From an uncultured delta proteobacterium (GTDB lineage: Bacteria > Myxococcota_A > Polyangia > Polyangiales > Polyangiaceae): a stretch of 64,000 bases of DNA. Below are positions 1-64,000 of the stretch, one piece after another; within the stretch, counting starts at the first letter, position 1, and each line of letters opens with the position of its first letter. The position numbers were made by a program, and so were the translations under genes. The notes beneath the pieces are model-generated. The model worked only from the letters and a program-made list of their open reading frames with translations. It did no database searches and was not told the DNA's origin. The DNA lies in NCBI GenBank assembly GCA_963696385.1, contig CAVOKF010000004.1:384001-448000 (forward strand), written 5' to 3'.

Positions 1-194
1 TATGGCTCGGCAAGATCTCGAACGGCACCGACCGCTGGGCGAAGCGGGCCGAGGACGACGCCGTGTTCCAGATCACCAGCTACGCGGCCGATTGGTTGAC
101 GGCCGATAGCTCCAAGTACCAGTCTCCGCTGGACGGGGGCGCCGCCGGCGGCGGCGGACCCAAGAAGACCAAGAGCGACGCGGGCAAGAAGTAG
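1..194 (+). CDS. 3' end of a gene truncated by the window edge (possibly DUF4340-like)
   Basis: Frame 3 is open from position 3 (WLGKISNGTDRWAKRAEDDAVFQITSYAADWL...GKK) to TAG at 192-194, with GC3-rich codons. Confidence 0.6.
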   Translation, partial: WLGKISNGTDRWAKRAEDDAVFQITSYAADWLTADSSKYQSPLDGGAAGGGGPKKTKSDAGKK

Positions 195-274
195 CCTGGG
201 CTCCGCGCGCGTAAACGGCCCTTCCCTTTTGCAGATGCGGGCGAGACGCGAGGGGGCCGTTTCCGCTGCCCGGG
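195..274 (+). terminator. long imperfect stem-loop between convergent genes (terminator- or REP-like)
   Basis: AAACGGCCCTT (213-223) pairs with GGGGGCCGTTT (252-262); outer CCTGGGC/GCCCGGG; G-U pairs favour the + strand. Confidence 0.35.
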
Positions 275-306
275 GCGGGAGCCTCGTCCCACCCACCGCC
301 GCCGCG

Positions 307-1410
307 CTACCCCGACCGGAAAGCCGAACGCACGCCGCGGCGGCCACGCCGCCGGACCGAGGCCTCACAACGGACGGCCGCGCACGTGCGAAGCCGCCAC
401 TGGGCTCGCCCGGCACGCCTGTCCTGAGAGCCTGACCGCGCTCGGACCGCCGGAGAGATCCGGCGGGCCTGGCCGAACCGATCAGTGTGCTTTTCGAAAA
501 TATCCATCACGTCGCCGAGCAGCTTGAGCGCCTCGGCGCGGGGTCGCTGGAACGCGTTTCGTCCCATGATGCTGCCGAAGCCTCCGCCCGCGGCGATGCC
601 CCGCACGTCCTCGAGCAGCTCCTCGGTCCCTTTCGTTTCGCCGCCCGAGAAGATGACGACACGCTTGCCGTTGAAAGAGCTCTGCACGACGTGGCGGACA
701 CGATCGGCCATCGTCTTTGTCGGAATCGCGTACTTTTCGAACACCTTCTTGGCCTCGGCCTGCTCGATGAAGTCCTTCGGCGGCTTGACCTTCACGATGT
801 GCGCGCCCAGCTCGCAAGAAATGTGGGCGGAGTAGGCGACGACGTCCACGGCCTGCTCGCCCTCTTTCGAGAGCCCCGACCCGCGCGGGTAAGCCCAGAC
901 GATCGTGGGAAGCCCCACCTCTTTCGCTTCACGGATGAGCTCCCGAAGCGCCTCGTACATCGGGTTTCGCGCGGCGGATCCTGGGTAAATCGTGTACCCG
1001 ATGGCAACGCAGCCGAGCTTCACCGCGTCCTTGACGCTCGCGGTCACGGCGCTGATCGGCTGGTCAATTTTCGCCAGCGAGTCGGAGTTGTTCAGTTTGA
1101 GTATCAGGGGAACCTGCCCTGCGAACCGATCGGCCGACGCTTCCAGGAACCCGAGCGGGGCGGCATACGCGTTGCATCCCGAGTCGATCGCGAGCTGCAC
1201 GTGGTAGTCGGGGTCGTAGGCCGGTACGTTGGGCGCGAAGGACCGAGCTGGGCCGTGCTCGAACCCTTGGTCGACGGGCAGAATCACGAACTTGCCGGTG
1301 CCTGCCAACGCACCATGGTTCATCAAGCGAGCGAGGTTGGTCTTCACCCCGACGTTGTCACTCGAGTACCACGATAAAATGTGTCTCACACGATCGGTGG
1401 CGACGGCCAT
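307..1410 (-). CDS. fbaB: class I fructose-bisphosphate aldolase (DhnA/FbaB family); the last ~60 aa may be read-through of a lost stop near 482
   Basis: Motifs ILPVDQGFEHGP, GYTIYPGS, WAYPRG, AHIVKVK (Schiff-base Lys), FSGG, GSIMGRN; SD GAGGAG. Confidence 0.92.
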   Translation of the reverse strand: MAVATDRVRHILSWYSSDNVGVKTNLARLMNHGALAGTGKFVILPVDQGFEHGPARSFAPNVPAYDPDYHVQLAIDSGCNAYAAPLGFLEASADRFAGQVPLILKLNNSDSLAKIDQPISAVTASVKDAVKLGCVAIGYTIYPGSAARNPMYEALRELIREAKEVGLPTIVWAYPRGSGLSKEGEQAVDVVAYSAHISCELGAHIVKVKPPKDFIEQAEAKKVFEKYAIPTKTMADRVRHVVQSSFNGKRVVIFSGGETKGTEELLEDVRGIAAGGGFGSIMGRNAFQRPRAEALKLLGDVMDIFEKHTDRFGQARRISPAVRARSGSQDRRAGRAQWRLRTCAAVRCEASVRRRGRRGVRSAFRSG

Positions 1411-1532
1411 GACTAGCGCTCCTCGGCTCCTCTGGAAGCCGCGCGCAGACTAGCCCCGTCCTCCGCGCATTGGCAAGGGACCGCGTCGTGGGCCCGCCGG
1501 CTTTTTTGCTCCCGTGGGCTCGCGCGATCGTC

Positions 1533-2210
1533 TCAGACGCCCGTCGCGTCCTCCCCCCAAATGTACTTGTGCATTTGAAGCTGGACGCGCACAGGGACCG
1601 CATCCTCGAGCACCCAGCGGACCAATTCTTTCGGCGGAAGTCGCCCGAAGACACCGCTCGCGAGCAAGTTCGGCGTTCGGTCGAGCAGGCGCCGTTCGCG
1701 AATCGTCGTGCGCATCCATTCGTAGTCGACGCGATCCGCCAAGACGAACTTGAGCTCGTCGCGGGGACCCACGTGATCGAGGTTGCTCCAGCGATTTCTG
1801 TGCGACTCGCCGCTGCCCGGGCACTTCAGGTCCATGACCTTGTGCACCCGGGCGTCGACCGGTGAAAGGTCGGCCTCTCCGCTCGTCTCGAGCAGCACGG
1901 TCCTCTTCAAGTCGCAGAGCTCGGAGAGGAGCGGCACGACGCCCGGCTGCAGGAGCGGTTCGCCGCCGGTGATCTCCACGAGCGGCGTTTCGTGCGCCAT
2001 GACGGCCTGCACGACGTCTTCACGGCGCATCCGCGTTCCGCGGTAGAACGCCTGGGGCGTATCGCACCAGACGCACCGCAAGTTGCATCCCGTCGTTCGC
2101 ACGAACGTGCAGGGAATGCCGGCAAACGTCGACTCGCCCTGAATGCTCGCGTAAATCTCATGGACGACGAGAGTGTCCGCCTTGCCCACGGGCCTGCAGG
2201 TGTACTGCAC
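1533..2210 (-). CDS. queE: 7-carboxy-7-deazaguanine synthase (radical SAM)
   Basis: EIYASIQGE, CNLRCVWCDT (CxxxCxxC), ITGGEPL, ETSG, QMHKYIW; SD AAGGAG. Confidence 0.92.
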   Translation of the reverse strand: MQYTCRPVGKADTLVVHEIYASIQGESTFAGIPCTFVRTTGCNLRCVWCDTPQAFYRGTRMRREDVVQAVMAHETPLVEITGGEPLLQPGVVPLLSELCDLKRTVLLETSGEADLSPVDARVHKVMDLKCPGSGESHRNRWSNLDHVGPRDELKFVLADRVDYEWMRTTIRERRLLDRTPNLLASGVFGRLPPKELVRWVLEDAVPVRVQLQMHKYIWGEDATGV

Positions 2211-2234
2211 CCCGCTCCTTCTGTCGCGACGCTC

Positions 2235-2483
2235 TCAGCCGCCGTCATCGGCCACGATCTCGGGAACCGGCATTTCGCCTGCGTCGGCATCGTAGGTGGG
2301 CGCGGTCCGAGGCCCTCGTAGGGGGGGTAGCTCGTGCGTACAATGTCGCGTGAGCGCCCACGCGGCGCCCGCAATGGCCATGGCTCCGAGCCAGAACGTG
2401 CGGATCAGCAGTACGGGGGCTGCGCGCGGCAGAAGCGGGGTAGGCCGGCCCCGAGATCGGGCGGGTCTCTTCGCGAAGGGCAC
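2235..2483 (-). CDS. small single-TM hypothetical protein
   Basis: 82-aa ORF with a hydrophobic segment and acidic tail; fills the gap directly upstream of queE. Confidence 0.5.
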   Translation of the reverse strand: MPFAKRPARSRGRPTPLLPRAAPVLLIRTFWLGAMAIAGAAWALTRHCTHELPPLRGPRTAPTYDADAGEMPVPEIVADDGG

Positions 2484-2568
2484 CGGCCCAATCGATAGGT
2501 CCTCGCCATCTGCGCTTCAATCCGCCTGGTGTACGCGGTTGCCGTCCCGCAGAGGATAAGCTCGGGGC

Positions 2569-3394
2569 GTGACCGCCCCGCCGCACGGACCGCCGTGGAG
2601 TCTGCCGATCCCGCAGGCGCCGCTGGCGTTCGTGGATCTCGAGATGACGGGACTCGACGTGGATCACGATCGCGTCGTCGAAGTGTGCGTCGAGCGCTTC
2701 GTTGGCGCTGCTTGCGTCGCGTCCGTCAGCTCGGTCGTCGCATCCCGGGGTTCGCATCGGCGGCGCGGCGGAGGTCCACGGCATCGGTCCCGCCGAAGTC
2801 GCGGGAGCGCCGACGTTTGCAGCGATCGCCGGTTCCATCCTGGCGGTTCTCGACGGCGCGATCCTGGTCGCGCATGCGGCGTCGTGGGATGTGAAGTTTC
2901 TGCGCGCCGAGTTTGCTCGTGCCGGCGAGCCGGTCGAGATCGACTCCTGGCTCGATACGTTGATCCTGGCTCGGCGCGCTTTCGCCTTCCGGTCGTATTC
3001 GCTCGATGCGCTGTGCCGAGAGCTTGGCATCCAACGGGGCCGAGCCCATCGGGCCGAAAGCGACGTGCGCGCTCTTCGGGACCTGTTCGGGCGCTGCGTC
3101 GCCGTCCTCCAGCCGGTGAGCGCGCGCGATCTGTGGGAAGTGCGCATCGGCGACCGACGTGCGCGGCAAGCCATCGTCGACGCGTGCGAGGCGGCCGCCA
3201 AGCACAGAGCCCCGGTCGTGTTGACGTATCGCGCGGCGCGCCGGGCGGCCGAATCGATGTCGATGGTGGTCGTCGAGGTCCGATCGGACCTCGACCCGCC
3301 GCAGGTTGTGGGGTATCAGCTCCCGGGGCGCGGCAGGCGGCAGCTTCGGGCCGACCGCATCCTCCACGTCGAGCCCGCCCCCGCCCTTCCCTGA
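2569..3394 (+). CDS. DEDDh 3'-5' exonuclease (DnaQ-like) with C-terminal WYL-like domain; +1 frameshift near 2739
   Basis: ExoI FVDLEMTG in ORF 2569; ExoII HAASWD and ExoIII HRAESD in ORF 2702..3394; C-terminal LTY...VGYQLPGRGRRQLRADRILHVE. Confidence 0.8.
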
Positions 3395-3406
3395 GATTGA
3401 TCCTCG

Positions 3407-4768
3407 ATGCGCTCTCGCAGCTTGCCCGTACTCGTTGCTCTCTACACAGCTCTCATCGCGTGCGGGCCTTCGCTCGGGTCCGGGGGCGGCGCGCGATCTG
3501 GGCCGGCGGCCCAGTGGCTCGATCGCGCCAAGGCCAGTTATCGCGCGGCGGATTTCGACGATGCTCGCGAATCCGTGGGTCGAGCGCTGGCCGCGGCGCC
3601 GAACGATGCGGAGGCCCGAATTCTGGCTGCGCGCATCGCGCTCGTGCGTCTCGACTACGCCGAGACGCTCCGGCTGACCGAAGGACTCGATGCGAGCGAC
3701 GCGCACGCGGCGAGAGGTCGCGCCTACTGGTATTCGGGGGACGTGGAGCACGCCGCCGACGAACTCGAGGCGCTGCTCGCCGATCCGGCAGTCAAAGATC
3801 CCTGGGCTCGCGACGTCGCCGCGCTCGCGCGGCGCGGAGTGGGCCGGCACCCTTTCGAGATGTCGGGGGGGCTGGTCGGCCCCGTGGACATGCCAAAAAT
3901 GCTCGACCGCGTGCCTCTCGGCGCGGCCGACGTGGTTCCGTGTGAATTGGACGGCGAGAGAATCCTCGCGCTGGTCGCGACCGGATCGAGCGAGGTGCTG
4001 CTCGACTCCAACTCGCGCAGGGAGCCGGCGTGGGTCGACCTGAGGTTCGACCGGCTCGAAGTGAAGGACGTTCCCGCGCTCGTCCAGGATCTGACCCCCA
4101 TTTCGCGTCAGATCGGAGTGCCCATCAAGGCGTTGTTGGGGGCGCAGCTGTTGCGGCACGCGCATGCGACTTTCGATCGGCGGGGCGACCAGTTCATCGC
4201 ACGGCGCCAAGATGCCACGCCGCCCCCCGATGCCAGCCGGGTGCCCCTTTACTACCTGCGCGGCGGCGGCATGGTCCTGCGAGCGACCGTCACGGCACGC
4301 GACCAGGATCCCATCGCTCTGTTCGTCGACAGCTCTCGGCCGTTTCCGCTCCTGCTGCAGGACGCAGCTTGGAAGCTGGCGGGGGTCGACCTCACCTCGC
4401 TCGCTTCGTTGCCCGATTCTCCCAACGTCAAGCACGGCACGGTGCCGGTGTTTCGGGTCGGCGGATTCGATCTCGCACGAATGCCGGCTATCGAGGGCTT
4501 GGACATGGGGGAACTGGCGACAGGCCTCGACGTCACGCTCGGGGGGGTCGTGGGTGCGGATCTCCTCGCGTTCTTCCGTGTCACGTTCGCCGACGACGGT
4601 CGATTCATTTGGATTGAGCCCGACCCCATGCTTCTCGGCCCGACGTCGTCCGCCGCAGGCGCGGCCCCCGCGCCGGCGACGAACCCGGCCGCGGGCTCGC
4701 CAACGCCCGCGACTCCGGCGTCCTCCGCGCCCCCCGGGCCTGCGGCTCCGGGCCCCAAGCCGCGATGA
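3407..4768 (+). CDS. lipoprotein with TPR region and two retropepsin-like (aspartyl protease fold) domains
   Basis: Lipobox LIAC; TPR-like helices; ALVATGS...ALLGAQLL and LFVDSS...GVVGADLL; Pro/Ala tail. Confidence 0.65.
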   Translation: MRSRSLPVLVALYTALIACGPSLGSGGGARSGPAAQWLDRAKASYRAADFDDARESVGRALAAAPNDAEARILAARIALVRLDYAETLRLTEGLDASDAHAARGRAYWYSGDVEHAADELEALLADPAVKDPWARDVAALARRGVGRHPFEMSGGLVGPVDMPKMLDRVPLGAADVVPCELDGERILALVATGSSEVLLDSNSRREPAWVDLRFDRLEVKDVPALVQDLTPISRQIGVPIKALLGAQLLRHAHATFDRRGDQFIARRQDATPPPDASRVPLYYLRGGGMVLRATVTARDQDPIALFVDSSRPFPLLLQDAAWKLAGVDLTSLASLPDSPNVKHGTVPVFRVGGFDLARMPAIEGLDMGELATGLDVTLGGVVGADLLAFFRVTFADDGRFIWIEPDPMLLGPTSSAAGAAPAPATNPAAGSPTPATPASSAPPGPAAPGPKPR

Positions 4769-5268
4769 GCGGTGTCGCGATCGCCCGCCTCGCCGTGTAC
4801 GCCGGCAGCTTTGACCCGCCTACACTGGGGCACCTCGATCTTATCGAACGGGCCTCCGCGCTCTTCAGCGACGTCATCGTCGGGATCGGCCGCCATCCCG
4901 CGCGGAGCCCACTGTTCTCCGTGGAAGAACGAATCCGGCTCGTGTCGCTCGTATCGTCTCACCTCGCCAACGTGACTGTGGACGCATTCCACGGACTGCT
5001 CATCGACTTCTGCAAGCAGAAGCAGGCTCGGGTCATCGTGCGTGGGTTGCGCGCGGCGACCGACTTCGAATACGAGCTTCAAATCGCCCATGCAAACGCG
5101 GATCTCGATCCGGAGGTCGATACCGTATTTCTGCCGACACGCACCAAGAACGGCTTCATCAGCGCTTCGCTCGTTCGCGAAATCGCGAGCCATGGCGGTG
5201 ACGTCAGCCGTTATGCCCCCGCGGTCGTCTGCGAGGCACTGACGCGCAAGTTTGCCGATTCGAGGTGA
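4765..5268 (+). CDS. coaD: phosphopantetheine adenylyltransferase
   Basis: YAGSFDPPTLGH, IVRGLRAATDFEYE, ISASLVRE; ATGA overlap with the upstream gene. Confidence 0.97.
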   Translation: MSGVAIARLAVYAGSFDPPTLGHLDLIERASALFSDVIVGIGRHPARSPLFSVEERIRLVSLVSSHLANVTVDAFHGLLIDFCKQKQARVIVRGLRAATDFEYELQIAHANADLDPEVDTVFLPTRTKNGFISASLVREIASHGGDVSRYAPAVVCEALTRKFADSR

Positions 5269-6131
5269 TCCCCGTGTCTCCCATTTCTCAGGCGCCTGCC
5301 TCCTCCATCGCGGCTCGACTGGAAGACTGCGTGTTTGCCGTCCGCAAACGGGTCGGCATCTCCCCGAGGGTCGGCCTGGTGCTGGGTAGCGGTCTCGGCG
5401 CTTTCGCAGAGACGCTCGAAGGCTTGGTGAAATTCCCGTACCGCGATTTGCCCCATATGGCCGAGTCCTCAGTGGCCGGGCACGACGGCAACCTGTGCTT
5501 CGGCACCGTCGCCGGCGTTGCCGTGGTGTGCATGCAGGGGCGTGTGCACCTGTACGAAGGCCATGCGGTCGACCGTGTGGTTCAGGGGGTGCGGACGATG
5601 GCACGGCTCGGGGTTGGTTGCGTTCTCGTGACGAACGCCGCGGGCGGGCTTCACGAGTCCTGGTCCGCCGGGGATCTCATGGTCGTGACCGACCACCTGA
5701 ACTTGACCGGGACCTCGCCGCTCATCGGCCCCAACGACGACTCGATCGGACCTCGCTTTTCGGACATGACGAATGCCTACGATCCCGAGATCCGGCGGAA
5801 GTTGGTGGAGGTGGCGCGGGAAGCGAACCTACCGCTGCACCAAGGCGTCTACGCAGGCCTGCTCGGACCGCAATACGAGACGCCGGCGGAGGTGCGCATG
5901 CTGCGTGGGCTCGGGGCGGACGCCGTGGGCATGAGCACGGTTCTCGAAGTGATCGCCCTGCGCCACATGGGCGTGCGCGTCGGGGCGCTCTCGTGCATCA
6001 CCAACCTAGCCGCGGGAATTTCGGATCGACCCATCGCGCACGCCGAGGTGGAGGCGACGGCGCGGCGGCGAAGGCCCGAGATCGTCACGCTGATCTCGGG
6101 TTGGATCGCGCGGGTCGCACAAACGCCTTGA
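5265..6131 (+). CDS. punA: purine nucleoside phosphorylase (trimeric type)
   Basis: VLGSGLG, GRVHLYEG, TNAAGG, GPQYETPAE, VGMSTVLE. Confidence 0.93.
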   Translation: MIPVSPISQAPASSIAARLEDCVFAVRKRVGISPRVGLVLGSGLGAFAETLEGLVKFPYRDLPHMAESSVAGHDGNLCFGTVAGVAVVCMQGRVHLYEGHAVDRVVQGVRTMARLGVGCVLVTNAAGGLHESWSAGDLMVVTDHLNLTGTSPLIGPNDDSIGPRFSDMTNAYDPEIRRKLVEVAREANLPLHQGVYAGLLGPQYETPAEVRMLRGLGADAVGMSTVLEVIALRHMGVRVGALSCITNLAAGISDRPIAHAEVEATARRRRPEIVTLISGWIARVAQTP

Positions 6132-6541
6132 CGAAGACCTCCGACCTCGCCCTGCTTGTGCAGGCTGCCCGCACTGCGCGGATCCGCGCCTACGCGCCGT
6201 ATTCGAAGTATCGCGTCGGAGCGGCGGTCCTCACGGCCGACCGTCGCATTTTCAGCGGCTGCAACGTCGAGAACGCGACCTACGGTGCGACACTGTGCGC
6301 CGAGCGGTCCGCGATCGCCGCCATGATCGCTGCGGGCGAAAACCGGCCGATCGCGTGCGCGGTCGTCACACGAGGCCCTATACCCGGCGCACCGTGCGGC
6401 ATCTGCCGGCAAGTGCTCGCCGAGTTCGCGCGCGACATGCCGATCCTACTGGTCGCCGAAGACGATCGCGGGGTCGTCACGAAACGCCGGCGGCTGCGCC
6501 TGCAGGCACTGCTGCCGCACGCTTTTCGAATGGCCCGCTGA
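6128..6541 (+). CDS. cdd: cytidine deaminase
   Basis: TTG start overlapping the punA stop; AYAPYSKYRVGAA, GCNVENA, CAE, PCGICRQ. Confidence 0.93.
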   Translation: MTKTSDLALLVQAARTARIRAYAPYSKYRVGAAVLTADRRIFSGCNVENATYGATLCAERSAIAAMIAAGENRPIACAVVTRGPIPGAPCGICRQVLAEFARDMPILLVAEDDRGVVTKRRRLRLQALLPHAFRMAR

Positions 6542-6665
6542 CCTCGGGCGGGCGGGCCTCCAGACCGCTCCTGCCGAGGGATCGCGCCCCCAACGGTGGG
6601 CTCCGAGCCACCGCAGGATGGCGCCACGCAGCCGAGCAATGACCTGCAATCCATAGGTTACGGTT

Positions 6666-6681
6666 TGGCACGCCTTGTGCT
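6666..6681 (+). promoter_or_regulatory. sigma54 (RpoN) -24/-12 promoter
   Basis: TGGCACGCCTTGTGCT has exact GG-N10-GC spacing and a perfect TGGCACG half-site; it lies 24 nt before ATG 6706, with SD GAGGGAG in between. Confidence 0.75.
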
Positions 6682-6705
6682 GATTCACGCGGTGAGGGAG
6701 TTTGC

Positions 6706-9031
6706 ATGAAACGCCGATGCACAGCGCTGACCGTGTTCGCGCTCGCGGGTGCCATCGCCCTGACGAGCGGCTGCACCCAATCGACCGAGGCGAGCGCCGT
6801 GGGAGTGCAGGCCATCCTGTTTATCCAGCGCCAGACCCTCGTGACGACGACCAATCCCGACGGCACGACGACCCAGACGTTCGACGTCGACACCGGCAAC
6901 ACTCAGGTGCTCGACTACACCCGTTACGAGCCCGGAGGCAGCTTGAACCTGCTCTCGCCGGCCCGCTCGGACGGCACGAAGACCAACCTGACCTCGGCGT
7001 TCACGACTGCCGATTTCAACGGAGCCGACGTCTCGTTCGACGGCACGCAGGCCGTCTTCTCGATGAAGACCAGCCCGACCGACAACTACCACATTTATAC
7101 GGTTGATCTCTCGCCAGGGGCGGATGGCAAATTTGGAAATGCACCAAAAGACCAATGGTGCCTGGAACGACGTGAGTCCCATCTACGTGCCCGGCGGTCT
7201 CATCGCATTCGTGACCGACCAAATGTACACGGCGATGGGAACCCGCCACGACGAGTACGAGCATGCGCGCGGTTCGCTGCAGCTGGCGACCATCAGCGTC
7301 GATGGCGGAGACGCGGATCGTCACCTGTTCACGCAAAATCTGTCCCACTCGGTCGCACCGTTTCTTCGCTACGACGGGAAAATTGGCTTTTCGCAGTGGG
7401 AGCATTTCGGCCCGGTCAACGACGTCAAGCTTCGCGCCGTCAACCCCGACGGTACGCAGGAGGTCGCCGTAGGCGGCCAGCACGACAACGGCGGCAACGA
7501 GACGAAGCCCTGCAACGCCCTGTTTACAGCACGAGAGCTTTCGCCCAACGTCATGATCGGCATCGGCACGGCACGCGACCGGACCATTCACGCCGGAGCG
7601 CTCGTTCAGATCGACTCGCGAAACCAGACCGATCCGGTATGCCTCGATGCCAACGCGTACACCAACGGCGGCACCGTCGGGCACGCGTGCCTCGACGAGG
7701 AGCACACGGCGTATTCGGTCTTGACCCCGGACGTGCCCCTTACCGCCGACCCTTCCGCGACCTCCGTGGGCCGGTACCGCGAGCCGAGCCTCTTGCCCGA
7801 TGGGCGCATCCTCGTTTCCTGGGCCGACGGCTCGGTCAACGATCAGAACGAGCTGTCGCTGACGCCGCCGGACTTCGGGATCTACCTGTTCGACCCGAGC
7901 ACCGGCAAGAACGAACTGGTCTACAACGAACGCACGACCTGGGAGCTCAATGCCCTCGCGGTCATGGCCCGCACCGAGCCGCCGGTCATTCCGAGCGCTC
8001 AGCATGTCCAAGACTCCACCATCGCGGCGCATTTCGGATCGGTCGATATTTCCCAGACGTCTCTCAACGAAACGGTGGACGGCGCGGAGTTCGCGAACGT
8101 TCCGCTCGGCCAGGCGCTGCACGAAGGTGCGGTCGCCGTGCGTGTCATCGAAGGCTTCTCGACGGAGTCTACGCCCGGCGTGTCGATGTTCGGATTGACG
8201 CTGTTCGAAGGTGCGGCCGTGCTCGGCGAGGCGCCGGTGTTCAACGACGGCAGCTGGCTCGCGGACGTGCCACCGTACTTGCCCATCCACCTGCAGCCCA
8301 TTGACGAGTACGGGCTCGCGATCCGCAATCAGCAGCTGTGGATCAAAGGCATGCCGGGCGAGACTCGCCGCTGCATTGGCTGTCACGAATCCCGCACGGA
8401 CCCGGGTGTGTTGGCACTCGGTCAGAACCCGACGGTCGCCGAGCAGCAAGGCGCTCAGCCGTTCACCGAAGCCATCGCGGACCGAACCGAGTTCCCATGG
8501 GACAAGAAGGTGCAGCCGATCCTCGACGCCAAATGCGTCAGCTGCCACAACTCGACCACGACCACGTATTACGATCTGACGCAAACCGACCCGGTGACCG
8601 GGCTATCGACGACCTATCAGATCCCGACCCTCGATCTGTCGAGCACACCCATCACGGTCTATTACGACGAGAGCGTGGCCACTTGGCCCGCGTCGTACGT
8701 GTCGATCTTCTATCCGGCGACGATTCAGATGGCGGGCGATTCCACCGGCCAGATCACGGCCGGCATTGTGCCGCCGATGTGGGGTGTGCCAGGAAGCGCG
8801 CGCGCATCCGTTCTCACGCAGACGCTCAACCTGCGCGCAGCCGACGGGACGACGGCCTGGCCGATTTCCACCCATCCACTGCACCCGGAAGACCAGGGGG
8901 TTCAGCTGACCGACGCCGAGCGAAAGACGATTGCGGTGTATCCGATGGACCTCGGCGGGCAATTCTACTCTCGTCAGAATACCAACTTCGTGCCGTTCAC
9001 GACCGGCGACCCGGTCACCCCGGCTCAGTGA
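6706..9031 (+). CDS. hydrazine synthase alpha-like lipoprotein (TolB-type propeller + HZS-alpha middle-like domain + 2 CxxCH); +1 frameshift near 7135
   Basis: Lipobox TSGC; propeller repeats (DVSFDG, PSLLPDGRIL); VRVIEG...LGEAPVFNDGSWLADVP..PIHLQPIDEYGLA..W..MPGETRRCIGCHE; second motif CVSCH. Confidence 0.75.
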
Positions 9032-9045
9032 TTACCGAGGACGCC

Positions 9046-9993
9046 ATGAGATTGCGAAAGATGAAATGGCTCAGGCTCGCCTTCGGTTGCGCCTCTGTCT
9101 GGGCCGCGACCTTTGCTTCGATCGATGCCCGGAGCGATTCGCCGCCGGTGCAAGTGACGCCGAACGCGGACGCGGGCGGCTTCGCCTCGGTGTACGGGCA
9201 GATTCCGCCGAGTCAGGTCGAGTTCTTGTCGACGCCGGAGTCGATCAAGAACGCGGCCGCCACAGGGGGCCCGTCGTTGGTGTGGGAGGTGCTCGAGCAC
9301 GGCGAACGAGTCGAATGCCTCGACTGCATCCCGTTCGTCGCACCGCTGATCTACGCCTCGGACCCGCGGGTGCGCGAGATTGCGGCGTGGTGGTTGCGCC
9401 GCCGCGTCTTGGGCGTCTTCGGGCCCGGACAAGTCTACCAGCAAACGATCCAAACTCTGCAGAGCGACCCGGATCCCCTTCGCCGTTCGTACGCCGCAAC
9501 CGCGTTGGGCGAGTTCTTCGCGCCTCCCGGAGTTGCGGCGTGCGCGGCCGCCCTGAGCGACAGCAGCGCGATCGTTCGGGCCGCCGCCGCCAGCGCACTC
9601 GGCCGGCTCAACAGCGACGGAAACGGCGCGCTCTCCACCGCTCTGTCCGATTCCGACTCAGGGGTCAAGCTGGCCGCGTTGTCGGCGGCGGAACGCATCA
9701 ATTCCTTCGTCGCCATCGCCAACGTCGCTGCTCTGACGACCGACCCGTCGGCCGACGTCCGTCGGCGCGCCATCGAAGTGCTCGACACGCTGGACGCCGC
9801 CGATACCGTCGTGGCCGTCACGGCTGCGGCGCAGAACGATTCCGATGCGACCGTGAGAGCCGAGGCGTGTCATGCGCTCGGCACCTTCGGCGACCAAGCC
9901 CCGAGCGTGCTTTCGGTCCTCCAGCAGCTCGAGACCCAGGACCCGGACACGTTCGTGCGCGACGAGGCTCAAATCGCGCTGCTGAGGCTCTGA
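9046..9993 (+). CDS. exported HEAT-repeat protein with CxxC motif
   Basis: SD GAGGA; signal peptide; HGERVECLDC; repeated D..VR..AA.ALG HEAT units. Confidence 0.8.
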   Translation: MRLRKMKWLRLAFGCASVWAATFASIDARSDSPPVQVTPNADAGGFASVYGQIPPSQVEFLSTPESIKNAAATGGPSLVWEVLEHGERVECLDCIPFVAPLIYASDPRVREIAAWWLRRRVLGVFGPGQVYQQTIQTLQSDPDPLRRSYAATALGEFFAPPGVAACAAALSDSSAIVRAAAASALGRLNSDGNGALSTALSDSDSGVKLAALSAAERINSFVAIANVAALTTDPSADVRRRAIEVLDTLDAADTVVAVTAAAQNDSDATVRAEACHALGTFGDQAPSVLSVLQQLETQDPDTFVRDEAQIALLRL

Positions 9994-10014
9994 CGGAGCG
10001 GCTACCATGATGCC

Positions 10015-13000
10015 ATGCGCCTTGCGAGCCTTGCCGGTGGCCTGATCGCTGCCGCCGTCGGTGCGTTCGCGGTGTCGTCGTGCACGACGCTCGAGCCGCA
10101 GCCGTCGACCTACTTCGACAGCACGATTGCTCCGGGCCTGCAGACCTCGTGTGTGCGGAGCAATACCGGCGCGGGGTGCCATGTCGCCGACGCCAAGGGC
10201 AATGCCTTCGGCAACCTCGACTTGACCAGCTTCGATGGCATCAACCGCAGGCGCGATCTGCTCATCGATTACGGGCCGTACCTGCAACCGGGCTTGCTCG
10301 TGAAGAACATCGGGCCGTTTCAGGTCACCGTCGCGCTCTGGGACGGCACGAAGGTTCTGGTCACCACCGACATCAAGCACGTCGGAGGCGCGGTCCTCGA
10401 TCCGACCGGGGGCGACTATCAGACGCTCCGAAGATGGATCGAAAACGGGGCGACGGTGAACAATACCGGAGTCCCTCCGTCCGACATTTCGACGACCCCC
10501 TGCACGGACGTCGTTCCGTCGGCAGCGGGGTTCGACCCGACGACGGACCCGGCCACCGCCGATTATCCCGTGTTCGTTCAAAGCGTCCAGCCGGTGCTCT
10601 GGAACCCGGCGTCCACTGACTCCTGCGCCTCGGGCAATTGCCACGGGACGATCGTCAATGCGCTGTACTTGACCTGTGGCACGAGCGCGGAAGAGGTTCG
10701 GTGGAACTACTTCGCGGCGGTGAACTACCTCGCGGCCACGGCCGAGGACAGCGAGATCGTGCGGCGTCCGTTGGCCAGTTCCCAGGGCGGCAGTTACCAC
10801 GAGGGCGGTCCGATCTTCGCGTCCGTCATGGACCCCAACTACCAGGCGCTCGTCAACTGGGCGCAAATGCACGGGCCCGTGCAGACCGGTCCGCTCGATC
10901 CGGCATTTCTTTTCTTTGCCCAGAAGGTGCAGCCTGTGCTCGCGAAGAAGGGCTGCATGATGGCGCAGTGCCATTCGGCGGCGATGTTTCACGACTTCCG
11001 ATTGCGTGGCGGATCCGCCGGCAGTTTCTCGCTCACGACGACGCAGAGAAACTACGCGTTCTCGGTGGGACAAATGTCGTTCGAGAGCGACGACGTCAAT
11101 GCCAGTCGTCTCGTGCGGAAAAACCTGTTCCGTCCCGATCTGCTCGACGGATCCACGGGCATCACGCATCGCGGAGGCCCGTTGTTCGAAGACTTCGGGT
11201 CGGTCGACAGCGACGCGTCGCCGGGCACGATCGAGGCCCCCGATCGCGGCGCGCTCTGCGACGGCCACATGCCCGCCTACGACTACGACAACGGCGACGT
11301 CGATGCGATTCCCGCGTATTGCGTCGTTCGCGAGTGGCATCGGCGTGAGCGTGTCGAGCGGGCACTCGCCGCGGTTTCGGCGGTCGTCTACGTGAGCCGG
11401 CCCATCCCGGCGGCGCCGGATCGGGCGCAGGACTTCGACGTATTTGCGGGCGGAGCCAGCCTCCATATCGCGGCGGCGACGTTCCAAGCGTCCGGATTGC
11501 AGATCGGGACCGACCAGGCCGTCGACCTTTCGACCTGCGGCTTGGGCACTTCGCCGGACGTTCGCCGGCCCGCGGTCTCGTGGGATGGTGCGACGATCGC
11601 CTTCGCGGCTCGCGCGACGGCGAGCGATCCTCTGGCGATCTACACGATGAACGCCGACGGCACGGGCTGCGCGGAGCAGCCGGACATCTCGGCGATGCAC
11701 GACGCCTCCCTGACGAGCGTTCCGAACGGCGACAGCATCCTCGTGCACGATTTCGATCCGGCTTTCAGCCCGCCAGGGCCGGACGGCGTGCAGCGCATCG
11801 TCTTCGCATCGACGCGCGGCAACCTCGATTCGAACGGTATCGCGACCACTATCCCGGCGTTCGACTACTCCGGCCCACAGCGCACGCCGTCCGACCCCAC
11901 CAAGCCGAATGCGAACCTCTACGTGCTCGAGCCCGATCCCAGCGGATCGGGGACGCTGCGTGTCCGTCAATTGACCTGGCAGCTCGACATGGAGCGCTTT
12001 CCGAGCTTCATGGATGACGGGCGACTGGTTTTCACCGTCGAAAAGCGCGAGCCCGGGTTTTATCAGTTGGCGCTCCGCCGACAGAATCTCGACGGCGGCG
12101 ATTACCATCCGCTGTTCGCTCAGCGTGGAAGCATCGGCTACGCCCAAGCGACGAGTGTCGTGCAGTTGTCGGACAAGAATTTCGCCGCCATTTTCAGCGA
12201 CGTCACGGCGCAACACGGCGCGGGTGCGGTCGCCGTGTTCAATCGCTCGATCGGCCTCGACTTCACCAGCCCGAATGCGAGCGACTATCCAGTCGACCCG
12301 ACCGTCATCGTGCCCTCCTCGGCCTCCGCTCCCGAGGCCGATTTCTTCCTGCACTCGCTGAGCCCGCCGTTCGTGGACGGATCGTACTCGAGCCCTTCGG
12401 CCCTGCCGGACGGCCAAATGCTCGTCAGTTACGGCGCCGGCGATCCGGCCACCTTCGGGGGCGACTACGACGTGTACGTGATGGACCCCGCGACAGGCCA
12501 GAAGGCGAAACTGCTCGGGACCGCCGGCACGGCCGAGGTCGATGCCGTGGCCGTATACCCTCGGGTTTCGAAAGGCATTTTCGCTTCGAGGCCGGACGAG
12601 CCGAACGGCAACACGTCCGTGCAAGTCGGTCAGACCACGGCGGACGTGACGGTCTTGAACATGCCGGTCCTCGCGTCGCTCCTTTTCCAAAACACGCCTA
12701 CCGGCCGCTTGGTCGAGGCGGACCTCAAGAGCTTCGACGTCTGGGAGGAACTTCCACCGGACGTCATGAGCTTTCCGGCATGTGGGGACAACAACACGGT
12801 ATGTGACTCATTGGGGCCGTCCGGCATGGTTTACGTACGGCGCAGACTTGTCGGAACGGTGCCGCTCTTCGCCGACGGATCAGCCCATTTCCTGATCCCC
12901 GGAGGACTACCCATTCTGCTGCACCTTCCGGCCGATTCGGAGTCGGCCCGCATGAACCTGCCGCGCTGGCAGCGTGAGACGATGACGTTCGTGCCCGGCG

Positions 13001-13212
13001 AGAACGCGCGGCAGTCGTTCTCCACGACATTTTTCGACAATCTCTGCGCCGGCTGTCACGGCGCCATCAGCGGTCGTCCGGTCGACGCAGCGCTCAATCC
13101 CGATTTTCTCACGCAGGCCTCTCAGGTGCAGTCCGTCGGAAGTCCCGCCACGGACTGTTCGGGGCCTCCGGGATCGCGAGGACCGGTGCAGGGCCCGCCG
13201 TCGTCGCCGTGA
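10015..13212 (+). CDS. multiheme lipoprotein: 3 tandem planctomycete-type cytochrome c domains + beta-propeller + HZS-alpha-like domain
   Basis: Lipobox VSSC; CVRSNTGAGCH, CASGNCH, CMMAQCH, CAGCH; VQPVL before two of the motifs and HxGG after the first three; PAVSWDG, PAFSP, PSALPDG repeats. Confidence 0.75.
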   Translation: MRLASLAGGLIAAAVGAFAVSSCTTLEPQPSTYFDSTIAPGLQTSCVRSNTGAGCHVADAKGNAFGNLDLTSFDGINRRRDLLIDYGPYLQPGLLVKNIGPFQVTVALWDGTKVLVTTDIKHVGGAVLDPTGGDYQTLRRWIENGATVNNTGVPPSDISTTPCTDVVPSAAGFDPTTDPATADYPVFVQSVQPVLWNPASTDSCASGNCHGTIVNALYLTCGTSAEEVRWNYFAAVNYLAATAEDSEIVRRPLASSQGGSYHEGGPIFASVMDPNYQALVNWAQMHGPVQTGPLDPAFLFFAQKVQPVLAKKGCMMAQCHSAAMFHDFRLRGGSAGSFSLTTTQRNYAFSVGQMSFESDDVNASRLVRKNLFRPDLLDGSTGITHRGGPLFEDFGSVDSDASPGTIEAPDRGALCDGHMPAYDYDNGDVDAIPAYCVVREWHRRERVERALAAVSAVVYVSRPIPAAPDRAQDFDVFAGGASLHIAAATFQASGLQIGTDQAVDLSTCGLGTSPDVRRPAVSWDGATIAFAARATASDPLAIYTMNADGTGCAEQPDISAMHDASLTSVPNGDSILVHDFDPAFSPPGPDGVQRIVFASTRGNLDSNGIATTIPAFDYSGPQRTPSDPTKPNANLYVLEPDPSGSGTLRVRQLTWQLDMERFPSFMDDGRLVFTVEKREPGFYQLALRRQNLDGGDYHPLFAQRGSIGYAQATSVVQLSDKNFAAIFSDVTAQHGAGAVAVFNRSIGLDFTSPNASDYPVDPTVIVPSSASAPEADFFLHSLSPPFVDGSYSSPSALPDGQMLVSYGAGDPATFGGDYDVYVMDPATGQKAKLLGTAGTAEVDAVAVYPRVSKGIFASRPDEPNGNTSVQVGQTTADVTVLNMPVLASLLFQNTPTGRLVEADLKSFDVWEELPPDVMSFPACGDNNTVCDSLGPSGMVYVRRRLVGTVPLFADGSAHFLIPGGLPILLHLPADSESARMNLPRWQRETMTFVPGENARQSFSTTFFDNLCAGCHGAISGRPVDAALNPDFLTQASQVQSVGSPATDCSGPPGSRGPVQGPPSSP

Positions 13213-13260
13213 GGGCTCACGCGGAGCGTGACGCGGGGGCGATTTTGCGTAAATAGCGGC

Positions 13261-15390
13261 ATGCGCCTTTCGCGGAGTGGACTCGCCGCCCTACTGCCGT
13301 CCGCCGTCGCCTTCGCCGCATGCGGCTCGGGGGCCCTGCCCCCCCCCCGGGGACCCGTAACCGTCGCCCCTAGCGCTGCCCCGTCCGCTGCGTCGGGCGC
13401 GGCCGATGCCGGTGCCCCGGTGCGGCTGAGGGGACCCGACGAATCCGCGCTCGATAGAACGGCGCAGCCGTGCGACGACTTTTACGAGTTCGCTTGCGGC
13501 GGCTGGATGAAGTCGACGCCCATCCCGGAGGACGAAGCGAGCTGGGTGCGCAGTTTCAGCGTCATTCACGACGAAAACATCAAGGCCCTGCGAGACATCC
13601 TCGAACGGGACGCCCGCGGTGACGTGCGCGGAGATGCGTACGGCAAGCAGCTCGGCGACCTCTGGTCGTCGTGCATGGACGAAGCCAGCGTAGAGCGCAA
13701 AGGTCTCGACGAACTGCGACCGGAGCTCGATGCGATCGATCGGGTCCGGGACGCTCGGTCGCTCATCGAGGAGCTCGCCCGACTTCACTCGATAGGGGTC
13801 GGCGCCGCGTTCGGTTTCGACAGCGAGATCGACTTCAAGGACGCATCGCGCATGATCGCGGGTGTCTCACAGGGCGGTCTCGGACTCCCGGAGCGCGATT
13901 ACTACTTTCGGACCGACCCGCGCACGAAGGCCATACGGAACGAGTATTCGGGGCACGTGGCGCGCACGTTCGAGCTGGTCGGTGAAACTCCGGCGGCGGC
14001 GCAAGCCGACGCGGCGGCCGTCATGAGGATCGAGACGCGGCTCGCCCACGCGTCGATGACGAACACCGACCTGAGAGACCCGCAAAAGGTGTATCACCTG
14101 CTCAACCTCGAGGGTCTGAAGAAGATCGCTCCGGACGTCTCGTGGGATGTCTACCTCGATTCGCTGGGATTCCCGAGCATCGTGTCGATCAACGTCGCCG
14201 AGCCGGACTTCGTGAAAGAGTTCGACGCGATGGCCAAGTCCACCGACTTGGGCGAGTGGCGAGCCTATCTTCGCTGGCACCTCGCGGCCTCGGCGTCGCC
14301 GTGGCTGTCGGAGCGTTTCGTCGCCGAATGGTTTCACTTTCGTCAAGTGCTGACCGGAACGAAGGTGCTGCAGCCCCGGTGGAAGCGCTGCGTACGGTTC
14401 GCGGATCAATGGATGGGCGAGGCGCTCGCGCAACCGTTCGTTCGAGAGACGCTGGGCGAGGACGGAAAGCGAACGGCCGAGCAGATGGTGGCCGGCATCG
14501 AAGAGTCGATGAAGGGCGACATCGAGTCGCTGTCGTGGATGGATGACGCGACCCGCCTCAAAGCGGAAACCAAGCTCGCGAAGATCACCAACAAGATCGG
14601 TTTTCCCGCGAAGTGGCGCAGCTACGACGGGCTCGCGATCGATCGGTCGTCGTTCGTGCAGAATGCCGAGCGTGCGACACAGTTCGAAGTGCGACGCCAG
14701 CTCGCGAAAGTGGGCAAACCCGTCGACAAGGACGAGTGGGAAATGACTCCGCCGACGGTCAATGCGTATTACGAACCGACGATGAACGAAATGGTGTTCC
14801 CGGCGGGCATTCTTCAGGCCCCATTTTACAGCAACACTCAGGCCGCGCCGTTGAACTTCGGCGCGATCGGGATGGTGGTCGGCCACGAGCTCACGCACGG
14901 ATTCGACGACGAAGGACGCCAGTTCGACGCGGAGGGCAACTTGCGCGATTGGTGGTCGCCGGCCGTCGCCGCCGAATTCGACAAGCGCGCGAAGTGCGTC
15001 GAAAGGCAATTCGACGAATACGTCCCGATCGATGACGCGCACATCAAAGGAAAGTTGACCCTCGGCGAGAACATCGCCGATCTTGGGGGCGTGAAGCTAT
15101 CGTTTGCCACGTTCGAGCGCGCCGAAAAGACCCATCCGACCGCGACCGTCCCAGGCGGGTTCACGCCCGAGCAGCAGTTCTTTCTCGGCTTCGCGCAGTC
15201 GTGGTGCGCAAATTATCGCCCCGAGTCACTGCGTCTGCTCGTGGCCACCAACCCCCACTCGCCGCCCAAGTTTCGGGTGAACGGTCCGCTCTCGAACGTC
15301 GGCGAATTCGCGGCGGCATTTCAGTGCAAGGAGGGATCGCCGATGGTCCGAGGCGGGCACGACCCGGGACCACGCTGCGAAGTGTGGTGA
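13261..15390 (+). CDS. M13 family metallopeptidase (neprilysin/PepO-like), lipoprotein
   Basis: PCDDFYEFACGGW, VNAYY, GHELTHGFD, GENIAD, HSPPKFRVNG. Confidence 0.95.
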   Translation: MRLSRSGLAALLPSAVAFAACGSGALPPPRGPVTVAPSAAPSAASGAADAGAPVRLRGPDESALDRTAQPCDDFYEFACGGWMKSTPIPEDEASWVRSFSVIHDENIKALRDILERDARGDVRGDAYGKQLGDLWSSCMDEASVERKGLDELRPELDAIDRVRDARSLIEELARLHSIGVGAAFGFDSEIDFKDASRMIAGVSQGGLGLPERDYYFRTDPRTKAIRNEYSGHVARTFELVGETPAAAQADAAAVMRIETRLAHASMTNTDLRDPQKVYHLLNLEGLKKIAPDVSWDVYLDSLGFPSIVSINVAEPDFVKEFDAMAKSTDLGEWRAYLRWHLAASASPWLSERFVAEWFHFRQVLTGTKVLQPRWKRCVRFADQWMGEALAQPFVRETLGEDGKRTAEQMVAGIEESMKGDIESLSWMDDATRLKAETKLAKITNKIGFPAKWRSYDGLAIDRSSFVQNAERATQFEVRRQLAKVGKPVDKDEWEMTPPTVNAYYEPTMNEMVFPAGILQAPFYSNTQAAPLNFGAIGMVVGHELTHGFDDEGRQFDAEGNLRDWWSPAVAAEFDKRAKCVERQFDEYVPIDDAHIKGKLTLGENIADLGGVKLSFATFERAEKTHPTATVPGGFTPEQQFFLGFAQSWCANYRPESLRLLVATNPHSPPKFRVNGPLSNVGEFAAAFQCKEGSPMVRGGHDPGPRCEVW

Positions 15391-15404
15391 TCCGCCTCGC
15401 GCTC

Positions 15405-15473
15405 AGTACAGCGCCCCGCTAAACGGTACCCAGTTACGCTGGGTACGCCTGCGTTGCAGGCTGGCGCTGCACT
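15405..15473. repeat. MITE/REP-like palindromic element 1 (four-way-junction fold)
   Basis: Terminal IR AGTACAGCGCC/GGCGCTGCACT enclosing three hairpins (CCGCTAAACGG; GTACCCAG-TTACG-CTGGGTAC; GCCTGC-GTT-GCAGGC). Confidence 0.6.
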
Positions 15474-15476
15474 ATA

Positions 15477-15569
15477 AGACGGTTTCCTTGGGCTTCGCCC
15501 CAAACCGCCAATCGCCTCCCGGCGATTGAAGTACACCGCCCGGCGGATCCCTGCGTTCTGGGGCGGTCT
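15477..15569. repeat. MITE/REP-like palindromic element 2
   Basis: Ends AGACGGTTTC/GGGGCGGTCT; internal GGGCTTCGCCC, CAATCGCC-TCCC-GGCGATTG and CCGCC-C-GGCGG hairpins. Confidence 0.55.
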
Positions 15570-15571
15570 AC

Positions 15572-16669
15572 TCAGCCGTGGCCGCCGACGACGAGTTCGT
15601 CGGCGTGTACGACCACGGCGAGTTCGGCGAGGGGATCCGAGAGATCCTCGCGCGCCTTGCCGGCGACTCGCGCCGCGTCGGCCGCACCGCAGCGCGCCAG
15701 GCCTCGGCCGATTTCGCGTCCGTCGGCGTCAATGAGACGGACGGCGTCGCCGGCACGAAAATCGCCTCGAATCCCCAGCACGCCGATCGACAGCACACTT
15801 CGGCCTTTCGTCAAAAGGGCCAGCGAGGCTCCACGGTCGAGAACGATGTCGCCGCGCGGCCGGAGGGTGAACGCGATCCAAGTTTTTTTCGCGCTGAGCC
15901 GCTCGGCCGAAGCCACGAAGAGGGTCCCGACGTCTTCTCCGGCGAGCAAAGCGTCGAGCGCCCTCGCGTTGCGCGCGTCGGCGACCACGACGTTGGCTCC
16001 CGCCAGGGTGGCGCGCCGCGCCGCCTCGACCTTGCTGGCCATGCCGCCGCTGCCCACCTGGCTCGTCGACTTGCGAACGTGAGGGACCGCCTCGCTCGCT
16101 ACGTTTCGTACGACCGGAACGCGCCGACCTTCGGCGTCGAGCAATCCCTCGACGTCGCTCAAGAGCACGACGAGCTCCGCATCGACCAGGGGCGCCACCA
16201 TCGCCGCGAGCTGATCGTTGTCCAATTTGATCTCGTCGACGGCCACCGAGTCGTTTTCGTTGAGAATCGGGACTGCGCCGGCCTCGAGGAGCGCGCCGAG
16301 GGCCGCGCGCGCGTTGTTGCTGCGGGTTCGATCCGCGAGGTCTGCGTAGGTCAAGAGAACCTGCGCGACGGCAAGCCCGCGCGCGGCAAACGCATCCCCA
16401 TAGGCCTGCATGAGCAGAGATTGCCCAGCGGCCGCGGCCGCTTGCAGGCGGGCGATCTCCTTCGGCCGCGCGCGGTATCCGAGCTTGCGGATGCCGAGGG
16501 CGATGGCACCGCTCGAGACGATGACGAATGACGCGTGCGGATGTGCGGCGCACGTCACGGCCAGGCGCTCGAAGACGGAGGCCCCCTCGGCGGCCAAGGC
16601 CCGAGATCCGATCTTGACGACGATACGCCGTGCGCGCGCGACCGCAGCACGCGCGTCACTCGATTCCAC
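15572..16669 (-). CDS. proB: glutamate 5-kinase with PUA domain
   Basis: VVKIGS, VSSGAI, PILNEND, DND, GSGGMASK, C-terminal PUA; GTG start 16669 with GAAGGA. Confidence 0.93.
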   Translation of the reverse strand: MESSDARAAVARARRIVVKIGSRALAAEGASVFERLAVTCAAHPHASFVIVSSGAIALGIRKLGYRARPKEIARLQAAAAAGQSLLMQAYGDAFAARGLAVAQVLLTYADLADRTRSNNARAALGALLEAGAVPILNENDSVAVDEIKLDNDQLAAMVAPLVDAELVVLLSDVEGLLDAEGRRVPVVRNVASEAVPHVRKSTSQVGSGGMASKVEAARRATLAGANVVVADARNARALDALLAGEDVGTLFVASAERLSAKKTWIAFTLRPRGDIVLDRGASLALLTKGRSVLSIGVLGIRGDFRAGDAVRLIDADGREIGRGLARCGAADAARVAGKAREDLSDPLAELAVVVHADELVVGGHG

Positions 16670-17318
16670 GCAAAAGTCCTTCGTCGAAAGCTCCGTCGAG
16701 CCGGCTGGCCAGTCGTTCCGGGACACCGGCGGTCAAGGCCAAGACGCCGTCGACGAGCGCCGTCGCCGCAGTGCGCTGATCGTCGACGACCGGATGTCGC
16801 TCGACGAGGTCCGTTCGAAACGTCATGGCTCTCGAAAGGGCGCCTTCGATCGCGCCCCGAATACGCCGTGCTTCGTCGCCGTCGATCCGCACCGAGCGTT
16901 GGGTCCGGCCCCGTTCGAGATAGCGGTCGAACAATCGTCCGAGTACGTACGTGTGCAAGGCGGAGTGCACCGGCCACACGAGACCGACGGGGGCCAGTCT
17001 CGCCACGGCGCGGACCGCGATGCGCGTGGCGAAAAAGCGCAACGCGGCCGCCATCCACCCTCGACGGACACCGGGGGCGAGCGGCTCTGCGAGAACGGTG
17101 CGCGCTTCGCAACTCAGTGAGAGACCATGCCGGACGGCGATGTCGTGCACGAGTGCGCCGCGAATGCCGCGCGCAAGTGCATCTGGAATCCACGGCACCG
17201 GCAGCGCACCTGCGAAAGCGCCGAACGTGGCGTACACGCCGAGACGGCTGCCGCCGACATGGCCGCGGCGCTCTGCGACCGTTTCGCCAGCGCCGTCCGC
17301 GAAGGGGGGGTGGAGCAT
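16656..17318 (-). CDS. hypothetical protein (DUF697/YcjF-like)
   Basis: GALPVPWIPD...LVHDIAVRHG pattern; stop overlaps the proB start. Confidence 0.55.
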   Translation of the reverse strand: MLHPPFADGAGETVAERRGHVGGSRLGVYATFGAFAGALPVPWIPDALARGIRGALVHDIAVRHGLSLSCEARTVLAEPLAPGVRRGWMAAALRFFATRIAVRAVARLAPVGLVWPVHSALHTYVLGRLFDRYLERGRTQRSVRIDGDEARRIRGAIEGALSRAMTFRTDLVERHPVVDDQRTAATALVDGVLALTAGVPERLASRLDGAFDEGLLRGIE

Positions 17319-17331
17319 CGACGCCCCCAGT

Positions 17332-18210
17332 CTACGCGAAGGCGCCGGCGAGAGGATGAAGCTCGAGAACGACGGCGTTGCATTCGAGGGCGATTCGTAA
17401 CAGTTCCGTCGTTGTGAGCGGGCCAATGTCCAGGCTCAAACGCGTTGGGGCCGTCGGATTGGAGGGGACCAGCAAACGCGCACCGCGCGTCGCGACCGCT
17501 CCTTCGAAGGCGCGCACATCGCCGGCCAGTCGAAGCGAAAACGCATGTTCACTCGATGCGATCTGAGCGGGCGCTCCCTGGATGGCCACGCGGCCACCGT
17601 CGATCAGAATGGCCTCGTCGGCGGCCAGTCCGACGGCCGACTCGAGCGAAACGCGTGCGGCGAAAAACGCCGTCCGACGCCCGGCAAGTGCGCGTACCAC
17701 CAGGCGCAAGAAGGCGCCGCGCGCCTCGGGCGGTAAGTCGACGCCGGGGTCCTCGACGAGCAGCACCGGGGCGCCCGTCGCCAGGGCAGCGGCTACGACG
17801 GTTGCCCGGCGCACGGTGAGCGATGCCCGTTGGAGCTTGGCCCGCGCGAACGGGGAAATCGCCAATTTCTCCATGGTCTCGCTCGCGGCGGACATCGCCG
17901 CGTCACGCGGTTGACCGGCCAGGCGCGCACTCCACGAGATGTACTCGAATGGCGACCACCGCAACGGCAACCTCGGATCGAGCGGCGCGGCGGCGCACAC
18001 GCCCGCTCGGACCGCTTGCAGCGGCCCGAGCCCCGCCACGCGAATCTCTCCCTGCTCGATCGCTCGGAGCCCCGCCATCGACTCGAACAGTGCGCGAGCG
18101 GCGCCGAGCACCAGCACCCACTCGCCCGTCGTGGCGAGCGACAAGCCTTCGATCGCCGGCACAGCCCCCACATCGACGCGCAGCGACGAGGTGGTCAATA
18201 AGGGGAACAC
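17332..18210 (-). CDS. degenerate ABC-ATPase-fold protein
   Basis: ABC-like scaffold (GEIRVAG, ATVVAAAL, VLLVEDP) with no Walker A GxxGxGKS/T. Confidence 0.65.
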   Translation of the reverse strand: MFPLLTTSSLRVDVGAVPAIEGLSLATTGEWVLVLGAARALFESMAGLRAIEQGEIRVAGLGPLQAVRAGVCAAAPLDPRLPLRWSPFEYISWSARLAGQPRDAAMSAASETMEKLAISPFARAKLQRASLTVRRATVVAAALATGAPVLLVEDPGVDLPPEARGAFLRLVVRALAGRRTAFFAARVSLESAVGLAADEAILIDGGRVAIQGAPAQIASSEHAFSLRLAGDVRAFEGAVATRGARLLVPSNPTAPTRLSLDIGPLTTTELLRIALECNAVVLELHPLAGAFA

Positions 18211-18332
18211 CGAAGGATGATAGACTCGAGCGACGCGGGCTGGCACGTATGTCGCAAGGACTTCGCTCCTTCGAGGTCGGCAACCCCACGATGACGCGAA
18301 TGTTCCGTGCTCCCAGCCGTTGGCGAGCCCCC

Positions 18333-19193
18333 ATGACCGGGGGCTCGGTCCCCCGCAATCTCGGGCCGATCGCGACCGCGCTGGCAGCGGCCGTGGCGTG
18401 TTCGCAGGGCGCCGGCGATCAGGTGACGCCCCCCGTCGATCTGGGGATGACCAGCACGATTGCCCCCTATTACAACGACGGCAATCTCACCTTGTATCAG
18501 GTGAACATGCCGATTCCGCTGCCGGTTCGTCGTCCGACGGCAGACGAGTCGCAGGGCCTCGGGCCGGCACCCTCGGGCACGCCGTACCCTCATGCGCCAT
18601 TTCTGACGGCCGGCGACGAGAGTCTCGAGGTCCATTACGTCATTTCCAATCTGGACACGGCACCCCACACCGTGTCGCTGCTCATCGACCCGTGGAACGA
18701 ATTCGTACGATGGAGTCCCGGGGTGACGGTCGTCAGCGACGACGAAACCGTTCCGAATTTCGGCTACGACTTGAGTTTCTGGGTCGACGCGCTGTCTCGG
18801 GTGGAGGGTGACATGACGCAGGACGACACGCAGGAGATCGCGATCAAGCTCGCCGCCGTCGAAAATGTCCTGTCCCAGCAGCAGACCGTTGCGACGTCTG
18901 CCATGGACAACGGTTCGCCGGATGCGACGACGCTCGTCAACCATATCTTCGATGCCCAGAACTGGTCGAACACCGGCGACCCGCTTTTTGATCCGTGGAT
19001 CCCTCCCGTCATCGCGGGTCTGACCGGCTTCGATCTCGGACTTCGCACCGTCGACGGTCCCGCCAACATCGCGGTCGAGATCACGATGCAAGTCGAGGAC
19101 CTCAACGGCAACCGTTTCGTGGTTCAGGGTTCGAACGTGCCGCAAATGGGCATCCCCGCCACGGTGCTCTCCCCGCCCGCGGCGCGCTTCTAG
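18333..19193 (+). CDS. hypothetical acidic lipoprotein
   Basis: Lipobox AVAC after a hydrophobic stretch; coding-like codon usage; start uncertain (18249-18333). Confidence 0.7.
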   Translation: MTGGSVPRNLGPIATALAAAVACSQGAGDQVTPPVDLGMTSTIAPYYNDGNLTLYQVNMPIPLPVRRPTADESQGLGPAPSGTPYPHAPFLTAGDESLEVHYVISNLDTAPHTVSLLIDPWNEFVRWSPGVTVVSDDETVPNFGYDLSFWVDALSRVEGDMTQDDTQEIAIKLAAVENVLSQQQTVATSAMDNGSPDATTLVNHIFDAQNWSNTGDPLFDPWIPPVIAGLTGFDLGLRTVDGPANIAVEITMQVEDLNGNRFVVQGSNVPQMGIPATVLSPPAARF

Positions 19194-19264
19194 GAGCCAT
19201 TTTCGAAAGCCGACTGGGTCGCTCGTGCACTCCGACGGCGGTGCACGAGTCCGCTCGGCCGGAT

Positions 19265-20773
19265 CTAATCCACACTTCCGAGTTTGCGCTCGATGGCCTC
19301 GATGTGCGCGCGCACCTCGGGGTCGTTCGAGCGAAGGGCCTCCACCTTGCGAACGGCGCTGATGATGGTCGTGTGGTCGCGATTTCCGAACGCGCGACCA
19401 AGCTCGGGAAAGCTGCACTTCAAGCGCTGCTTGCACAAGTACATTGCAACGTGGCGGGCGAACGCGATGCTCTTGTGCCGATCTTTCGAGAGCAGATCGG
19501 TCGATCGAAGCTTGAAGTGGTGGCAGACGACGCGCTGAATGTCCTCGACGCTCGCTTCGTTGGGGCGTGACGTCCCGGTCGCCGCAATCTCGGTGCGCGC
19601 GAAGTCGAGCTCGATCGGCTTGCCGAGCAATGAGGCCTTGGCCGCCAGGCGGATGAGCGTTCCTTCGAGCTCCCGAACGTTGCTTCGAACGCTTTGTGCA
19701 ATGTACACGCATACGTCGTCGGCGAGCTCGATGTGCTCGAGTTGGGCTTTCTTTCGGACGATGGCCACGCGGGTCTCGAGCTCGGGCGCCTGGATGTCGG
19801 CGACCAGTCCCCATTGAAAGCGCGACACGAGCCGCTCCTCCATCTTGTCGAGCTGCTGAGGATACTTGTCGCTCGTGACGACGATTTGCTTGCTCGCCTG
19901 GTGGAGTGCGTTGAAGGCGTGAAAGAACTCTTCCTGCGTTTGGGTCTTTCCGGCCAGAAAGTGAATGTCGTCGACCAGCAGCAGGTCGCATCGATCGCGG
20001 TATCGAGCGCGAAAATCGTGCATGCGCTGATCGGTCAGCGCTTGAACGAACTCGTTAACGAACTTTTCGGCGCTGATGTAGACGATGCGGGCTTCCGGCC
20101 GTTCGTCGCGAACTCGGTGGGCGATGGCGTGGACGAGGTGCGTCTTTCCGAGACCGGTGCCGCCGCAGACAAACAGCGGATTGTGCCGCCTGCCGCCCGC
20201 CCCCGCGGCGGCCATCGATGCAGCGTGGGCGAGCTGGTTCGAGGGGCCGACGACGAAGTTCGCGAAGGTGTATTTTCCGTTGAGGCCCTCGAGGAGGGGA
20301 GCGAGAGCGAGCGCGCGCGACGGCAGCCCTGGCGGAGTCGAGCGCCGAACGCCACCCTCTCCCGGCCGAGACATGGAGTCGTCCGGAGCGGGTGGTCGGA
20401 CCGACAAGGCGCGCGGCTTGACCGGTGCAAAAGGCGCGGGCCGGTCGGCGACGGGGCGATCCAGCGCCCCGTCGATGGTCCAACGCACTTGAATGCTCAG
20501 GCCCGTGTTCGCCGCGAGCCGCTCGCTCAACGTGGGCAAAAAATAGTCGTCGACCCATTGCCGAACGAAGTCGTTGCGCGCTCGCAGCGCGAGCACACCG
20601 TCCGTCAGGCCGTCGAATTGAACTCCGGAAAACCACTGATCGAAGCTCGCGGGCGATTTTTCGCGCGTGAAAGCAACGGCCTCACCCCAGCTCCGCTCGC
20701 CTGACATCGAAGGCACCTCACGCACACGACCCAGGGGTGTTCCATCCAAGTCGCCGTGCTCGTGGATGGGCAT
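19265..20773 (-). CDS. dnaA: chromosomal replication initiator protein DnaA
   Basis: Domain I FDQWF; YTFANFVVGPSN, NPLFVCGGTGLGKTH, LLVDDIHF, TQEEFFH, RELEG, RDHTT; start may instead be 20707. Confidence 0.96.
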   Translation of the reverse strand: MPIHEHGDLDGTPLGRVREVPSMSGERSWGEAVAFTREKSPASFDQWFSGVQFDGLTDGVLALRARNDFVRQWVDDYFLPTLSERLAANTGLSIQVRWTIDGALDRPVADRPAPFAPVKPRALSVRPPAPDDSMSRPGEGGVRRSTPPGLPSRALALAPLLEGLNGKYTFANFVVGPSNQLAHAASMAAAGAGGRRHNPLFVCGGTGLGKTHLVHAIAHRVRDERPEARIVYISAEKFVNEFVQALTDQRMHDFRARYRDRCDLLLVDDIHFLAGKTQTQEEFFHAFNALHQASKQIVVTSDKYPQQLDKMEERLVSRFQWGLVADIQAPELETRVAIVRKKAQLEHIELADDVCVYIAQSVRSNVRELEGTLIRLAAKASLLGKPIELDFARTEIAATGTSRPNEASVEDIQRVVCHHFKLRSTDLLSKDRHKSIAFARHVAMYLCKQRLKCSFPELGRAFGNRDHTTIISAVRKVEALRSNDPEVRAHIEAIERKLGSVD

Positions 20774-20959
20774 TGCGGCCTGCGCCAATTCACTCGACAA
20801 CCAACCAACTTCGACGTTCAGCCCCATGACCCCAGTCCCTTCGCGACAAATTCCCAAAGCTCCGCTGCGATGCGCTCGCGGGCCAAGCGGCACCGGGGCT
20901 CGCCGGCCCTCAGCGGCCTACCCGCACCCCGTGCAACGAACACCAGCGGTCACCACACG

Positions 20960-20980
20960 TTTTCCACAACCTGTGGATAA
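20960..20980. promoter_or_regulatory. inverted pair of DnaA boxes upstream of dnaA
   Basis: TTTTCCACA (20960-20968, 1 mismatch) and TGTGGATAA (20972-20980, perfect reverse complement of TTATCCACA). Confidence 0.8.
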
Positions 20981-21634
20981 GGATAGAGGAGTAGCCCAGC
21001 CTTTCAGCAGACAATGATGAGGAGTATCGATGCGATGGCGCGAAACGCGTCAGGGATTGGACGGCGCCCAATCTCGCCGATCGCCCGCGCGTTGGAGAGG
21101 CTTGGAAGGATCACCTCGTGCCAGGCAACCCCATGTGAGAGCATCTCGTAGGAGGAGCCCTTTCGGACCTACAAAAACCGGTGCTCCGAAGTCTCACAGA
21201 GTGAGCGTGAGACGCGGAGGAACCGGAAGAGAAATGGCATCTCATCGGACGCGGTGACGACTCCCATCATTGGATCCAATGAGAACGCGCATGGAGCTAC
21301 CACCCCCGCTCGCCGTGCGTCCATGGCTTCGTTGTTCGGGCTCTCAAGGTGGCGGAAACACGGGTGTTTTTTTCGTGCAGTGCACCCGTGAGGAGGCGTT
21401 CGCCGGGGCGTCACGATCGCCTTCAATGCCGAAGTCGGCGTTATGGCTTTCGAATCCGCCGTGGTGCATCGAGCTCGTCCTTCGCGGTGGCCGTTTTTGG
21501 CTCAGGCGCGGTGTCAAGAGTCGACGAGACGGCGTCTTTTGCGCAACAGACTCGAGACCGAGGGTTGCCGTGGCGTCATGTTCCGCGCCGGCGGAAAACT
21601 CGTCGGGCGTTGCTGCCGCTGTTAGGGTCGTGCC

Positions 21635-22621
21635 GTGCGTACCCTGGGAGAAGCGGTAGTCGTTTCGGCTACCGCGCTCGGCTCACTGTTGTTCGCATCG
21701 GGGAATGCGGCCGCGGCTCCCATGTCGATCTCACCTGAGCAGGCGTACGATCTCGGAGAAATCCCGAGCGCCCGGGCGGTTGGCATGGGCGGATCGCTCA
21801 ACGCCCTTGGGGTATCGACGAGCTCGCTCTACTTGAACCCAGCCAACCTGCCGCTCGCGCGCGTCTATCACTTCGAAACGCTGGCTGCCTATATCCCCGA
21901 GGCAAGTCGGCAGACGTATGGCCTTGCAGTCGCCGACTCCATGACCGGCAAGCTCGCGGGAGGTGCGGCGGCGACCTGGTCGCTGCTCGACCCGAGCGGA
22001 ATTCATCGAACGTGGACCGATATACGGGCCGCGTTCGGCTTTCCGCTGGGAGATCACCTTGCGCTCGGGGCTGCCGCTCGCTGGCTCCGCGTCGAGCAGG
22101 ACGCTTCCGCGGGCCCGTTCGGAGCCAGTCCTGCGTCGAGCGGGACCGCGAACGCTCCCATCTTCAACGCGATCACGTTCGATGCGGGAGCGACCGTCAG
22201 CATCGGAGACGGATTTCGAATGGCGGCCGTGGGTCACAATCTGACGTTCACGAACACTGCGCTGGCCCCGACGACCGCCGCCGCGGGCGTCGGTTACTCC
22301 GCCCAGGTGTTCGCGATCGAAGCGGACGGATTGCTCGACTTCACGACCTGGGGGAACACGCGCGGCCGCATCATGGGAGGCGGCGAGCTCTTTCTCGCGG
22401 ACCACTACGCGATCCGCGCGGGGTGGCGCTACGACGGCGGGACGAAGCTCAACACGCCCTCGCTCGGTTTCGGTTACATCGACCCGCACTGGAGCGTCGA
22501 GATCGGGGCTCGCCGCGATATCGAGGCGGAGCATGCGTCCACGCTCGCGGTCCTGTCGCTCCGCTACTTTTACGATCCCAACGCCTCGACGTCGCCGGCC
22601 GATCAGCTGGGCGGGTTCTAG
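21635..22621 (+). CDS. outer-membrane beta-barrel protein (PorV/FadL-like)
   Basis: Signal peptide; ARAVGMGG...SSLYLNPANL N-terminal motif; amphipathic beta strands. Confidence 0.65.
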   Translation: MRTLGEAVVVSATALGSLLFASGNAAAAPMSISPEQAYDLGEIPSARAVGMGGSLNALGVSTSSLYLNPANLPLARVYHFETLAAYIPEASRQTYGLAVADSMTGKLAGGAAATWSLLDPSGIHRTWTDIRAAFGFPLGDHLALGAAARWLRVEQDASAGPFGASPASSGTANAPIFNAITFDAGATVSIGDGFRMAAVGHNLTFTNTALAPTTAAAGVGYSAQVFAIEADGLLDFTTWGNTRGRIMGGGELFLADHYAIRAGWRYDGGTKLNTPSLGFGYIDPHWSVEIGARRDIEAEHASTLAVLSLRYFYDPNASTSPADQLGGF

Positions 22622-22741
22622 TCTCTAGGTTCTAGGAGTCCGTTTTTTGGCCCTGCGGATCCATCCGCGGGCGCGCGGCTCCCGCGTGCGCCCCTCGCCG
22701 AAGCGGCTTTGGGGACGGGCGACGGACGGGGCCGACCGCCG

Positions 22742-23881
22742 TCACATCGAGGCACGATACAATGCGGCGAGGTCGTCGCGTGCGGTGGCGCGCGGGTTGC
22801 TGCGGTGGCACGCATCCTCGAAGGCTTTGTCGCTCAGCCTGGGCACGTCCGCTTCGGTCACGCCCTCGAATCGAAGGCCGCTCGGGAGCCCGACGCGTTC
22901 TCGCAGGCCGCGCACAGCGTCCGCGCAGGCGCCGGAACGCGGGTTCAAGATGGCCCGGATGCGGTCGAGCTTGGCGTGCACCGCAACCTCGTTGAACTCG
23001 ATGACGGCGGGAAGGCAGAGCGCATTGGCCAGGCCGTGGTGCAACCACTTCTCGCTCGAAAGCGGGTGCGCCAGCGAATGGCACGCGCCGAGCCCCTTTT
23101 GGAAGGCGACCGCGCCCATCATCGCCGCCTTCATCATGGCGCCCCGCGCGACCAGGTCCTCGCCGTGCTCGACGGCGCGGACCAGATGAGCCGCGCAAAG
23201 CTCGAGGCCCCCGAGTGCGATGGCGTCGGCCATGGGGTGGTCTCCGATCGAAACGAATGCCTCCAAGCAGTGCGTCAATGCGTCGAACCCGGTGGCCGCG
23301 GTCACACGAGGCGGCATCGACCGGGTGAGCTCCGGATCGAGCAGGGCGGCCCTGGCGAGTAAGTGCGGGCTGAAGATGACCGTCTTGCGCCCGGTCGCGG
23401 CGAGCGTGACCACGCCCGAGCGGCCCACTTCACTGCCCGTGCCGGCCGTGGTCGGAATCGTGACGACCGGAGCGACGTTCGGGCCGATGAATTGGCCGCC
23501 ATCGGCGGCATCGTCGTAGTCGGCGAGCGGTCGATCGTGCGTCGCTCGCAGAGCAATGAGCTTTCCGCAGTCGAGGGGCGACCCACCGCCGACGGCCACG
23601 ACGCACCCGGCGCCGTGCTCGCGGAACATCGCGGCGCCGTCGATTACGTTTCTTTCGACGGGATTCGGGTCGACGCCGTCGAAAACGACGGTGGAGACCC
23701 CCCCGTCGTCGAGGATTTGGCGCACGCGCGCGGCGATGCCGACGCGCACGATTCCCGGGTCGCACACGATGAGGGCCCGTGTCGCGCCGATCCGCCGAAC
23801 GTGGTCGATGACGGTCGACACCGCGCCGACGCCGAACCGAATCGTCGTCGGAAAAGCCCACGTGACGAGCGAGTCCGTCAT
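22742..23881 (-). CDS. iron-containing alcohol dehydrogenase
   Basis: GGGSPLD, PTTAGTGSE, DALTHCLE, HSLAH, HHG. Confidence 0.93.
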   Translation of the reverse strand: MTDSLVTWAFPTTIRFGVGAVSTVIDHVRRIGATRALIVCDPGIVRVGIAARVRQILDDGGVSTVVFDGVDPNPVERNVIDGAAMFREHGAGCVVAVGGGSPLDCGKLIALRATHDRPLADYDDAADGGQFIGPNVAPVVTIPTTAGTGSEVGRSGVVTLAATGRKTVIFSPHLLARAALLDPELTRSMPPRVTAATGFDALTHCLEAFVSIGDHPMADAIALGGLELCAAHLVRAVEHGEDLVARGAMMKAAMMGAVAFQKGLGACHSLAHPLSSEKWLHHGLANALCLPAVIEFNEVAVHAKLDRIRAILNPRSGACADAVRGLRERVGLPSGLRFEGVTEADVPRLSDKAFEDACHRSNPRATARDDLAALYRASM

Positions 23882-23899
23882 GGGCCTGGGGCTAGCACG

Positions 23900-25249
23900 T
23901 CAAACCGCCTCGAAGTAGCGTCCGAGCTCCCAATCCGTGACCGCCCGGTCGTACTGGCGGCATTCCCAATCGCGGGTTCGGGCATAGTGATCGACGAACG
24001 CCTCGCCGAGGAGCGCAGGAGCGATGCGGCTCGCCACCAGCCGGTCGGTCGCTTCCCGCAACGTTCGGGGCAGCGGTGCGACCTCGCCTCGGTCCGACGC
24101 GTTGCCCTCGATGGGGGGCGGGGCTTGCGTGGCGTGCTCGATGCCCCATAGTCCCGCCGCCAGCGTCGCGGCCATAGCGATGTACGGGTTGATGTCCGCT
24201 GCAGGTTGACGGTGTTCGACGCGGGTCGATGTGGCATTTCCGGGGATGGCGCGGATGGCGCACGTTCTGTTCTCGATGCCCCAACTCGCGTTGGTCGGCG
24301 CCCAGACGCCGGGTACGTACCGCTTGTAGCTGTTGATCGTCGGCGAGATGAGGGCCGTGAGCTCGGGCATGAGCGCAACCTGCCCGCCGATGTAATGCTG
24401 GGCGACTTGGCTCAGGCCGTGCGGGCTGAGCGCGTCATGGAAGGCGTTTCGTCCTTCCCTCCAGAGGGAATGGTGCAGGTGACCGCTCGATCCGGGGAGC
24501 GCGGCATTCCACTTGGCCATGAACGTCACGGAGTAGCCGTGCCGTGCGGCGACCTGCTTGAGCGCGGTCTTGAACAGCGCGGCTTTGTCGGCCGCGCGCA
24601 GCGCCGAGTCGTATCGGATGGCGGCTTCGTAGACCCCCGGCCCGGTCTCGGTATGCAGACCCTCGATCGGGATCCCGAAGCTCGCGAGATCGTCCAAGAT
24701 CGAGTGGCAGAAGCTGGAGTTTTGGCCCTCGCGCACCCACGAATAGCCGAACATGCCGGGCGAGATGGACTCGAGCTCGCGGAAGCCTTTGGCGTGCAGC
24801 GACTGCGGCGACTCCTTGAACACGAAGAACTCGAACTCGGCCGCGAGCACGGGATCGAAACCGAGAGAGAGCGCGCGCGCGATGACCTCGCGGAGGACTC
24901 CGCGCGGGCACGCGGGATGGCGAGAGCCGTCGTTTCGCACGAAGTCCAGCAAGAACGCGGCCGTGTCCGGCTCCCAAGGCAGCACGCGAAAGGTGGATGG
25001 ATCCACCCGCGCCCGAGTATCGGGATATCCCGTGTGCCACCCGGTCAGTCGCGCGTTGTCGTAGAGGGCGTCGGCGGCGTCCCAACCGAAGATCACGTCG
25101 CAGAAGCCGATCGGCTCCTGGAGCGCACCCCAAAATTTGTCGAGCGCCAGGTACTTGCCGCGCAAGATTCCGTCGACGTCGTAGCCGCCGACTTTGACCT
25201 TGCGAATGCCGTGGCTGTCGAAGGCCTCCTTCAGCTCTTTCGCGTCCAT
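23900..25249 (-). CDS. glutamine synthetase-family gamma-glutamyl ligase (PuuA-like)
   Basis: EFEFF, HTETGPGVYE, TFMAKW, GSSGHLHHS, NSYKR, ENRTCAIR, RVEHR. Confidence 0.9.
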   Translation of the reverse strand: MDAKELKEAFDSHGIRKVKVGGYDVDGILRGKYLALDKFWGALQEPIGFCDVIFGWDAADALYDNARLTGWHTGYPDTRARVDPSTFRVLPWEPDTAAFLLDFVRNDGSRHPACPRGVLREVIARALSLGFDPVLAAEFEFFVFKESPQSLHAKGFRELESISPGMFGYSWVREGQNSSFCHSILDDLASFGIPIEGLHTETGPGVYEAAIRYDSALRAADKAALFKTALKQVAARHGYSVTFMAKWNAALPGSSGHLHHSLWREGRNAFHDALSPHGLSQVAQHYIGGQVALMPELTALISPTINSYKRYVPGVWAPTNASWGIENRTCAIRAIPGNATSTRVEHRQPAADINPYIAMAATLAAGLWGIEHATQAPPPIEGNASDRGEVAPLPRTLREATDRLVASRIAPALLGEAFVDHYARTRDWECRQYDRAVTDWELGRYFEAV

Positions 25250-25309
25250 GAACGCGAGTGTATCGCGGTTTGGGCAACGGCTTCGGCAACGCGTGCCGCG
25301 TCGAATCGC

Positions 25310-27472
25310 TCAGGGAGCCAACTTGACATAGCCGTCGACGATGGTTTCGTACGCAGCGGTCAAGAAGAGTCGCGCGTCGGCTACCGACTCGGGCGGATCG
25401 CCCGGTGCCGCACTGGCAAAGTCACGCTGTTCGGCGTGAAACTGCGCGCCGATGATCGGCCATGCGCGGTCGCGGGAGCGGAATGCCTCGGTGACGGTGT
25501 CGCACCAACCCGGTCCGTGCGGATTCGGGAACCCGCCGTCACGCGGTCGCGCGGGAACGACGTTCGGACCGCAAAAGGCGCTCGTCGCGAGGATCTCGAA
25601 CCGCTGCAGCGGCCCCCCCGGCAAAAACGCGTCGGTGCGGATGGCGTCGGAGTGGGACTCGGGCAGCGCCTGAGTCGTCGAGCGAAGCTGCGGGCCCGCC
25701 AGGTCGACGAAGAGCGGATCCTCTGGCACGAATTCGACCTTCGCGCGCAAAGGGTGCGGATCGGTCGGCCAGGCCCGTTCGAAATCGGCGGGGGGCGCAA
25801 ATCCCCGGATCGGGCGTCCGCTCGTTCGCCGCAGCACACGATCGATCGTGCGAAGATCGTCCTCGATGGGCGCCGGCTCAGCTCGGCGTGCCTCGAGCAG
25901 AGCCAAGATTTGCGCCCCTCCGCAGAAGCCGAGAAAGGGCGTCACCCGATTTCTGACCGCACCCACCAGTTGGCCCATGCCTCCGGATCGAGCGTCACGC
26001 AACGGGTCCCAATGCCAGCGCGACGGCTGCGCCGGGTCCGGCCCGGTCTCCGTTGCGTAGTCCCAATCGTTCGACCCACTGAGGACGGCGATCGGAGGGG
26101 GGCTGCTGCCCGCGAGAAACGGCTCGTCGAGCTGGGGGTCGTCGCCTTCGATCGACTCGAGCGCCTCGCCCGTCTGATCGCGTGCCGGCGCGTCCAGGGG
26201 GTCACCGTGCGCACCCAGCGATCGAGCGTACCGATCGTCGGCCCGGAGGACCGGCAGCAGCGGAGCGAACCGACTCTGCAAGAACTTCGCGTGGTACGCG
26301 TCGTTGGTGAGTTCGGCCCCGGGCGTAAGCTTGGACTGCCCCGCCGGGTTCGCGTTGACGCTCAAGATCCACGGACTGGCCAGAATGGGTCGCGGGTCGT
26401 CGGCGCGATACGCCGCGATCTCGCGCACCACCGGGACGGCGCCCACCTCAGGCACGCCGGTGGCGCCGGTGGCCCCGACCATCACCAAGCGCAGCGCCAT
26501 CACCGGGTGAGGTTCCGAAATCGTCAGCAGGCGCCGACGGACGGGCACGATGGAGCCGTCGCTCCGCACGGGCTCGACCCCGATCGTCCGGAAATGCCTG
26601 CCGTCTTCGCTGATTTCGACGGCGTAACGGATCGGTGCCCACGCGATGGCGTAGTTTCGCCCGCCCCCGGTCCGCGGCACGCTGGTGGCATCGAAGCCGA
26701 GCACGATGCGCACTCGGTCGATCGGCTGCGGCTTGGACCAATCGACCCGGAGCGTCCAGCGGGCCTTGCCGGGAGCACCCGCCCAGCGGCGCGCGTAGGA
26801 CCCGTCGATCGCATCGGCGGCGCTAAAGCCGGGGTAGGCACCGTCGTCGCTCGCCCGGCCGTCGCGCGAGACATCGCGCGCGCCTTCGATCGCCTGCACC
26901 TCCCGAAGCACCGGCGGCCCGGCGTTGGTTCGGTCGATGACGAGGCGAAGACCGCACGCGTCCACGTCGACGAACCAGGAGCGACGCGTCGGCTCGGCGA
27001 GCGCGTCGCGGGAGGCCGAGCTCGATGGGTCGGAGCCGTCGACCGCGGTCCAGACGCCGTCATCGGACGTCGACATCGAATCGCACGTCCGGCCATCGAG
27101 CGTGGGCTCGCGGACTTCCCAACGAAAGGAGGTGGGGACGCCGCTCGTCGGCGAGTTGCCGAAGTGGGCTCGGATGAGTCCGAGGTGCACCGGGTGCGCA
27201 AATGAGGCGCTCCACCGCCACTGGTTTTCGCCCGCGCGGCCCGCCCAGACGGTTTCTTCGCGACCGTCGGCGGCGAAACGCGCGTTGTCGCCGGTGGGAT
27301 TGGCCGCGCGGACCGCCAAGAGCTCAGGGGCGTGCAGCGCGTCGAGCAGCGCGCTGCGCTCGTGGGCGCTCACCAGCGCGCCCGCCGACGCCGAGCGGGT
27401 ACTGGACAGCGCGATCGGAAGCGTCGCCCCGAGCGAGACGACGGTCATGCTGACGAGCGGGGTCCAACGCAC
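25310..27472 (-). CDS. exported protein: two discoidin (F5/8 type C)-like domains + class I glutamine amidotransferase/peptidase C26-like domain
   Basis: Signal peptide; AADGREETVW and AIDGSYARRW...YAVEISEDGRHF; GFCGGAQ and QFHAE catalytic motifs; start uncertain (27448-27628). Confidence 0.7.
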   Translation of the reverse strand: MRWTPLVSMTVVSLGATLPIALSSTRSASAGALVSAHERSALLDALHAPELLAVRAANPTGDNARFAADGREETVWAGRAGENQWRWSASFAHPVHLGLIRAHFGNSPTSGVPTSFRWEVREPTLDGRTCDSMSTSDDGVWTAVDGSDPSSSASRDALAEPTRRSWFVDVDACGLRLVIDRTNAGPPVLREVQAIEGARDVSRDGRASDDGAYPGFSAADAIDGSYARRWAGAPGKARWTLRVDWSKPQPIDRVRIVLGFDATSVPRTGGGRNYAIAWAPIRYAVEISEDGRHFRTIGVEPVRSDGSIVPVRRRLLTISEPHPVMALRLVMVGATGATGVPEVGAVPVVREIAAYRADDPRPILASPWILSVNANPAGQSKLTPGAELTNDAYHAKFLQSRFAPLLPVLRADDRYARSLGAHGDPLDAPARDQTGEALESIEGDDPQLDEPFLAGSSPPPIAVLSGSNDWDYATETGPDPAQPSRWHWDPLRDARSGGMGQLVGAVRNRVTPFLGFCGGAQILALLEARRAEPAPIEDDLRTIDRVLRRTSGRPIRGFAPPADFERAWPTDPHPLRAKVEFVPEDPLFVDLAGPQLRSTTQALPESHSDAIRTDAFLPGGPLQRFEILATSAFCGPNVVPARPRDGGFPNPHGPGWCDTVTEAFRSRDRAWPIIGAQFHAEQRDFASAAPGDPPESVADARLFLTAAYETIVDGYVKLAP

Positions 27473-27681
27473 GAACCGTGGGTGACGGACTGCAGGGCGC
27501 GCGTCGTCGCCGCTTGTCGCGCATTTCATCGCTTTCGTTGCACGTCCGTTGAACGATGACGCCACGTCACGCCTCGGAATTTCGTGTTCGGATACGGTTC
27601 GGATACGGGTTTGCAATCTAGCGCACAAACTCGAATCTTCGCCCGTTCATTCCCGTCCGCGCCATCCCAGGTCCAATCCCC

Positions 27682-28290
27682 TCATTCCAGGTGATGGACG
27701 TCGGCGATGCGGACGAGCATCGGTCCCCGATCTCCGAACTCGAACGAGGTGATCGAAGCCGGGGGACATGCGACGTGACTGCGGAAGCGACCGAGCGGCA
27801 TGCCGAGCAGCGCGCACACGATGACCCGAATGGTGGCCTTGTGGCTGACCAGCATGACGTTGCCCTTCGGGTGCTCTCTTCGGGCGAGCAGGACGACGGG
27901 AAGAGCGCGGGCCGCGATCGCAAAGGCGCTCTCGCCTCCGGGCGGGGATACGAGCGCCGGGTCGGTGCGCCACCCCTCGAAGGCCTCGGGCTGCTCACGG
28001 CGGATGTCGGCCTCCGTACGCCCTTCCCAGGAACCGTAGGCAATCTCGCGAAGTCCGTCCGAGAAGGTGGGCCGAAGCTGGCATGTCTGCGCGATCGGCT
28101 CAGCCGTGGCGCGCGCCCGCAGCTTCGGGCTGCAGTAGAGCGCGTTCAACCCGAGCGGCCTCGCCGCGCGAGCGACCCGCTCCGCTTGAGCGACGCCATG
28201 GGCCGTGAGCGGCGGATCGAGATCGCCGCAAAAGATGCCCTCAGCAGCTTGCGTCGTCTCGCCGTGGCGGACCAAGTGAAGCGTGAGCAT
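27682..28290 (-). CDS. histidine phosphatase family protein (CobC/GpmB-like)
   Basis: RHGET, SPKLRA, LREIAYGSWEG, GGES, VSH. Confidence 0.9.
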   Translation of the reverse strand: MLTLHLVRHGETTQAAEGIFCGDLDPPLTAHGVAQAERVARAARPLGLNALYCSPKLRARATAEPIAQTCQLRPTFSDGLREIAYGSWEGRTEADIRREQPEAFEGWRTDPALVSPPGGESAFAIAARALPVVLLARREHPKGNVMLVSHKATIRVIVCALLGMPLGRFRSHVACPPASITSFEFGDRGPMLVRIADVHHLE

Positions 28291-28469
28291 GCCGATCCAC
28301 CCTATAGGACGACGCGGGTCATCCGCGTACCCCCCTTCGCGTGGGTGATTCCTCGCCACGTTTCGGCCAGCCCAGCGGCCGTCGTCCCGTCGACACCGCA
28401 CGTTGCGGCGAATGTTCGAACCGCGCCGCTCTCGCGGCGGCCTTCGGCGCGCGCGACGCGCGCGCGCAC

Positions 28470-30179
28470 TCATCGCCGATACGCGTGCGCGTCCGCCTCG
28501 GCTCGTTCCGCAAGCGCTCGGTCCCCGGTTGCCTCCATGACGAAGGCTCGTGCCCGAAGCAGGGATGCGGAAGCCCGCGCCAGGTCGGGCTGGTTGGCCG
28601 CGCGTTGGGCGAGTCGGTCCCGCGCCGGGGCCGTTGCATCGAGAGCGCGGCGCCGGTCGCTCGATCCGCGCGGCTCCACTTCGAAGCGGTCGAAAAGCGC
28701 AAGGGGCACGAGATGACGGCCTACCGCGGCGCCCCACCGCGGATCGTATGCCGTCACGAGCGGCCGGGTCCCGGCCGCGGACGAGAGGGACGCCTCCGTG
28801 GGCGTGCCCGTCAGCTCGATGTCCCGCCAGAACGGCACCAACGACGGTTCCCGCGTGATCTCGCGCCACGGCGGTTCGCATCCGCCGCACGTGGCCACGA
28901 CGAGGATGTCGTCGCGCAACTGCCCCTGCCCCCGGGCGGCCCGGGCTCGGGACAAGACGAACGGGTCGCCGACGACCGCGATGCTGTTGGGCGGAAGCGT
29001 CCCCCACGCCACCTCGTTCCAGAGGGTCGCTGCCTCCGCGCTCTCCGATCCTTGCGCCGATCGGGCGAGGACGTCGTCGGCGGCTTCTACGGGGAAGACC
29101 ATCGCGAGCAACAGGACCATCGCGGCGCTGGCACGCGCCATAGGAAGGCGCGCTGCGGCCACGGCGCGCACCGCGGTCTGCAGCGCCACTCCCACGAGCA
29201 ACGCGAGCGCCGCGTGGGCTGCGAGCAGCGGCGCACCGAAGCGCATCGGGCCGGCCGGGGCCCCGACCCAGGCACAGGCGAGGCCGAGGGTCGCGACGAC
29301 GACGAGTGCCGCGGTCAAGGGCCGCGCTCGTTCGAACCGCGCGGCAATGGCCGCACCGGTGGCGGCGAGCACGAGAAAGACGGGGCCCGCGTCGCTTTGC
29401 AGAAAACGCGTGGGCGGGCCCGCGACCGACGCACTCGCGTCTCCGAGCCACCCCTGGGCCAACGCCGGCTCGAGAGCAACGCCATCCAGACGCACGTGCG
29501 CGATCGCGACGAGCCACGGAGCCAGGCCCAAGGTCGCCGCGGCGATCGCGGCCGGTCCGTGATCGCGCCATGCGGTGGCAAGGCAACGACGCGAGTGGGG
29601 CGTCGACGCGAAAAGCGCGCTGCAAGCGGCGAAGGCGCACACGCCGTCGAGGGGCTCGTACCCTGCTGCCGCGGCAAGAGCGAATGCGGTGGCCATCCAC
29701 GACGTTCGGCACCCGTCGTGATCCCGCCCGGCCGCGATCGCGAGCGGCGCCAGGATGAGCATCGCCCCGGTGACCGAACCGCCGACCATCACCGCTTCCG
29801 TTTGCCAGGGAATGCCGAGCGTGGCGGTCAACGCTGCAATCGCGGCCACGATGAGGGCGGCTGGCCCCCGGCCCACGGAGCCAAAGAGCAGACGGCGGCC
29901 CAGCCGAAAGAGGATGACGCTCGAGGCCGCAGCGACGAGGCCGCTCGAAAGTTGGCTGCGTGCCGCCAGCGTACCGACGGGCACCAGCGCCAACAGGTTG
30001 TCGAGGGCCACGTCGAGCGCGCGCCATGGCACCGGTGCGATCCCCATGACCCGCGCGACGCCTGCATCGCAAGCCGCGCTCGCGGCATCGGTGACGCGCA
30101 GCGCGGCGAGCAGCGCCGGTGCAAGCGCACAGACGGCGGCCATCGCCACGCCGGTGCGCTGGCCCATCGGCGAGTTCAT
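28470..30179 (-). CDS. multi-pass membrane protein (possibly DUF2723/GT-C-like)
   Basis: About 10 hydrophobic segments followed by a soluble C-terminal domain; start 30179 or 30188. Confidence 0.65.
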   Translation of the reverse strand: MNSPMGQRTGVAMAAVCALAPALLAALRVTDAASAACDAGVARVMGIAPVPWRALDVALDNLLALVPVGTLAARSQLSSGLVAAASSVILFRLGRRLLFGSVGRGPAALIVAAIAALTATLGIPWQTEAVMVGGSVTGAMLILAPLAIAAGRDHDGCRTSWMATAFALAAAAGYEPLDGVCAFAACSALFASTPHSRRCLATAWRDHGPAAIAAATLGLAPWLVAIAHVRLDGVALEPALAQGWLGDASASVAGPPTRFLQSDAGPVFLVLAATGAAIAARFERARPLTAALVVVATLGLACAWVGAPAGPMRFGAPLLAAHAALALLVGVALQTAVRAVAAARLPMARASAAMVLLLAMVFPVEAADDVLARSAQGSESAEAATLWNEVAWGTLPPNSIAVVGDPFVLSRARAARGQGQLRDDILVVATCGGCEPPWREITREPSLVPFWRDIELTGTPTEASLSSAAGTRPLVTAYDPRWGAAVGRHLVPLALFDRFEVEPRGSSDRRRALDATAPARDRLAQRAANQPDLARASASLLRARAFVMEATGDRALAERAEADAHAYRR

Positions 30180-30209
30180 CGCCGCCATGGTACCGTGCGA
30201 CCCCGCACC

Positions 30210-32093
<1,884 letters not shown>

Positions 32094-32249
32094 CCACGCC
32101 GTCGTCTCCACTCCACGCCCGAACAGACCCCCGCCCGGACGGGTCCAGGCGCGATGGGCTCTCAGCGTAACGGCTCGCCCGCTTCAATCGCGAGGCCAAG
32201 CCATTCGAGGATGGCGCGAGCTCGGGCGTTGACGGCGTGGGTCCTCCGC

Positions 32250-33308
32250 TTACCGCTCGAGCAGCTGCCGGAGCGCCGCGAGCGGATCGAAGCCGAGCAG
32301 CGCTGTCACGTCCTTTCCGGTGGCCCGGGCTACGTGCGTGCGTGCGGCGCGAATCCACGGGGTCACGGCGGCGAGGGGTGCGATGCGTCCGGTCAAGACG
32401 CGGAGCCCGCGCAGAGCGTAGTAGGTGCCGTCGAACCCGATGGCGACTCCGACCGCGATGGGCATGGGGGAGATGATCACGTCGCGAACCGCAACCGCGC
32501 GGCTCCACGCACCGGGCCGGCGGTCCGTCTGCAAGGATCGGAACGTGGAAAGCTCCGCGAAACAGCCGAATCCGACAGGCGCGTACCGCTCCTCGACTGC
32601 GCGGGCGAGGTGGCGGTAGTCACGCCTCCAGTCGCCCGACAAAAGTCCTAGGCCGGGGCGCAACTCCTCGGGGCCGGCGACCACGTCGAAGGCGTCTCCG
32701 CGCCGCCGGGCGACGAACGACGTCCAGAGGGCCCCCTCGTCGAACAGACCGAGCACCACCGCTCGCCCATTCGCGCAAAGCGCGTCGAGAGTCCGACGGA
32801 TGACCGCGGCCGTCGGCAACGGTAGGCCGCGCAGCCGCTGCGGCCAGGTGGCAATGGCTCCCTCGTCGATCATCTCGCGCAGGATCCCGAGGAACATGAC
32901 CGACTGGGCGGTGAAGTCGTCGCCCCGGCGCGCACGCGCGCCGAAGCGTTCCATGACCTCGTCCAGCGCACCCAACCTCAGGCTCAAGACCCAGCTGGCA
33001 TGATGAGCTTGGGCCATCTGCGGCAACGACGAAAGGGCGTTGGCTGGCGGCGTCGCGGCGCGCGCCTCGGCGGGATGGCTCGGGGCCGCCGCAGCAGCAG
33101 CCGACAGGGCCGTAGCCGCCGACGGGTCGAGGCGGCCGTGGTGGGTATGCAGCAGTTTGAGGACCAGACCCTCTTCATGCACGATCACCAGGCCGCCCCG
33201 TGGCTGCGTTCGCTCGTGGTCGGGCGTCGCGCGCGGCTGCCAGAGTCGAAGAAAGCGCAGCCAATCCTCGGTGGTCCAGCCCTCGAAGCGCACATCGGGG
33301 GTCAGCAA
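32250..33308 (-). CDS. hypothetical protein
   Basis: 352-aa ORF with protein-like composition. Confidence 0.7.
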   Translation of the reverse strand: MLTPDVRFEGWTTEDWLRFLRLWQPRATPDHERTQPRGGLVIVHEEGLVLKLLHTHHGRLDPSAATALSAAAAAAPSHPAEARAATPPANALSSLPQMAQAHHASWVLSLRLGALDEVMERFGARARRGDDFTAQSVMFLGILREMIDEGAIATWPQRLRGLPLPTAAVIRRTLDALCANGRAVVLGLFDEGALWTSFVARRRGDAFDVVAGPEELRPGLGLLSGDWRRDYRHLARAVEERYAPVGFGCFAELSTFRSLQTDRRPGAWSRAVAVRDVIISPMPIAVGVAIGFDGTYYALRGLRVLTGRIAPLAAVTPWIRAARTHVARATGKDVTALLGFDPLAALRQLLER

Positions 33309-33355
33309 AGCGGCCCGAGCATAGCAGCGGCGTGCTAATCGGCTCCCCGCCTCGC

Positions 33356-34294
33356 GTGAATGCCGAGCACATCTTCGTTCGGTACGTCTTGCCGCTCGTT
33401 CCGCCCGAAGAGCGCGACGACCTGGCGCGTGCGCGAAGCGTCGATGCGAACCCGGGTCGCAACGGGGCGGTCCTCGGTCACCTCGACGACGCTGCCAATC
33501 GGTTCGCGCGCAATGCCTCGGGTCTGTTCGGCACCGACTTGCGCCTCAATCGAACCGACGCGAGCGTTCATCGGCTCGGCGCCGCGCTGACCCGTGCTCG
33601 TCGCGATGCCTGGGCGAATCAAGGAACTCCCGGCACGGCCGACAACCTACTCTTCAATGCTATCGCTCACGGAGCCGCGTACGTCGGAGCGTGCATCGTG
33701 GATCGCCATGCCGGCGTATGGGGCGTGCGCCGTCCGCTTTGGGAAAGCGTCGTGCGGCTTCGATCGGCCGCGGGCGAGGCCGACCTCGCCGTGTTCCATT
33801 GGTGGCTCAAGTCGTTGTCGGACGATGCGCTCGGAGGATCCACCGGCGCCACGCTGGCCGATCGGTACCGCGCCCACGTCGAGGTCCCGTGCGCGGCTCC
33901 GTACGCTTTGCCGGTGCTCGTATCGGGAGAGCGCGCGTTGCCCAGGCTCAAGCATCCGAGCTACGATCGACTCCATAAATATCTGAGAGCCCACATCCCC
34001 GAAGTGAAGGATGTCGGCGCCGATTTCCCGAGTGCCGAGCGTTTCGCCGCCTTCGGTTTTCGATGGATGGACTTCCACCTCGTCGGGGGGGGGCGCAACG
34101 TCCTGCTCGCGGGGGCCTGCCGCGAAGGCCTGCACTTGATTTGGCTCGGTCAGGCCGGCTTCGAGAAGAGCGCGTTCGTCGCGGGTGACGAGCAGCCCAA
34201 TCCGGTCGTACGCATCGAAGGCGATCGCGTCACGGCCATGACGTCGGAAGGTGGCCAAGCGCGCGTCGCCGAACTGCTTTGGTGGGGTCCCTGA
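33356..34294 (+). CDS. hypothetical protein
   Basis: GTG start; Trp/His-rich globular sequence ending ELLWWGP. Confidence 0.7.
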   Translation: MNAEHIFVRYVLPLVPPEERDDLARARSVDANPGRNGAVLGHLDDAANRFARNASGLFGTDLRLNRTDASVHRLGAALTRARRDAWANQGTPGTADNLLFNAIAHGAAYVGACIVDRHAGVWGVRRPLWESVVRLRSAAGEADLAVFHWWLKSLSDDALGGSTGATLADRYRAHVEVPCAAPYALPVLVSGERALPRLKHPSYDRLHKYLRAHIPEVKDVGADFPSAERFAAFGFRWMDFHLVGGGRNVLLAGACREGLHLIWLGQAGFEKSAFVAGDEQPNPVVRIEGDRVTAMTSEGGQARVAELLWWGP

Positions 34295-34350
34295 TCGCCC
34301 CAGCACACGCCGGGGCACCCGGCCTCCGAAGGATCGATGCCTGGGTCGGT

Positions 34351-35175
34351 TCAGCGCCCCGGTGCATCGGTCGTCCACCAGCGGATGCACAAATCGTCGC
34401 TCGCATGGCGCACGGCCGCCTGCGGCGCGATCGTCGTGACACGCGAATCGCCGATCCGTCCGTTCGGCTTGGGGGACACGCTGACGGAAAGTCCCAAGGT
34501 TTCGGCCTCGGGACCGCAGAGGTTCGCTTCGGCGCGCGCGACGATCCATGGCTTGGAATCGACGGACACGACCTGAATGCGTCCGAGTGTCATGGCAAGC
34601 CCCCCGGCGACACCCAAGCGCACGACGACGTCGCGTGCTCCGGTCGCGTCGGCTATTGGGCCGCGCAACAGGCTCCGGATGCGGATCACCGCGATCTCGC
34701 CCGCCGAGTACGCGCGCTTGAGCTGCGCCTCCTTGATGCGGAGAACGACGCCGGCCATTTGTGAGGGCCCGAGCAGAGGCTGAGTCCCGGGACCGCGTGC
34801 GGGCGCCGTTTCGGTGGCGATACGCTCGCCGGGCTCCTCGCTCCGTGCGTCGCCCCGCGCGTCGGCCGGCGACGTCAATCGCGCATCCAGGGCGATCGGC
34901 GTTCCCGGCGCCCCGAACGCCACGTAGAGATCGAGGCCACCGGACTGCCAGTCGCCGCGCGGTAGGTTGACGTCCTCGATCACCGTGACGCGGTCGCGCG
35001 CTGCTTCGACGCGGACGCGCGCCACGCTCGGCAGCATGGGTAGAGGAAGCGTTGGCGCGCGCGACCAGGCTGGTGGGGCAGCGGCGCGGGCGGCAGGGCG
35101 CGTGGAGGGCATCTTCGCGCGATCTCGGCCGACCAGCGCGAGGCCGATGCTCACGACGGCCAGAGCGAGTCTCAC
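34351..35175 (-). CDS. hypothetical exported protein
   Basis: GTGA overlap with the upstream stop; N-terminal hydrophobic segment; beta-rich body. Confidence 0.65.
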   Translation of the reverse strand: MRLALAVVSIGLALVGRDRAKMPSTRPAARAAAPPAWSRAPTLPLPMLPSVARVRVEAARDRVTVIEDVNLPRGDWQSGGLDLYVAFGAPGTPIALDARLTSPADARGDARSEEPGERIATETAPARGPGTQPLLGPSQMAGVVLRIKEAQLKRAYSAGEIAVIRIRSLLRGPIADATGARDVVVRLGVAGGLAMTLGRIQVVSVDSKPWIVARAEANLCGPEAETLGLSVSVSPKPNGRIGDSRVTTIAPQAAVRHASDDLCIRWWTTDAPGR

Positions 35176-36536
35176 CCAAGAGCCTCCTCGAACAGACGCC
35201 CTTGCGCCTGGGCAATCGGTACCAATGCCGCTTCGTCGATGGGCTCCGGTACCGGCATGGCGCCTTGCGCCCGCAACTGCGCCCACGCCGCCGGGTTGCG
35301 AAACCAGTCGGAGTCGAACCGATTGCGCAGCGTCTCGCGCAACGACGGCGCCTGAAGCAGCGCCACGAACCGCCCCGGCTCGTCGTCGCGCGCGAACGGC
35401 CACGCACCGCGCAACCGGGCGTCGAGCGGGGCTCCGAACAGGCGCACGCCAATCTCGTCGAAGAGGCTCGGCGGCGAGGGGTCCTCGTCGTCGCCGAGCA
35501 AGATCCGAGCGGCGTGCAGGCGGACTTCCAAGAGGGCGCTTCGAGCCAGTATCCGCGCCTGGCTGGCGGCGATCCGGCGCCCGAGCCCGAGCTCACGCCG
35601 CTGAAACTCCATGTCCGCGGCCAGTGAGGCAAAGACGAAGCCGTGTCGGTGTGCGCCGACCGACGCGACCTCTCGTGACAGCCCGTGCGGTAGCGAGGAC
35701 GGCGCCGCGCCCAGGCGGGCGGCGAATCCAAAGGCGTAGAGCGCGCGCGCGAAGCTCGAGGCGCCGAACGCGGGCGGAAGCTGGGGAAGGCGAATCCGCA
35801 GACCCGGCGTGAGCGCCCCGAATATTTCCTCGAGCCACCGCGACGAGAGATGGGCGGGCCAGCCCTCGCCGGCGTCGCGCGCGGTCGCCTGATGCAGTGT
35901 CGCCGCCGCACCCGGTGCGCCACTATGGCCCGCCTGCCGGCGCACCGCGACCGTGAGGTCTTCGGTCGCGTCGAGCAGCCGCGTCGCCGCTTCGCGAATC
36001 GCGTTGCGCGAAACGGGCACCGAAATTTCCCAGGGGTGGGAGAAGCCCAGGCGCCGGGCGACCTCGACTCGCCTCGCCGCAGTTTTTCGACCGATGGCTG
36101 CGAGCCCCGTACCGGCTTCGCAGGCCGCCTCCATCCAGCACTCCGCCTCGCCGCCCGTTCGAGCGGCGACGAGGCCACGCCACGCCTCGCGCCACGATAC
36201 GAGACGTGGGGTCGGACCGTGGAATCGTCCGCGCGCAGCGTTGACGTGTCGAGCCCGCGCCAGCTCGTCGGCGAGGCCGATACGCGTCTGCACCAGCGCG
36301 GCCACCCAGGTCATCAGAGAGTCCCGCAACGGTCCGTCGGCGCCGCTGGGAGTCCACGCGCGCAACGCGTCCCGTGTCGACTTCGCCGACGCTCGCCTTA
36401 CCCCCTCGAATGGGTCTTGCTCCGCGCTGGCGTCCGGATCATCCGCCAGGCCTGCCCGCCAGCTTTCGACCTGTCCCACGGCACGCGCCACGTCCCGGTC
36501 GAGCGCGAGCAGGTCGTCAATCGTCGATTCAGCCAT
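35172..36536 (-). CDS. hypothetical protein resembling the M3 peptidase fold, lacking HExxH
   Basis: 454-aa helical ORF coupled to miaE; C-terminal LRNRFDSDWFRNP. Confidence 0.6.
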   Translation of the reverse strand: MAESTIDDLLALDRDVARAVGQVESWRAGLADDPDASAEQDPFEGVRRASAKSTRDALRAWTPSGADGPLRDSLMTWVAALVQTRIGLADELARARHVNAARGRFHGPTPRLVSWREAWRGLVAARTGGEAECWMEAACEAGTGLAAIGRKTAARRVEVARRLGFSHPWEISVPVSRNAIREAATRLLDATEDLTVAVRRQAGHSGAPGAAATLHQATARDAGEGWPAHLSSRWLEEIFGALTPGLRIRLPQLPPAFGASSFARALYAFGFAARLGAAPSSLPHGLSREVASVGAHRHGFVFASLAADMEFQRRELGLGRRIAASQARILARSALLEVRLHAARILLGDDEDPSPPSLFDEIGVRLFGAPLDARLRGAWPFARDDEPGRFVALLQAPSLRETLRNRFDSDWFRNPAAWAQLRAQGAMPVPEPIDEAALVPIAQAQGRLFEEALG

Positions 36537-37152
36537 GAATCGTAGCGCGTTCCGACGGCGCGTCCCGACGAGCGAGTGCCGTCACGATGGCCGCCTCGGC
36601 CTCGGCGAGCCGTTCCAGTCGCGTCACCACACGCCGGCGATCGCCGTGGCCGACCCGCAGCGCCAGATCGACGAATGTCCGATAGTGGCCGGCTTCTGCG
36701 GCGAAGAGCTCCTCCCACAGTGCGGCGACTTCTCGCTGCCCGACTTCGCTCGTCGCTGCGTCGGCGAGCAGTTTGAATCGCTCGCACGAGCGAGCCTCGA
36801 TGATCGCGGCCACGAGCAGTCGATCCACGAGCGGAGTGGAGACGGGCCCGTCGGGCAACGCGCGAATGGCCCTGCGCAGCCCGGCTGCATACCCGTCGAC
36901 GGTCGGCGCGCCGAGGGTCGCTCCGCGGGCCTCGATGAGGGTACGCACACGCTCGAAGTGGTCCCGCTCTTCGCGAGCCAGGTCGGTCAGCACCCGCACC
37001 AAGTCTACGTCTTCGGGGTAGCGGGTCGCGAGCGAGAGCGCGTTCGACGCCGCCTTCATCTCGCAATGGGCATGATCGATGAGGACGGCGTCGATGCGAC
37101 TCACCGCTGCGCTCGCCCACGCGGCATCGGTTCCCACTCTCAAGCAGAGCAT
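36529..37152 (-). CDS. miaE: tRNA-(ms2io6A) hydroxylase
   Basis: DHAHCEMKAA, EERDHF, IEARSCERF, EAGHY di-iron motifs. Confidence 0.93.
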   Translation of the reverse strand: MLCLRVGTDAAWASAAVSRIDAVLIDHAHCEMKAASNALSLATRYPEDVDLVRVLTDLAREERDHFERVRTLIEARGATLGAPTVDGYAAGLRRAIRALPDGPVSTPLVDRLLVAAIIEARSCERFKLLADAATSEVGQREVAALWEELFAAEAGHYRTFVDLALRVGHGDRRRVVTRLERLAEAEAAIVTALARRDAPSERATIHG

Positions 37153-37164
37153 CGTCGTATGTTC

Positions 37165-37629
37165 TTAGCGTTTCTGGCCGCCCTTTCGTAGTCTTCCGAG
37201 CTCGCCGCCCAAAGCGGCAAAGGGAACCGCTATCCCCACGACGACGAGCGCTCCGGGGGCGAAGCCAAGCGTGAGCCAGGAAGCGGCGATCGCCACGATC
37301 GCAGCCACCAGTCCGGCAAGCGCCGCTCGGCGCGGGCCCCCCGTGGGCCCCCCCCATGCTCCGATCAGCGCGCCGCCGGCCAGGGCCGCGGCGGCGAGCG
37401 CGAACGCGGAGGCCACGGCGTAGCCGATCGCGGCGCGCGCCAGCCGATGGGGTCCTTCGCCGACTGCGATCCAGTGCGAGGCGACCGATACACCCAACGC
37501 CGCCAGAGGCACCCACACGACGAAAATGGCGATGGCCCCGAACCCCACCCATTGCCAGGCGGTTCGTGGCTCGAGTTCGCCCGACGCGTCGTCCGAAGGC
37601 ACAAGAGGCAAGCGGCGCTTGCGCTCCAT
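37165..37629 (-). CDS. 4-TM membrane protein
   Basis: Four hydrophobic segments. Confidence 0.7.
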   Translation of the reverse strand: MERKRRLPLVPSDDASGELEPRTAWQWVGFGAIAIFVVWVPLAALGVSVASHWIAVGEGPHRLARAAIGYAVASAFALAAAALAGGALIGAWGGPTGGPRRAALAGLVAAIVAIAASWLTLGFAPGALVVVGIAVPFAALGGELGRLRKGGQKR

Positions 37630-37679
37630 GCGCGGTAAGATAGCCGAGTCGGGATCCCGGTAACAGCGGGCGGGCCGCC

Positions 37680-38141
37680 ATGTTAGATGGCGGATCTGTC
37701 GTGCCTTCGGAACCGATCGATCCGGCCGCCGCGCGCAGCGTCGTCCGCGTCCGTGTGCGCTTCGACGATACGGACCTCATGGGTATCGTTCATCACGCGA
37801 AGTATCTGTCGTTCATGGAAATCGCCCGGGTCGAATGGCTCCGTCGCCGGGGTGCCAACTACGCGGAATGGACCGTTCGCGGCATCCACCTTCCCGTCGT
37901 CGAGGTCTCGGTGCGGTACCGAGCACCGGCCCGCTTTGACGACGAGCTCGACGTCCAGACAGTCCTTTCCGAGATCGGGGCGGCGACCGTGCGTTTCGAT
38001 TTTCGCCTGGTTCGGGTAGGGGACGCCACACTGTGCGCCGAAGGCTGGACGCGGCTCGCCCATGTGGACGGTCGGCACGCGCTGCGCCGAATTTCGAGGG
38101 AGATTGTGGCGGAGCTCACGCGGCCCGAGCGCCTCTCGTGA
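37680..38141 (+). CDS. acyl-CoA thioesterase (YbgC/FadM family)
   Basis: RVRFDDTDLMGIVHHAKYL..ME.AR, YRAPARFDD. Confidence 0.9.
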   Translation: MLDGGSVVPSEPIDPAAARSVVRVRVRFDDTDLMGIVHHAKYLSFMEIARVEWLRRRGANYAEWTVRGIHLPVVEVSVRYRAPARFDDELDVQTVLSEIGAATVRFDFRLVRVGDATLCAEGWTRLAHVDGRHALRRISREIVAELTRPERLS

Positions 38142-38506
38142 AGGCCCTCGAGCGGGGGCCCGCCTGGCTCGCGGCTCTCTCGTTGCTGATCGCTTGCGAA
38201 GAGGTGGGTTCGGCGCGACTGCAAGGACGCTGGCGGGGCGTGCGCATCGAGGGAGGTGGCGGCGACCGCGCGAACGCGTTCGCGCTCGCCACAGAGATTC
38301 GCGTGGATGGCCATTCGATGACCGTGGTGTCGCCGAACCTGACCCAGTCGGGCCGATATCGGGTGGTGCGCGAGGACGCGACGACCGTCGTCCTGGTCAC
38401 CGACGCCGACGGGCCGGCGGCGGCCCACACGTTCACGTTCGGAGAAGACGGCACGATGCGGTGGGCCGTGCTCGCCGGCCGTTCGATCGTCTTCGCGCGC
38501 GAATGA
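38138..38506 (+). CDS. small lipoprotein (lipocalin-like barrel)
   Basis: GTGA overlap; lipobox LIAC; LQGRW. Confidence 0.6.
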   Translation: MKALERGPAWLAALSLLIACEEVGSARLQGRWRGVRIEGGGGDRANAFALATEIRVDGHSMTVVSPNLTQSGRYRVVREDATTVVLVTDADGPAAAHTFTFGEDGTMRWAVLAGRSIVFARE

Positions 38507-38623
38507 GCTTTCTACAGAACGATCCCGCGCTTCCACCCTTCAAGCCCTCGATCCAGACTGCGAACATCCGTCGTACCGGCCGCTCGACGGCGACATCCGT
38601 CGGTCCGGGGCCTTCCTGTGGCT

Positions 38624-41620
38624 TTAGCGACGGACGGGTTCGCGACCCATTCGAAAGGAGAGTGTCCGATCGTCGCGCTGTACCGTCACGAGCACGTCGT
38701 CGGCCAGCGGACCGCTCAACCGCGCCCGCGCATCCTCGATGGAACCGACCGTCGCCCCGTCGACCGTCAGCAGGACGTCGCCGGGAACCACCCCGGCGCG
38801 CTCGGCCTCGCTCCCCTCGACCACGGACACGATGACGACCTCCGCGGGATTCCCTGTTTCCCCGAGAGTCACCGCCACGCTCGAGCCTTGGGGGGGCTCG
38901 TCGACGGCGGCGCCGGCGGCCGCCATGCCGAGCGTCAAGCGGATGCCTTCGTTCGATCGCCCGGCGACGAGGTTGACCGTTGCCCGAGTGCGGCCTGCCT
39001 CGGGCGCATAGGCTTCGAGCGTGACAGGGCCTTCGGGCAGCTCCCCGAGTCGGAACCGCCCGCGCGCGTCCGTGATTGCCAGTCCGTCGGGGGTCGACCC
39101 GACCCGCAGCCACGTTGGAGCGCCGTCGCGCGCCACGCGCGCCCCTGCCACCGGCTCGCCGCGAGCGTCGACGACGTCGCCTTCGGCGACGCACTCGGCG
39201 GCCATGGCGATTCGATCGATCTCGAACGGTCGACGCCCGCGGCTGTCCGGGATGGTGATCGCGTCGTGGTAGGGCGCGTACTGGCGGGCCGTGATGCGCA
39301 GTTGCGTGGCGCCGGCGGCCAGGTCGGTCAGCGCGAACGCACCTCGCGCATCGGTGCGGGCGTGGCGCGCTCCGAGATCCGTGTACAAGGTCACGTCGGC
39401 ACCGCCGATCGGCTCGCCTTCGCGAGCGGTCACGACCTGTCCAGCGGCCGATTCGGCCGCAGCCAGCTCGACGCGCAACGCATCGGTGCTCGCATCGGTG
39501 ACCCAGACGCGCGGCGCGTGCGAGGGTGCCCGAATCTCGATCCGCAGCGGCACCCCGTGAGCGCGCTTCAGCTGTGCCTCGCCGTCGGCTCCCGTGAATA
39601 CGGTCGTGCGCAACAGCGAGTCGGTCGAAAGAGAGCTTGCGGTGATCTGCGCCGTGGCGATCGGCCAGCCTCTGTCGTCCACCACCGTGACCGGAAGCGG
39701 GCCGCGCTCTTCGGGCAAGTGGAGGGTCACTTCCTGGCGTCCCCCCTCCGGCACCGAGACATGCAACCGCACCTCCGGCTGGTCGTCGTCCCCTGCGCTT
39801 GCGCCGAGGCTCAGTGCCTCCGGAACGTCGGCGAAGGAGAAGGTTCCGTCGCTTGCCGTTCGGGTGGTCCGGTCGAGCGCCGTGCGCATGGCCGAAATGA
39901 CGACGCGGGCCCCCTGCACGGGACGATCGTGCGCGTCGAGCACTTGCCCTTCGAGCGATCCCCCCTCGTGGAGTACGACCTCGACGTGCGATTCGCCGCC
40001 CGGGACGAGCCCGACGATGTCGCTTTCGGACTCGACGAATTCCGGATGATGCACGATCGCACGGATGCGGCCCGGCGAAGCCGGCGTCGCGCGGAACGTT
40101 CCGTCGTAGCGCGTGACCCACGGCTCGCTGTCGACGCGGTCCACCGGTGAGCCCCACCTCGTTGCGCCCGATGGGCTCGCGACCGGGACCGGAGGAACCG
40201 GCCCGGGCACGACGCCGAGCTCGCCGGCAGCGACGAAGGGTGCGGGCCCCGCCAGCATCGAAGCGAATTGAGCTGCCTGGAAGCGTGCGCGCCGGGGATC
40301 ATCGAAGATGGGGTCCCCGTTCATGTCCGTTCCGACCAGCTCGATCGTGGCGCCCGCGACGGGAACTCCGCGGGTGTCGACGACGCGCCCAGTCAATACA
40401 CCCGCGCGAACGAGCGCGACCCGCGTCTCGAGCGGAGGCGGATCGGCCACGAGGACCGCCCCACGCCCGACGAACCCTTTGGCTTGTGCCCCGATCGTGG
40501 TCGTACCGGGCGCTACGGGACCGAGGCGCGCACGTCCGTGTGCATCGGTGGTCGCCTCGAGGGGGAAGGGCGACAGCCCGCCCTCGGCGAGCAGCACACG
40601 CGCTGCGGCGATGGGGGCCGCGTCGTCGCCCTCGCCATCGGTGACGCGCACGCCGACGAATCGTCCCGGCCCCAGACGAAGCTCGACACTCTTTTCCTCG
40701 CCGCGTTCGAGGCTGATGCCGAGCTCGATCGGCGACGCGGACTGCTCTCGGGTCGCCCGCAGCGCGTAGATGCCGGCCACGAGTCCAGCGATCCGCACGT
40801 TGCCTTGCGCATCGGTTCCCGCGGCGCGCGGTGGCCAGAGTGTCGCGCCGGCGACCGAGACGCGCGCATCGGCTGCGGCGCGGCCGCCCTCGGCCAGCAC
40901 GTGGACGTCGAGCGCTCCCAGCCGACGCAGCGTGATCGTGACGACCTCGGCGTCGCGCTCGGCCCGCCCCGGCATCTCCTCGTAGCCGCCGGCTCGGGCC
41001 GTCACACGCCAAGGCCCGGGTCCGAGTCGTTGCATGTGCGCGACCCCATCGGCGCCCGTTTGGGCTCCGACCGGCAAGGGGTCGCTGCTTGCGACGGCTT
41101 CGACCTCGCCGCCGGAGACGGGAGCGCCGAGCTCATCGCGCACGAGGACATCGAACGCGTGGCCGGGGCCGAGCTCGAGCACGATCGTGCGCGGCGCGGC
41201 GTCAACGATGAGGTGGGACGAACCGCGCGCGTATCCGGCCGCATCCGCGAGCAGCCAGAGCTCGCCTCGCGGCAGACGGGCCATCCGCGCCCGCCCCACG
41301 TCGTCGGTGGATCCTCGATCGGCCAAGTAGGCTTGCTCGTCGATGATGGCCAGTGCGCGGACGCGAGCACCGGCGAGCGCGAGGCCTCCCTCGGCGGCGC
41401 GGACCGTAACGTCGATGGCCCCGTCGCGACCGGTGATTTCGCTGGGAACGGGCGCTCCGTCCGACGCGTCGCCGATCGAGCGAAGGCGCGAGCCGGGGAT
41501 TCCGCCGGTCGCCAGGCAGACCGCGACGCCGAGTGCGACTGCGCCGAGGGTGCGGATGACACCGGCCAGGCCGCGTGCGGACCCATACGACGCGCGAGTG
41601 TGGGATGCGGGGTGTCGCAT
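38624..41620 (-). CDS. carboxypeptidase-regulatory-like repeat protein with C-terminal PDZ domain
   Basis: Repeated G.V.D..G.PV.GA.V...TD..G.F units; C-terminal VVEGSEAERAGVVPGDVLLTVDG. Confidence 0.85.
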   Translation of the reverse strand: MRHPASHTRASYGSARGLAGVIRTLGAVALGVAVCLATGGIPGSRLRSIGDASDGAPVPSEITGRDGAIDVTVRAAEGGLALAGARVRALAIIDEQAYLADRGSTDDVGRARMARLPRGELWLLADAAGYARGSSHLIVDAAPRTIVLELGPGHAFDVLVRDELGAPVSGGEVEAVASSDPLPVGAQTGADGVAHMQRLGPGPWRVTARAGGYEEMPGRAERDAEVVTITLRRLGALDVHVLAEGGRAAADARVSVAGATLWPPRAAGTDAQGNVRIAGLVAGIYALRATREQSASPIELGISLERGEEKSVELRLGPGRFVGVRVTDGEGDDAAPIAAARVLLAEGGLSPFPLEATTDAHGRARLGPVAPGTTTIGAQAKGFVGRGAVLVADPPPLETRVALVRAGVLTGRVVDTRGVPVAGATIELVGTDMNGDPIFDDPRRARFQAAQFASMLAGPAPFVAAGELGVVPGPVPPVPVASPSGATRWGSPVDRVDSEPWVTRYDGTFRATPASPGRIRAIVHHPEFVESESDIVGLVPGGESHVEVVLHEGGSLEGQVLDAHDRPVQGARVVISAMRTALDRTTRTASDGTFSFADVPEALSLGASAGDDDQPEVRLHVSVPEGGRQEVTLHLPEERGPLPVTVVDDRGWPIATAQITASSLSTDSLLRTTVFTGADGEAQLKRAHGVPLRIEIRAPSHAPRVWVTDASTDALRVELAAAESAAGQVVTAREGEPIGGADVTLYTDLGARHARTDARGAFALTDLAAGATQLRITARQYAPYHDAITIPDSRGRRPFEIDRIAMAAECVAEGDVVDARGEPVAGARVARDGAPTWLRVGSTPDGLAITDARGRFRLGELPEGPVTLEAYAPEAGRTRATVNLVAGRSNEGIRLTLGMAAAGAAVDEPPQGSSVAVTLGETGNPAEVVIVSVVEGSEAERAGVVPGDVLLTVDGATVGSIEDARARLSGPLADDVLVTVQRDDRTLSFRMGREPVRR

Positions 41621-41651
41621 CGGAAGCCATCCACACTGCTACCATGCTGGG

Positions 41652-42878
41652 GTGACCGGCTATCGTCGCCTTTCACGTCGCGCCCTCGCCGTCGCGTGGA
41701 TCGGTTGCCTGTTTGTTGTCCTGCCTACGGCTTGCGGCGAGCAAGAGTCCGAGTTCCCGCTGCTTGAGAACTTGGGCTCCGGGTACGCGGAACCGGACGC
41801 CGCGGCGCTCGACCTGCAGCCCGCCGAAGCGGCCACGCCCACATGCGACTTAGGCCCCAACGGTGGAGTCTGCGCATGTGTCGACGAACCCATCGTCGTC
41901 GACCCGCCCAACGTCTATTTCGTGCTCGACCGTTCGGGGAGCATGGCCGAGGACAACAAGTGGCCGACAATCATCAGCGTCATCGGCGAAATCGTCATCG
42001 CGCTCGGGCCTCGAGCCGTCATCGGCGCCGCGGTGTTTCCCGATCCCTACTTGGCCGCCAACCAGCCGGTCGACTTGCCTACGGCCTGCGAAGCCGGAAT
42101 CGAAGTGTTTGCCCCGCGCCAGGGCAACGCACCGGCCGGAACGCCAGGTGCGACCGCGCTCGCGTTCCTCAGCGCGCTCGGTCACATCGGAGCCGACGGA
42201 GGGACGCCAACGGCGGCGACGCTCGTGGCACTCGAGCCCCGCCTGCGGTCTTTGCCGGGCAAGACGTTCGTCGTTCTCGCAACCGATGGCGGTCCCAATT
42301 GCGATGAGTCGCTCACGTGTGGCATCGCTCAGTGTCAGCCGAACATCGACGGCGACTGTCCGGTGGCTCCGAGTAGCTGCTGCACCGACGGCTCCTCGGT
42401 GGCCAATCAACGGATCGCCAACCTGTCGTGCCTGGATTCCGCGGCGACCCTCGGCGCCGTTCAGACGCTGGCCAACGACGGCATTCCCGTGTACGTCGTC
42501 GGCGTGCCCGGCAGCGAGGTGTATGCCGATCTTCTGGATCAGCTCGCCCAGGCGGGAGGCACTGCGCGCGCCGGTGACGAGGCCGGCACCCAGTACTACG
42601 CCGTAAGCACGGCGGATCAAGCCGCGTTCGCGGCGACCTTGTCCAAAGTGGCGGCGGCGATCACGGGCAGCTGCACGCTGCAGCTGAACGAGGCTCCGGT
42701 CGACCCCACGCTGGTCAACGTATTTTTCGACGAGCAGCCGGTTCCGCAGCCCGGTCCCGATGGCTGGACGCTGACCGGCGCAACCGTGACGATCCTCGGT
42801 GCGAGCTGCCAGAAGATCGCCGATGGCGACGTGCTGGACGTTCGCGTCGTCGTGGGCTGCCCAACGGCCCTTCGCTGA
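41652..42878 (+). CDS. VWA-domain Cys-rich lipoprotein (CglB/adhesin-like)
   Basis: Lipobox PTAC; MIDAS DRSGS, TPT, ATDG; many Cys. Confidence 0.8.
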   Translation: MTGYRRLSRRALAVAWIGCLFVVLPTACGEQESEFPLLENLGSGYAEPDAAALDLQPAEAATPTCDLGPNGGVCACVDEPIVVDPPNVYFVLDRSGSMAEDNKWPTIISVIGEIVIALGPRAVIGAAVFPDPYLAANQPVDLPTACEAGIEVFAPRQGNAPAGTPGATALAFLSALGHIGADGGTPTAATLVALEPRLRSLPGKTFVVLATDGGPNCDESLTCGIAQCQPNIDGDCPVAPSSCCTDGSSVANQRIANLSCLDSAATLGAVQTLANDGIPVYVVGVPGSEVYADLLDQLAQAGGTARAGDEAGTQYYAVSTADQAAFAATLSKVAAAITGSCTLQLNEAPVDPTLVNVFFDEQPVPQPGPDGWTLTGATVTILGASCQKIADGDVLDVRVVVGCPTALR

Positions 42879-42985
42879 CGATCCGGGTTACGGCCCATCG
42901 CGATCCCCGATGTCGCGCAGTCTTGCCGGCCCCTTCCTGAAGTCGGCCGGAGGCGACAGGGGCGGCTCGAATCCCCACGGTCCGT

Positions 42986-44128
42986 TCAGTGCAGCGTGTA
43001 CCAGCGTCCCTCGTGCTCGACGACGGGGACCGAGGGCACGCGCGCCACGTGCGTCGCCTCATTTGCCGGCTCGATGGCGGGGGCCTTCGGGTCCACCAAG
43101 GACACGCGGGCTTCGGCCAACGCCTCTTCGCGAGCCCACTGCGCCAGCTTGGCCTTCGCCTGTTTGCGTTTGGTCGCCCACGCCGCGATCGACAGCGCCG
43201 CGATCAGAGCCCAAAGGACGCCGCCGCCGGTCAGCGCCGGCACCCAGCCGAAGCGACGTCCGACGTCCTCACGCCATTGGTATTCGAGCGTGCGCACGTC
43301 GGTGCCGTAGGCGTCCTCGAGCGCTCTGTCGAACGCGATGCCCGCTCGGAGCCGCTGAATGAGCGAACCGAAGCGTGCCCGATCGGCGTCTCGCATCAAG
43401 AAGCGGACGACGTCGGCCGATTCCGCGTACGCGACGCTCACCTCGGCGCAATCGTTCGGGAACGCGCGGTCGAGCTCGGGCAGGGGGATCAATCGCCTCG
43501 AAAGGGAAGCGTTCCAGAGCTCGGTCCAACGCTTCAGGTAAAGCTCGCCCGACGCGTGAATGGCGACCCCTTCGTCGAACCAGCGTGGCACGTCGTGGTT
43601 GGCCACCGCGTCCGCGAGAGCCACGTGCGTCAGCTCGTGTTTGAGGACCTCCGACAAGTCGGGCGCTTCCCACGTGTCGGGAGCCTGCAGCGTGAGCACG
43701 ATGAGGTGCAGGGACGGGTACGCGACACCGGCGGCGTAGGCGGGGGGAGGGGCTCCGCGCGGCGCGAGTTCGACCATCTGTTCCGGACTTCGTGCCACGC
43801 GGACCCGTACCCGCTCCAGCAGCGGTCCACCGAGATCCTCGGCGAGTTGCGCCCGCAGGTCGTCGGCGTCGCGCAGCAAGGAGTCGACGCGTGACCGCAC
43901 GCTCATCGGAAACTCGACCACCAACCAGCCATGGTCGAGCCGCCGGAAATCACGCGGTAGGTCGGGCAGCGTTGCGGTGGCCGGTTGAGAGACCATGCCT
44001 ACGTCGCGCGCGTGCGGCAGCTCGCTTTCCGGATCGGTCGAGGCGCCTGCCCGGACGGCCCAGAACACCACCAGAGACGCGAGCGCCAGGAGGAACGAAT
44101 GGACCTCGACCCATCGCCGTCGGTTCAT
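42986..44128 (-). CDS. peptidase MA-family metallohydrolase, membrane-anchored
   Basis: HELTH...PRWFDEG, AYAES; C-terminal TM. Confidence 0.85.
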   Translation of the reverse strand: MNRRRWVEVHSFLLALASLVVFWAVRAGASTDPESELPHARDVGMVSQPATATLPDLPRDFRRLDHGWLVVEFPMSVRSRVDSLLRDADDLRAQLAEDLGGPLLERVRVRVARSPEQMVELAPRGAPPPAYAAGVAYPSLHLIVLTLQAPDTWEAPDLSEVLKHELTHVALADAVANHDVPRWFDEGVAIHASGELYLKRWTELWNASLSRRLIPLPELDRAFPNDCAEVSVAYAESADVVRFLMRDADRARFGSLIQRLRAGIAFDRALEDAYGTDVRTLEYQWREDVGRRFGWVPALTGGGVLWALIAALSIAAWATKRKQAKAKLAQWAREEALAEARVSLVDPKAPAIEPANEATHVARVPSVPVVEHEGRWYTLH

Positions 44129-44859
44129 GGATGCGGCACCTGCACCACAAGATGGATCGTGGGAGAGCCGCTGTCTCGCGTCACGAGGTAGGTCACTCCG
44201 GCGGCCGCGGCGGCGAGCGCCACCGCGCCCCAGAACCAGGGAGACGAGTAAAAAGGCCGGCCCCCTCGCCCATCGGCGGGCGGCATCTCGTGCGTCGCCA
44301 GCGCGGGCGCCGCCGCCGGAGCGGACCCCAAGGTGCGGGCCAGTGAGCGGGCCGCGGCCGACCATGACACCGGTAGCCGGCCGGCGTCGGGGACGTACGT
44401 TGCTGCGTCGAACGCTCCGAGGTCGGCCAGAAACACGTGCGCGACAGGGTGACCGCCGTCGACTCGGACGAGAACGAGCGCGCGCAAACCGAAGCGATGC
44501 GCGAGCGCGCCCAGCAGTGCCCGCGATGGAGCATCGTCGCCTCGAACCGCTGCGATCGTATCGGCAATGTCGCGCTCATCGGCCGAGGCGCCCGGGGCGG
44601 GCGGCTCGCCGCACAAGATTCGCGCATAAGCTTCGTCGAGTGTGCGGGCCCGAAGCGACGCATCGCCGTAAATCGCTTGCGCGAGCGGCCAGGCTGCATC
44701 GGTCGCTGCCGAGAGCGCGACCACCGCGACGCCTTCGCCGGGGGCGGCAGGCTGAATCGTCGACGGCACCGCGCTGGCGGCGGGGGGGCTCGCCCAGGCG
44801 GACCCTGCAAACACCGTGGCGACAACCAGGACGCACAAGGCGCAGCAAACGTGCTTCAT
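44125..44859 (-). CDS. hypothetical exported protein with C-terminal TM
   Basis: ATGA overlap at its stop; start overlaps the upstream stop; signal peptide; PFYSSPWFWG+TM. Confidence 0.7.
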   Translation of the reverse strand: MKHVCCALCVLVVATVFAGSAWASPPAASAVPSTIQPAAPGEGVAVVALSAATDAAWPLAQAIYGDASLRARTLDEAYARILCGEPPAPGASADERDIADTIAAVRGDDAPSRALLGALAHRFGLRALVLVRVDGGHPVAHVFLADLGAFDAATYVPDAGRLPVSWSAAARSLARTLGSAPAAAPALATHEMPPADGRGGRPFYSSPWFWGAVALAAAAAGVTYLVTRDSGSPTIHLVVQVPHP

Positions 44860-45668
44860 TCGGAAGCCTCCGGGACCCAGCGTGCGGCCGCGGAGAATGC
44901 CGGCGCGTGCTCGTCGATCGCGTGGCGCAAGGTGGCGTCGCGCAGCGCCGTGACTCCAAGTACCGCGATGACGATGGCAACCGGGGGTCCCGAGAGCGCC
45001 AAGGGCCGGCGCAATGCGAACGATGGCTGAGCCGCAAACCCGGCGGCGAGCGCGAAAGCGAGGACGTCGACGACAATCGCCGCCGCGCTCGCGGATGCCG
45101 GATCGTGGGCCGTTGCGCGCATGAATTGCACTCCGACCCAACCGACGGCCGCCGCCATGGCCGTGCCGAGGGCCATCGCCATGACTCGGCGCATTGTGGG
45201 CGACGCCGCGCGCAGGATCGCGACGAAGCGGGCGCATAGCACGGCCGAGCCGACTGCAAGCGCGAGCGCGCCGAATGCGAACGTCACACCCGCGAGCGCG
45301 TGATGGTGGGTGGTCGCACGCAGGACGCTGCCGAAGACCGAGAACGTGACGAGCAGCGATGCGAGCCAAAGCGCCAGCCCGAACGCCCGCACCTCCACTC
45401 CCAGCCCCGCAAACGCGCGCAGTCCTTCCCGAGCCCCCCGGAGCACGAGTATCGACGCTACCATCGGTCCGAGCGCGGCCGCCGCGAGAGCCACCGCGAC
45501 GCGCATCTCGCTCTCGTCCGGGCCGATGGCCGCGCACACGCGCAGCGTAGCCGGCAGAACGCAAACGAGAGTGGCGAACGCTCCGAGGCCAATGGCCGTG
45601 CCCAAACGCACGGAACGCGACCCGGTCCGCTCGGGGACTCCGGGTGGGATCGACATGGAAATGGGCAT
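44856..45668 (-). CDS. multi-pass membrane protein
   Basis: About 7 hydrophobic segments; translationally coupled to the next gene. Confidence 0.7.
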   Translation of the reverse strand: MPISMSIPPGVPERTGSRSVRLGTAIGLGAFATLVCVLPATLRVCAAIGPDESEMRVAVALAAAALGPMVASILVLRGAREGLRAFAGLGVEVRAFGLALWLASLLVTFSVFGSVLRATTHHHALAGVTFAFGALALAVGSAVLCARFVAILRAASPTMRRVMAMALGTAMAAAVGWVGVQFMRATAHDPASASAAAIVVDVLAFALAAGFAAQPSFALRRPLALSGPPVAIVIAVLGVTALRDATLRHAIDEHAPAFSAAARWVPEASE

Positions 45669-45777
45669 GCCTCGGACCGAGGCAATGTAGCAACGCTTCA
45701 AAAGTCATTCGGTGAGAAGTGGTAGCGCTCTGCCGTGCTGGCCAGCGGCGAGCGCTTCGTGCTACGGGCGACAGGCC

Positions 45778-48700
45778 ATGTCGAGCCGTACGTCCGAGGG
45801 GAGGGACAGCGAGACAGGGCGGCTCGGCAGTGCTCGCGCCGACTTCGTTGCGTCGCTCGGGCGTAAGGTCGCCGACGCCCGCGACCTTTTGTCCGCCATC
45901 GAGGACGACCCGACCTCCAAGGTCATCCGGGACGAACTGCGCCGGCGGCTGCACGCCCTCGGGTCCGGCGCGCGCCTGTTGCGTTTCGAAGCGATGGCGC
46001 GTGCTCTCCAGCAGGCTCTCGTCGTGCTCGAGCAGGCGGCGCACGCCGGTTGCCTCCGCGAGGCGGAGGTCGCCTTCGTCGGTCAGACCCTCGATTCATT
46101 GCGGGGGCTCGCGTGGGGGGATGCGGCTCCGCGGCAAGCGCCGGCCCACGCCCACGACGATTCGGACGAGGCGCCCGGTCATCCGCCGATCACGGTGCTG
46201 GTCGTCGGCGGCGAAGATTTGGCCGAGGCCCTCATGGACGACGGCATCGCGCGCATCCGCGCGTTCGAGTGCGAGCGAACCGCGGATCTCGACACGGCAC
46301 TGCAGCTGGCGCGGGCGTATGCCCCGGATCTCGTTCTGGTGGACGCGGACCTGGCCCGGGCGACCGACCTGGTCGCGGCGCTGCTCGACGACCCGCTGAC
46401 CGAGCCCGTGCCGATCATCGTCGTCGGCACCTTTCGGATGGCGGACGATGCGGCTCGCTTCGTCGCGCTGGGCGTCGCCGAGATCGCTCGGCAAGCCGGT
46501 TACCCCCGAGCTCATTCGCGCAACCTGCGACGAGATTCTCGACTCGCGCGAAGGCCGAACCTTGCGGGTGACCCTCGGGGAGCCCACGCTCGAGCAGCTC
46601 GCCGACCGTCTGGCCGACGAGTTGAAGCGTGCGCTCGTCGACAGCGTCGACCGGTCGGCGCGCTCGCTGCGCGTTCCGCTGGGCGAGGGAACGGAAGTGC
46701 TCGGTGCGCTCTGGGGCGCGATTGCTCGCATTCAGGAAATCGTGGCTCAGCGAACGGGGGGGGCCATTCAATTCGACGGGGGCGCACCGGAGGGGTCGAT
46801 CGCGGTCGCGCCCTGGCTGCATCACGAGACGCCCTCCAATCGGCGGACCGGTCGCGGGCGCGGCGCCGCAGCCGACGTGCGGCTCAAGGGCCGGCGCGTC
46901 GTCGTAGCGGACGACGACCCGGGCGTCACTTGGTTCATTTCCGATCTGCTTCGCACGGCGGGCTGCGAAGTTCACGAGGCGCTCGACGGCCGGACGGCGC
47001 TCGACATCGCGTTTCGCGTCCAGCCCGAGCTCGTCGTGAGCGACATCTTGATGCCTGGGCTCGACGGGTTCGCGTTGAGCCGCGCCATTCGCCGTGACGT
47101 CGCGTTGCGCGACACACCGGTGATCCTTCTGTCGTGGAAAGAGGACCTCTTGCAGCGCGTGCGCGAACTCGGCGCCAGTGCGGCCGCCTACATGCGCAAG
47201 GAGAGCGACTCGCGCGCCGTTCTCGCTCGAGTTCGCGAAGTTCTTCGCCCTCGCGCGCGCATCGAGATGAGACTGCGGGGAGAAGGCGAAGCCCGAGGTC
47301 GGCTGGACGGGCTTTCGCCGCGCCTTCTGCTCGACCTCGTGTGCGTCGTGCGCAAGGACGCCCGCGTCTCGGTCCGTGACGCGATGTTCGTGTACGAGAT
47401 CGACATCCGTGGGGGAGCGCCTCGCAAAATCACGCGTACGGCCAGCGATGGCAGCTACCAGAGCGGCGAACGAGCCCTCGCGAGCCTCCTCGGGGTCGGT
47501 TCCGGGCGTTTCGCCGTCGCCACCACCCACGACCCCATCCGAGGCGATCTGACCGGGAGCCTCGCCGAGCAACTCGCACGGCCGATCGCCGCCGCGCGCG
47601 GGGCCCTCGCGGCGACCACCGGGGCCACCACGATTCAAGTCGAGCGCATTACGATCGACGATGCCGTGCTCGGCGAATACTTGCGCGCGACGCCGGAGCC
47701 GGCGCGGGTCCTCATCCAACGCCTATCGTCGGGCGCTTCGCCCCGGCAGATGCTTCTTGCGGGGGACGCCTCGCCGGTGCTGCTCGAAGACGTTCTCGCC
47801 AATCTCGCCGCTCGCGGGGCCATCCGCAGCGTCGAGGGGTACGACGGCGCCGACTTGCTCACCCCGGCTGTCGACGAGGCGCTTGCCGTGCTTCGAGGTT
47901 CGGCCCGCAGGTTCACCCTCCCGCCGAATGCGCGCCCGAGCGCCCCCGTGCCCGTCGGCACCTTCGGACGAACGCCGGCCAGCCCCCCCCCGGCTCCCCG
48001 GGCGCCCGCGCCTGCCCCGCCCCCCACGCCCGTCCCTTCACCGTCCGGCTCGACGCTCGGGGTGCCGCCGGCCAATCCGTCTCCGTCGCCTTTGCCCTTT
48101 GCGCTCCATGCGGGGGTCACGTCGCCCGAGCCGCCGCCCGACCGGTCGGACGAAGACGCCGACGCGCCGTCGTCGCTCGAGGACGCCGTGATGCGCGAGA
48201 TCAGCGAACAATCGCCGGAGCCGGGGTTGGTTCATTCAGGCCCGGCGCTTCGTTCGATTGTCGAAGCGAGTGAGCTCCGTCCGCGTTCGTCGGATCCGCC
48301 CGCCAATCACGACGAAGAGGCCGATGTTCGGGCTCTTCCCTCCGTGCCGCCCGACGCCATCGTGCCCGAGACGAGCGCGGAATCGGCCGCGTCCTTCTCG
48401 GAATTCGGCTCGATCGAGCGCACCGCCAAAATGCCGATGCCGGTCGACCGCGAAGGGCGTTCGTCCGAAGAGCCGGCGTCGCCGTGGGCCGCCGAACATT
48501 CGAGCGCAGACCGCGAGACGGCAGAAGCGTACGTTGGGGCCTTTGCCGTCGCCGATGAGCCCGAAAGGAGCGATGTGCAAGCGACCGCGGCTGCGGAACA
48601 CGCCGCGCGGGTGGCCGCGCCAAAGGGCGATCCGCGGACCTCGCAGGCGCAAGGGGCATCCGTTCGGGCGGAGCCGTTGGGCATTGAGCCACGGGACCCC

Positions 48701-49144
48701 ATGGGCGTCGAGCCGAGAAGCCGACGGGCCAAGGTCGGGGGCTTCGTCCCGGCGCTCGTCGTATTGGGTGCCGCCGTCGCGGTCATTTTGTACGTCGACT
48801 CGCGCGAGGCCGAGCGGCCCCATTCGCACACCCCGGCGGTCACGGCTTCGGCGGCTCGAGCGATTCCAATCCCGACGGCATCGACTGGGCGGGATCCATC
48901 CGCGATCGACGATCTGCCTCTCGGCGGCGAAGTCCCCGCCGGTTACGGCTTCCTGGAGGCGTTTGTCCCCGCGGGGGCGCTCGTTCAAGTGGACGGTGCA
49001 CGCGCAGGCACCGGCCCGCAGATAGGAAGCCCGCTCAGCCCCGGATATCACGAACTCAGGGTCGAGCAGGCCGGTCGAACCTCCACTCAGGTGGTCGAGG
49101 TTCGGGCCGGCAAGACGACGCGGGTGCATGTGGCTTTGCCGTGA
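45778..49144 (+). CDS. Hpt-REC-REC-(DUF4388-like)-Pro linker-TM-PEGA signalling protein; +1 frameshift near 46480
   Basis: LHALGSGA (Hpt His); PDLVLVD; VVVADDD...VSDILMPGLDG; TM; C-terminal VQVDG...PGYHELRV. Confidence 0.75.
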
Positions 49145-51441
49145 GCGCATGGAGCCGCCCGCTGCTCCTTACGCTGGCTTTCAGCGCCTGCGGCCGAGGG
49201 TCGGCCGGGCTGCCTGCGCCTGCGGCCGCCGGCTCCGACCCGGATCCGCAAGACGCGTCGAGCGCACCTTCGCGCTCCGTCGTGCTGGACATGTCCGCGA
49301 CGTTGGAGGCCTGCGCGTTCGGCCATCGAGGGGTCCTGCTCGACTTTGGCGAACCGTCGATGGTCGCCAGTCTTCGGCCTGGTTCGCTCCGCCCAGGGCA
49401 AGACGAAACCGTCGAACGCGCCGGTGCGACATGGCTGCGAGCCCACTCCCGAACGCTTTCGGCGACGTTCTATTGGCCTGCCTCGGCGAGCGAGATTCCG
49501 GATTCCGGCACGTATGCCGAGGCTCGGGTCTACGGGCTGCTGGCGCGCAGTGTCTCCGTGGCCATCGATGGCAAGATCCTCGGCGTATGGGCGCTCGGCA
49601 AAGGCCAGACGCGCGTCGTAGCGGCTCGCGGATCGAACGTCAGTTTGGCCCCCGGCGGCCACGAGCTCACGCTGCACTTCGTCGGTGGCGCCCGTGCGAG
49701 CGACGAAGCCCTGGCCGAAATCGATTGGGTGCACATCGGCACGGGAGAGGTCGCCGACTCGTATCCGGCTCCCACTCGTGCCGACGTCGTGGTCGACGCG
49801 ACGCTCTCGGGACAATCGCTCCACGCTCTATCCCTTCTTGCGCCCGGGTTCGTCCGCTGTTCGGGATGGATCCCCGCCAACGCGACGCTCGAAACGGAAC
49901 TGTCCACAGTGGGCGGGGGCGATGCCGACGTCGAGGCACGCCTCCTTCGTGACCGTCATTCTCCGATTGTGCTCGGCACGGCCACGGTGGCCGGGGGCGC
50001 GGCCGCGTGGACCCCGTGGTCCGTGCCGGTGACCGGACTGGAGGGTGACGGCGCGCTTGCCTCCATCGAACTCATCGCCAAACGAGCTGCAAAGGGCACG
50101 CGCCTACTGCTCGGGGCCCCTCGCGTGGTGGCAGCCGGTTCGATTGTCGCCCCCCCGCCGCCGGTCGAGCATGGAGTCGTTCTCGTCGTTCTCGGAAGCA
50201 CGGCGGCTCGATCGCTGGCGCCATGGGGAGGACCGCACGTCGTTCCGGAACTCGCGAGCCTGGCGTTGACCGGAGCCACGTTTTTGGCACACCGGGCATC
50301 GAGTTCGCTCGCGACGGCCGTGATGGCGTCGATGCTGACGGGGTTGTCCTCCCGCGCTCATGGCCTCGGCAATCCGGACGCCCGGCTGTCGGATGCCCTG
50401 ACGACGGTCGAGGATGCGTGCCGTCAAGGCGGCATCGCCACCGCGATGTTCACCGCGAATCCGACGACCGGTGCCGCCTTCGGTTTCGCCCGAGGCTGGG
50501 ACCAGTTCGTCGCCCACGATCCGCTCGAGGACGTGCCCGCGACCAGGGTCTTCGACGATGCGGCCGAATGGATCGGGGCGCATCGGGCGAGCCGCTTCTT
50601 CGTCGTCGTTCATGCGCGTGGCGGTCATCCGCCTTGGGACGCGAGCCCCGACGAGTTGAAGACGATGCCGCCGGAGGGCTATTTCGGCATGATCGAGCCG
50701 CGTCGGGCGGCCGAGGCGCTCATGAAGGCTCGCCGGCACCCCGGCCGCTTCAAGGAGGATGACCGCGTGCGGGCCTGGGCGCTCTACGATCGAGCGATCG
50801 ACGCGCACGATGTGGCTCTCGGGCGGCTGGTCGGTGCCCTTCGCAGCGCAGGGCGCGAAGCCGACACGGCCGTGATCGTCACCGCGGACGTTGCGGCGAA
50901 CGAGTCCGCCCCCGTCCCATTCAGCGATCCGGACACGCTCGACGAACCTCAACTGTCCGTTCCGCTGGTGGTGCGCTGGCCTCAAGCCCATTGGCTTGCG
51001 GGTCGTCGCGTCGAAGCCGCGAGCGCTCCGGTGGACCTCGCGCGAACGGTGCTCGATGCCCTCGGGCTCGTGCCGCCGGTCGCCTTCGAGGGCGTGGACG
51101 TCGCCGCTCTGGCTCGGGGGGCGCTATGGCCCGAGCAGCGGCCTTTGTTGGCAACCCGTGGCGGTCGCTTCTCTGCGCGTTGGGGGCCGTACGTGCTGCT
51201 TGGAGGTCGCGACCATGAGACCCGCTTGTGCGATCTTTCGCTCGACCCGTCGTGCGTGGCGGACGTTCGAGGGACGTCGCCGCTCGCGCTCGAGCCTTTG
51301 CGCCGGTGGACGCTCGCTGCACTCGCGCCTCCATGGCCCCCCGCGCCACCCCGCACGGCCGCTCGTTTGGACGATCACACCATTTCGGCTCTGATGAGAT
51401 GGGGTCGCCCTTCGGAAGGCGAGCGAGAGGAAGACTTCTAG
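49141..51441 (+). CDS. sulfatase/alkaline-phosphatase-fold lipoprotein with a degenerate active site
   Basis: Lipobox FSAC; ASMLTG, GFARGWD, HPPW, YDRAI, TAD, VPLVVRWP, VDLARTVLD. Confidence 0.75.
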   Translation: MSAWSRPLLLTLAFSACGRGSAGLPAPAAAGSDPDPQDASSAPSRSVVLDMSATLEACAFGHRGVLLDFGEPSMVASLRPGSLRPGQDETVERAGATWLRAHSRTLSATFYWPASASEIPDSGTYAEARVYGLLARSVSVAIDGKILGVWALGKGQTRVVAARGSNVSLAPGGHELTLHFVGGARASDEALAEIDWVHIGTGEVADSYPAPTRADVVVDATLSGQSLHALSLLAPGFVRCSGWIPANATLETELSTVGGGDADVEARLLRDRHSPIVLGTATVAGGAAAWTPWSVPVTGLEGDGALASIELIAKRAAKGTRLLLGAPRVVAAGSIVAPPPPVEHGVVLVVLGSTAARSLAPWGGPHVVPELASLALTGATFLAHRASSSLATAVMASMLTGLSSRAHGLGNPDARLSDALTTVEDACRQGGIATAMFTANPTTGAAFGFARGWDQFVAHDPLEDVPATRVFDDAAEWIGAHRASRFFVVVHARGGHPPWDASPDELKTMPPEGYFGMIEPRRAAEALMKARRHPGRFKEDDRVRAWALYDRAIDAHDVALGRLVGALRSAGREADTAVIVTADVAANESAPVPFSDPDTLDEPQLSVPLVVRWPQAHWLAGRRVEAASAPVDLARTVLDALGLVPPVAFEGVDVAALARGALWPEQRPLLATRGGRFSARWGPYVLLGGRDHETRLCDLSLDPSCVADVRGTSPLALEPLRRWTLAALAPPWPPAPPRTAARLDDHTISALMRWGRPSEGEREEDF

Positions 51442-51530
51442 GGTGACGGGAGTCTTCTAGGGTGACGGGAGTCTTCTCGGCGGGCGGACTTCCAGGGTGA
51501 TGGGAGACTTCCAAGGTGATGGGAGCTTCT
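51433..51530. repeat. 19-bp tandem repeat (4 full units + degenerate units)
   Basis: GACTTCTAGGGTGACGGGA, GTCTTCTAGGGTGACGGGA, 16-nt degenerate unit, GACTTCCAGGGTGATGGGA, GACTTCCAAGGTGATGGGA. Confidence 0.85.
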
Positions 51531-51716
51531 GCCGGAGGGAGTAGGTGAAGGGACGCAGACGAGACGCGCCCGATCGCCTGAAAACGCGTAGCCAATCAGC
51601 GGCGGCGTTGTTGCGATCCAGCCGCCGCGCCCATCGCGAGGGTGCGCGCTCGCAACGCACCTGATCCGCGCCCGCCTGGCGGCGGTTTCGTCCGATTTCA
51701 TCTCACGAGGCCCTCC

Positions 51717-53871
51717 ATGCCCCCTTCCCTCTCGAAGCAACGGTTCGTTCAGGATGCGCTGGGTGCCGCGCTGCTCGCAGGCGCCGCGCTCGCGGCCGGT
51801 TGTGCCAAGGGCGATTCAACGACGACGCCGGGCGACAACACGTTCGGTCCCCCCGGGTCGAGCGGAAGCACTTCGCAGACGAGCAGCAATCCCACGATCA
51901 GTGGCAGCGGTGGCAGCGGGGGAGTGGGCCTGACGGGCACCAGCGGCGGATGCGCGGCGACCAACTCGTGCACGGACTTCGCTCAGGCGTGCACCTTCGC
52001 AAACGATGCGGGCACCTGCAGCAGCGGAACCCAGTTGCCCCTCATCGAAGATGAGACGTGGCCCTCCGGCAGCACTCCGTCGGGGATTTTCGGAACCCCA
52101 GCCTCGACGGCCCAGGCAGGCGGGTCCGGAGGTCCGTGCGTGTACGAGCCGGCCCCGGGCGCCCTCTATCCCAACAACTGGCTTCGCCCGCGTTTCATCT
52201 GGACGGCGCCGGCCGGCCAAACTCTTTTCGAGCTGCGGTTCCATTCGACGAGCGAGTCGAGCGATTCTGCTCGTCTACACCGGCGCCACGAAGTGGACGA
52301 TGCCGAAGGCCCTATGGACGAGTCTGGCCTCCAACGTCCAGGGCGAGCCGATCACGGTCACCATCCGGGGCGCGGGGACGAGCGGATCGCCATCGGCCGG
52401 CAGTGGAACGAACTTCATTGTCGCTCCCGCGCCCGCGCAGGGCGCGATGGTGTTCTGGTCGACGGCGTCGTTCGTCACCGACGCCGCGACGACCAACCTT
52501 CAGGGGTTCCAGGTCGGCGATGAGAGCACGGAGGCCGTCCTCACACCCAATCAGGTCACGCAAACCGTATGGGCTCAGCCTCCGATTGGCGGGAACTTCC
52601 CAAGCCCAGCGGTGCCCGAAGCGGTCGGGTGCATTGGCTGTCACACGGCGACGCCGGACGGCAATTTCGTCGGATTCACGGCACAATGGCCATGGCCGAA
52701 CGCCATCGCGTCAGTCTCGGCGGACGCCGGGGCGGTCGGTCAGGTGCCGCCGTGGTCGACCGCGGGCGCTATTGCCAACCTCAGCCCCAACACGAACGAC
52801 GTGAACTACCTCGGCGGGAGCGAAGTCTCGGCCACGAACAATGTCGACAACGTGATGCTGGGGATCCAGACCTTCTCGAAGGGGCACTACAACTGCACTG
52901 CGCCGCCGGGCGACTGCATCGAAATCGCTTCCCTCGGCGCTTCGCTGGACGACCCCGAGAACGCCGCCGGCATGTACCTAGGGACTGAGCCGAGCGGGGT
53001 CGTCTCCCAGTTGGTATGGATCAACCTGCTGTGGGATGGCGCCGCGGACGCAGGGCGCCCGAGCGCGGCTCCGGGTGCGCCCAACAACGGAGGCTGGGGC
53101 ATCCTCGCCCGGACCGGCGACACCAACAGCGCCGGCGCGCCGAGCTGGAGCCACGATGGGATGAATGTCGCCTACACGTCGTCGGCTCAAGGCACGATGG
53201 ACGGCCGGCTCGACATGCCGATGGCCGGCACGACGGCCAGCGTGATGATCGTACCGTACAACGCGACCGCGACCCCGGGAGGCGCCGGCGGGACGGCGCG
53301 CAACCCTCTCGCGACGTCCTCCACGATGAGTTATTATTTCCCGTCGTTTTCGCCGGACGACGCCTTCCTCGCCTTCGACGGAGTCGCGGCGGGCGAAACG
53401 ATGTACGACGAGCCGCACGCCGAGATCTTCGTGGCGTCTGCCACCGGAACCGGCGCGACACCGACCCGCCTTGCGGCGAATGACCCCGCGATGTGCCTGA
53501 CCGGAGTCACGAGCCCCACCCCCGGGGTTCAGAATACGTGGCCCAAGTGGGCGCCCGCCCAAGCCGGCGGCGTGGCGGCCTCGAAGGATGGGAAAACGTA
53601 CTACTGGCTGACGTTTTCTTCGATTCGCATCAACGATCCGAACAGCCCCGCCTCCGTCGGCTCTTCGCAGATGAGCGGCGCGGGCGGACTGACCGGCAAA
53701 GTGCAGCTCTACATCGCCGGAGTCGCGGTCGACGCGAACGCCAACAACGCCATTACGACGTATCCGGCCGTTTATCTTTGGAATCAGGACCCCACGGTCA
53801 ACAACCTCATTCCCGCCTGGGACAACTTCGCGATTCCGGTGGCGACGGGGGTCGGGATGCCTCCCCGGTAA
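51717..53871 (+). CDS. TolB-like (PD40) beta-propeller lipoprotein with one CxxCH; +1 frameshift near 52265
   Basis: Lipobox AAGC; S/T/G-rich linker; YEP...LYPNNWLRPRF; CIGCH; PSWSHDG, PSFSPDD, WPKWAP. Confidence 0.75.
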
Positions 53872-53972
53872 TCGCCCCGTGGAGAACGCTCGGGAGCGCG
53901 CGCGGAGAGCCCGTCCCCACGCCGCCTTCGAGTCAACCGCGCGGACCGCTCGCTTCGAGGGCGAGGCTCGTC

Positions 53973-55412
53973 TCAGTCGCCGGTGGGGGCCCAGCGAGAC
54001 CCCGAAGGGCGGATCGGCCGATGATCCGCGGCGATGGCGGCGACGACCGACAAGAGCACGCCGAACGCTGCGAACAGCAAGAACCACAGTCCGAACACCC
54101 AGGGGCCGTTCCGAAGGTGGCACTCGACCGCCATGTTGTGGTCGTTGATTTTGCCTGCGAAGAGGGCGGGCAGAAATACGCTGAAGAGAGGGTGGGTCTC
54201 CGATTCGGCGGGGATGGGGTTCGTGGCGGCCGCGGCGGCGTTCACGAAGATGCCGAGAGCCGCCGTCGCGTAGAAGGCCAGTCGCCGCCGCGGCCAACCC
54301 TCAGCGAGTTTGCCCGCCCCCTCGTAGACCAGAAGGGCGATGACCGGAGTCAGATGCCGAGGTCCAGTGCACCATCCGCCGTCCCACTTGAAGTAAGAGC
54401 ACACGAAAAAAAATTGCGTCGCGCACAGCGCCGCGATCAACATCCAGCGGCGTCGCTCCGCGGCGTAATGGGCGGGTGGCCGGCGAAAGGCGAGCGGGGC
54501 CAGCACCGCGAGGGTCGGCGCGTAGAACAACAGACCGCGGTACTGACCGAAGAGGAGCTCCCACGCCGCCTCCGGCGAGGGTCCGCGGATGCCGAACGCA
54601 GTGTGCATGGCCTTCCAGACTTCCGGCACATGCGAGTACGGGAAGTCGAACGGATGGCCCGTCACCGCGAAGTTGTAAGCAAGCATGGCCACGGCGGGCA
54701 ACGTCGCGCCCGCGAGGTAGGCGGCGGCGCCTCGCCAACGGGAGCCACGTTGCCCCAGAAGCCAGAGTGCCAGGACAAAATTGGCCAGCACCAGCGGATA
54801 CTCGGTGACGACGGCACAGCCCCCGAAAAGTCCCGCGAGGGCGCAGCGCCCCTTGTCGACCGCAAGGAGATAAGCGGCCAAAAAGAGTACGGCCGCAAGC
54901 ATGTGACCGTAATAGATATTTCCGTAATTGAATAGGCAGGTAGAAAATGCCGCGGCCCATGCGATTCGCGACGCCACGGGCGCACGGACGCGACGGGCCG
55001 CGTGGCGAAAGACGAGGACATTGAAAAGCGCAAACGGCACCGCCGCCACCACGAGGTCGCCCAGAACCGCCGCCACGTTCTCGTAGACCGCCGGCGGATC
55101 GCGTCGATGCCCGGCGCGCCATGCCGCGTAGAACGGCAGCACGAGGAAGCTCGAGAGAGGCGCCTTGTCGCTATAGACATGGCCCCCGACGATCGCCTTA
55201 TCGACCGTCTCGCCGCCCCATCGGTCGGCCCGGAGACGCCCATCGTCCACGAGGGCGAACACCGTCAATAAACGCGACATGGGGTTGGCGCTCACGCCCT
55301 GATGAAAAAACATCACCAAGAACAGGCATCCTGCGAACAGAAGCACCGACGGCAGGAGGCGCCGACCTCGGGCGGCCGCTGCGCGCCCGATTGTGGGAAG
55401 ACGGAAAGGCAA
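53973..55412 (-). CDS. multi-pass membrane protein, GT-C glycosyltransferase-like
   Basis: About 11 TMs; DKA...YSDKAP loop; WDGGWCTGPRHL. Confidence 0.65.
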   Translation of the reverse strand: MPFRLPTIGRAAAARGRRLLPSVLLFAGCLFLVMFFHQGVSANPMSRLLTVFALVDDGRLRADRWGGETVDKAIVGGHVYSDKAPLSSFLVLPFYAAWRAGHRRDPPAVYENVAAVLGDLVVAAVPFALFNVLVFRHAARRVRAPVASRIAWAAAFSTCLFNYGNIYYGHMLAAVLFLAAYLLAVDKGRCALAGLFGGCAVVTEYPLVLANFVLALWLLGQRGSRWRGAAAYLAGATLPAVAMLAYNFAVTGHPFDFPYSHVPEVWKAMHTAFGIRGPSPEAAWELLFGQYRGLLFYAPTLAVLAPLAFRRPPAHYAAERRRWMLIAALCATQFFFVCSYFKWDGGWCTGPRHLTPVIALLVYEGAGKLAEGWPRRRLAFYATAALGIFVNAAAAATNPIPAESETHPLFSVFLPALFAGKINDHNMAVECHLRNGPWVFGLWFLLFAAFGVLLSVVAAIAADHRPIRPSGSRWAPTGD

Positions 55413-55531
55413 GGGCGGCGAAGGCTACCATGCGCTCTCCCCGGGCTCGGGCGACAAGGAACGAGACGGCGGGCGCGACCCCCCGTACGATGCGCTCGGC
55501 GGATTTGCCGCACACGGATGCCACTGTTCGA

Positions 55532-56446
55532 ATGGATTGTCGAATACTCGATGCGTCCCACACGCTCGCGGCCGGTGAGCTCCAGGCCCTGGTGTCGCCG
55601 GACAAGGGCATGCTCGTGGCCTCGCTTCGTCACCGGGGAGCCGAGCTCTTGCGGCGCGTGGAAGACCTCGACGCTGCCGCGGCCGCGGGGAAGACGGCGG
55701 CGATTCCGATCTTGTATCCCTGGGCAAACCGCCTCTCGGGGATGCGCTACACGGCCGCAGGGCGCGCGGTCGTGCTCGACCCGGCGTCGCCTCTTCTGCA
55801 CTGGGACCGTGGCGGCCTGCCCATGCACGGGGTCCCCTGGTCTCGGCTCGCCTGGCAGGTTCTCGACGCGAGGCCCGAGCGCATCACGGCCCGGCTGCAC
55901 TGGACGTGCCCAGAGCGTTTGGCGGTATTTCCTTTTCCCCATCGCGTCGATCTCGCCGTTGCCTTGCGCTCCGACGGCCTGACCTTGGAGACCACGGTCT
56001 GGGGGAGTTCCGAAGGACCGGTCCCGGTGAGCTTCGGCTTCCACCCCTTCCTGGGGTTGCCGGGACTCGGTCGGGCCGACTGGAAACTGACCCTGCCGGC
56101 GATGCGCCGACTGACGCTCGATTCGCGCGGAATCCCGACGGGGGTCGAAGAGCCCTTTGCCGGCTTCGACGCCTCCCTCGGCGAGGTCGATTTCGACGAT
56201 GGTTTCGCGCTACAGGGGCAACCAGCCGCGCTGTCCATCGACGGCGCGGGTCGACGGATCACCGTGGATTTCTTGGAGGGCTTCCCTTACACGCAGGTCT
56301 TTGCTCCTAAGGAAATGGAATTCATCGCCCTCGAGCCGATGACCGCGCCAACCGATGCGCTCACGACCGGTCGCGGCCTGCGCCTCGTGCAGCCCGGGCA
56401 GCTTCTGCGAACGGTCTTCCGAATTCGCGTCGACGACACGCGTTAG
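55532..56446 (+). CDS. aldose 1-epimerase family protein
   Basis: PILYPWANR, MHG, FPFP, FGFHPF, FDDGF, ALEPMT. Confidence 0.9.
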   Translation: MDCRILDASHTLAAGELQALVSPDKGMLVASLRHRGAELLRRVEDLDAAAAAGKTAAIPILYPWANRLSGMRYTAAGRAVVLDPASPLLHWDRGGLPMHGVPWSRLAWQVLDARPERITARLHWTCPERLAVFPFPHRVDLAVALRSDGLTLETTVWGSSEGPVPVSFGFHPFLGLPGLGRADWKLTLPAMRRLTLDSRGIPTGVEEPFAGFDASLGEVDFDDGFALQGQPAALSIDGAGRRITVDFLEGFPYTQVFAPKEMEFIALEPMTAPTDALTTGRGLRLVQPGQLLRTVFRIRVDDTR

Positions 56447-56565
56447 GAGGCGCGGTGGCGCCCGGATCGCCCACAGCCGAGCGCGCATGCGCGAAAGCGC
56501 GAGTCCCGGAAGCCGCGCCCGTTCGCAGGTTGCCACCCGCAACCCGGGTGCTAGCGTCCGGGAGG

Positions 56566-57201
56566 ATGAGGTGGGCGGCCGTTGGATGCCTCTGCGTGCC
56601 GCTGCTGGCGGTTGCGTCGAGGGTCGATGCGCTCGAAGGCGACGGCACCTCGGCCGGATGGTTCGGCGCGTTCCACCCCGAAGTGGCTGCGCGATTGACG
56701 TACAGCCCGCTCAGCAACGTGCGTGGCTCCTTGCCCTTGGCGGGCGACGGCTTTGGCGCACGGGCAGGCCTCTCGTATCTCGGCCTTTACGGCGGCTTGT
56801 CATACATGGGCTATTTTTCCCACGGCGGCTGCTTGGACACGGCGGACCAGACCTGTGGATCGTCGTGGGGGCGCTCTTTCGGTTTCGAAGGGGGTTACGG
56901 TCGGACTTTTTTTCGGATTCTGACGGTTCGCGGCCAAATCGGCATCGGCGACTATCTCACGACGGCCGAAGCGACGGGTTCCTGCCCCGGCATGACCTGT
57001 TCGACGGGCACGTTGAGCCCGCCGCCCTCCGCGAGCCATGGCATGTACGTGCAACCGGAAGTGCTGGTGGCGCTGACGCCAGGTCCCTTCGTCATCGGTA
57101 CCGACGCAAGCGTCCTCTACATGCCGAGCGCCATCGGATCGGGCGCAGCAGGGTCGTTCGCCGCGTTCATGCTGGGTCTGCAATGGGGCGTGAGGCTGTA
57201 G
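56566..57201 (+). CDS. small outer-membrane beta-barrel protein
   Basis: Signal peptide; amphipathic strands; C-terminal LGLQWGVRL. Confidence 0.6.
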   Translation: MRWAAVGCLCVPLLAVASRVDALEGDGTSAGWFGAFHPEVAARLTYSPLSNVRGSLPLAGDGFGARAGLSYLGLYGGLSYMGYFSHGGCLDTADQTCGSSWGRSFGFEGGYGRTFFRILTVRGQIGIGDYLTTAEATGSCPGMTCSTGTLSPPPSASHGMYVQPEVLVALTPGPFVIGTDASVLYMPSAIGSGAAGSFAAFMLGLQWGVRL

Positions 57202-57247
57202 GGTCGCGATCGCAGCGTGAGCGTTTCCCCGAAGCGCGCGATCGGCC

Positions 57248-60200
57248 TCATTCGCGATCGAAACCGGTGACGAGAGGGCCGTAGATTTCGAGCCACCGCT
57301 CGTAGGACTTGAGCGAAGGCTCCCGGCGCGCCGCCAACTCCGCGGCCGCCGCCTCGATCCGCTTCGGCAAATTCACAACGAGCGGACCCCCCACGGAGAC
57401 CGTGAGTTCCGCGGTCAGCCACAGCACATCGAGTTGCTCCTTGTCGCTCACTCCATGGGCTCTGGCGTGAAGGTCGTCCGCTCGCGCCAGCGCCCGACCG
57501 AGCCAATTCCGGGTGGCCGCCGCGTCGTGACGCTCGCTCGCATTCAGGGCAAGCTGCGCCTCGGCCAGCATCTCCTCGCGCTCGATCTCCACCCGATTCG
57601 TCTCCCTCAGCTGCTGCTCGAGGATCGCGTGCCGCTGGCCGATGGCTTGCGCTGCCGCGTCCAAGCGGCCAAGCTCTCGGTTCGCCTTGGCCCGCAAGCC
57701 GCTCGCAATGAGTCGGTACGCGCGAACGACCTGGTCGGGGGTCGCATGCGGCCACTGGAGCGTCGCGACCGTCCTCGGGTCGCCCAGGCGCTTGTTCACG
57801 TCATCGAGATCGGCGAGCGCGCGAGAGGGCTTGTTGGCGCCGACCGCAGACGCCGCGCGCGAGAAGCGCGCCACCACCCGATTGCGCGCGGCCATCGGGG
57901 CGCGCGACGCGTCGAGCAGCGGGATTTCCTCATCGTAAAGTGCGAGGGCGCGTGCGAAGTGCTCCGCTGCGAGGTGGTCTACCGCGGCCCAGTCGAGAGC
58001 CAGGAGACGGTAAGGGGCGAGCGCCCGTTTGCGGGCGATCATGGCGAGCGCGGCGTCGCCGGCGGCGGCCGCCTCCGCGTCGCGCCCGACGTGCAACAAC
58101 GCCTGCGCCTTCGACAAGAGGACGTCCAGTCCCTCGGGGTTGTCGGTGTAGGGCAGCTCGTCGCGTTCGAGCAGGTAGGCGAGGGCGATCCGGTAGTTTC
58201 CGACGTCCGTGTGCAATAGACCGAGTTCGCCGAGAATCATCGCTCGCAAGCGCGCGTTGTCGGCCACGAGCTCGAGCGCGATGAGGTAGTGCGCGTTGGC
58301 CCCCTCGGCCGCCCCGAGGTCCCCGGTGTGCAGGTATTGCTCGTGCAGGAGCGCGCCGAACAGCGCCTGAGCCATCCGCTCTTGCTTGAGATCCGACCAG
58401 GAAGCGTCGAGCGCCGCCAGTGCAGCGGCCGAAGCCTTGGCGTGGGCCTCTCCGTTGAGCGTCTGCAGATGCCGTGCGATGAGATACGCCTTGGCGAAGT
58501 GCGCGCGCGCCGGTAGGACTGCGCGTGGGTCGTACCGGGCCTCGATCGCGCCCGGTGGGTCCCCCAACTTCAAGCGCATGTCGATCGCTCCGACGTCCGC
58601 CTCGAGCGAGCCGGTCTGCTCGGCGACCGCATCGAAGTCATCCCGTGCGTCGCCGTAGCGCTTCGCGGCCACACGCTCGTAGGCTCGCGCGAGAATCAGG
58701 CGCTCGTAGACGTCTTCGGTCTCTCCTCGCTCGTGCGTCCCTCGCTTCACGTCACGGATGTCGCGCTGTACCAGGGCGTCAAGCACGTCGTCCGCGTCCA
58801 CGTCGTCCGCCCGCTGCACCGCATCGACGATGAGCGCCCGCCGGCGACCCGGGCGGGTCTGCGCCGCGTAGAGCGCGAGCAACGCATCGCCCACCGCCTG
58901 GGGCGCGTGGGAGTCGCGGATGGCCAGCACGTCGCGTGCCAGGTCGATCGCGAAAACCCACTCCCCCTCGAGGGGGGTCGCGCCGGCTCGCTCGCGCACG
59001 AGTCGAGCGTCGGCCTCCCCGTAAGCGAGCCCGCGCACCATGGCGCGCACGGCGGCTCGCGCGTAGCGGAGCTGGTCATCGGGTCTCAACGCCCCATTGG
59101 CCGACAGCTTCCGGCACGCTGCGATGAGCGCCTCGCGATCGTCGACCTGTCGGTAGAACGCGTCGACTTGCTGGTAGTACGCTTCGACGATGGGGGCGGG
59201 CGTCGTTTCGTCGACCGTGACCGCCTCGAGCTCGTGCCGCGCCTTCGCCTTTTCACCGATCGAGTCGAAGATCTCACTTCGCGCCAGGTGTGTGAGGTCC
59301 TCGGCCATCGGGCTCTCGGCCGCGTCCGCGTGCAGCCGGTCGAGCCGCGCCTGAGCCTCGACGCGAAACCCCTCCATCATGCGTCCCTGCTCGCGGCGGC
59401 GCTCGGCCTGCCGCTCGGCCACGAGCATTCGCAAAGGCAACGAAATCCCCGCCGTCGCCTCGTCGCGCAGCGTGTCCACCTGCTCCGCGTAATACTGGGC
59501 GGCGGGAAATTCTTCGCGCTCGAGGTGCACCAGCACGAGCGCGAGCATCGCGCGTCGCCGGCCGGCGGCGCTCGTCTCGCGCGAGAGGCGCAGGCTCGAA
59601 AGCATCTGCTCTTCGACGAGCGTATCCGCGTCGTCGATGGCGTTCACGAGCATCGGCATTGTCCAGGAGGCGGGGACCTCGCCGTCCAGGGGCAACGAGT
59701 AAACGTCGAGGCTTGCGTCCCGTGAACACGTCGCGATCAGGCGATCGACGAACGGTGCAGGGTACTCGCAATTCCACGACGTCTCGGTGAGCTGCTCGGG
59801 GGAACCGACGACCGGCGTGCCCGTAGCAAACGAAATCGGTACTCGGAAGAGGACGCCGTGGTCGCTTGCGTCGACCGTTCCGTCGCGATTGGTGTCGGTA
59901 AAGAACTGGACCACGTACAGCGAGCGGCCGTCCTTGGCGAAGACGGGCTGGCCCGTCTGTCCTGGGAGCGCCAAGACGAGGGCGGTCGGCTGGGCCGTTG
60001 CGGCCGATGCGAGCGGGACCGCTTCGATGGCCTGGGCCGCATGGGCGGCGAACGCCGGGCCCACAGCCCGCACCGTCCTCGCGACCGGGACGTACACGAG
60101 CCAGCGCCCGTCGGGCGAGATGGCTGGGCTCGTCAGGTTGCGATCGAGCAGCGGCCGCGCCGAGAGGGTCGAGCCCATCGTGACTTCCAGGACGCGCAGG

Positions 60201-60670
60201 TCCCCCTGGATCGACTGCCGGCTGACGAGCGCGATCCGGTCCCGATCGATCCATTCGGCCTGTAGCGCGGCGGCCGGGTCCTGGAGGCACGTGCGCCCGT
60301 CGCCCTGCGGGAGGCGACGGACGCACAGCTGTCCCGAGGCACTCTCGCCGAACGAGATGTACAGCAGTGACCTCCCATCCGGGCTCACCCGCGGCCATGT
60401 GACGTCCGCGCCGTCGTCGAAGAGCTGCCGCGCGCGCCCGTCGGCCACGCTCTGCGCGAAGATTTGTTGGGTCGTGTCGCGGTTCGACACGAAGTAGAGC
60501 GTCTTGCCGTCCGGCCCGAGCTGACCCAGCAGATCGTCGGCCACGTCCACAGTCAGGCGCTCGGGCGTCACGAGATCGTCGTCGTCCACGTTGTCGGCCG
60601 ACGCACGCCCTGCGACGAGGGACGCGGTCAGCGCGAGGGCGGCGGCCGTCAGGGCTCGCGGCTTCAGCAC
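57248..60670 (-). CDS. exported TolB-like beta-propeller + long TPR/alpha-solenoid protein
   Basis: Signal peptide ending ASA; PDGKTLYFVS, PRVSPDGRSL, PAISPDGRWL, PVFAKDGRSL; DTNRDGTVD Ca-loop; long helical C-terminal region. Confidence 0.8.
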   Translation of the reverse strand: MLKPRALTAAALALTASLVAGRASADNVDDDDLVTPERLTVDVADDLLGQLGPDGKTLYFVSNRDTTQQIFAQSVADGRARQLFDDGADVTWPRVSPDGRSLLYISFGESASGQLCVRRLPQGDGRTCLQDPAAALQAEWIDRDRIALVSRQSIQGDLRVLEVTMGSTLSARPLLDRNLTSPAISPDGRWLVYVPVARTVRAVGPAFAAHAAQAIEAVPLASAATAQPTALVLALPGQTGQPVFAKDGRSLYVVQFFTDTNRDGTVDASDHGVLFRVPISFATGTPVVGSPEQLTETSWNCEYPAPFVDRLIATCSRDASLDVYSLPLDGEVPASWTMPMLVNAIDDADTLVEEQMLSSLRLSRETSAAGRRRAMLALVLVHLEREEFPAAQYYAEQVDTLRDEATAGISLPLRMLVAERQAERRREQGRMMEGFRVEAQARLDRLHADAAESPMAEDLTHLARSEIFDSIGEKAKARHELEAVTVDETTPAPIVEAYYQQVDAFYRQVDDREALIAACRKLSANGALRPDDQLRYARAAVRAMVRGLAYGEADARLVRERAGATPLEGEWVFAIDLARDVLAIRDSHAPQAVGDALLALYAAQTRPGRRRALIVDAVQRADDVDADDVLDALVQRDIRDVKRGTHERGETEDVYERLILARAYERVAAKRYGDARDDFDAVAEQTGSLEADVGAIDMRLKLGDPPGAIEARYDPRAVLPARAHFAKAYLIARHLQTLNGEAHAKASAAALAALDASWSDLKQERMAQALFGALLHEQYLHTGDLGAAEGANAHYLIALELVADNARLRAMILGELGLLHTDVGNYRIALAYLLERDELPYTDNPEGLDVLLSKAQALLHVGRDAEAAAAGDAALAMIARKRALAPYRLLALDWAAVDHLAAEHFARALALYDEEIPLLDASRAPMAARNRVVARFSRAASAVGANKPSRALADLDDVNKRLGDPRTVATLQWPHATPDQVVRAYRLIASGLRAKANRELGRLDAAAQAIGQRHAILEQQLRETNRVEIEREEMLAEAQLALNASERHDAAATRNWLGRALARADDLHARAHGVSDKEQLDVLWLTAELTVSVGGPLVVNLPKRIEAAAAELAARREPSLKSYERWLEIYGPLVTGFDRE

Positions 60671-61209
60671 GACTTTTCTTGCCACCTTCCGTCTTGCCCT
60701 TGGACCCATCCGCCGCAGACCACGTTTTTCACGTGTCCGTCGCGCCACGCGCGCTCCAGCGCCCCTTCCCCGACGTCGGTGCGCTGCTCGTGCATCCACC
60801 GCCAAAGCTGGCGCCGTGCGCGGTTCACCCGCTCGAGCAGGGTCTGAGCCTCCTCGGCGTCGGCGGCCCCTTTGCACGCGTCGCGCGTTTCGACAATCAG
60901 CCCGTCCTTGCCCTCGCCGACGCAATGCTGCGCCAGCAGCCCGTCGAGCCGATCGGCATCGGTGAGATCGCTCTCGTCGACGAGCGGCGCCGGTCGAATG
61001 CCGAGCGCGGCGAGCTGGTCGGAGGTCAGCGGCACCGGACGCGGCTCGATCGCCGCGCGATCCAGCTCGAGTTCGAGATCGTCGAACGAGCCCGAGGCCT
61101 GCTGCTCGAGGGCCGTCGCTCGATCGACCATCACGATCTCGGGCGGTTTGAAGCACCCGGTGAGTCCGGACAGGGCGACAATCACGGCGATGACGAGGAC
61201 TCGATTCAT
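60664..61209 (-). CDS. lipoprotein, DUF1318/YdbL-like
   Basis: Lipobox LTGC; VGEGKDGLI...NRARRQLW...GWVQGQDGRW. Confidence 0.7.
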   Translation of the reverse strand: MNRVLVIAVIVALSGLTGCFKPPEIVMVDRATALEQQASGSFDDLELELDRAAIEPRPVPLTSDQLAALGIRPAPLVDESDLTDADRLDGLLAQHCVGEGKDGLIVETRDACKGAADAEEAQTLLERVNRARRQLWRWMHEQRTDVGEGALERAWRDGHVKNVVCGGWVQGQDGRWQEKSC

Positions 61210-64000
61210 GGCGGCTCCTTCCGGTCGGGCCCGGCGAGCACGGGCGCGAGCATCTTGTCGACGATGGGTCCCATCGGAATTCCGCGCAGCTCGCCGATGC
61301 GGATGAGGCGCGCGAGCCCCCCGAGCTCCAGGCGGGCGCTCGCGAAGCCGTGGTCGAAGACGAGGCGCAACGTATCCGGATAGCCGAAGGCGAGCGCGGT
61401 GCGGATTCGGTTCATCGCCGGATCGACGTGAAGCGGGTCCTGCAAGTCGAGCAGATCGAGCAAGTGGCGCGCACCGATGCGAAGAATCACGGCCCGCCCG
61501 TCGATGGTGCGATCGGCGGCGGAGATGGCGACCTCGATGTTGCCGTCGAACGGCTCGCCATGGGACGACTGGACGCCACTCGCACGGACGTGCAGTTCGA
61601 GGGTCGACTTGGGGCCGTTCCAGGCGATGCCGCACTGGCCGGTGATGGTCCCGCCGCGGACCCCCATCTCGAACTGCCGAAGCGAGATCACGTTTTGTTC
61701 GACCTCGAGATTGCCGACCAGTGGCGCAATCAATACAAATGGCGTCTTCAGGCGCGCTAGCGAGAGAAAGCCGCTGCGGCTGAGCAGGGGGTGCTGATCG
61801 GCGAAGCGGAGCATCGAATAGGGGCTCTGCTTGTCGTTGCGCTCGAGAGACACGCCGTTTTCGCCGACCTCGAGCGCCACCGTGATCGGCACCTCGCCGT
61901 TCGCGCTCTCGACGTCGATCCCCATGCGGGACAGGGTCACGGTGACGTCCTCACCCTTCACCGCGGCCCGCACCTGGTAGTGCGTGAGATCCGGCGACGT
62001 GACGTTGGCCTCCACCGCGATCTTGCCCCGCCCCTTGAACCGCTCGGGGATCTTCGACAGTCGCTCGAGATCCTGGGTCAGCGACGCGGTGGCCGACAGG
62101 GTGCGGCGCCCTTCGCCCAGGTCGACGTTGCCGCGGACCCCAAACGCCGTTCCCCCCAAGCCGTTCGCGACGTTCATGTCCGAGATGTGCACCACCCCCT
62201 CCGGGCTGCGTTCGGCCGAGAGCGCGAGTGTGAGATCGCCGAGCGGATACTCGGGGACGACCGTCTGCTCGACGGCGCGGATGGTGCTGCGTTCGGTGAG
62301 ATCGATCTCCGGGTGGGCGATGTCGCCACTGACTGCAACGCTCGTATGCTCGCTGATCCCGTTGAGGTCGACGTCGCGGCTTCCGAGATCGAGGTGCAAC
62401 GTGCCGACCTCGGTGCGGCCGTCCAGGGTACGGCGCGTCCCCGACGCGCGCATGTCGCCGTGCCACGTTACGACGGGCGCGACGATCGCGCTGCCTCCTT
62501 TGGCCCAACGGAAGTGAGCGACCCGAACGTCGGCCGTTCCTTCGACCGCTGCGGTGCGCGAAGGACTCGGCGCGACAGCAATCGTCGCATCGCGCGCAAC
62601 CCCCGCGACGACCCCGAGGAGCGCTCCGCGGGCCGAGAGTCCAATCTCCAGCTGCGAAAGATCGAAGGCGTCGAGACCGTGCACGCGTGCGGCCAGCGGC
62701 GCAAGCCCAGAGAGCGCCGCGAGATGCCCGTCGATCGCGTACGCGAGGGCCCGCCGCGACGGCTCGAAGGACAGCGACCCGGACAGTTGCGCGGTCGCGC
62801 GGCCCTCGGTCGCCAGCTGGAATTCGAGCGACGGGCGCTTGCGGTTCACGGCAGCCGAGATCGTGACGTGCTCGTCGCCCGGGCTGCCGTTGCCGACGGC
62901 GAGCCGCTGCGCACGCAAATCCAAGCGGGCCTCGTGCGCGAGCATCGTCCCTTGCGATTGGAGGGTCAGCGACAGCGACCGCGCGGTGACGGTGTCGAAC
63001 CCGGGGCGATCGACGTCGACCTCGGTCGTCTGTCGCACAACGGGAGTCCCTCCGCTCAGAGGCTCGACGTGACCGTTCAATCGCACGGCGAGCGTCATTC
63101 GATCCCACGGAATTCGATTCCATGGAGCCACGTCGGTCCGAGCGGCAGGCAAAAGCGGCCGGATGGCCTTCAGGCTCGCCGCCGCAGCGTCGAGCGCGAA
63201 GTCGACCGCGTCCGTCCCCTTCGTGGCGTCGAGCGACGCCCGCATGTCGCCTAGCGCGACGACAGCGTGGACCACGCCTCCACTCGCCGCCGGGTCGGCG
63301 ACATCGAATTCGAGGTCGTGGGCCCGGGCTTCGATTCGCGCCGGAGCGTCCACGAACATGGTGCCATCGTGGCCCATCACACGGATCCGGGACACGGGCG
63401 CCTCGAGCTCGACGGCGTAGGGACCGTGCCCGTCGAGCCGCGTGTGCGCGCGCAGGGTCAGCCCATCGACCATCGTGCGCGTCCCCGGGGAACGCAGGTC
63501 GAGCGAGGCCAGGTCGAAGGACAGGGCAAAGTCGCCTCGTGCGGCCAGCGGCCCAGCGATGGCGGGATGCAGCCCATGGACGCGCAACTCGACGCGACCG
63601 TTCCTCAGGACGACCGGCCGGGTGCCTGCGCGATCCAGGCGCGCAACGCGCAATCCGATGCGGCCCGCGACGACCCCATCGGCCCCCTGCTGCCCCTCGA
63701 AATCGGCGGAGACGTCGTCCGCGGCGAGACCGTCCTCACCCAACCCGACACGCGTCCCCATGATCCTCACCGACCCCCGGCCGGAGAGGGCTCCCTCCCC
63801 CGCCGGCTGCGCGCGCAGCGAGACCTGCGCTCCACCGATGTCGAGCGGCCCAGCGGGAGCGTGAATCGCCACGTTCGACAGCTGCGCGTCGACGGCAACC
63901 GACCCCCCCGCGGACAAATGGACGACCGGTCCCGTGACGAGGGAATCGACGCGGTAGCGCACCCGGGCGCGTTCGGCGGTCACGGGGACGAGGCCGGCGG
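61206..64000 (-). CDS. large AsmA-like/YdbH-TamB-type beta-strand protein (5' truncated by the window edge)
   Basis: More than 925 aa of repeated amphipathic beta strands; ATGA overlap with the DUF1318-like gene. Confidence 0.65.
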   Translation of the reverse strand, partial: AGLVPVTAERARVRYRVDSLVTGPVVHLSAGGSVAVDAQLSNVAIHAPAGPLDIGGAQVSLRAQPAGEGALSGRGSVRIMGTRVGLGEDGLAADDVSADFEGQQGADGVVAGRIGLRVARLDRAGTRPVVLRNGRVELRVHGLHPAIAGPLAARGDFALSFDLASLDLRSPGTRTMVDGLTLRAHTRLDGHGPYAVELEAPVSRIRVMGHDGTMFVDAPARIEARAHDLEFDVADPAASGGVVHAVVALGDMRASLDATKGTDAVDFALDAAAASLKAIRPLLPAARTDVAPWNRIPWDRMTLAVRLNGHVEPLSGGTPVVRQTTEVDVDRPGFDTVTARSLSLTLQSQGTMLAHEARLDLRAQRLAVGNGSPGDEHVTISAAVNRKRPSLEFQLATEGRATAQLSGSLSFEPSRRALAYAIDGHLAALSGLAPLAARVHGLDAFDLSQLEIGLSARGALLGVVAGVARDATIAVAPSPSRTAAVEGTADVRVAHFRWAKGGSAIVAPVVTWHGDMRASGTRRTLDGRTEVGTLHLDLGSRDVDLNGISEHTSVAVSGDIAHPEIDLTERSTIRAVEQTVVPEYPLGDLTLALSAERSPEGVVHISDMNVANGLGGTAFGVRGNVDLGEGRRTLSATASLTQDLERLSKIPERFKGRGKIAVEANVTSPDLTHYQVRAAVKGEDVTVTLSRMGIDVESANGEVPITVALEVGENGVSLERNDKQSPYSMLRFADQHPLLSRSGFLSLARLKTPFVLIAPLVGNLEVEQNVISLRQFEMGVRGGTITGQCGIAWNGPKSTLELHVRASGVQSSHGEPFDGNIEVAISAADRTIDGRAVILRIGARHLLDLLDLQDPLHVDPAMNRIRTALAFGYPDTLRLVFDHGFASARLELGGLARLIRIGELRGIPMGPIVDKMLAPVLAGPDRKEPP

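Follow-up and report, generated by a model that had tools for sequence, protein, structure and literature searches.

The closest described relatives of the locus considered here are the alpha subunit of hydrazine synthase, HzsA (PDB 5C2V chain A; NF052339, PF18582), and its homologues from outside the anammox bacteria. The meaning of HzsA-like proteins outside anammox is disputed: judging by the available parts of both papers, PMC11828985 (2025) counts them as anammox potential and PMC12758564 rejects this. In the accessible sections of the latter (Hagglund et al. 2025), non-anammox homologues of clades I–IV are paired with a fused beta-gamma gene, Cys303 is reported to vary even among anammox bacteria, and the top matches of a structure search include no protein of confirmed other function. 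Related genes also occur beside ApbE, and in the available portion of PMC8238504, on the ApbE/DUF3570/DUF4266/DsbD system, ApbE/DUF3570 clusters are tied to DsbD-fed extracytosolic electron transfer.

The window, that is, the whole analyzed stretch of 64,000 nucleotides, belongs to a genome (G000) that is 96% complete; sequencing runs containing its DNA came from soil, peat and wetland. The three closely packed genes of the original prediction are present and lie on the + strand behind a sigma54-type box:

6666..6680, + strand: sigma54-type -24/-12 promoter box, 26 bases upstream of the gene 1 start codon
6706..9031, + strand: gene 1, HzsA-like diheme lipoprotein (putative lipobox Cys23, six-bladed propeller, HZS-alpha middle domain, CxxCH at the alphaI position, alphaII-type domain)
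9046..9993, + strand: gene 2, exported HEAT-repeat protein of 315 aa with a family-specific N-terminal part (LEHGERVECxxC, AWWLRRR)
10015..13212, + strand: gene 3, rearranged HzsA paralogue, a 1065-aa lipoprotein with four heme-type motifs

In gene 1 as in gene 3, Cys23 is a putative lipobox cysteine, assigned by eye.

The proposed sigma54 link was borne out in close relatives. The box TGGCACG-N5-TGC is one of two matches in the window (0.21 expected), and the pattern TGG[CT]-N8-TGC, with the -24 GG and -12 GC elements, precedes gene 1 at 20 of 21 loci of close relatives taken without selection; outside the window's own family it was seen at one locus only (L046). An RNA contig of run X7 starts at 6708, which is weak evidence for the promoter. 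Gene 1 is covered by RNA contigs in two metatranscriptomes, both from one study. Since the RNA runs were picked via gene 1 and consist of contigs, the gaps seen over 3400–6200 and most of gene 3 cannot rank the genes. A GC-rich palindrome upstream (6542–6645) was rejected, being no better than shuffled sequences (z -0.35), and neither a sigma70 promoter nor a clear terminator was found at the operon ends.

In the window, gene 1 is not a single open frame: the frame shifts near 7135–7141, which the original prediction missed. A close relative (L001; gene 3 95% identical) has one G fewer at this site and an intact gene 1 of 775 aa. The extra base near 7135–7137 is absent from three of the four runs compared (X1, X2 and X7), i.e., from every run with a contig across the site. 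The frameshift is therefore an assembly error, a spurious extra base, and the three spanning runs together with L001 rule out a pseudogene.

The remainder of the prediction for gene 1, an HzsA-like protein with CIGCH and CVSCH motifs, was supported. PF18582 matches with E 3e-16 (60.1 bits, gathering cut-off 26.6), and the gene 1 profile matches HzsA 5c2v_A with E 5.4e-20 in aligned stretches spanning chain residues 48–767, from the propeller to the C-terminal heme domain, so that gene 1 has the HzsA-type succession of propeller, middle domain and heme c domain. Three sites were located in its heme region:

8372..8386, + strand: CIGCH at the heme alphaI position, aligned with CSGCH of 5c2v_A; no Tyr at +4 (HzsA Tyr591)
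8534..8548, + strand: CVSCH at the heme alphaII position, aligned with CAMCH of 5c2v_A
8882..8884, + strand: His of HPED (H727), aligned with HzsA His772, the distal ligand of heme alphaII

In all 18 aligned sequences C556, C559, H560 and R563 of the alphaI motif (L001 numbering), C610, C613 and H614 of the alphaII motif, and H727 are invariant. H727 aligns with chain residue 745 of 5c2v_A, which is His772; the same +27 offset makes chain His560 equal to His587. As far as sequence alone can indicate, gene 1 would thus possess a bis-His heme alphaII. The CxGCH is followed by ESRT or similar residues, with no conserved Tyr among the 18 sequences. The gene 1 family has no invariant propeller Cys, and the Cys303 position falls outside the HMM alignment. 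An orthologue of gene 1 is on record in cultured Sandaracinus amylolyticus (P0287).

The partners of hydrazine synthesis were searched for in G000. No match was obtained for hzsB (NF052340), and neither NF052342 (at 1e-8) nor a myxobacterial beta-gamma-like query detected a fused hzsBC; the hzsC profile NF052341 gave at best E 8e-5, on other contigs and unlinked to the operon. NF052342 also matched weakly in 81 of the 151 family genomes; every score stayed below the cut-off, and no match among the places listed adjoined the operon. The HAO family (PF13447) had no match in G000 and likewise none in 14 control genomes, NrfA was not found in G000, and NosZ had no match there above the cut-off (only E 1e-5). 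Consequently, no respiratory N-oxide pathway was found for the operon to serve, with the HAO profile also blank in the controls.

A divergent hydrazine synthase, or another N-N bond-forming enzyme bringing anammox-like chemistry to myxobacteria, is very improbable. Full-length HzsA homology and the retained His772 speak for it, and the available text of PMC11828985 argues that divergent HzsA of other phyla can function. Against it stand the loss of Tyr591 in both paralogues, the lack of an invariant gene 1 propeller Cys matching Cys303, the missing or unlinked hzsB, hzsBC and hzsC, and the NF052339 equivalog scores (cut-off 800 bits), which are 55.6 for the C-part of gene 1, 58.6 for its intact counterpart in L001 and, for gene 3, 16.3; hydrazine activity of homologues with the same losses is rejected in PMC12758564. 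Judged from the genome sequence, the operon is not a hydrazine synthase, since no hzsB, hzsBC or HAO was found in G000 (the HAO profile being blank in controls too). The original prediction had doubted hydrazine synthesis from the window, and this doubt now extends to the whole genome and is reinforced by the missing Tyr591. Because the parts needed for hydrazine synthesis are missing, the operon is probably an undescribed redox system.

Gene 2 matches HEAT_2 with E 1e-27 and, presumably, has a signal peptide (assigned by eye), in agreement with the predicted exported HEAT protein. A search of the Atlas with gene 2 led to HEAT clusters. Its family-specific part contains one invariant pair of cysteines, which is kept in a member of another order (L059):

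9316..9327, + strand: CxxC of gene 2 (C91–C94), invariant in 18 of 18 sequences

Gene 3 is arranged differently, and three of its four heme motifs precede the propeller, unlike in HzsA:

10111..11361, + strand: N-terminal domain of three tandem cytochrome-like repeats (CX8CH/H122, CX4CH/H262, CX4CH/H385)
11365..12585, + strand: TolB-like six-bladed beta-propeller, about residues 451–857
12637..13059, + strand: HZS-alpha-type middle domain with CAGCH (alphaI position); no Tyr at +4

The four heme-type motifs predicted for this protein are all invariant, but only one, at 1011, is a canonical CxxCH (C1011, C1014 and H1015 invariant); the others are CX8CH at 46–56, CX4CH at 204–210 and CX4CH at 314–320, the first being CX6CH in many relatives. 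The Cys and His of the repeats, including H122, H262 and H385, are invariant in 28 of 28 aligned sequences. The atypical heme-attachment motifs listed in the accessible text of PMC11492766 are CX3CH, CX4CH, CX11CH, CX15CH and CX17CH; CX6–8CH is absent from this list. Genes 1 and 3 together have six CXnCH motifs and four candidate distal His, invariant within their families at 41–77% identity and located in exported proteins, as expected of multiheme c-type cytochromes.

The second middle domain claimed for gene 3 is supported by comparison with the gene 1 family (hhalign 99.8%, 502 columns), whereas its own PF18582 match is below the cut-off (E 0.004, 18.2 versus 26.6 bits); the profile matches 13 of 28 relatives at E<=0.01. 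The homology of gene 3 to HzsA is accordingly based on profile-profile, profile-to-PDB and structure comparisons. According to Foldseek, the top match of the gene 3 model is HzsA 5c2v_A (E 5.2e-22, 639 columns), and the next family is TolB (1e-11). The parts of the HzsA architecture found in gene 3 are the propeller, the middle domain and the alphaI motif, with GAIS or similar residues and no conserved Tyr after CxGCH in the 28 sequences. PD40 matches occur in 23 of 28 family members, and the propeller superimposes on TolB 1c5k in VIA (Z 25.3, 264 aligned, rmsd 3.4). With full-length gene 3, only propellers were among the 50 VIA matches listed, and 5C2V was not among these. The similarity of both paralogues to HzsA thus withstood testing.

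The tri-heme domain was modelled with a pLDDT of 83.5. Foldseek found no match for it at E<=1e-3, the best VIA matches of a repeat (FoxE, Z 4.5; PccH, Z 3.5) are below the level of trust, and the Atlas returned unnamed or cytochrome-like clusters only (0.90–0.91). The modelled domain appears to lack a clear solved counterpart, and the weak matches do not establish a new fold. Direct profile comparison of the repeats with the gene 1 family gave nothing (0.8%); a bridge alignment of four alphaII-type domains matched them with 87% probability (E 3.9e-6, 52 columns). As the link exists via this bridge only, the repeats may be called alphaII-like with moderate confidence.

One alternative is a non-catalytic module for electron transfer or storage, its six hemes doing no more than move electrons through the envelope to or from partners encoded outside the operon (humics, metals, other enzymes). 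Such a role would suit the bis-His look of four of the six hemes, the soil, peat and wetland origin of the DNA, and FoxE and PccH, electron-uptake cytochromes, as the best, though weak, structural neighbours of a gene 3 repeat. Yet the three-gene unit includes no gene for a porin, a quinol dehydrogenase or a long multiheme protein, no family of an MtrCAB-like porin-cytochrome conduit exceeded the cut-off in the three genes, and the operon is flanked by a cytidine deaminase gene on its upstream side and an M13 peptidase gene on its downstream side. A simple wire would hardly account for two large propellers in which many residues are invariant, and heme alphaII of HZS lies beyond electron-transfer range of the other hemes according to the available part of PMC12607021. 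We consider such a module unlikely; with neither porin nor quinol dehydrogenase in the unit, extracellular electron transfer is weaker than the original prediction allowed.

The co-occurrence of the three genes in other genomes was confirmed. In a sample of 121 genomes of the order, they stand in order in 52 of 60 gene 3-bearing genomes, across ten families, and do so in L059 as well. In the window's family genes 2 and 3 are present in the same 69 of 151 genomes and linked in 66 (synteny was counted by hand from search tables). Gene 3 occurs without genes 1 and 2 at loci L048, L049 and L058 and in genome G085; a fixed three-part complex is therefore not obligatory.

Another alternative is a sensing or envelope-assembly device, with propellers and HEAT repeats as binding platforms and hemes reporting redox state or gas to a sigma54-controlled social, predatory or developmental process. 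Sigma54 controls myxobacterial development, and the conserved box, the TolB-like propellers, the HEAT scaffold and a presence that is mostly all-or-none by genus (31 of 70 genera) would fit. Such a device is quite unlikely, however: a kinase, cyclase or membrane transducer is missing from the conserved unit, a sensor would hardly need six hemes, and gene 3 was not found in several family genomes of 10–13 Mb. No tol-pal genes were seen adjoining the operon.

A DsbD-thioredoxin gene stands divergently beside gene 1 in 26 of 60 gene 1-bearing genomes, in nine families. The linkage may be inherited gene order, because almost every genome has the DsbD gene (109 of 121), and in the ten genomes of that sample that carry the operon and belong to the window's family it is never adjacent. 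The stand-alone gene 3 of L058 lies directly downstream of a Cu/Zn superoxide dismutase gene. The latter position, the putative lipoprotein export and the description of HZS heme alphaI as catalase-like in the accessible text of PMC12607021 would agree with an oxidative, peroxidase- or MauG-like surface enzyme acting on a polymer, metabolite or protein, with bis-His hemes as electron/hole buffers. The absent Tyr ligand, the unlinked peroxidase-like gamma subunit and the thiol/DsbD associations, which suggest reduction, make such an enzyme improbable.

The homology, the invariant ligands, the conserved gene order, the promoter box of close relatives and a genome in which no beta-gamma partner was found are observations; the reading we favour, tentatively and with less than even confidence, is that this sigma54-controlled Polyangia operon encodes an envelope-anchored redox enzyme that combines a diverged pair of HzsA-like lipoproteins with a CxxC-HEAT partner, is fed by thiols/DsbD and reduces a small compound. 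Two c-hemes would be bound by gene 1 and four by gene 3. Those at alphaII-like sites, one of gene 1 and three of gene 3, would be bis-His and low-spin, storing and passing electrons, and the two alphaI-position hemes, ordinary His-ligated and beside the propellers, would be the reactive sites. Gene 2 may serve as a scaffold in place of a beta-gamma subunit, its CxxC connecting the proteins to the DsbD thiol electron supply for turnover or for heme attachment at the CX4–8CH sites; three cytochrome c assembly genes are present in G000. The net activity would most likely be the reduction, in the periplasm or at the outer membrane, of some small reactive compound of nitrogen or oxygen, which would thereby be detoxified or scavenged; an inducing condition would turn this activity on via sigma54.

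A bolder proposal, which we regard as doubtful, is that genes 1 and 3 make up an alpha/alpha-prime heme enzyme that does without beta-gamma and performs new N-O or N-N chemistry in aerobic myxobacteria, the tri-heme domain replacing gamma as the electron source and the CxxC-HEAT protein being a dedicated maturase or thiol-to-heme relay for the CX4–8CH sites. If true, it would be the first function outside anammox for the hydrazine synthase alpha scaffold and a clue to the role of that scaffold before anammox evolved.

Many myxobacteria of soil and water carry the three-gene operon, which shows by counter-example that an HzsA-like match should not be read as anammox; hzsA-type matches from metagenomes of soil and peat can come from myxobacteria and have nothing to do with anammox. 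The CX4–8CH tri-heme domain, in turn, escapes ordinary CxxCH counts. As the operon is compact, conserved in ten families and devoid of beta-gamma, with a gene 1 orthologue in a cultured species, the question can be tested by expression, spectroscopy and knockout.

No description of a two-alpha, CxxC-HEAT operon was found in a literature search that covered few subscription papers. The original prediction called the system undescribed, which holds for this architecture but not for non-anammox HzsA homologues, already in print in PMC12758564 and PMC11828985 as far as their available text shows. With HzsA, the operon shares the six-bladed propeller, the middle domain and the alphaI CxxCH, and in gene 1 only the alphaII domain with the His772 equivalent. 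It differs in the missing Tyr591, in the apparent lack of a conserved Cys303 equivalent, and in having putative lipoprotein anchors, a pair of paralogues where HzsA is single, three additional N-terminal CX4–8CH domains in gene 3, and a CxxC-HEAT gene in place of a linked beta or gamma subunit. TolB shares the six-bladed propeller and has neither heme nor middle domain.

Like clades I–IV in the accessible part of PMC12758564, the operon is non-anammox, does not conserve Tyr591 or, apparently, Cys303, and has a predicted canonical alphaI heme. Those clades were chosen for linkage to a fused beta-gamma gene, and clade I is without His772, whereas the operon has no beta-gamma, keeps His772 and adds a second alpha and a HEAT protein; the main text of that paper contains no mention of Myxococcota, Polyangia or HEAT. 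The divergent cold-seep HzsA/HzsABC clusters of PMC11828985 likewise include HzsA-like genes with signal peptides outside Brocadiales, but in the available text the clusters discussed carry hzsBC, unlike the operon, and the phyla for which hzsA is listed do not include Myxococcota.

Four of five distant Myxococcota loci of different architecture (L055, L057, L060 and L061) combine an alpha-like gene with a beta-gamma-like gene, ApbE and DUF3570. Their alpha-like protein shares with gene 3 the CX4CH repeats, propeller, middle domain and heme (28% identity, E 9e-47). These clusters have a single alpha-like gene, a beta-gamma-like partner and flavinylation genes, and in three of the four the alpha-like protein ends in an alphaII-type domain, whereas in the window's operon these parts are distributed between two genes and a HEAT protein is present instead.

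On the plus strand, three consecutive genes, arranged head to tail, follow a cytidine deaminase gene and precede that of an M13 peptidase. They are as tightly spaced as originally noted:

6666, sigma54-type box upstream of gene 1 (pattern search)
6706-9031, +, gene 1 (HzsA-like diheme lipoprotein)
9046-9993, +, gene 2 (exported HEAT protein)
10015-13212, +, gene 3 (rearranged HzsA-like lipoprotein)

The host genome, G000, comprises 6.94 Mb in 8 contigs and is 96% complete. The 29 loci retrieved with gene 3 come from records labelled Polyangiaceae, Myxococcales, Myxococcota, Labilithrix and delta/Proteobacteria MAGs. In the window assembly, the reading frame of gene 1 changes near 7135-7141. 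One G is lacking there in a close relative (L001), whose gene 1 is intact (775 aa); four sequencing runs were compared with the window, and the extra base is missing from the three whose contig crosses the break, namely X1, which may be the source sample, X2 (DNA, another study) and X7 (RNA). This makes the break an error of the assembly. The CxxCH motifs and HzsA-like middle domain noted for gene 1 stand, but the frame is broken in the window as assembled.

The dnaA gene (19265-20893, minus strand) is located 6 kb downstream, so the operon likely lies near the chromosome origin; in three single-contig genomes of the same family, gene 3 is found near the sequence end. Beyond the M13 peptidase gene, the short segment 15400-15580 is matched by many contigs from other places, which suggests a dispersed repeat. 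The window also encodes a TPR protein that weakly matches an aspartyl protease (3407-4768) and a PorV/PorQ-like beta-barrel candidate below the cut-off (21635-22621).

Judged from its sequence, gene 1 is a homologue of hydrazine synthase alpha (HzsA). HZS_alpha (PF18582) matches it with 60 bits, and a profile of 18 orthologues aligns with the HzsA structure 5c2v_A (E 5.4e-20) in stretches that fall within the propeller, the middle domain, the two heme motifs and the C-terminus. C556/C559/H560, C610/C613/H614 and H727 are invariant in all 18 orthologues. H727 aligns with chain residue 745 of 5c2v_A, which is His772, since the same offset turns chain His560 into His587. According to PMC12607021 and PMC12758564, Tyr591 of HzsA is the heme alphaI ligand and zinc is bound by His587. 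A Tyr591 counterpart is absent from genes 1 and 3. The HzsA equivalog model NF052339 gives gene 1 only 55.6 bits, where the cut-off is 800. The gene 1 profile matches 7002 cluster representatives at E<=1e-3; the wider family is therefore large. A profile search of G000 did not find hzsB, this genome has no hzsBC-like gene, and its hzsC-like matches are weak and unlinked to the operon. Together with the missing Tyr591, this strengthens the original view that the function is probably not hydrazine synthesis: the operon is not a hydrazine synthase, and hydrazine synthesis as its function is highly improbable. The HAO-family profile PF13447 matched nothing in G000, and equally nothing in 14 control genomes. 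NrfA was not found in G000, and NosZ gave nothing above the cut-off.

As for gene 3, it is a rearranged paralogue. Profile-profile comparison matches residues of about 452-1055 to the gene 1 family (99.8%, 502 columns), and the gene 3 profile matches 5c2v_A at 5e-9. The HzsA-like structure expected for it was borne out by the predicted model (pLDDT 76.6, pTM 0.79), whose best Foldseek match is 5c2v_A (E 5.2e-22, 639 columns, TM 0.47 by target). N-terminal to the propeller are three repeats of the form F/Y..I/V.P.L...CXnCH...HxGG...W. C46/C55/H56, C204/C209/H210, C314/C319/H320, H122, H262, H385 and the terminal CxxCH are invariant in 28/28 sequences (41-77% identity). All four predicted heme-type motifs are thus conserved, but only the terminal one is CxxCH, the other three being CX4-8CH. 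From this pattern, the repeats probably carry three c-hemes, each with two His ligands. Heme binding by CX4CH motifs has been published, and CX6-8CH is outside the list in the part of PMC11492766 consulted. The tri-heme domain modelled alone (39 sequences) reached pLDDT 83.5 and had no Foldseek match; in VIA, the best two of 48,161 chains were both c-cytochromes and both weak matches: FoxE (Z 4.5, 85 aligned, rmsd 3.3) and PccH (Z 3.5). Direct profile comparison of the repeats with the gene 1 family found nothing, and a four-sequence bridge alignment connects them to alphaII-type domains (87%), a moderate indication of kinship with the alphaII domain.

Gene 2 encodes a HEAT protein with, by eye, a signal-like N-terminus; its CxxC and WWxR are invariant in 18/18 sequences, and it is single-copy in most genomes. 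At L039:6898-8727 (genome G107), a 609-aa gene, MutS-family ATPase-like by eye, lies between genes 2 and 3.

Among 121 genomes of the order, strong matches to genes 1, 2 and 3 occur in 61, 59 and 60, respectively; these tallies count the unpublished genome G110, on which none of the adjacency counts rests. By hand count, 53 of the 60 gene-3 genomes have gene 1 5' of gene 3 on the same contig and strand, and the anticipated co-occurrence of all three genes, in order, holds in 52, spanning ten families. In five of the seven exceptions, gene 3 is on another contig than genes 1 and 2, in most cases close to where a contig ends. The copy in G011 is broken, and the gene 3 of G085 is located elsewhere. 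When 151 family genomes were searched for genes 2 and 3, both were present in the identical 69, within about 3 kb in 66. Presence is mostly all-or-none per genus (31/70 genera), and several large genomes of the family yielded no gene 3 match. When the phylum was sampled, only the class gave strong matches to gene 3 (10/151). A locus from another order (L059) has all three genes, and a gene 1 orthologue is on record for Sandaracinus amylolyticus.

Some genomes have additional gene 3 copies standing alone. One (L049:1964-10412) has cytochrome c, cytochrome d1-domain and radical SAM genes nearby on the opposite strand; another (L048:508-11158) is 3' of genes for a heme-copper oxidase subunit I-like protein, SCO1 and a cytochrome b/4Fe-4S/FlpD fusion. 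At L058:6641-10967, a gene 3 orthologue lies directly 3' of a Cu/Zn superoxide dismutase gene, genes 1 and 2 not adjoining.

The sigma54-type box has 2 matches in the window versus 0.21 expected. The promoter alignment (n=25) included the window, 21 of the 29 gene-3 loci and three loci preselected for having the motif; seven of the 29 (too short or marginal) and, for no given reason, L015 were left out. TGG[CT]-N8-TGC was found upstream of gene 1 in 24/25 stretches, or 20/21 if only the unselected loci are counted, supporting the proposed sigma54 link among close relatives (56-95%), with other families represented by one locus only. The sole exception, L021, has its stretch cut inside the gene. 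The second exact box (58927-58941, minus strand) is probably due to chance, since it is inside a 1302-aa PD40-repeat ORF (57248-61156, minus strand). A GGG...GCCCCC element at 6575-6615, about 60-90 bases 5' of the sigma54 box and common to most aligned relatives, may be bound by an activator or be a dispersed short palindrome; this region folds no better than shuffled sequences. In RNA data, X7 has one contig over 6708-8634 and a 95%-identical contig across the gene 1/gene 2 junction, and X15 has gene 1 fragments. Since both are contigs from one study retrieved using gene 1, they only hint at transcription.

In 26/60 genomes of nine families, gene 1 has a divergently oriented DsbD-thioredoxin gene as its neighbour, in one case across a gap of 2.6 kb. 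The DsbD-thioredoxin gene does not adjoin gene 1 in the window's own family, and 109/121 order genomes contain it regardless of adjacency. Eight distant loci were retrieved and seven annotated (L062 was left out). L058 and L059 carry gene 3 orthologues; in four of the other five, a single alpha-like gene precedes a beta-gamma-like gene, and ApbE and DUF3570 accompany them. The list gives one DsbD neighbour and these four clusters:

L040:11133-12371, divergent DsbD-thioredoxin gene upstream of gene 1 (example)
L055:5974-14267, L057:4514-12880, L060:1959-10832, L061:1478-10024, alpha-like + beta-gamma-like + ApbE + DUF3570 clusters of other Myxococcota

DUF4266 is additionally present in L055, and thioredoxin is fused to ApbE in L060. 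The remaining locus, L056, has two alpha-like genes with no beta-gamma-like gene, ApbE or DUF3570 beside them; these genes are about 6 kb apart, with an acyl-CoA ligase gene between (L056:2550-14466). The ApbE/DUF3570 clusters join HZS-like proteins to a flavinylation system, a link for which the literature search found no paper. In PMC8238504, ApbE/DUF3570/DUF4266/thioredoxin clusters are tied to DsbD. Given this tie and the DsbD neighbour of gene 1, both architectures point, only by association, to thiol-fed extracytosolic redox chemistry.

Genes 1-3 very probably form one functional heme-based envelope system, a statement much firmer than any on its substrate. The best-supported mechanism, itself tentative, is an envelope-anchored enzyme. 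Its two reactive, His-ligated hemes, located at the propellers, would draw on four bis-His hemes as electron buffers; that the system performs electron transfer and nothing else is unlikely. The CxxC-HEAT protein would be a scaffold and a thiol relay or maturase; sensing or envelope assembly as the role of the system ranks lower. The proposed enzyme would reduce some small reactive nitrogen or oxygen compound, an oxidative enzyme being slightly more doubtful still.

HzsA homologues outside anammox bacteria are already published, as alpha and beta-gamma clusters without Tyr591 (PMC12758564, as far as its text was available), and the accessible part of PMC11828985 records hzsA in other phyla, Myxococcota not among them. 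The literature search, made on listings apart from the papers cited, turned up neither a two-alpha, CxxC-HEAT operon nor the tri-heme domain. The published clusters, in that available text, and the present operon both lack Tyr591, whereas the former have a beta-gamma partner and none was found in G000. The operon is real and conserved, of a known kind with an unexplained function, and its variant is new.
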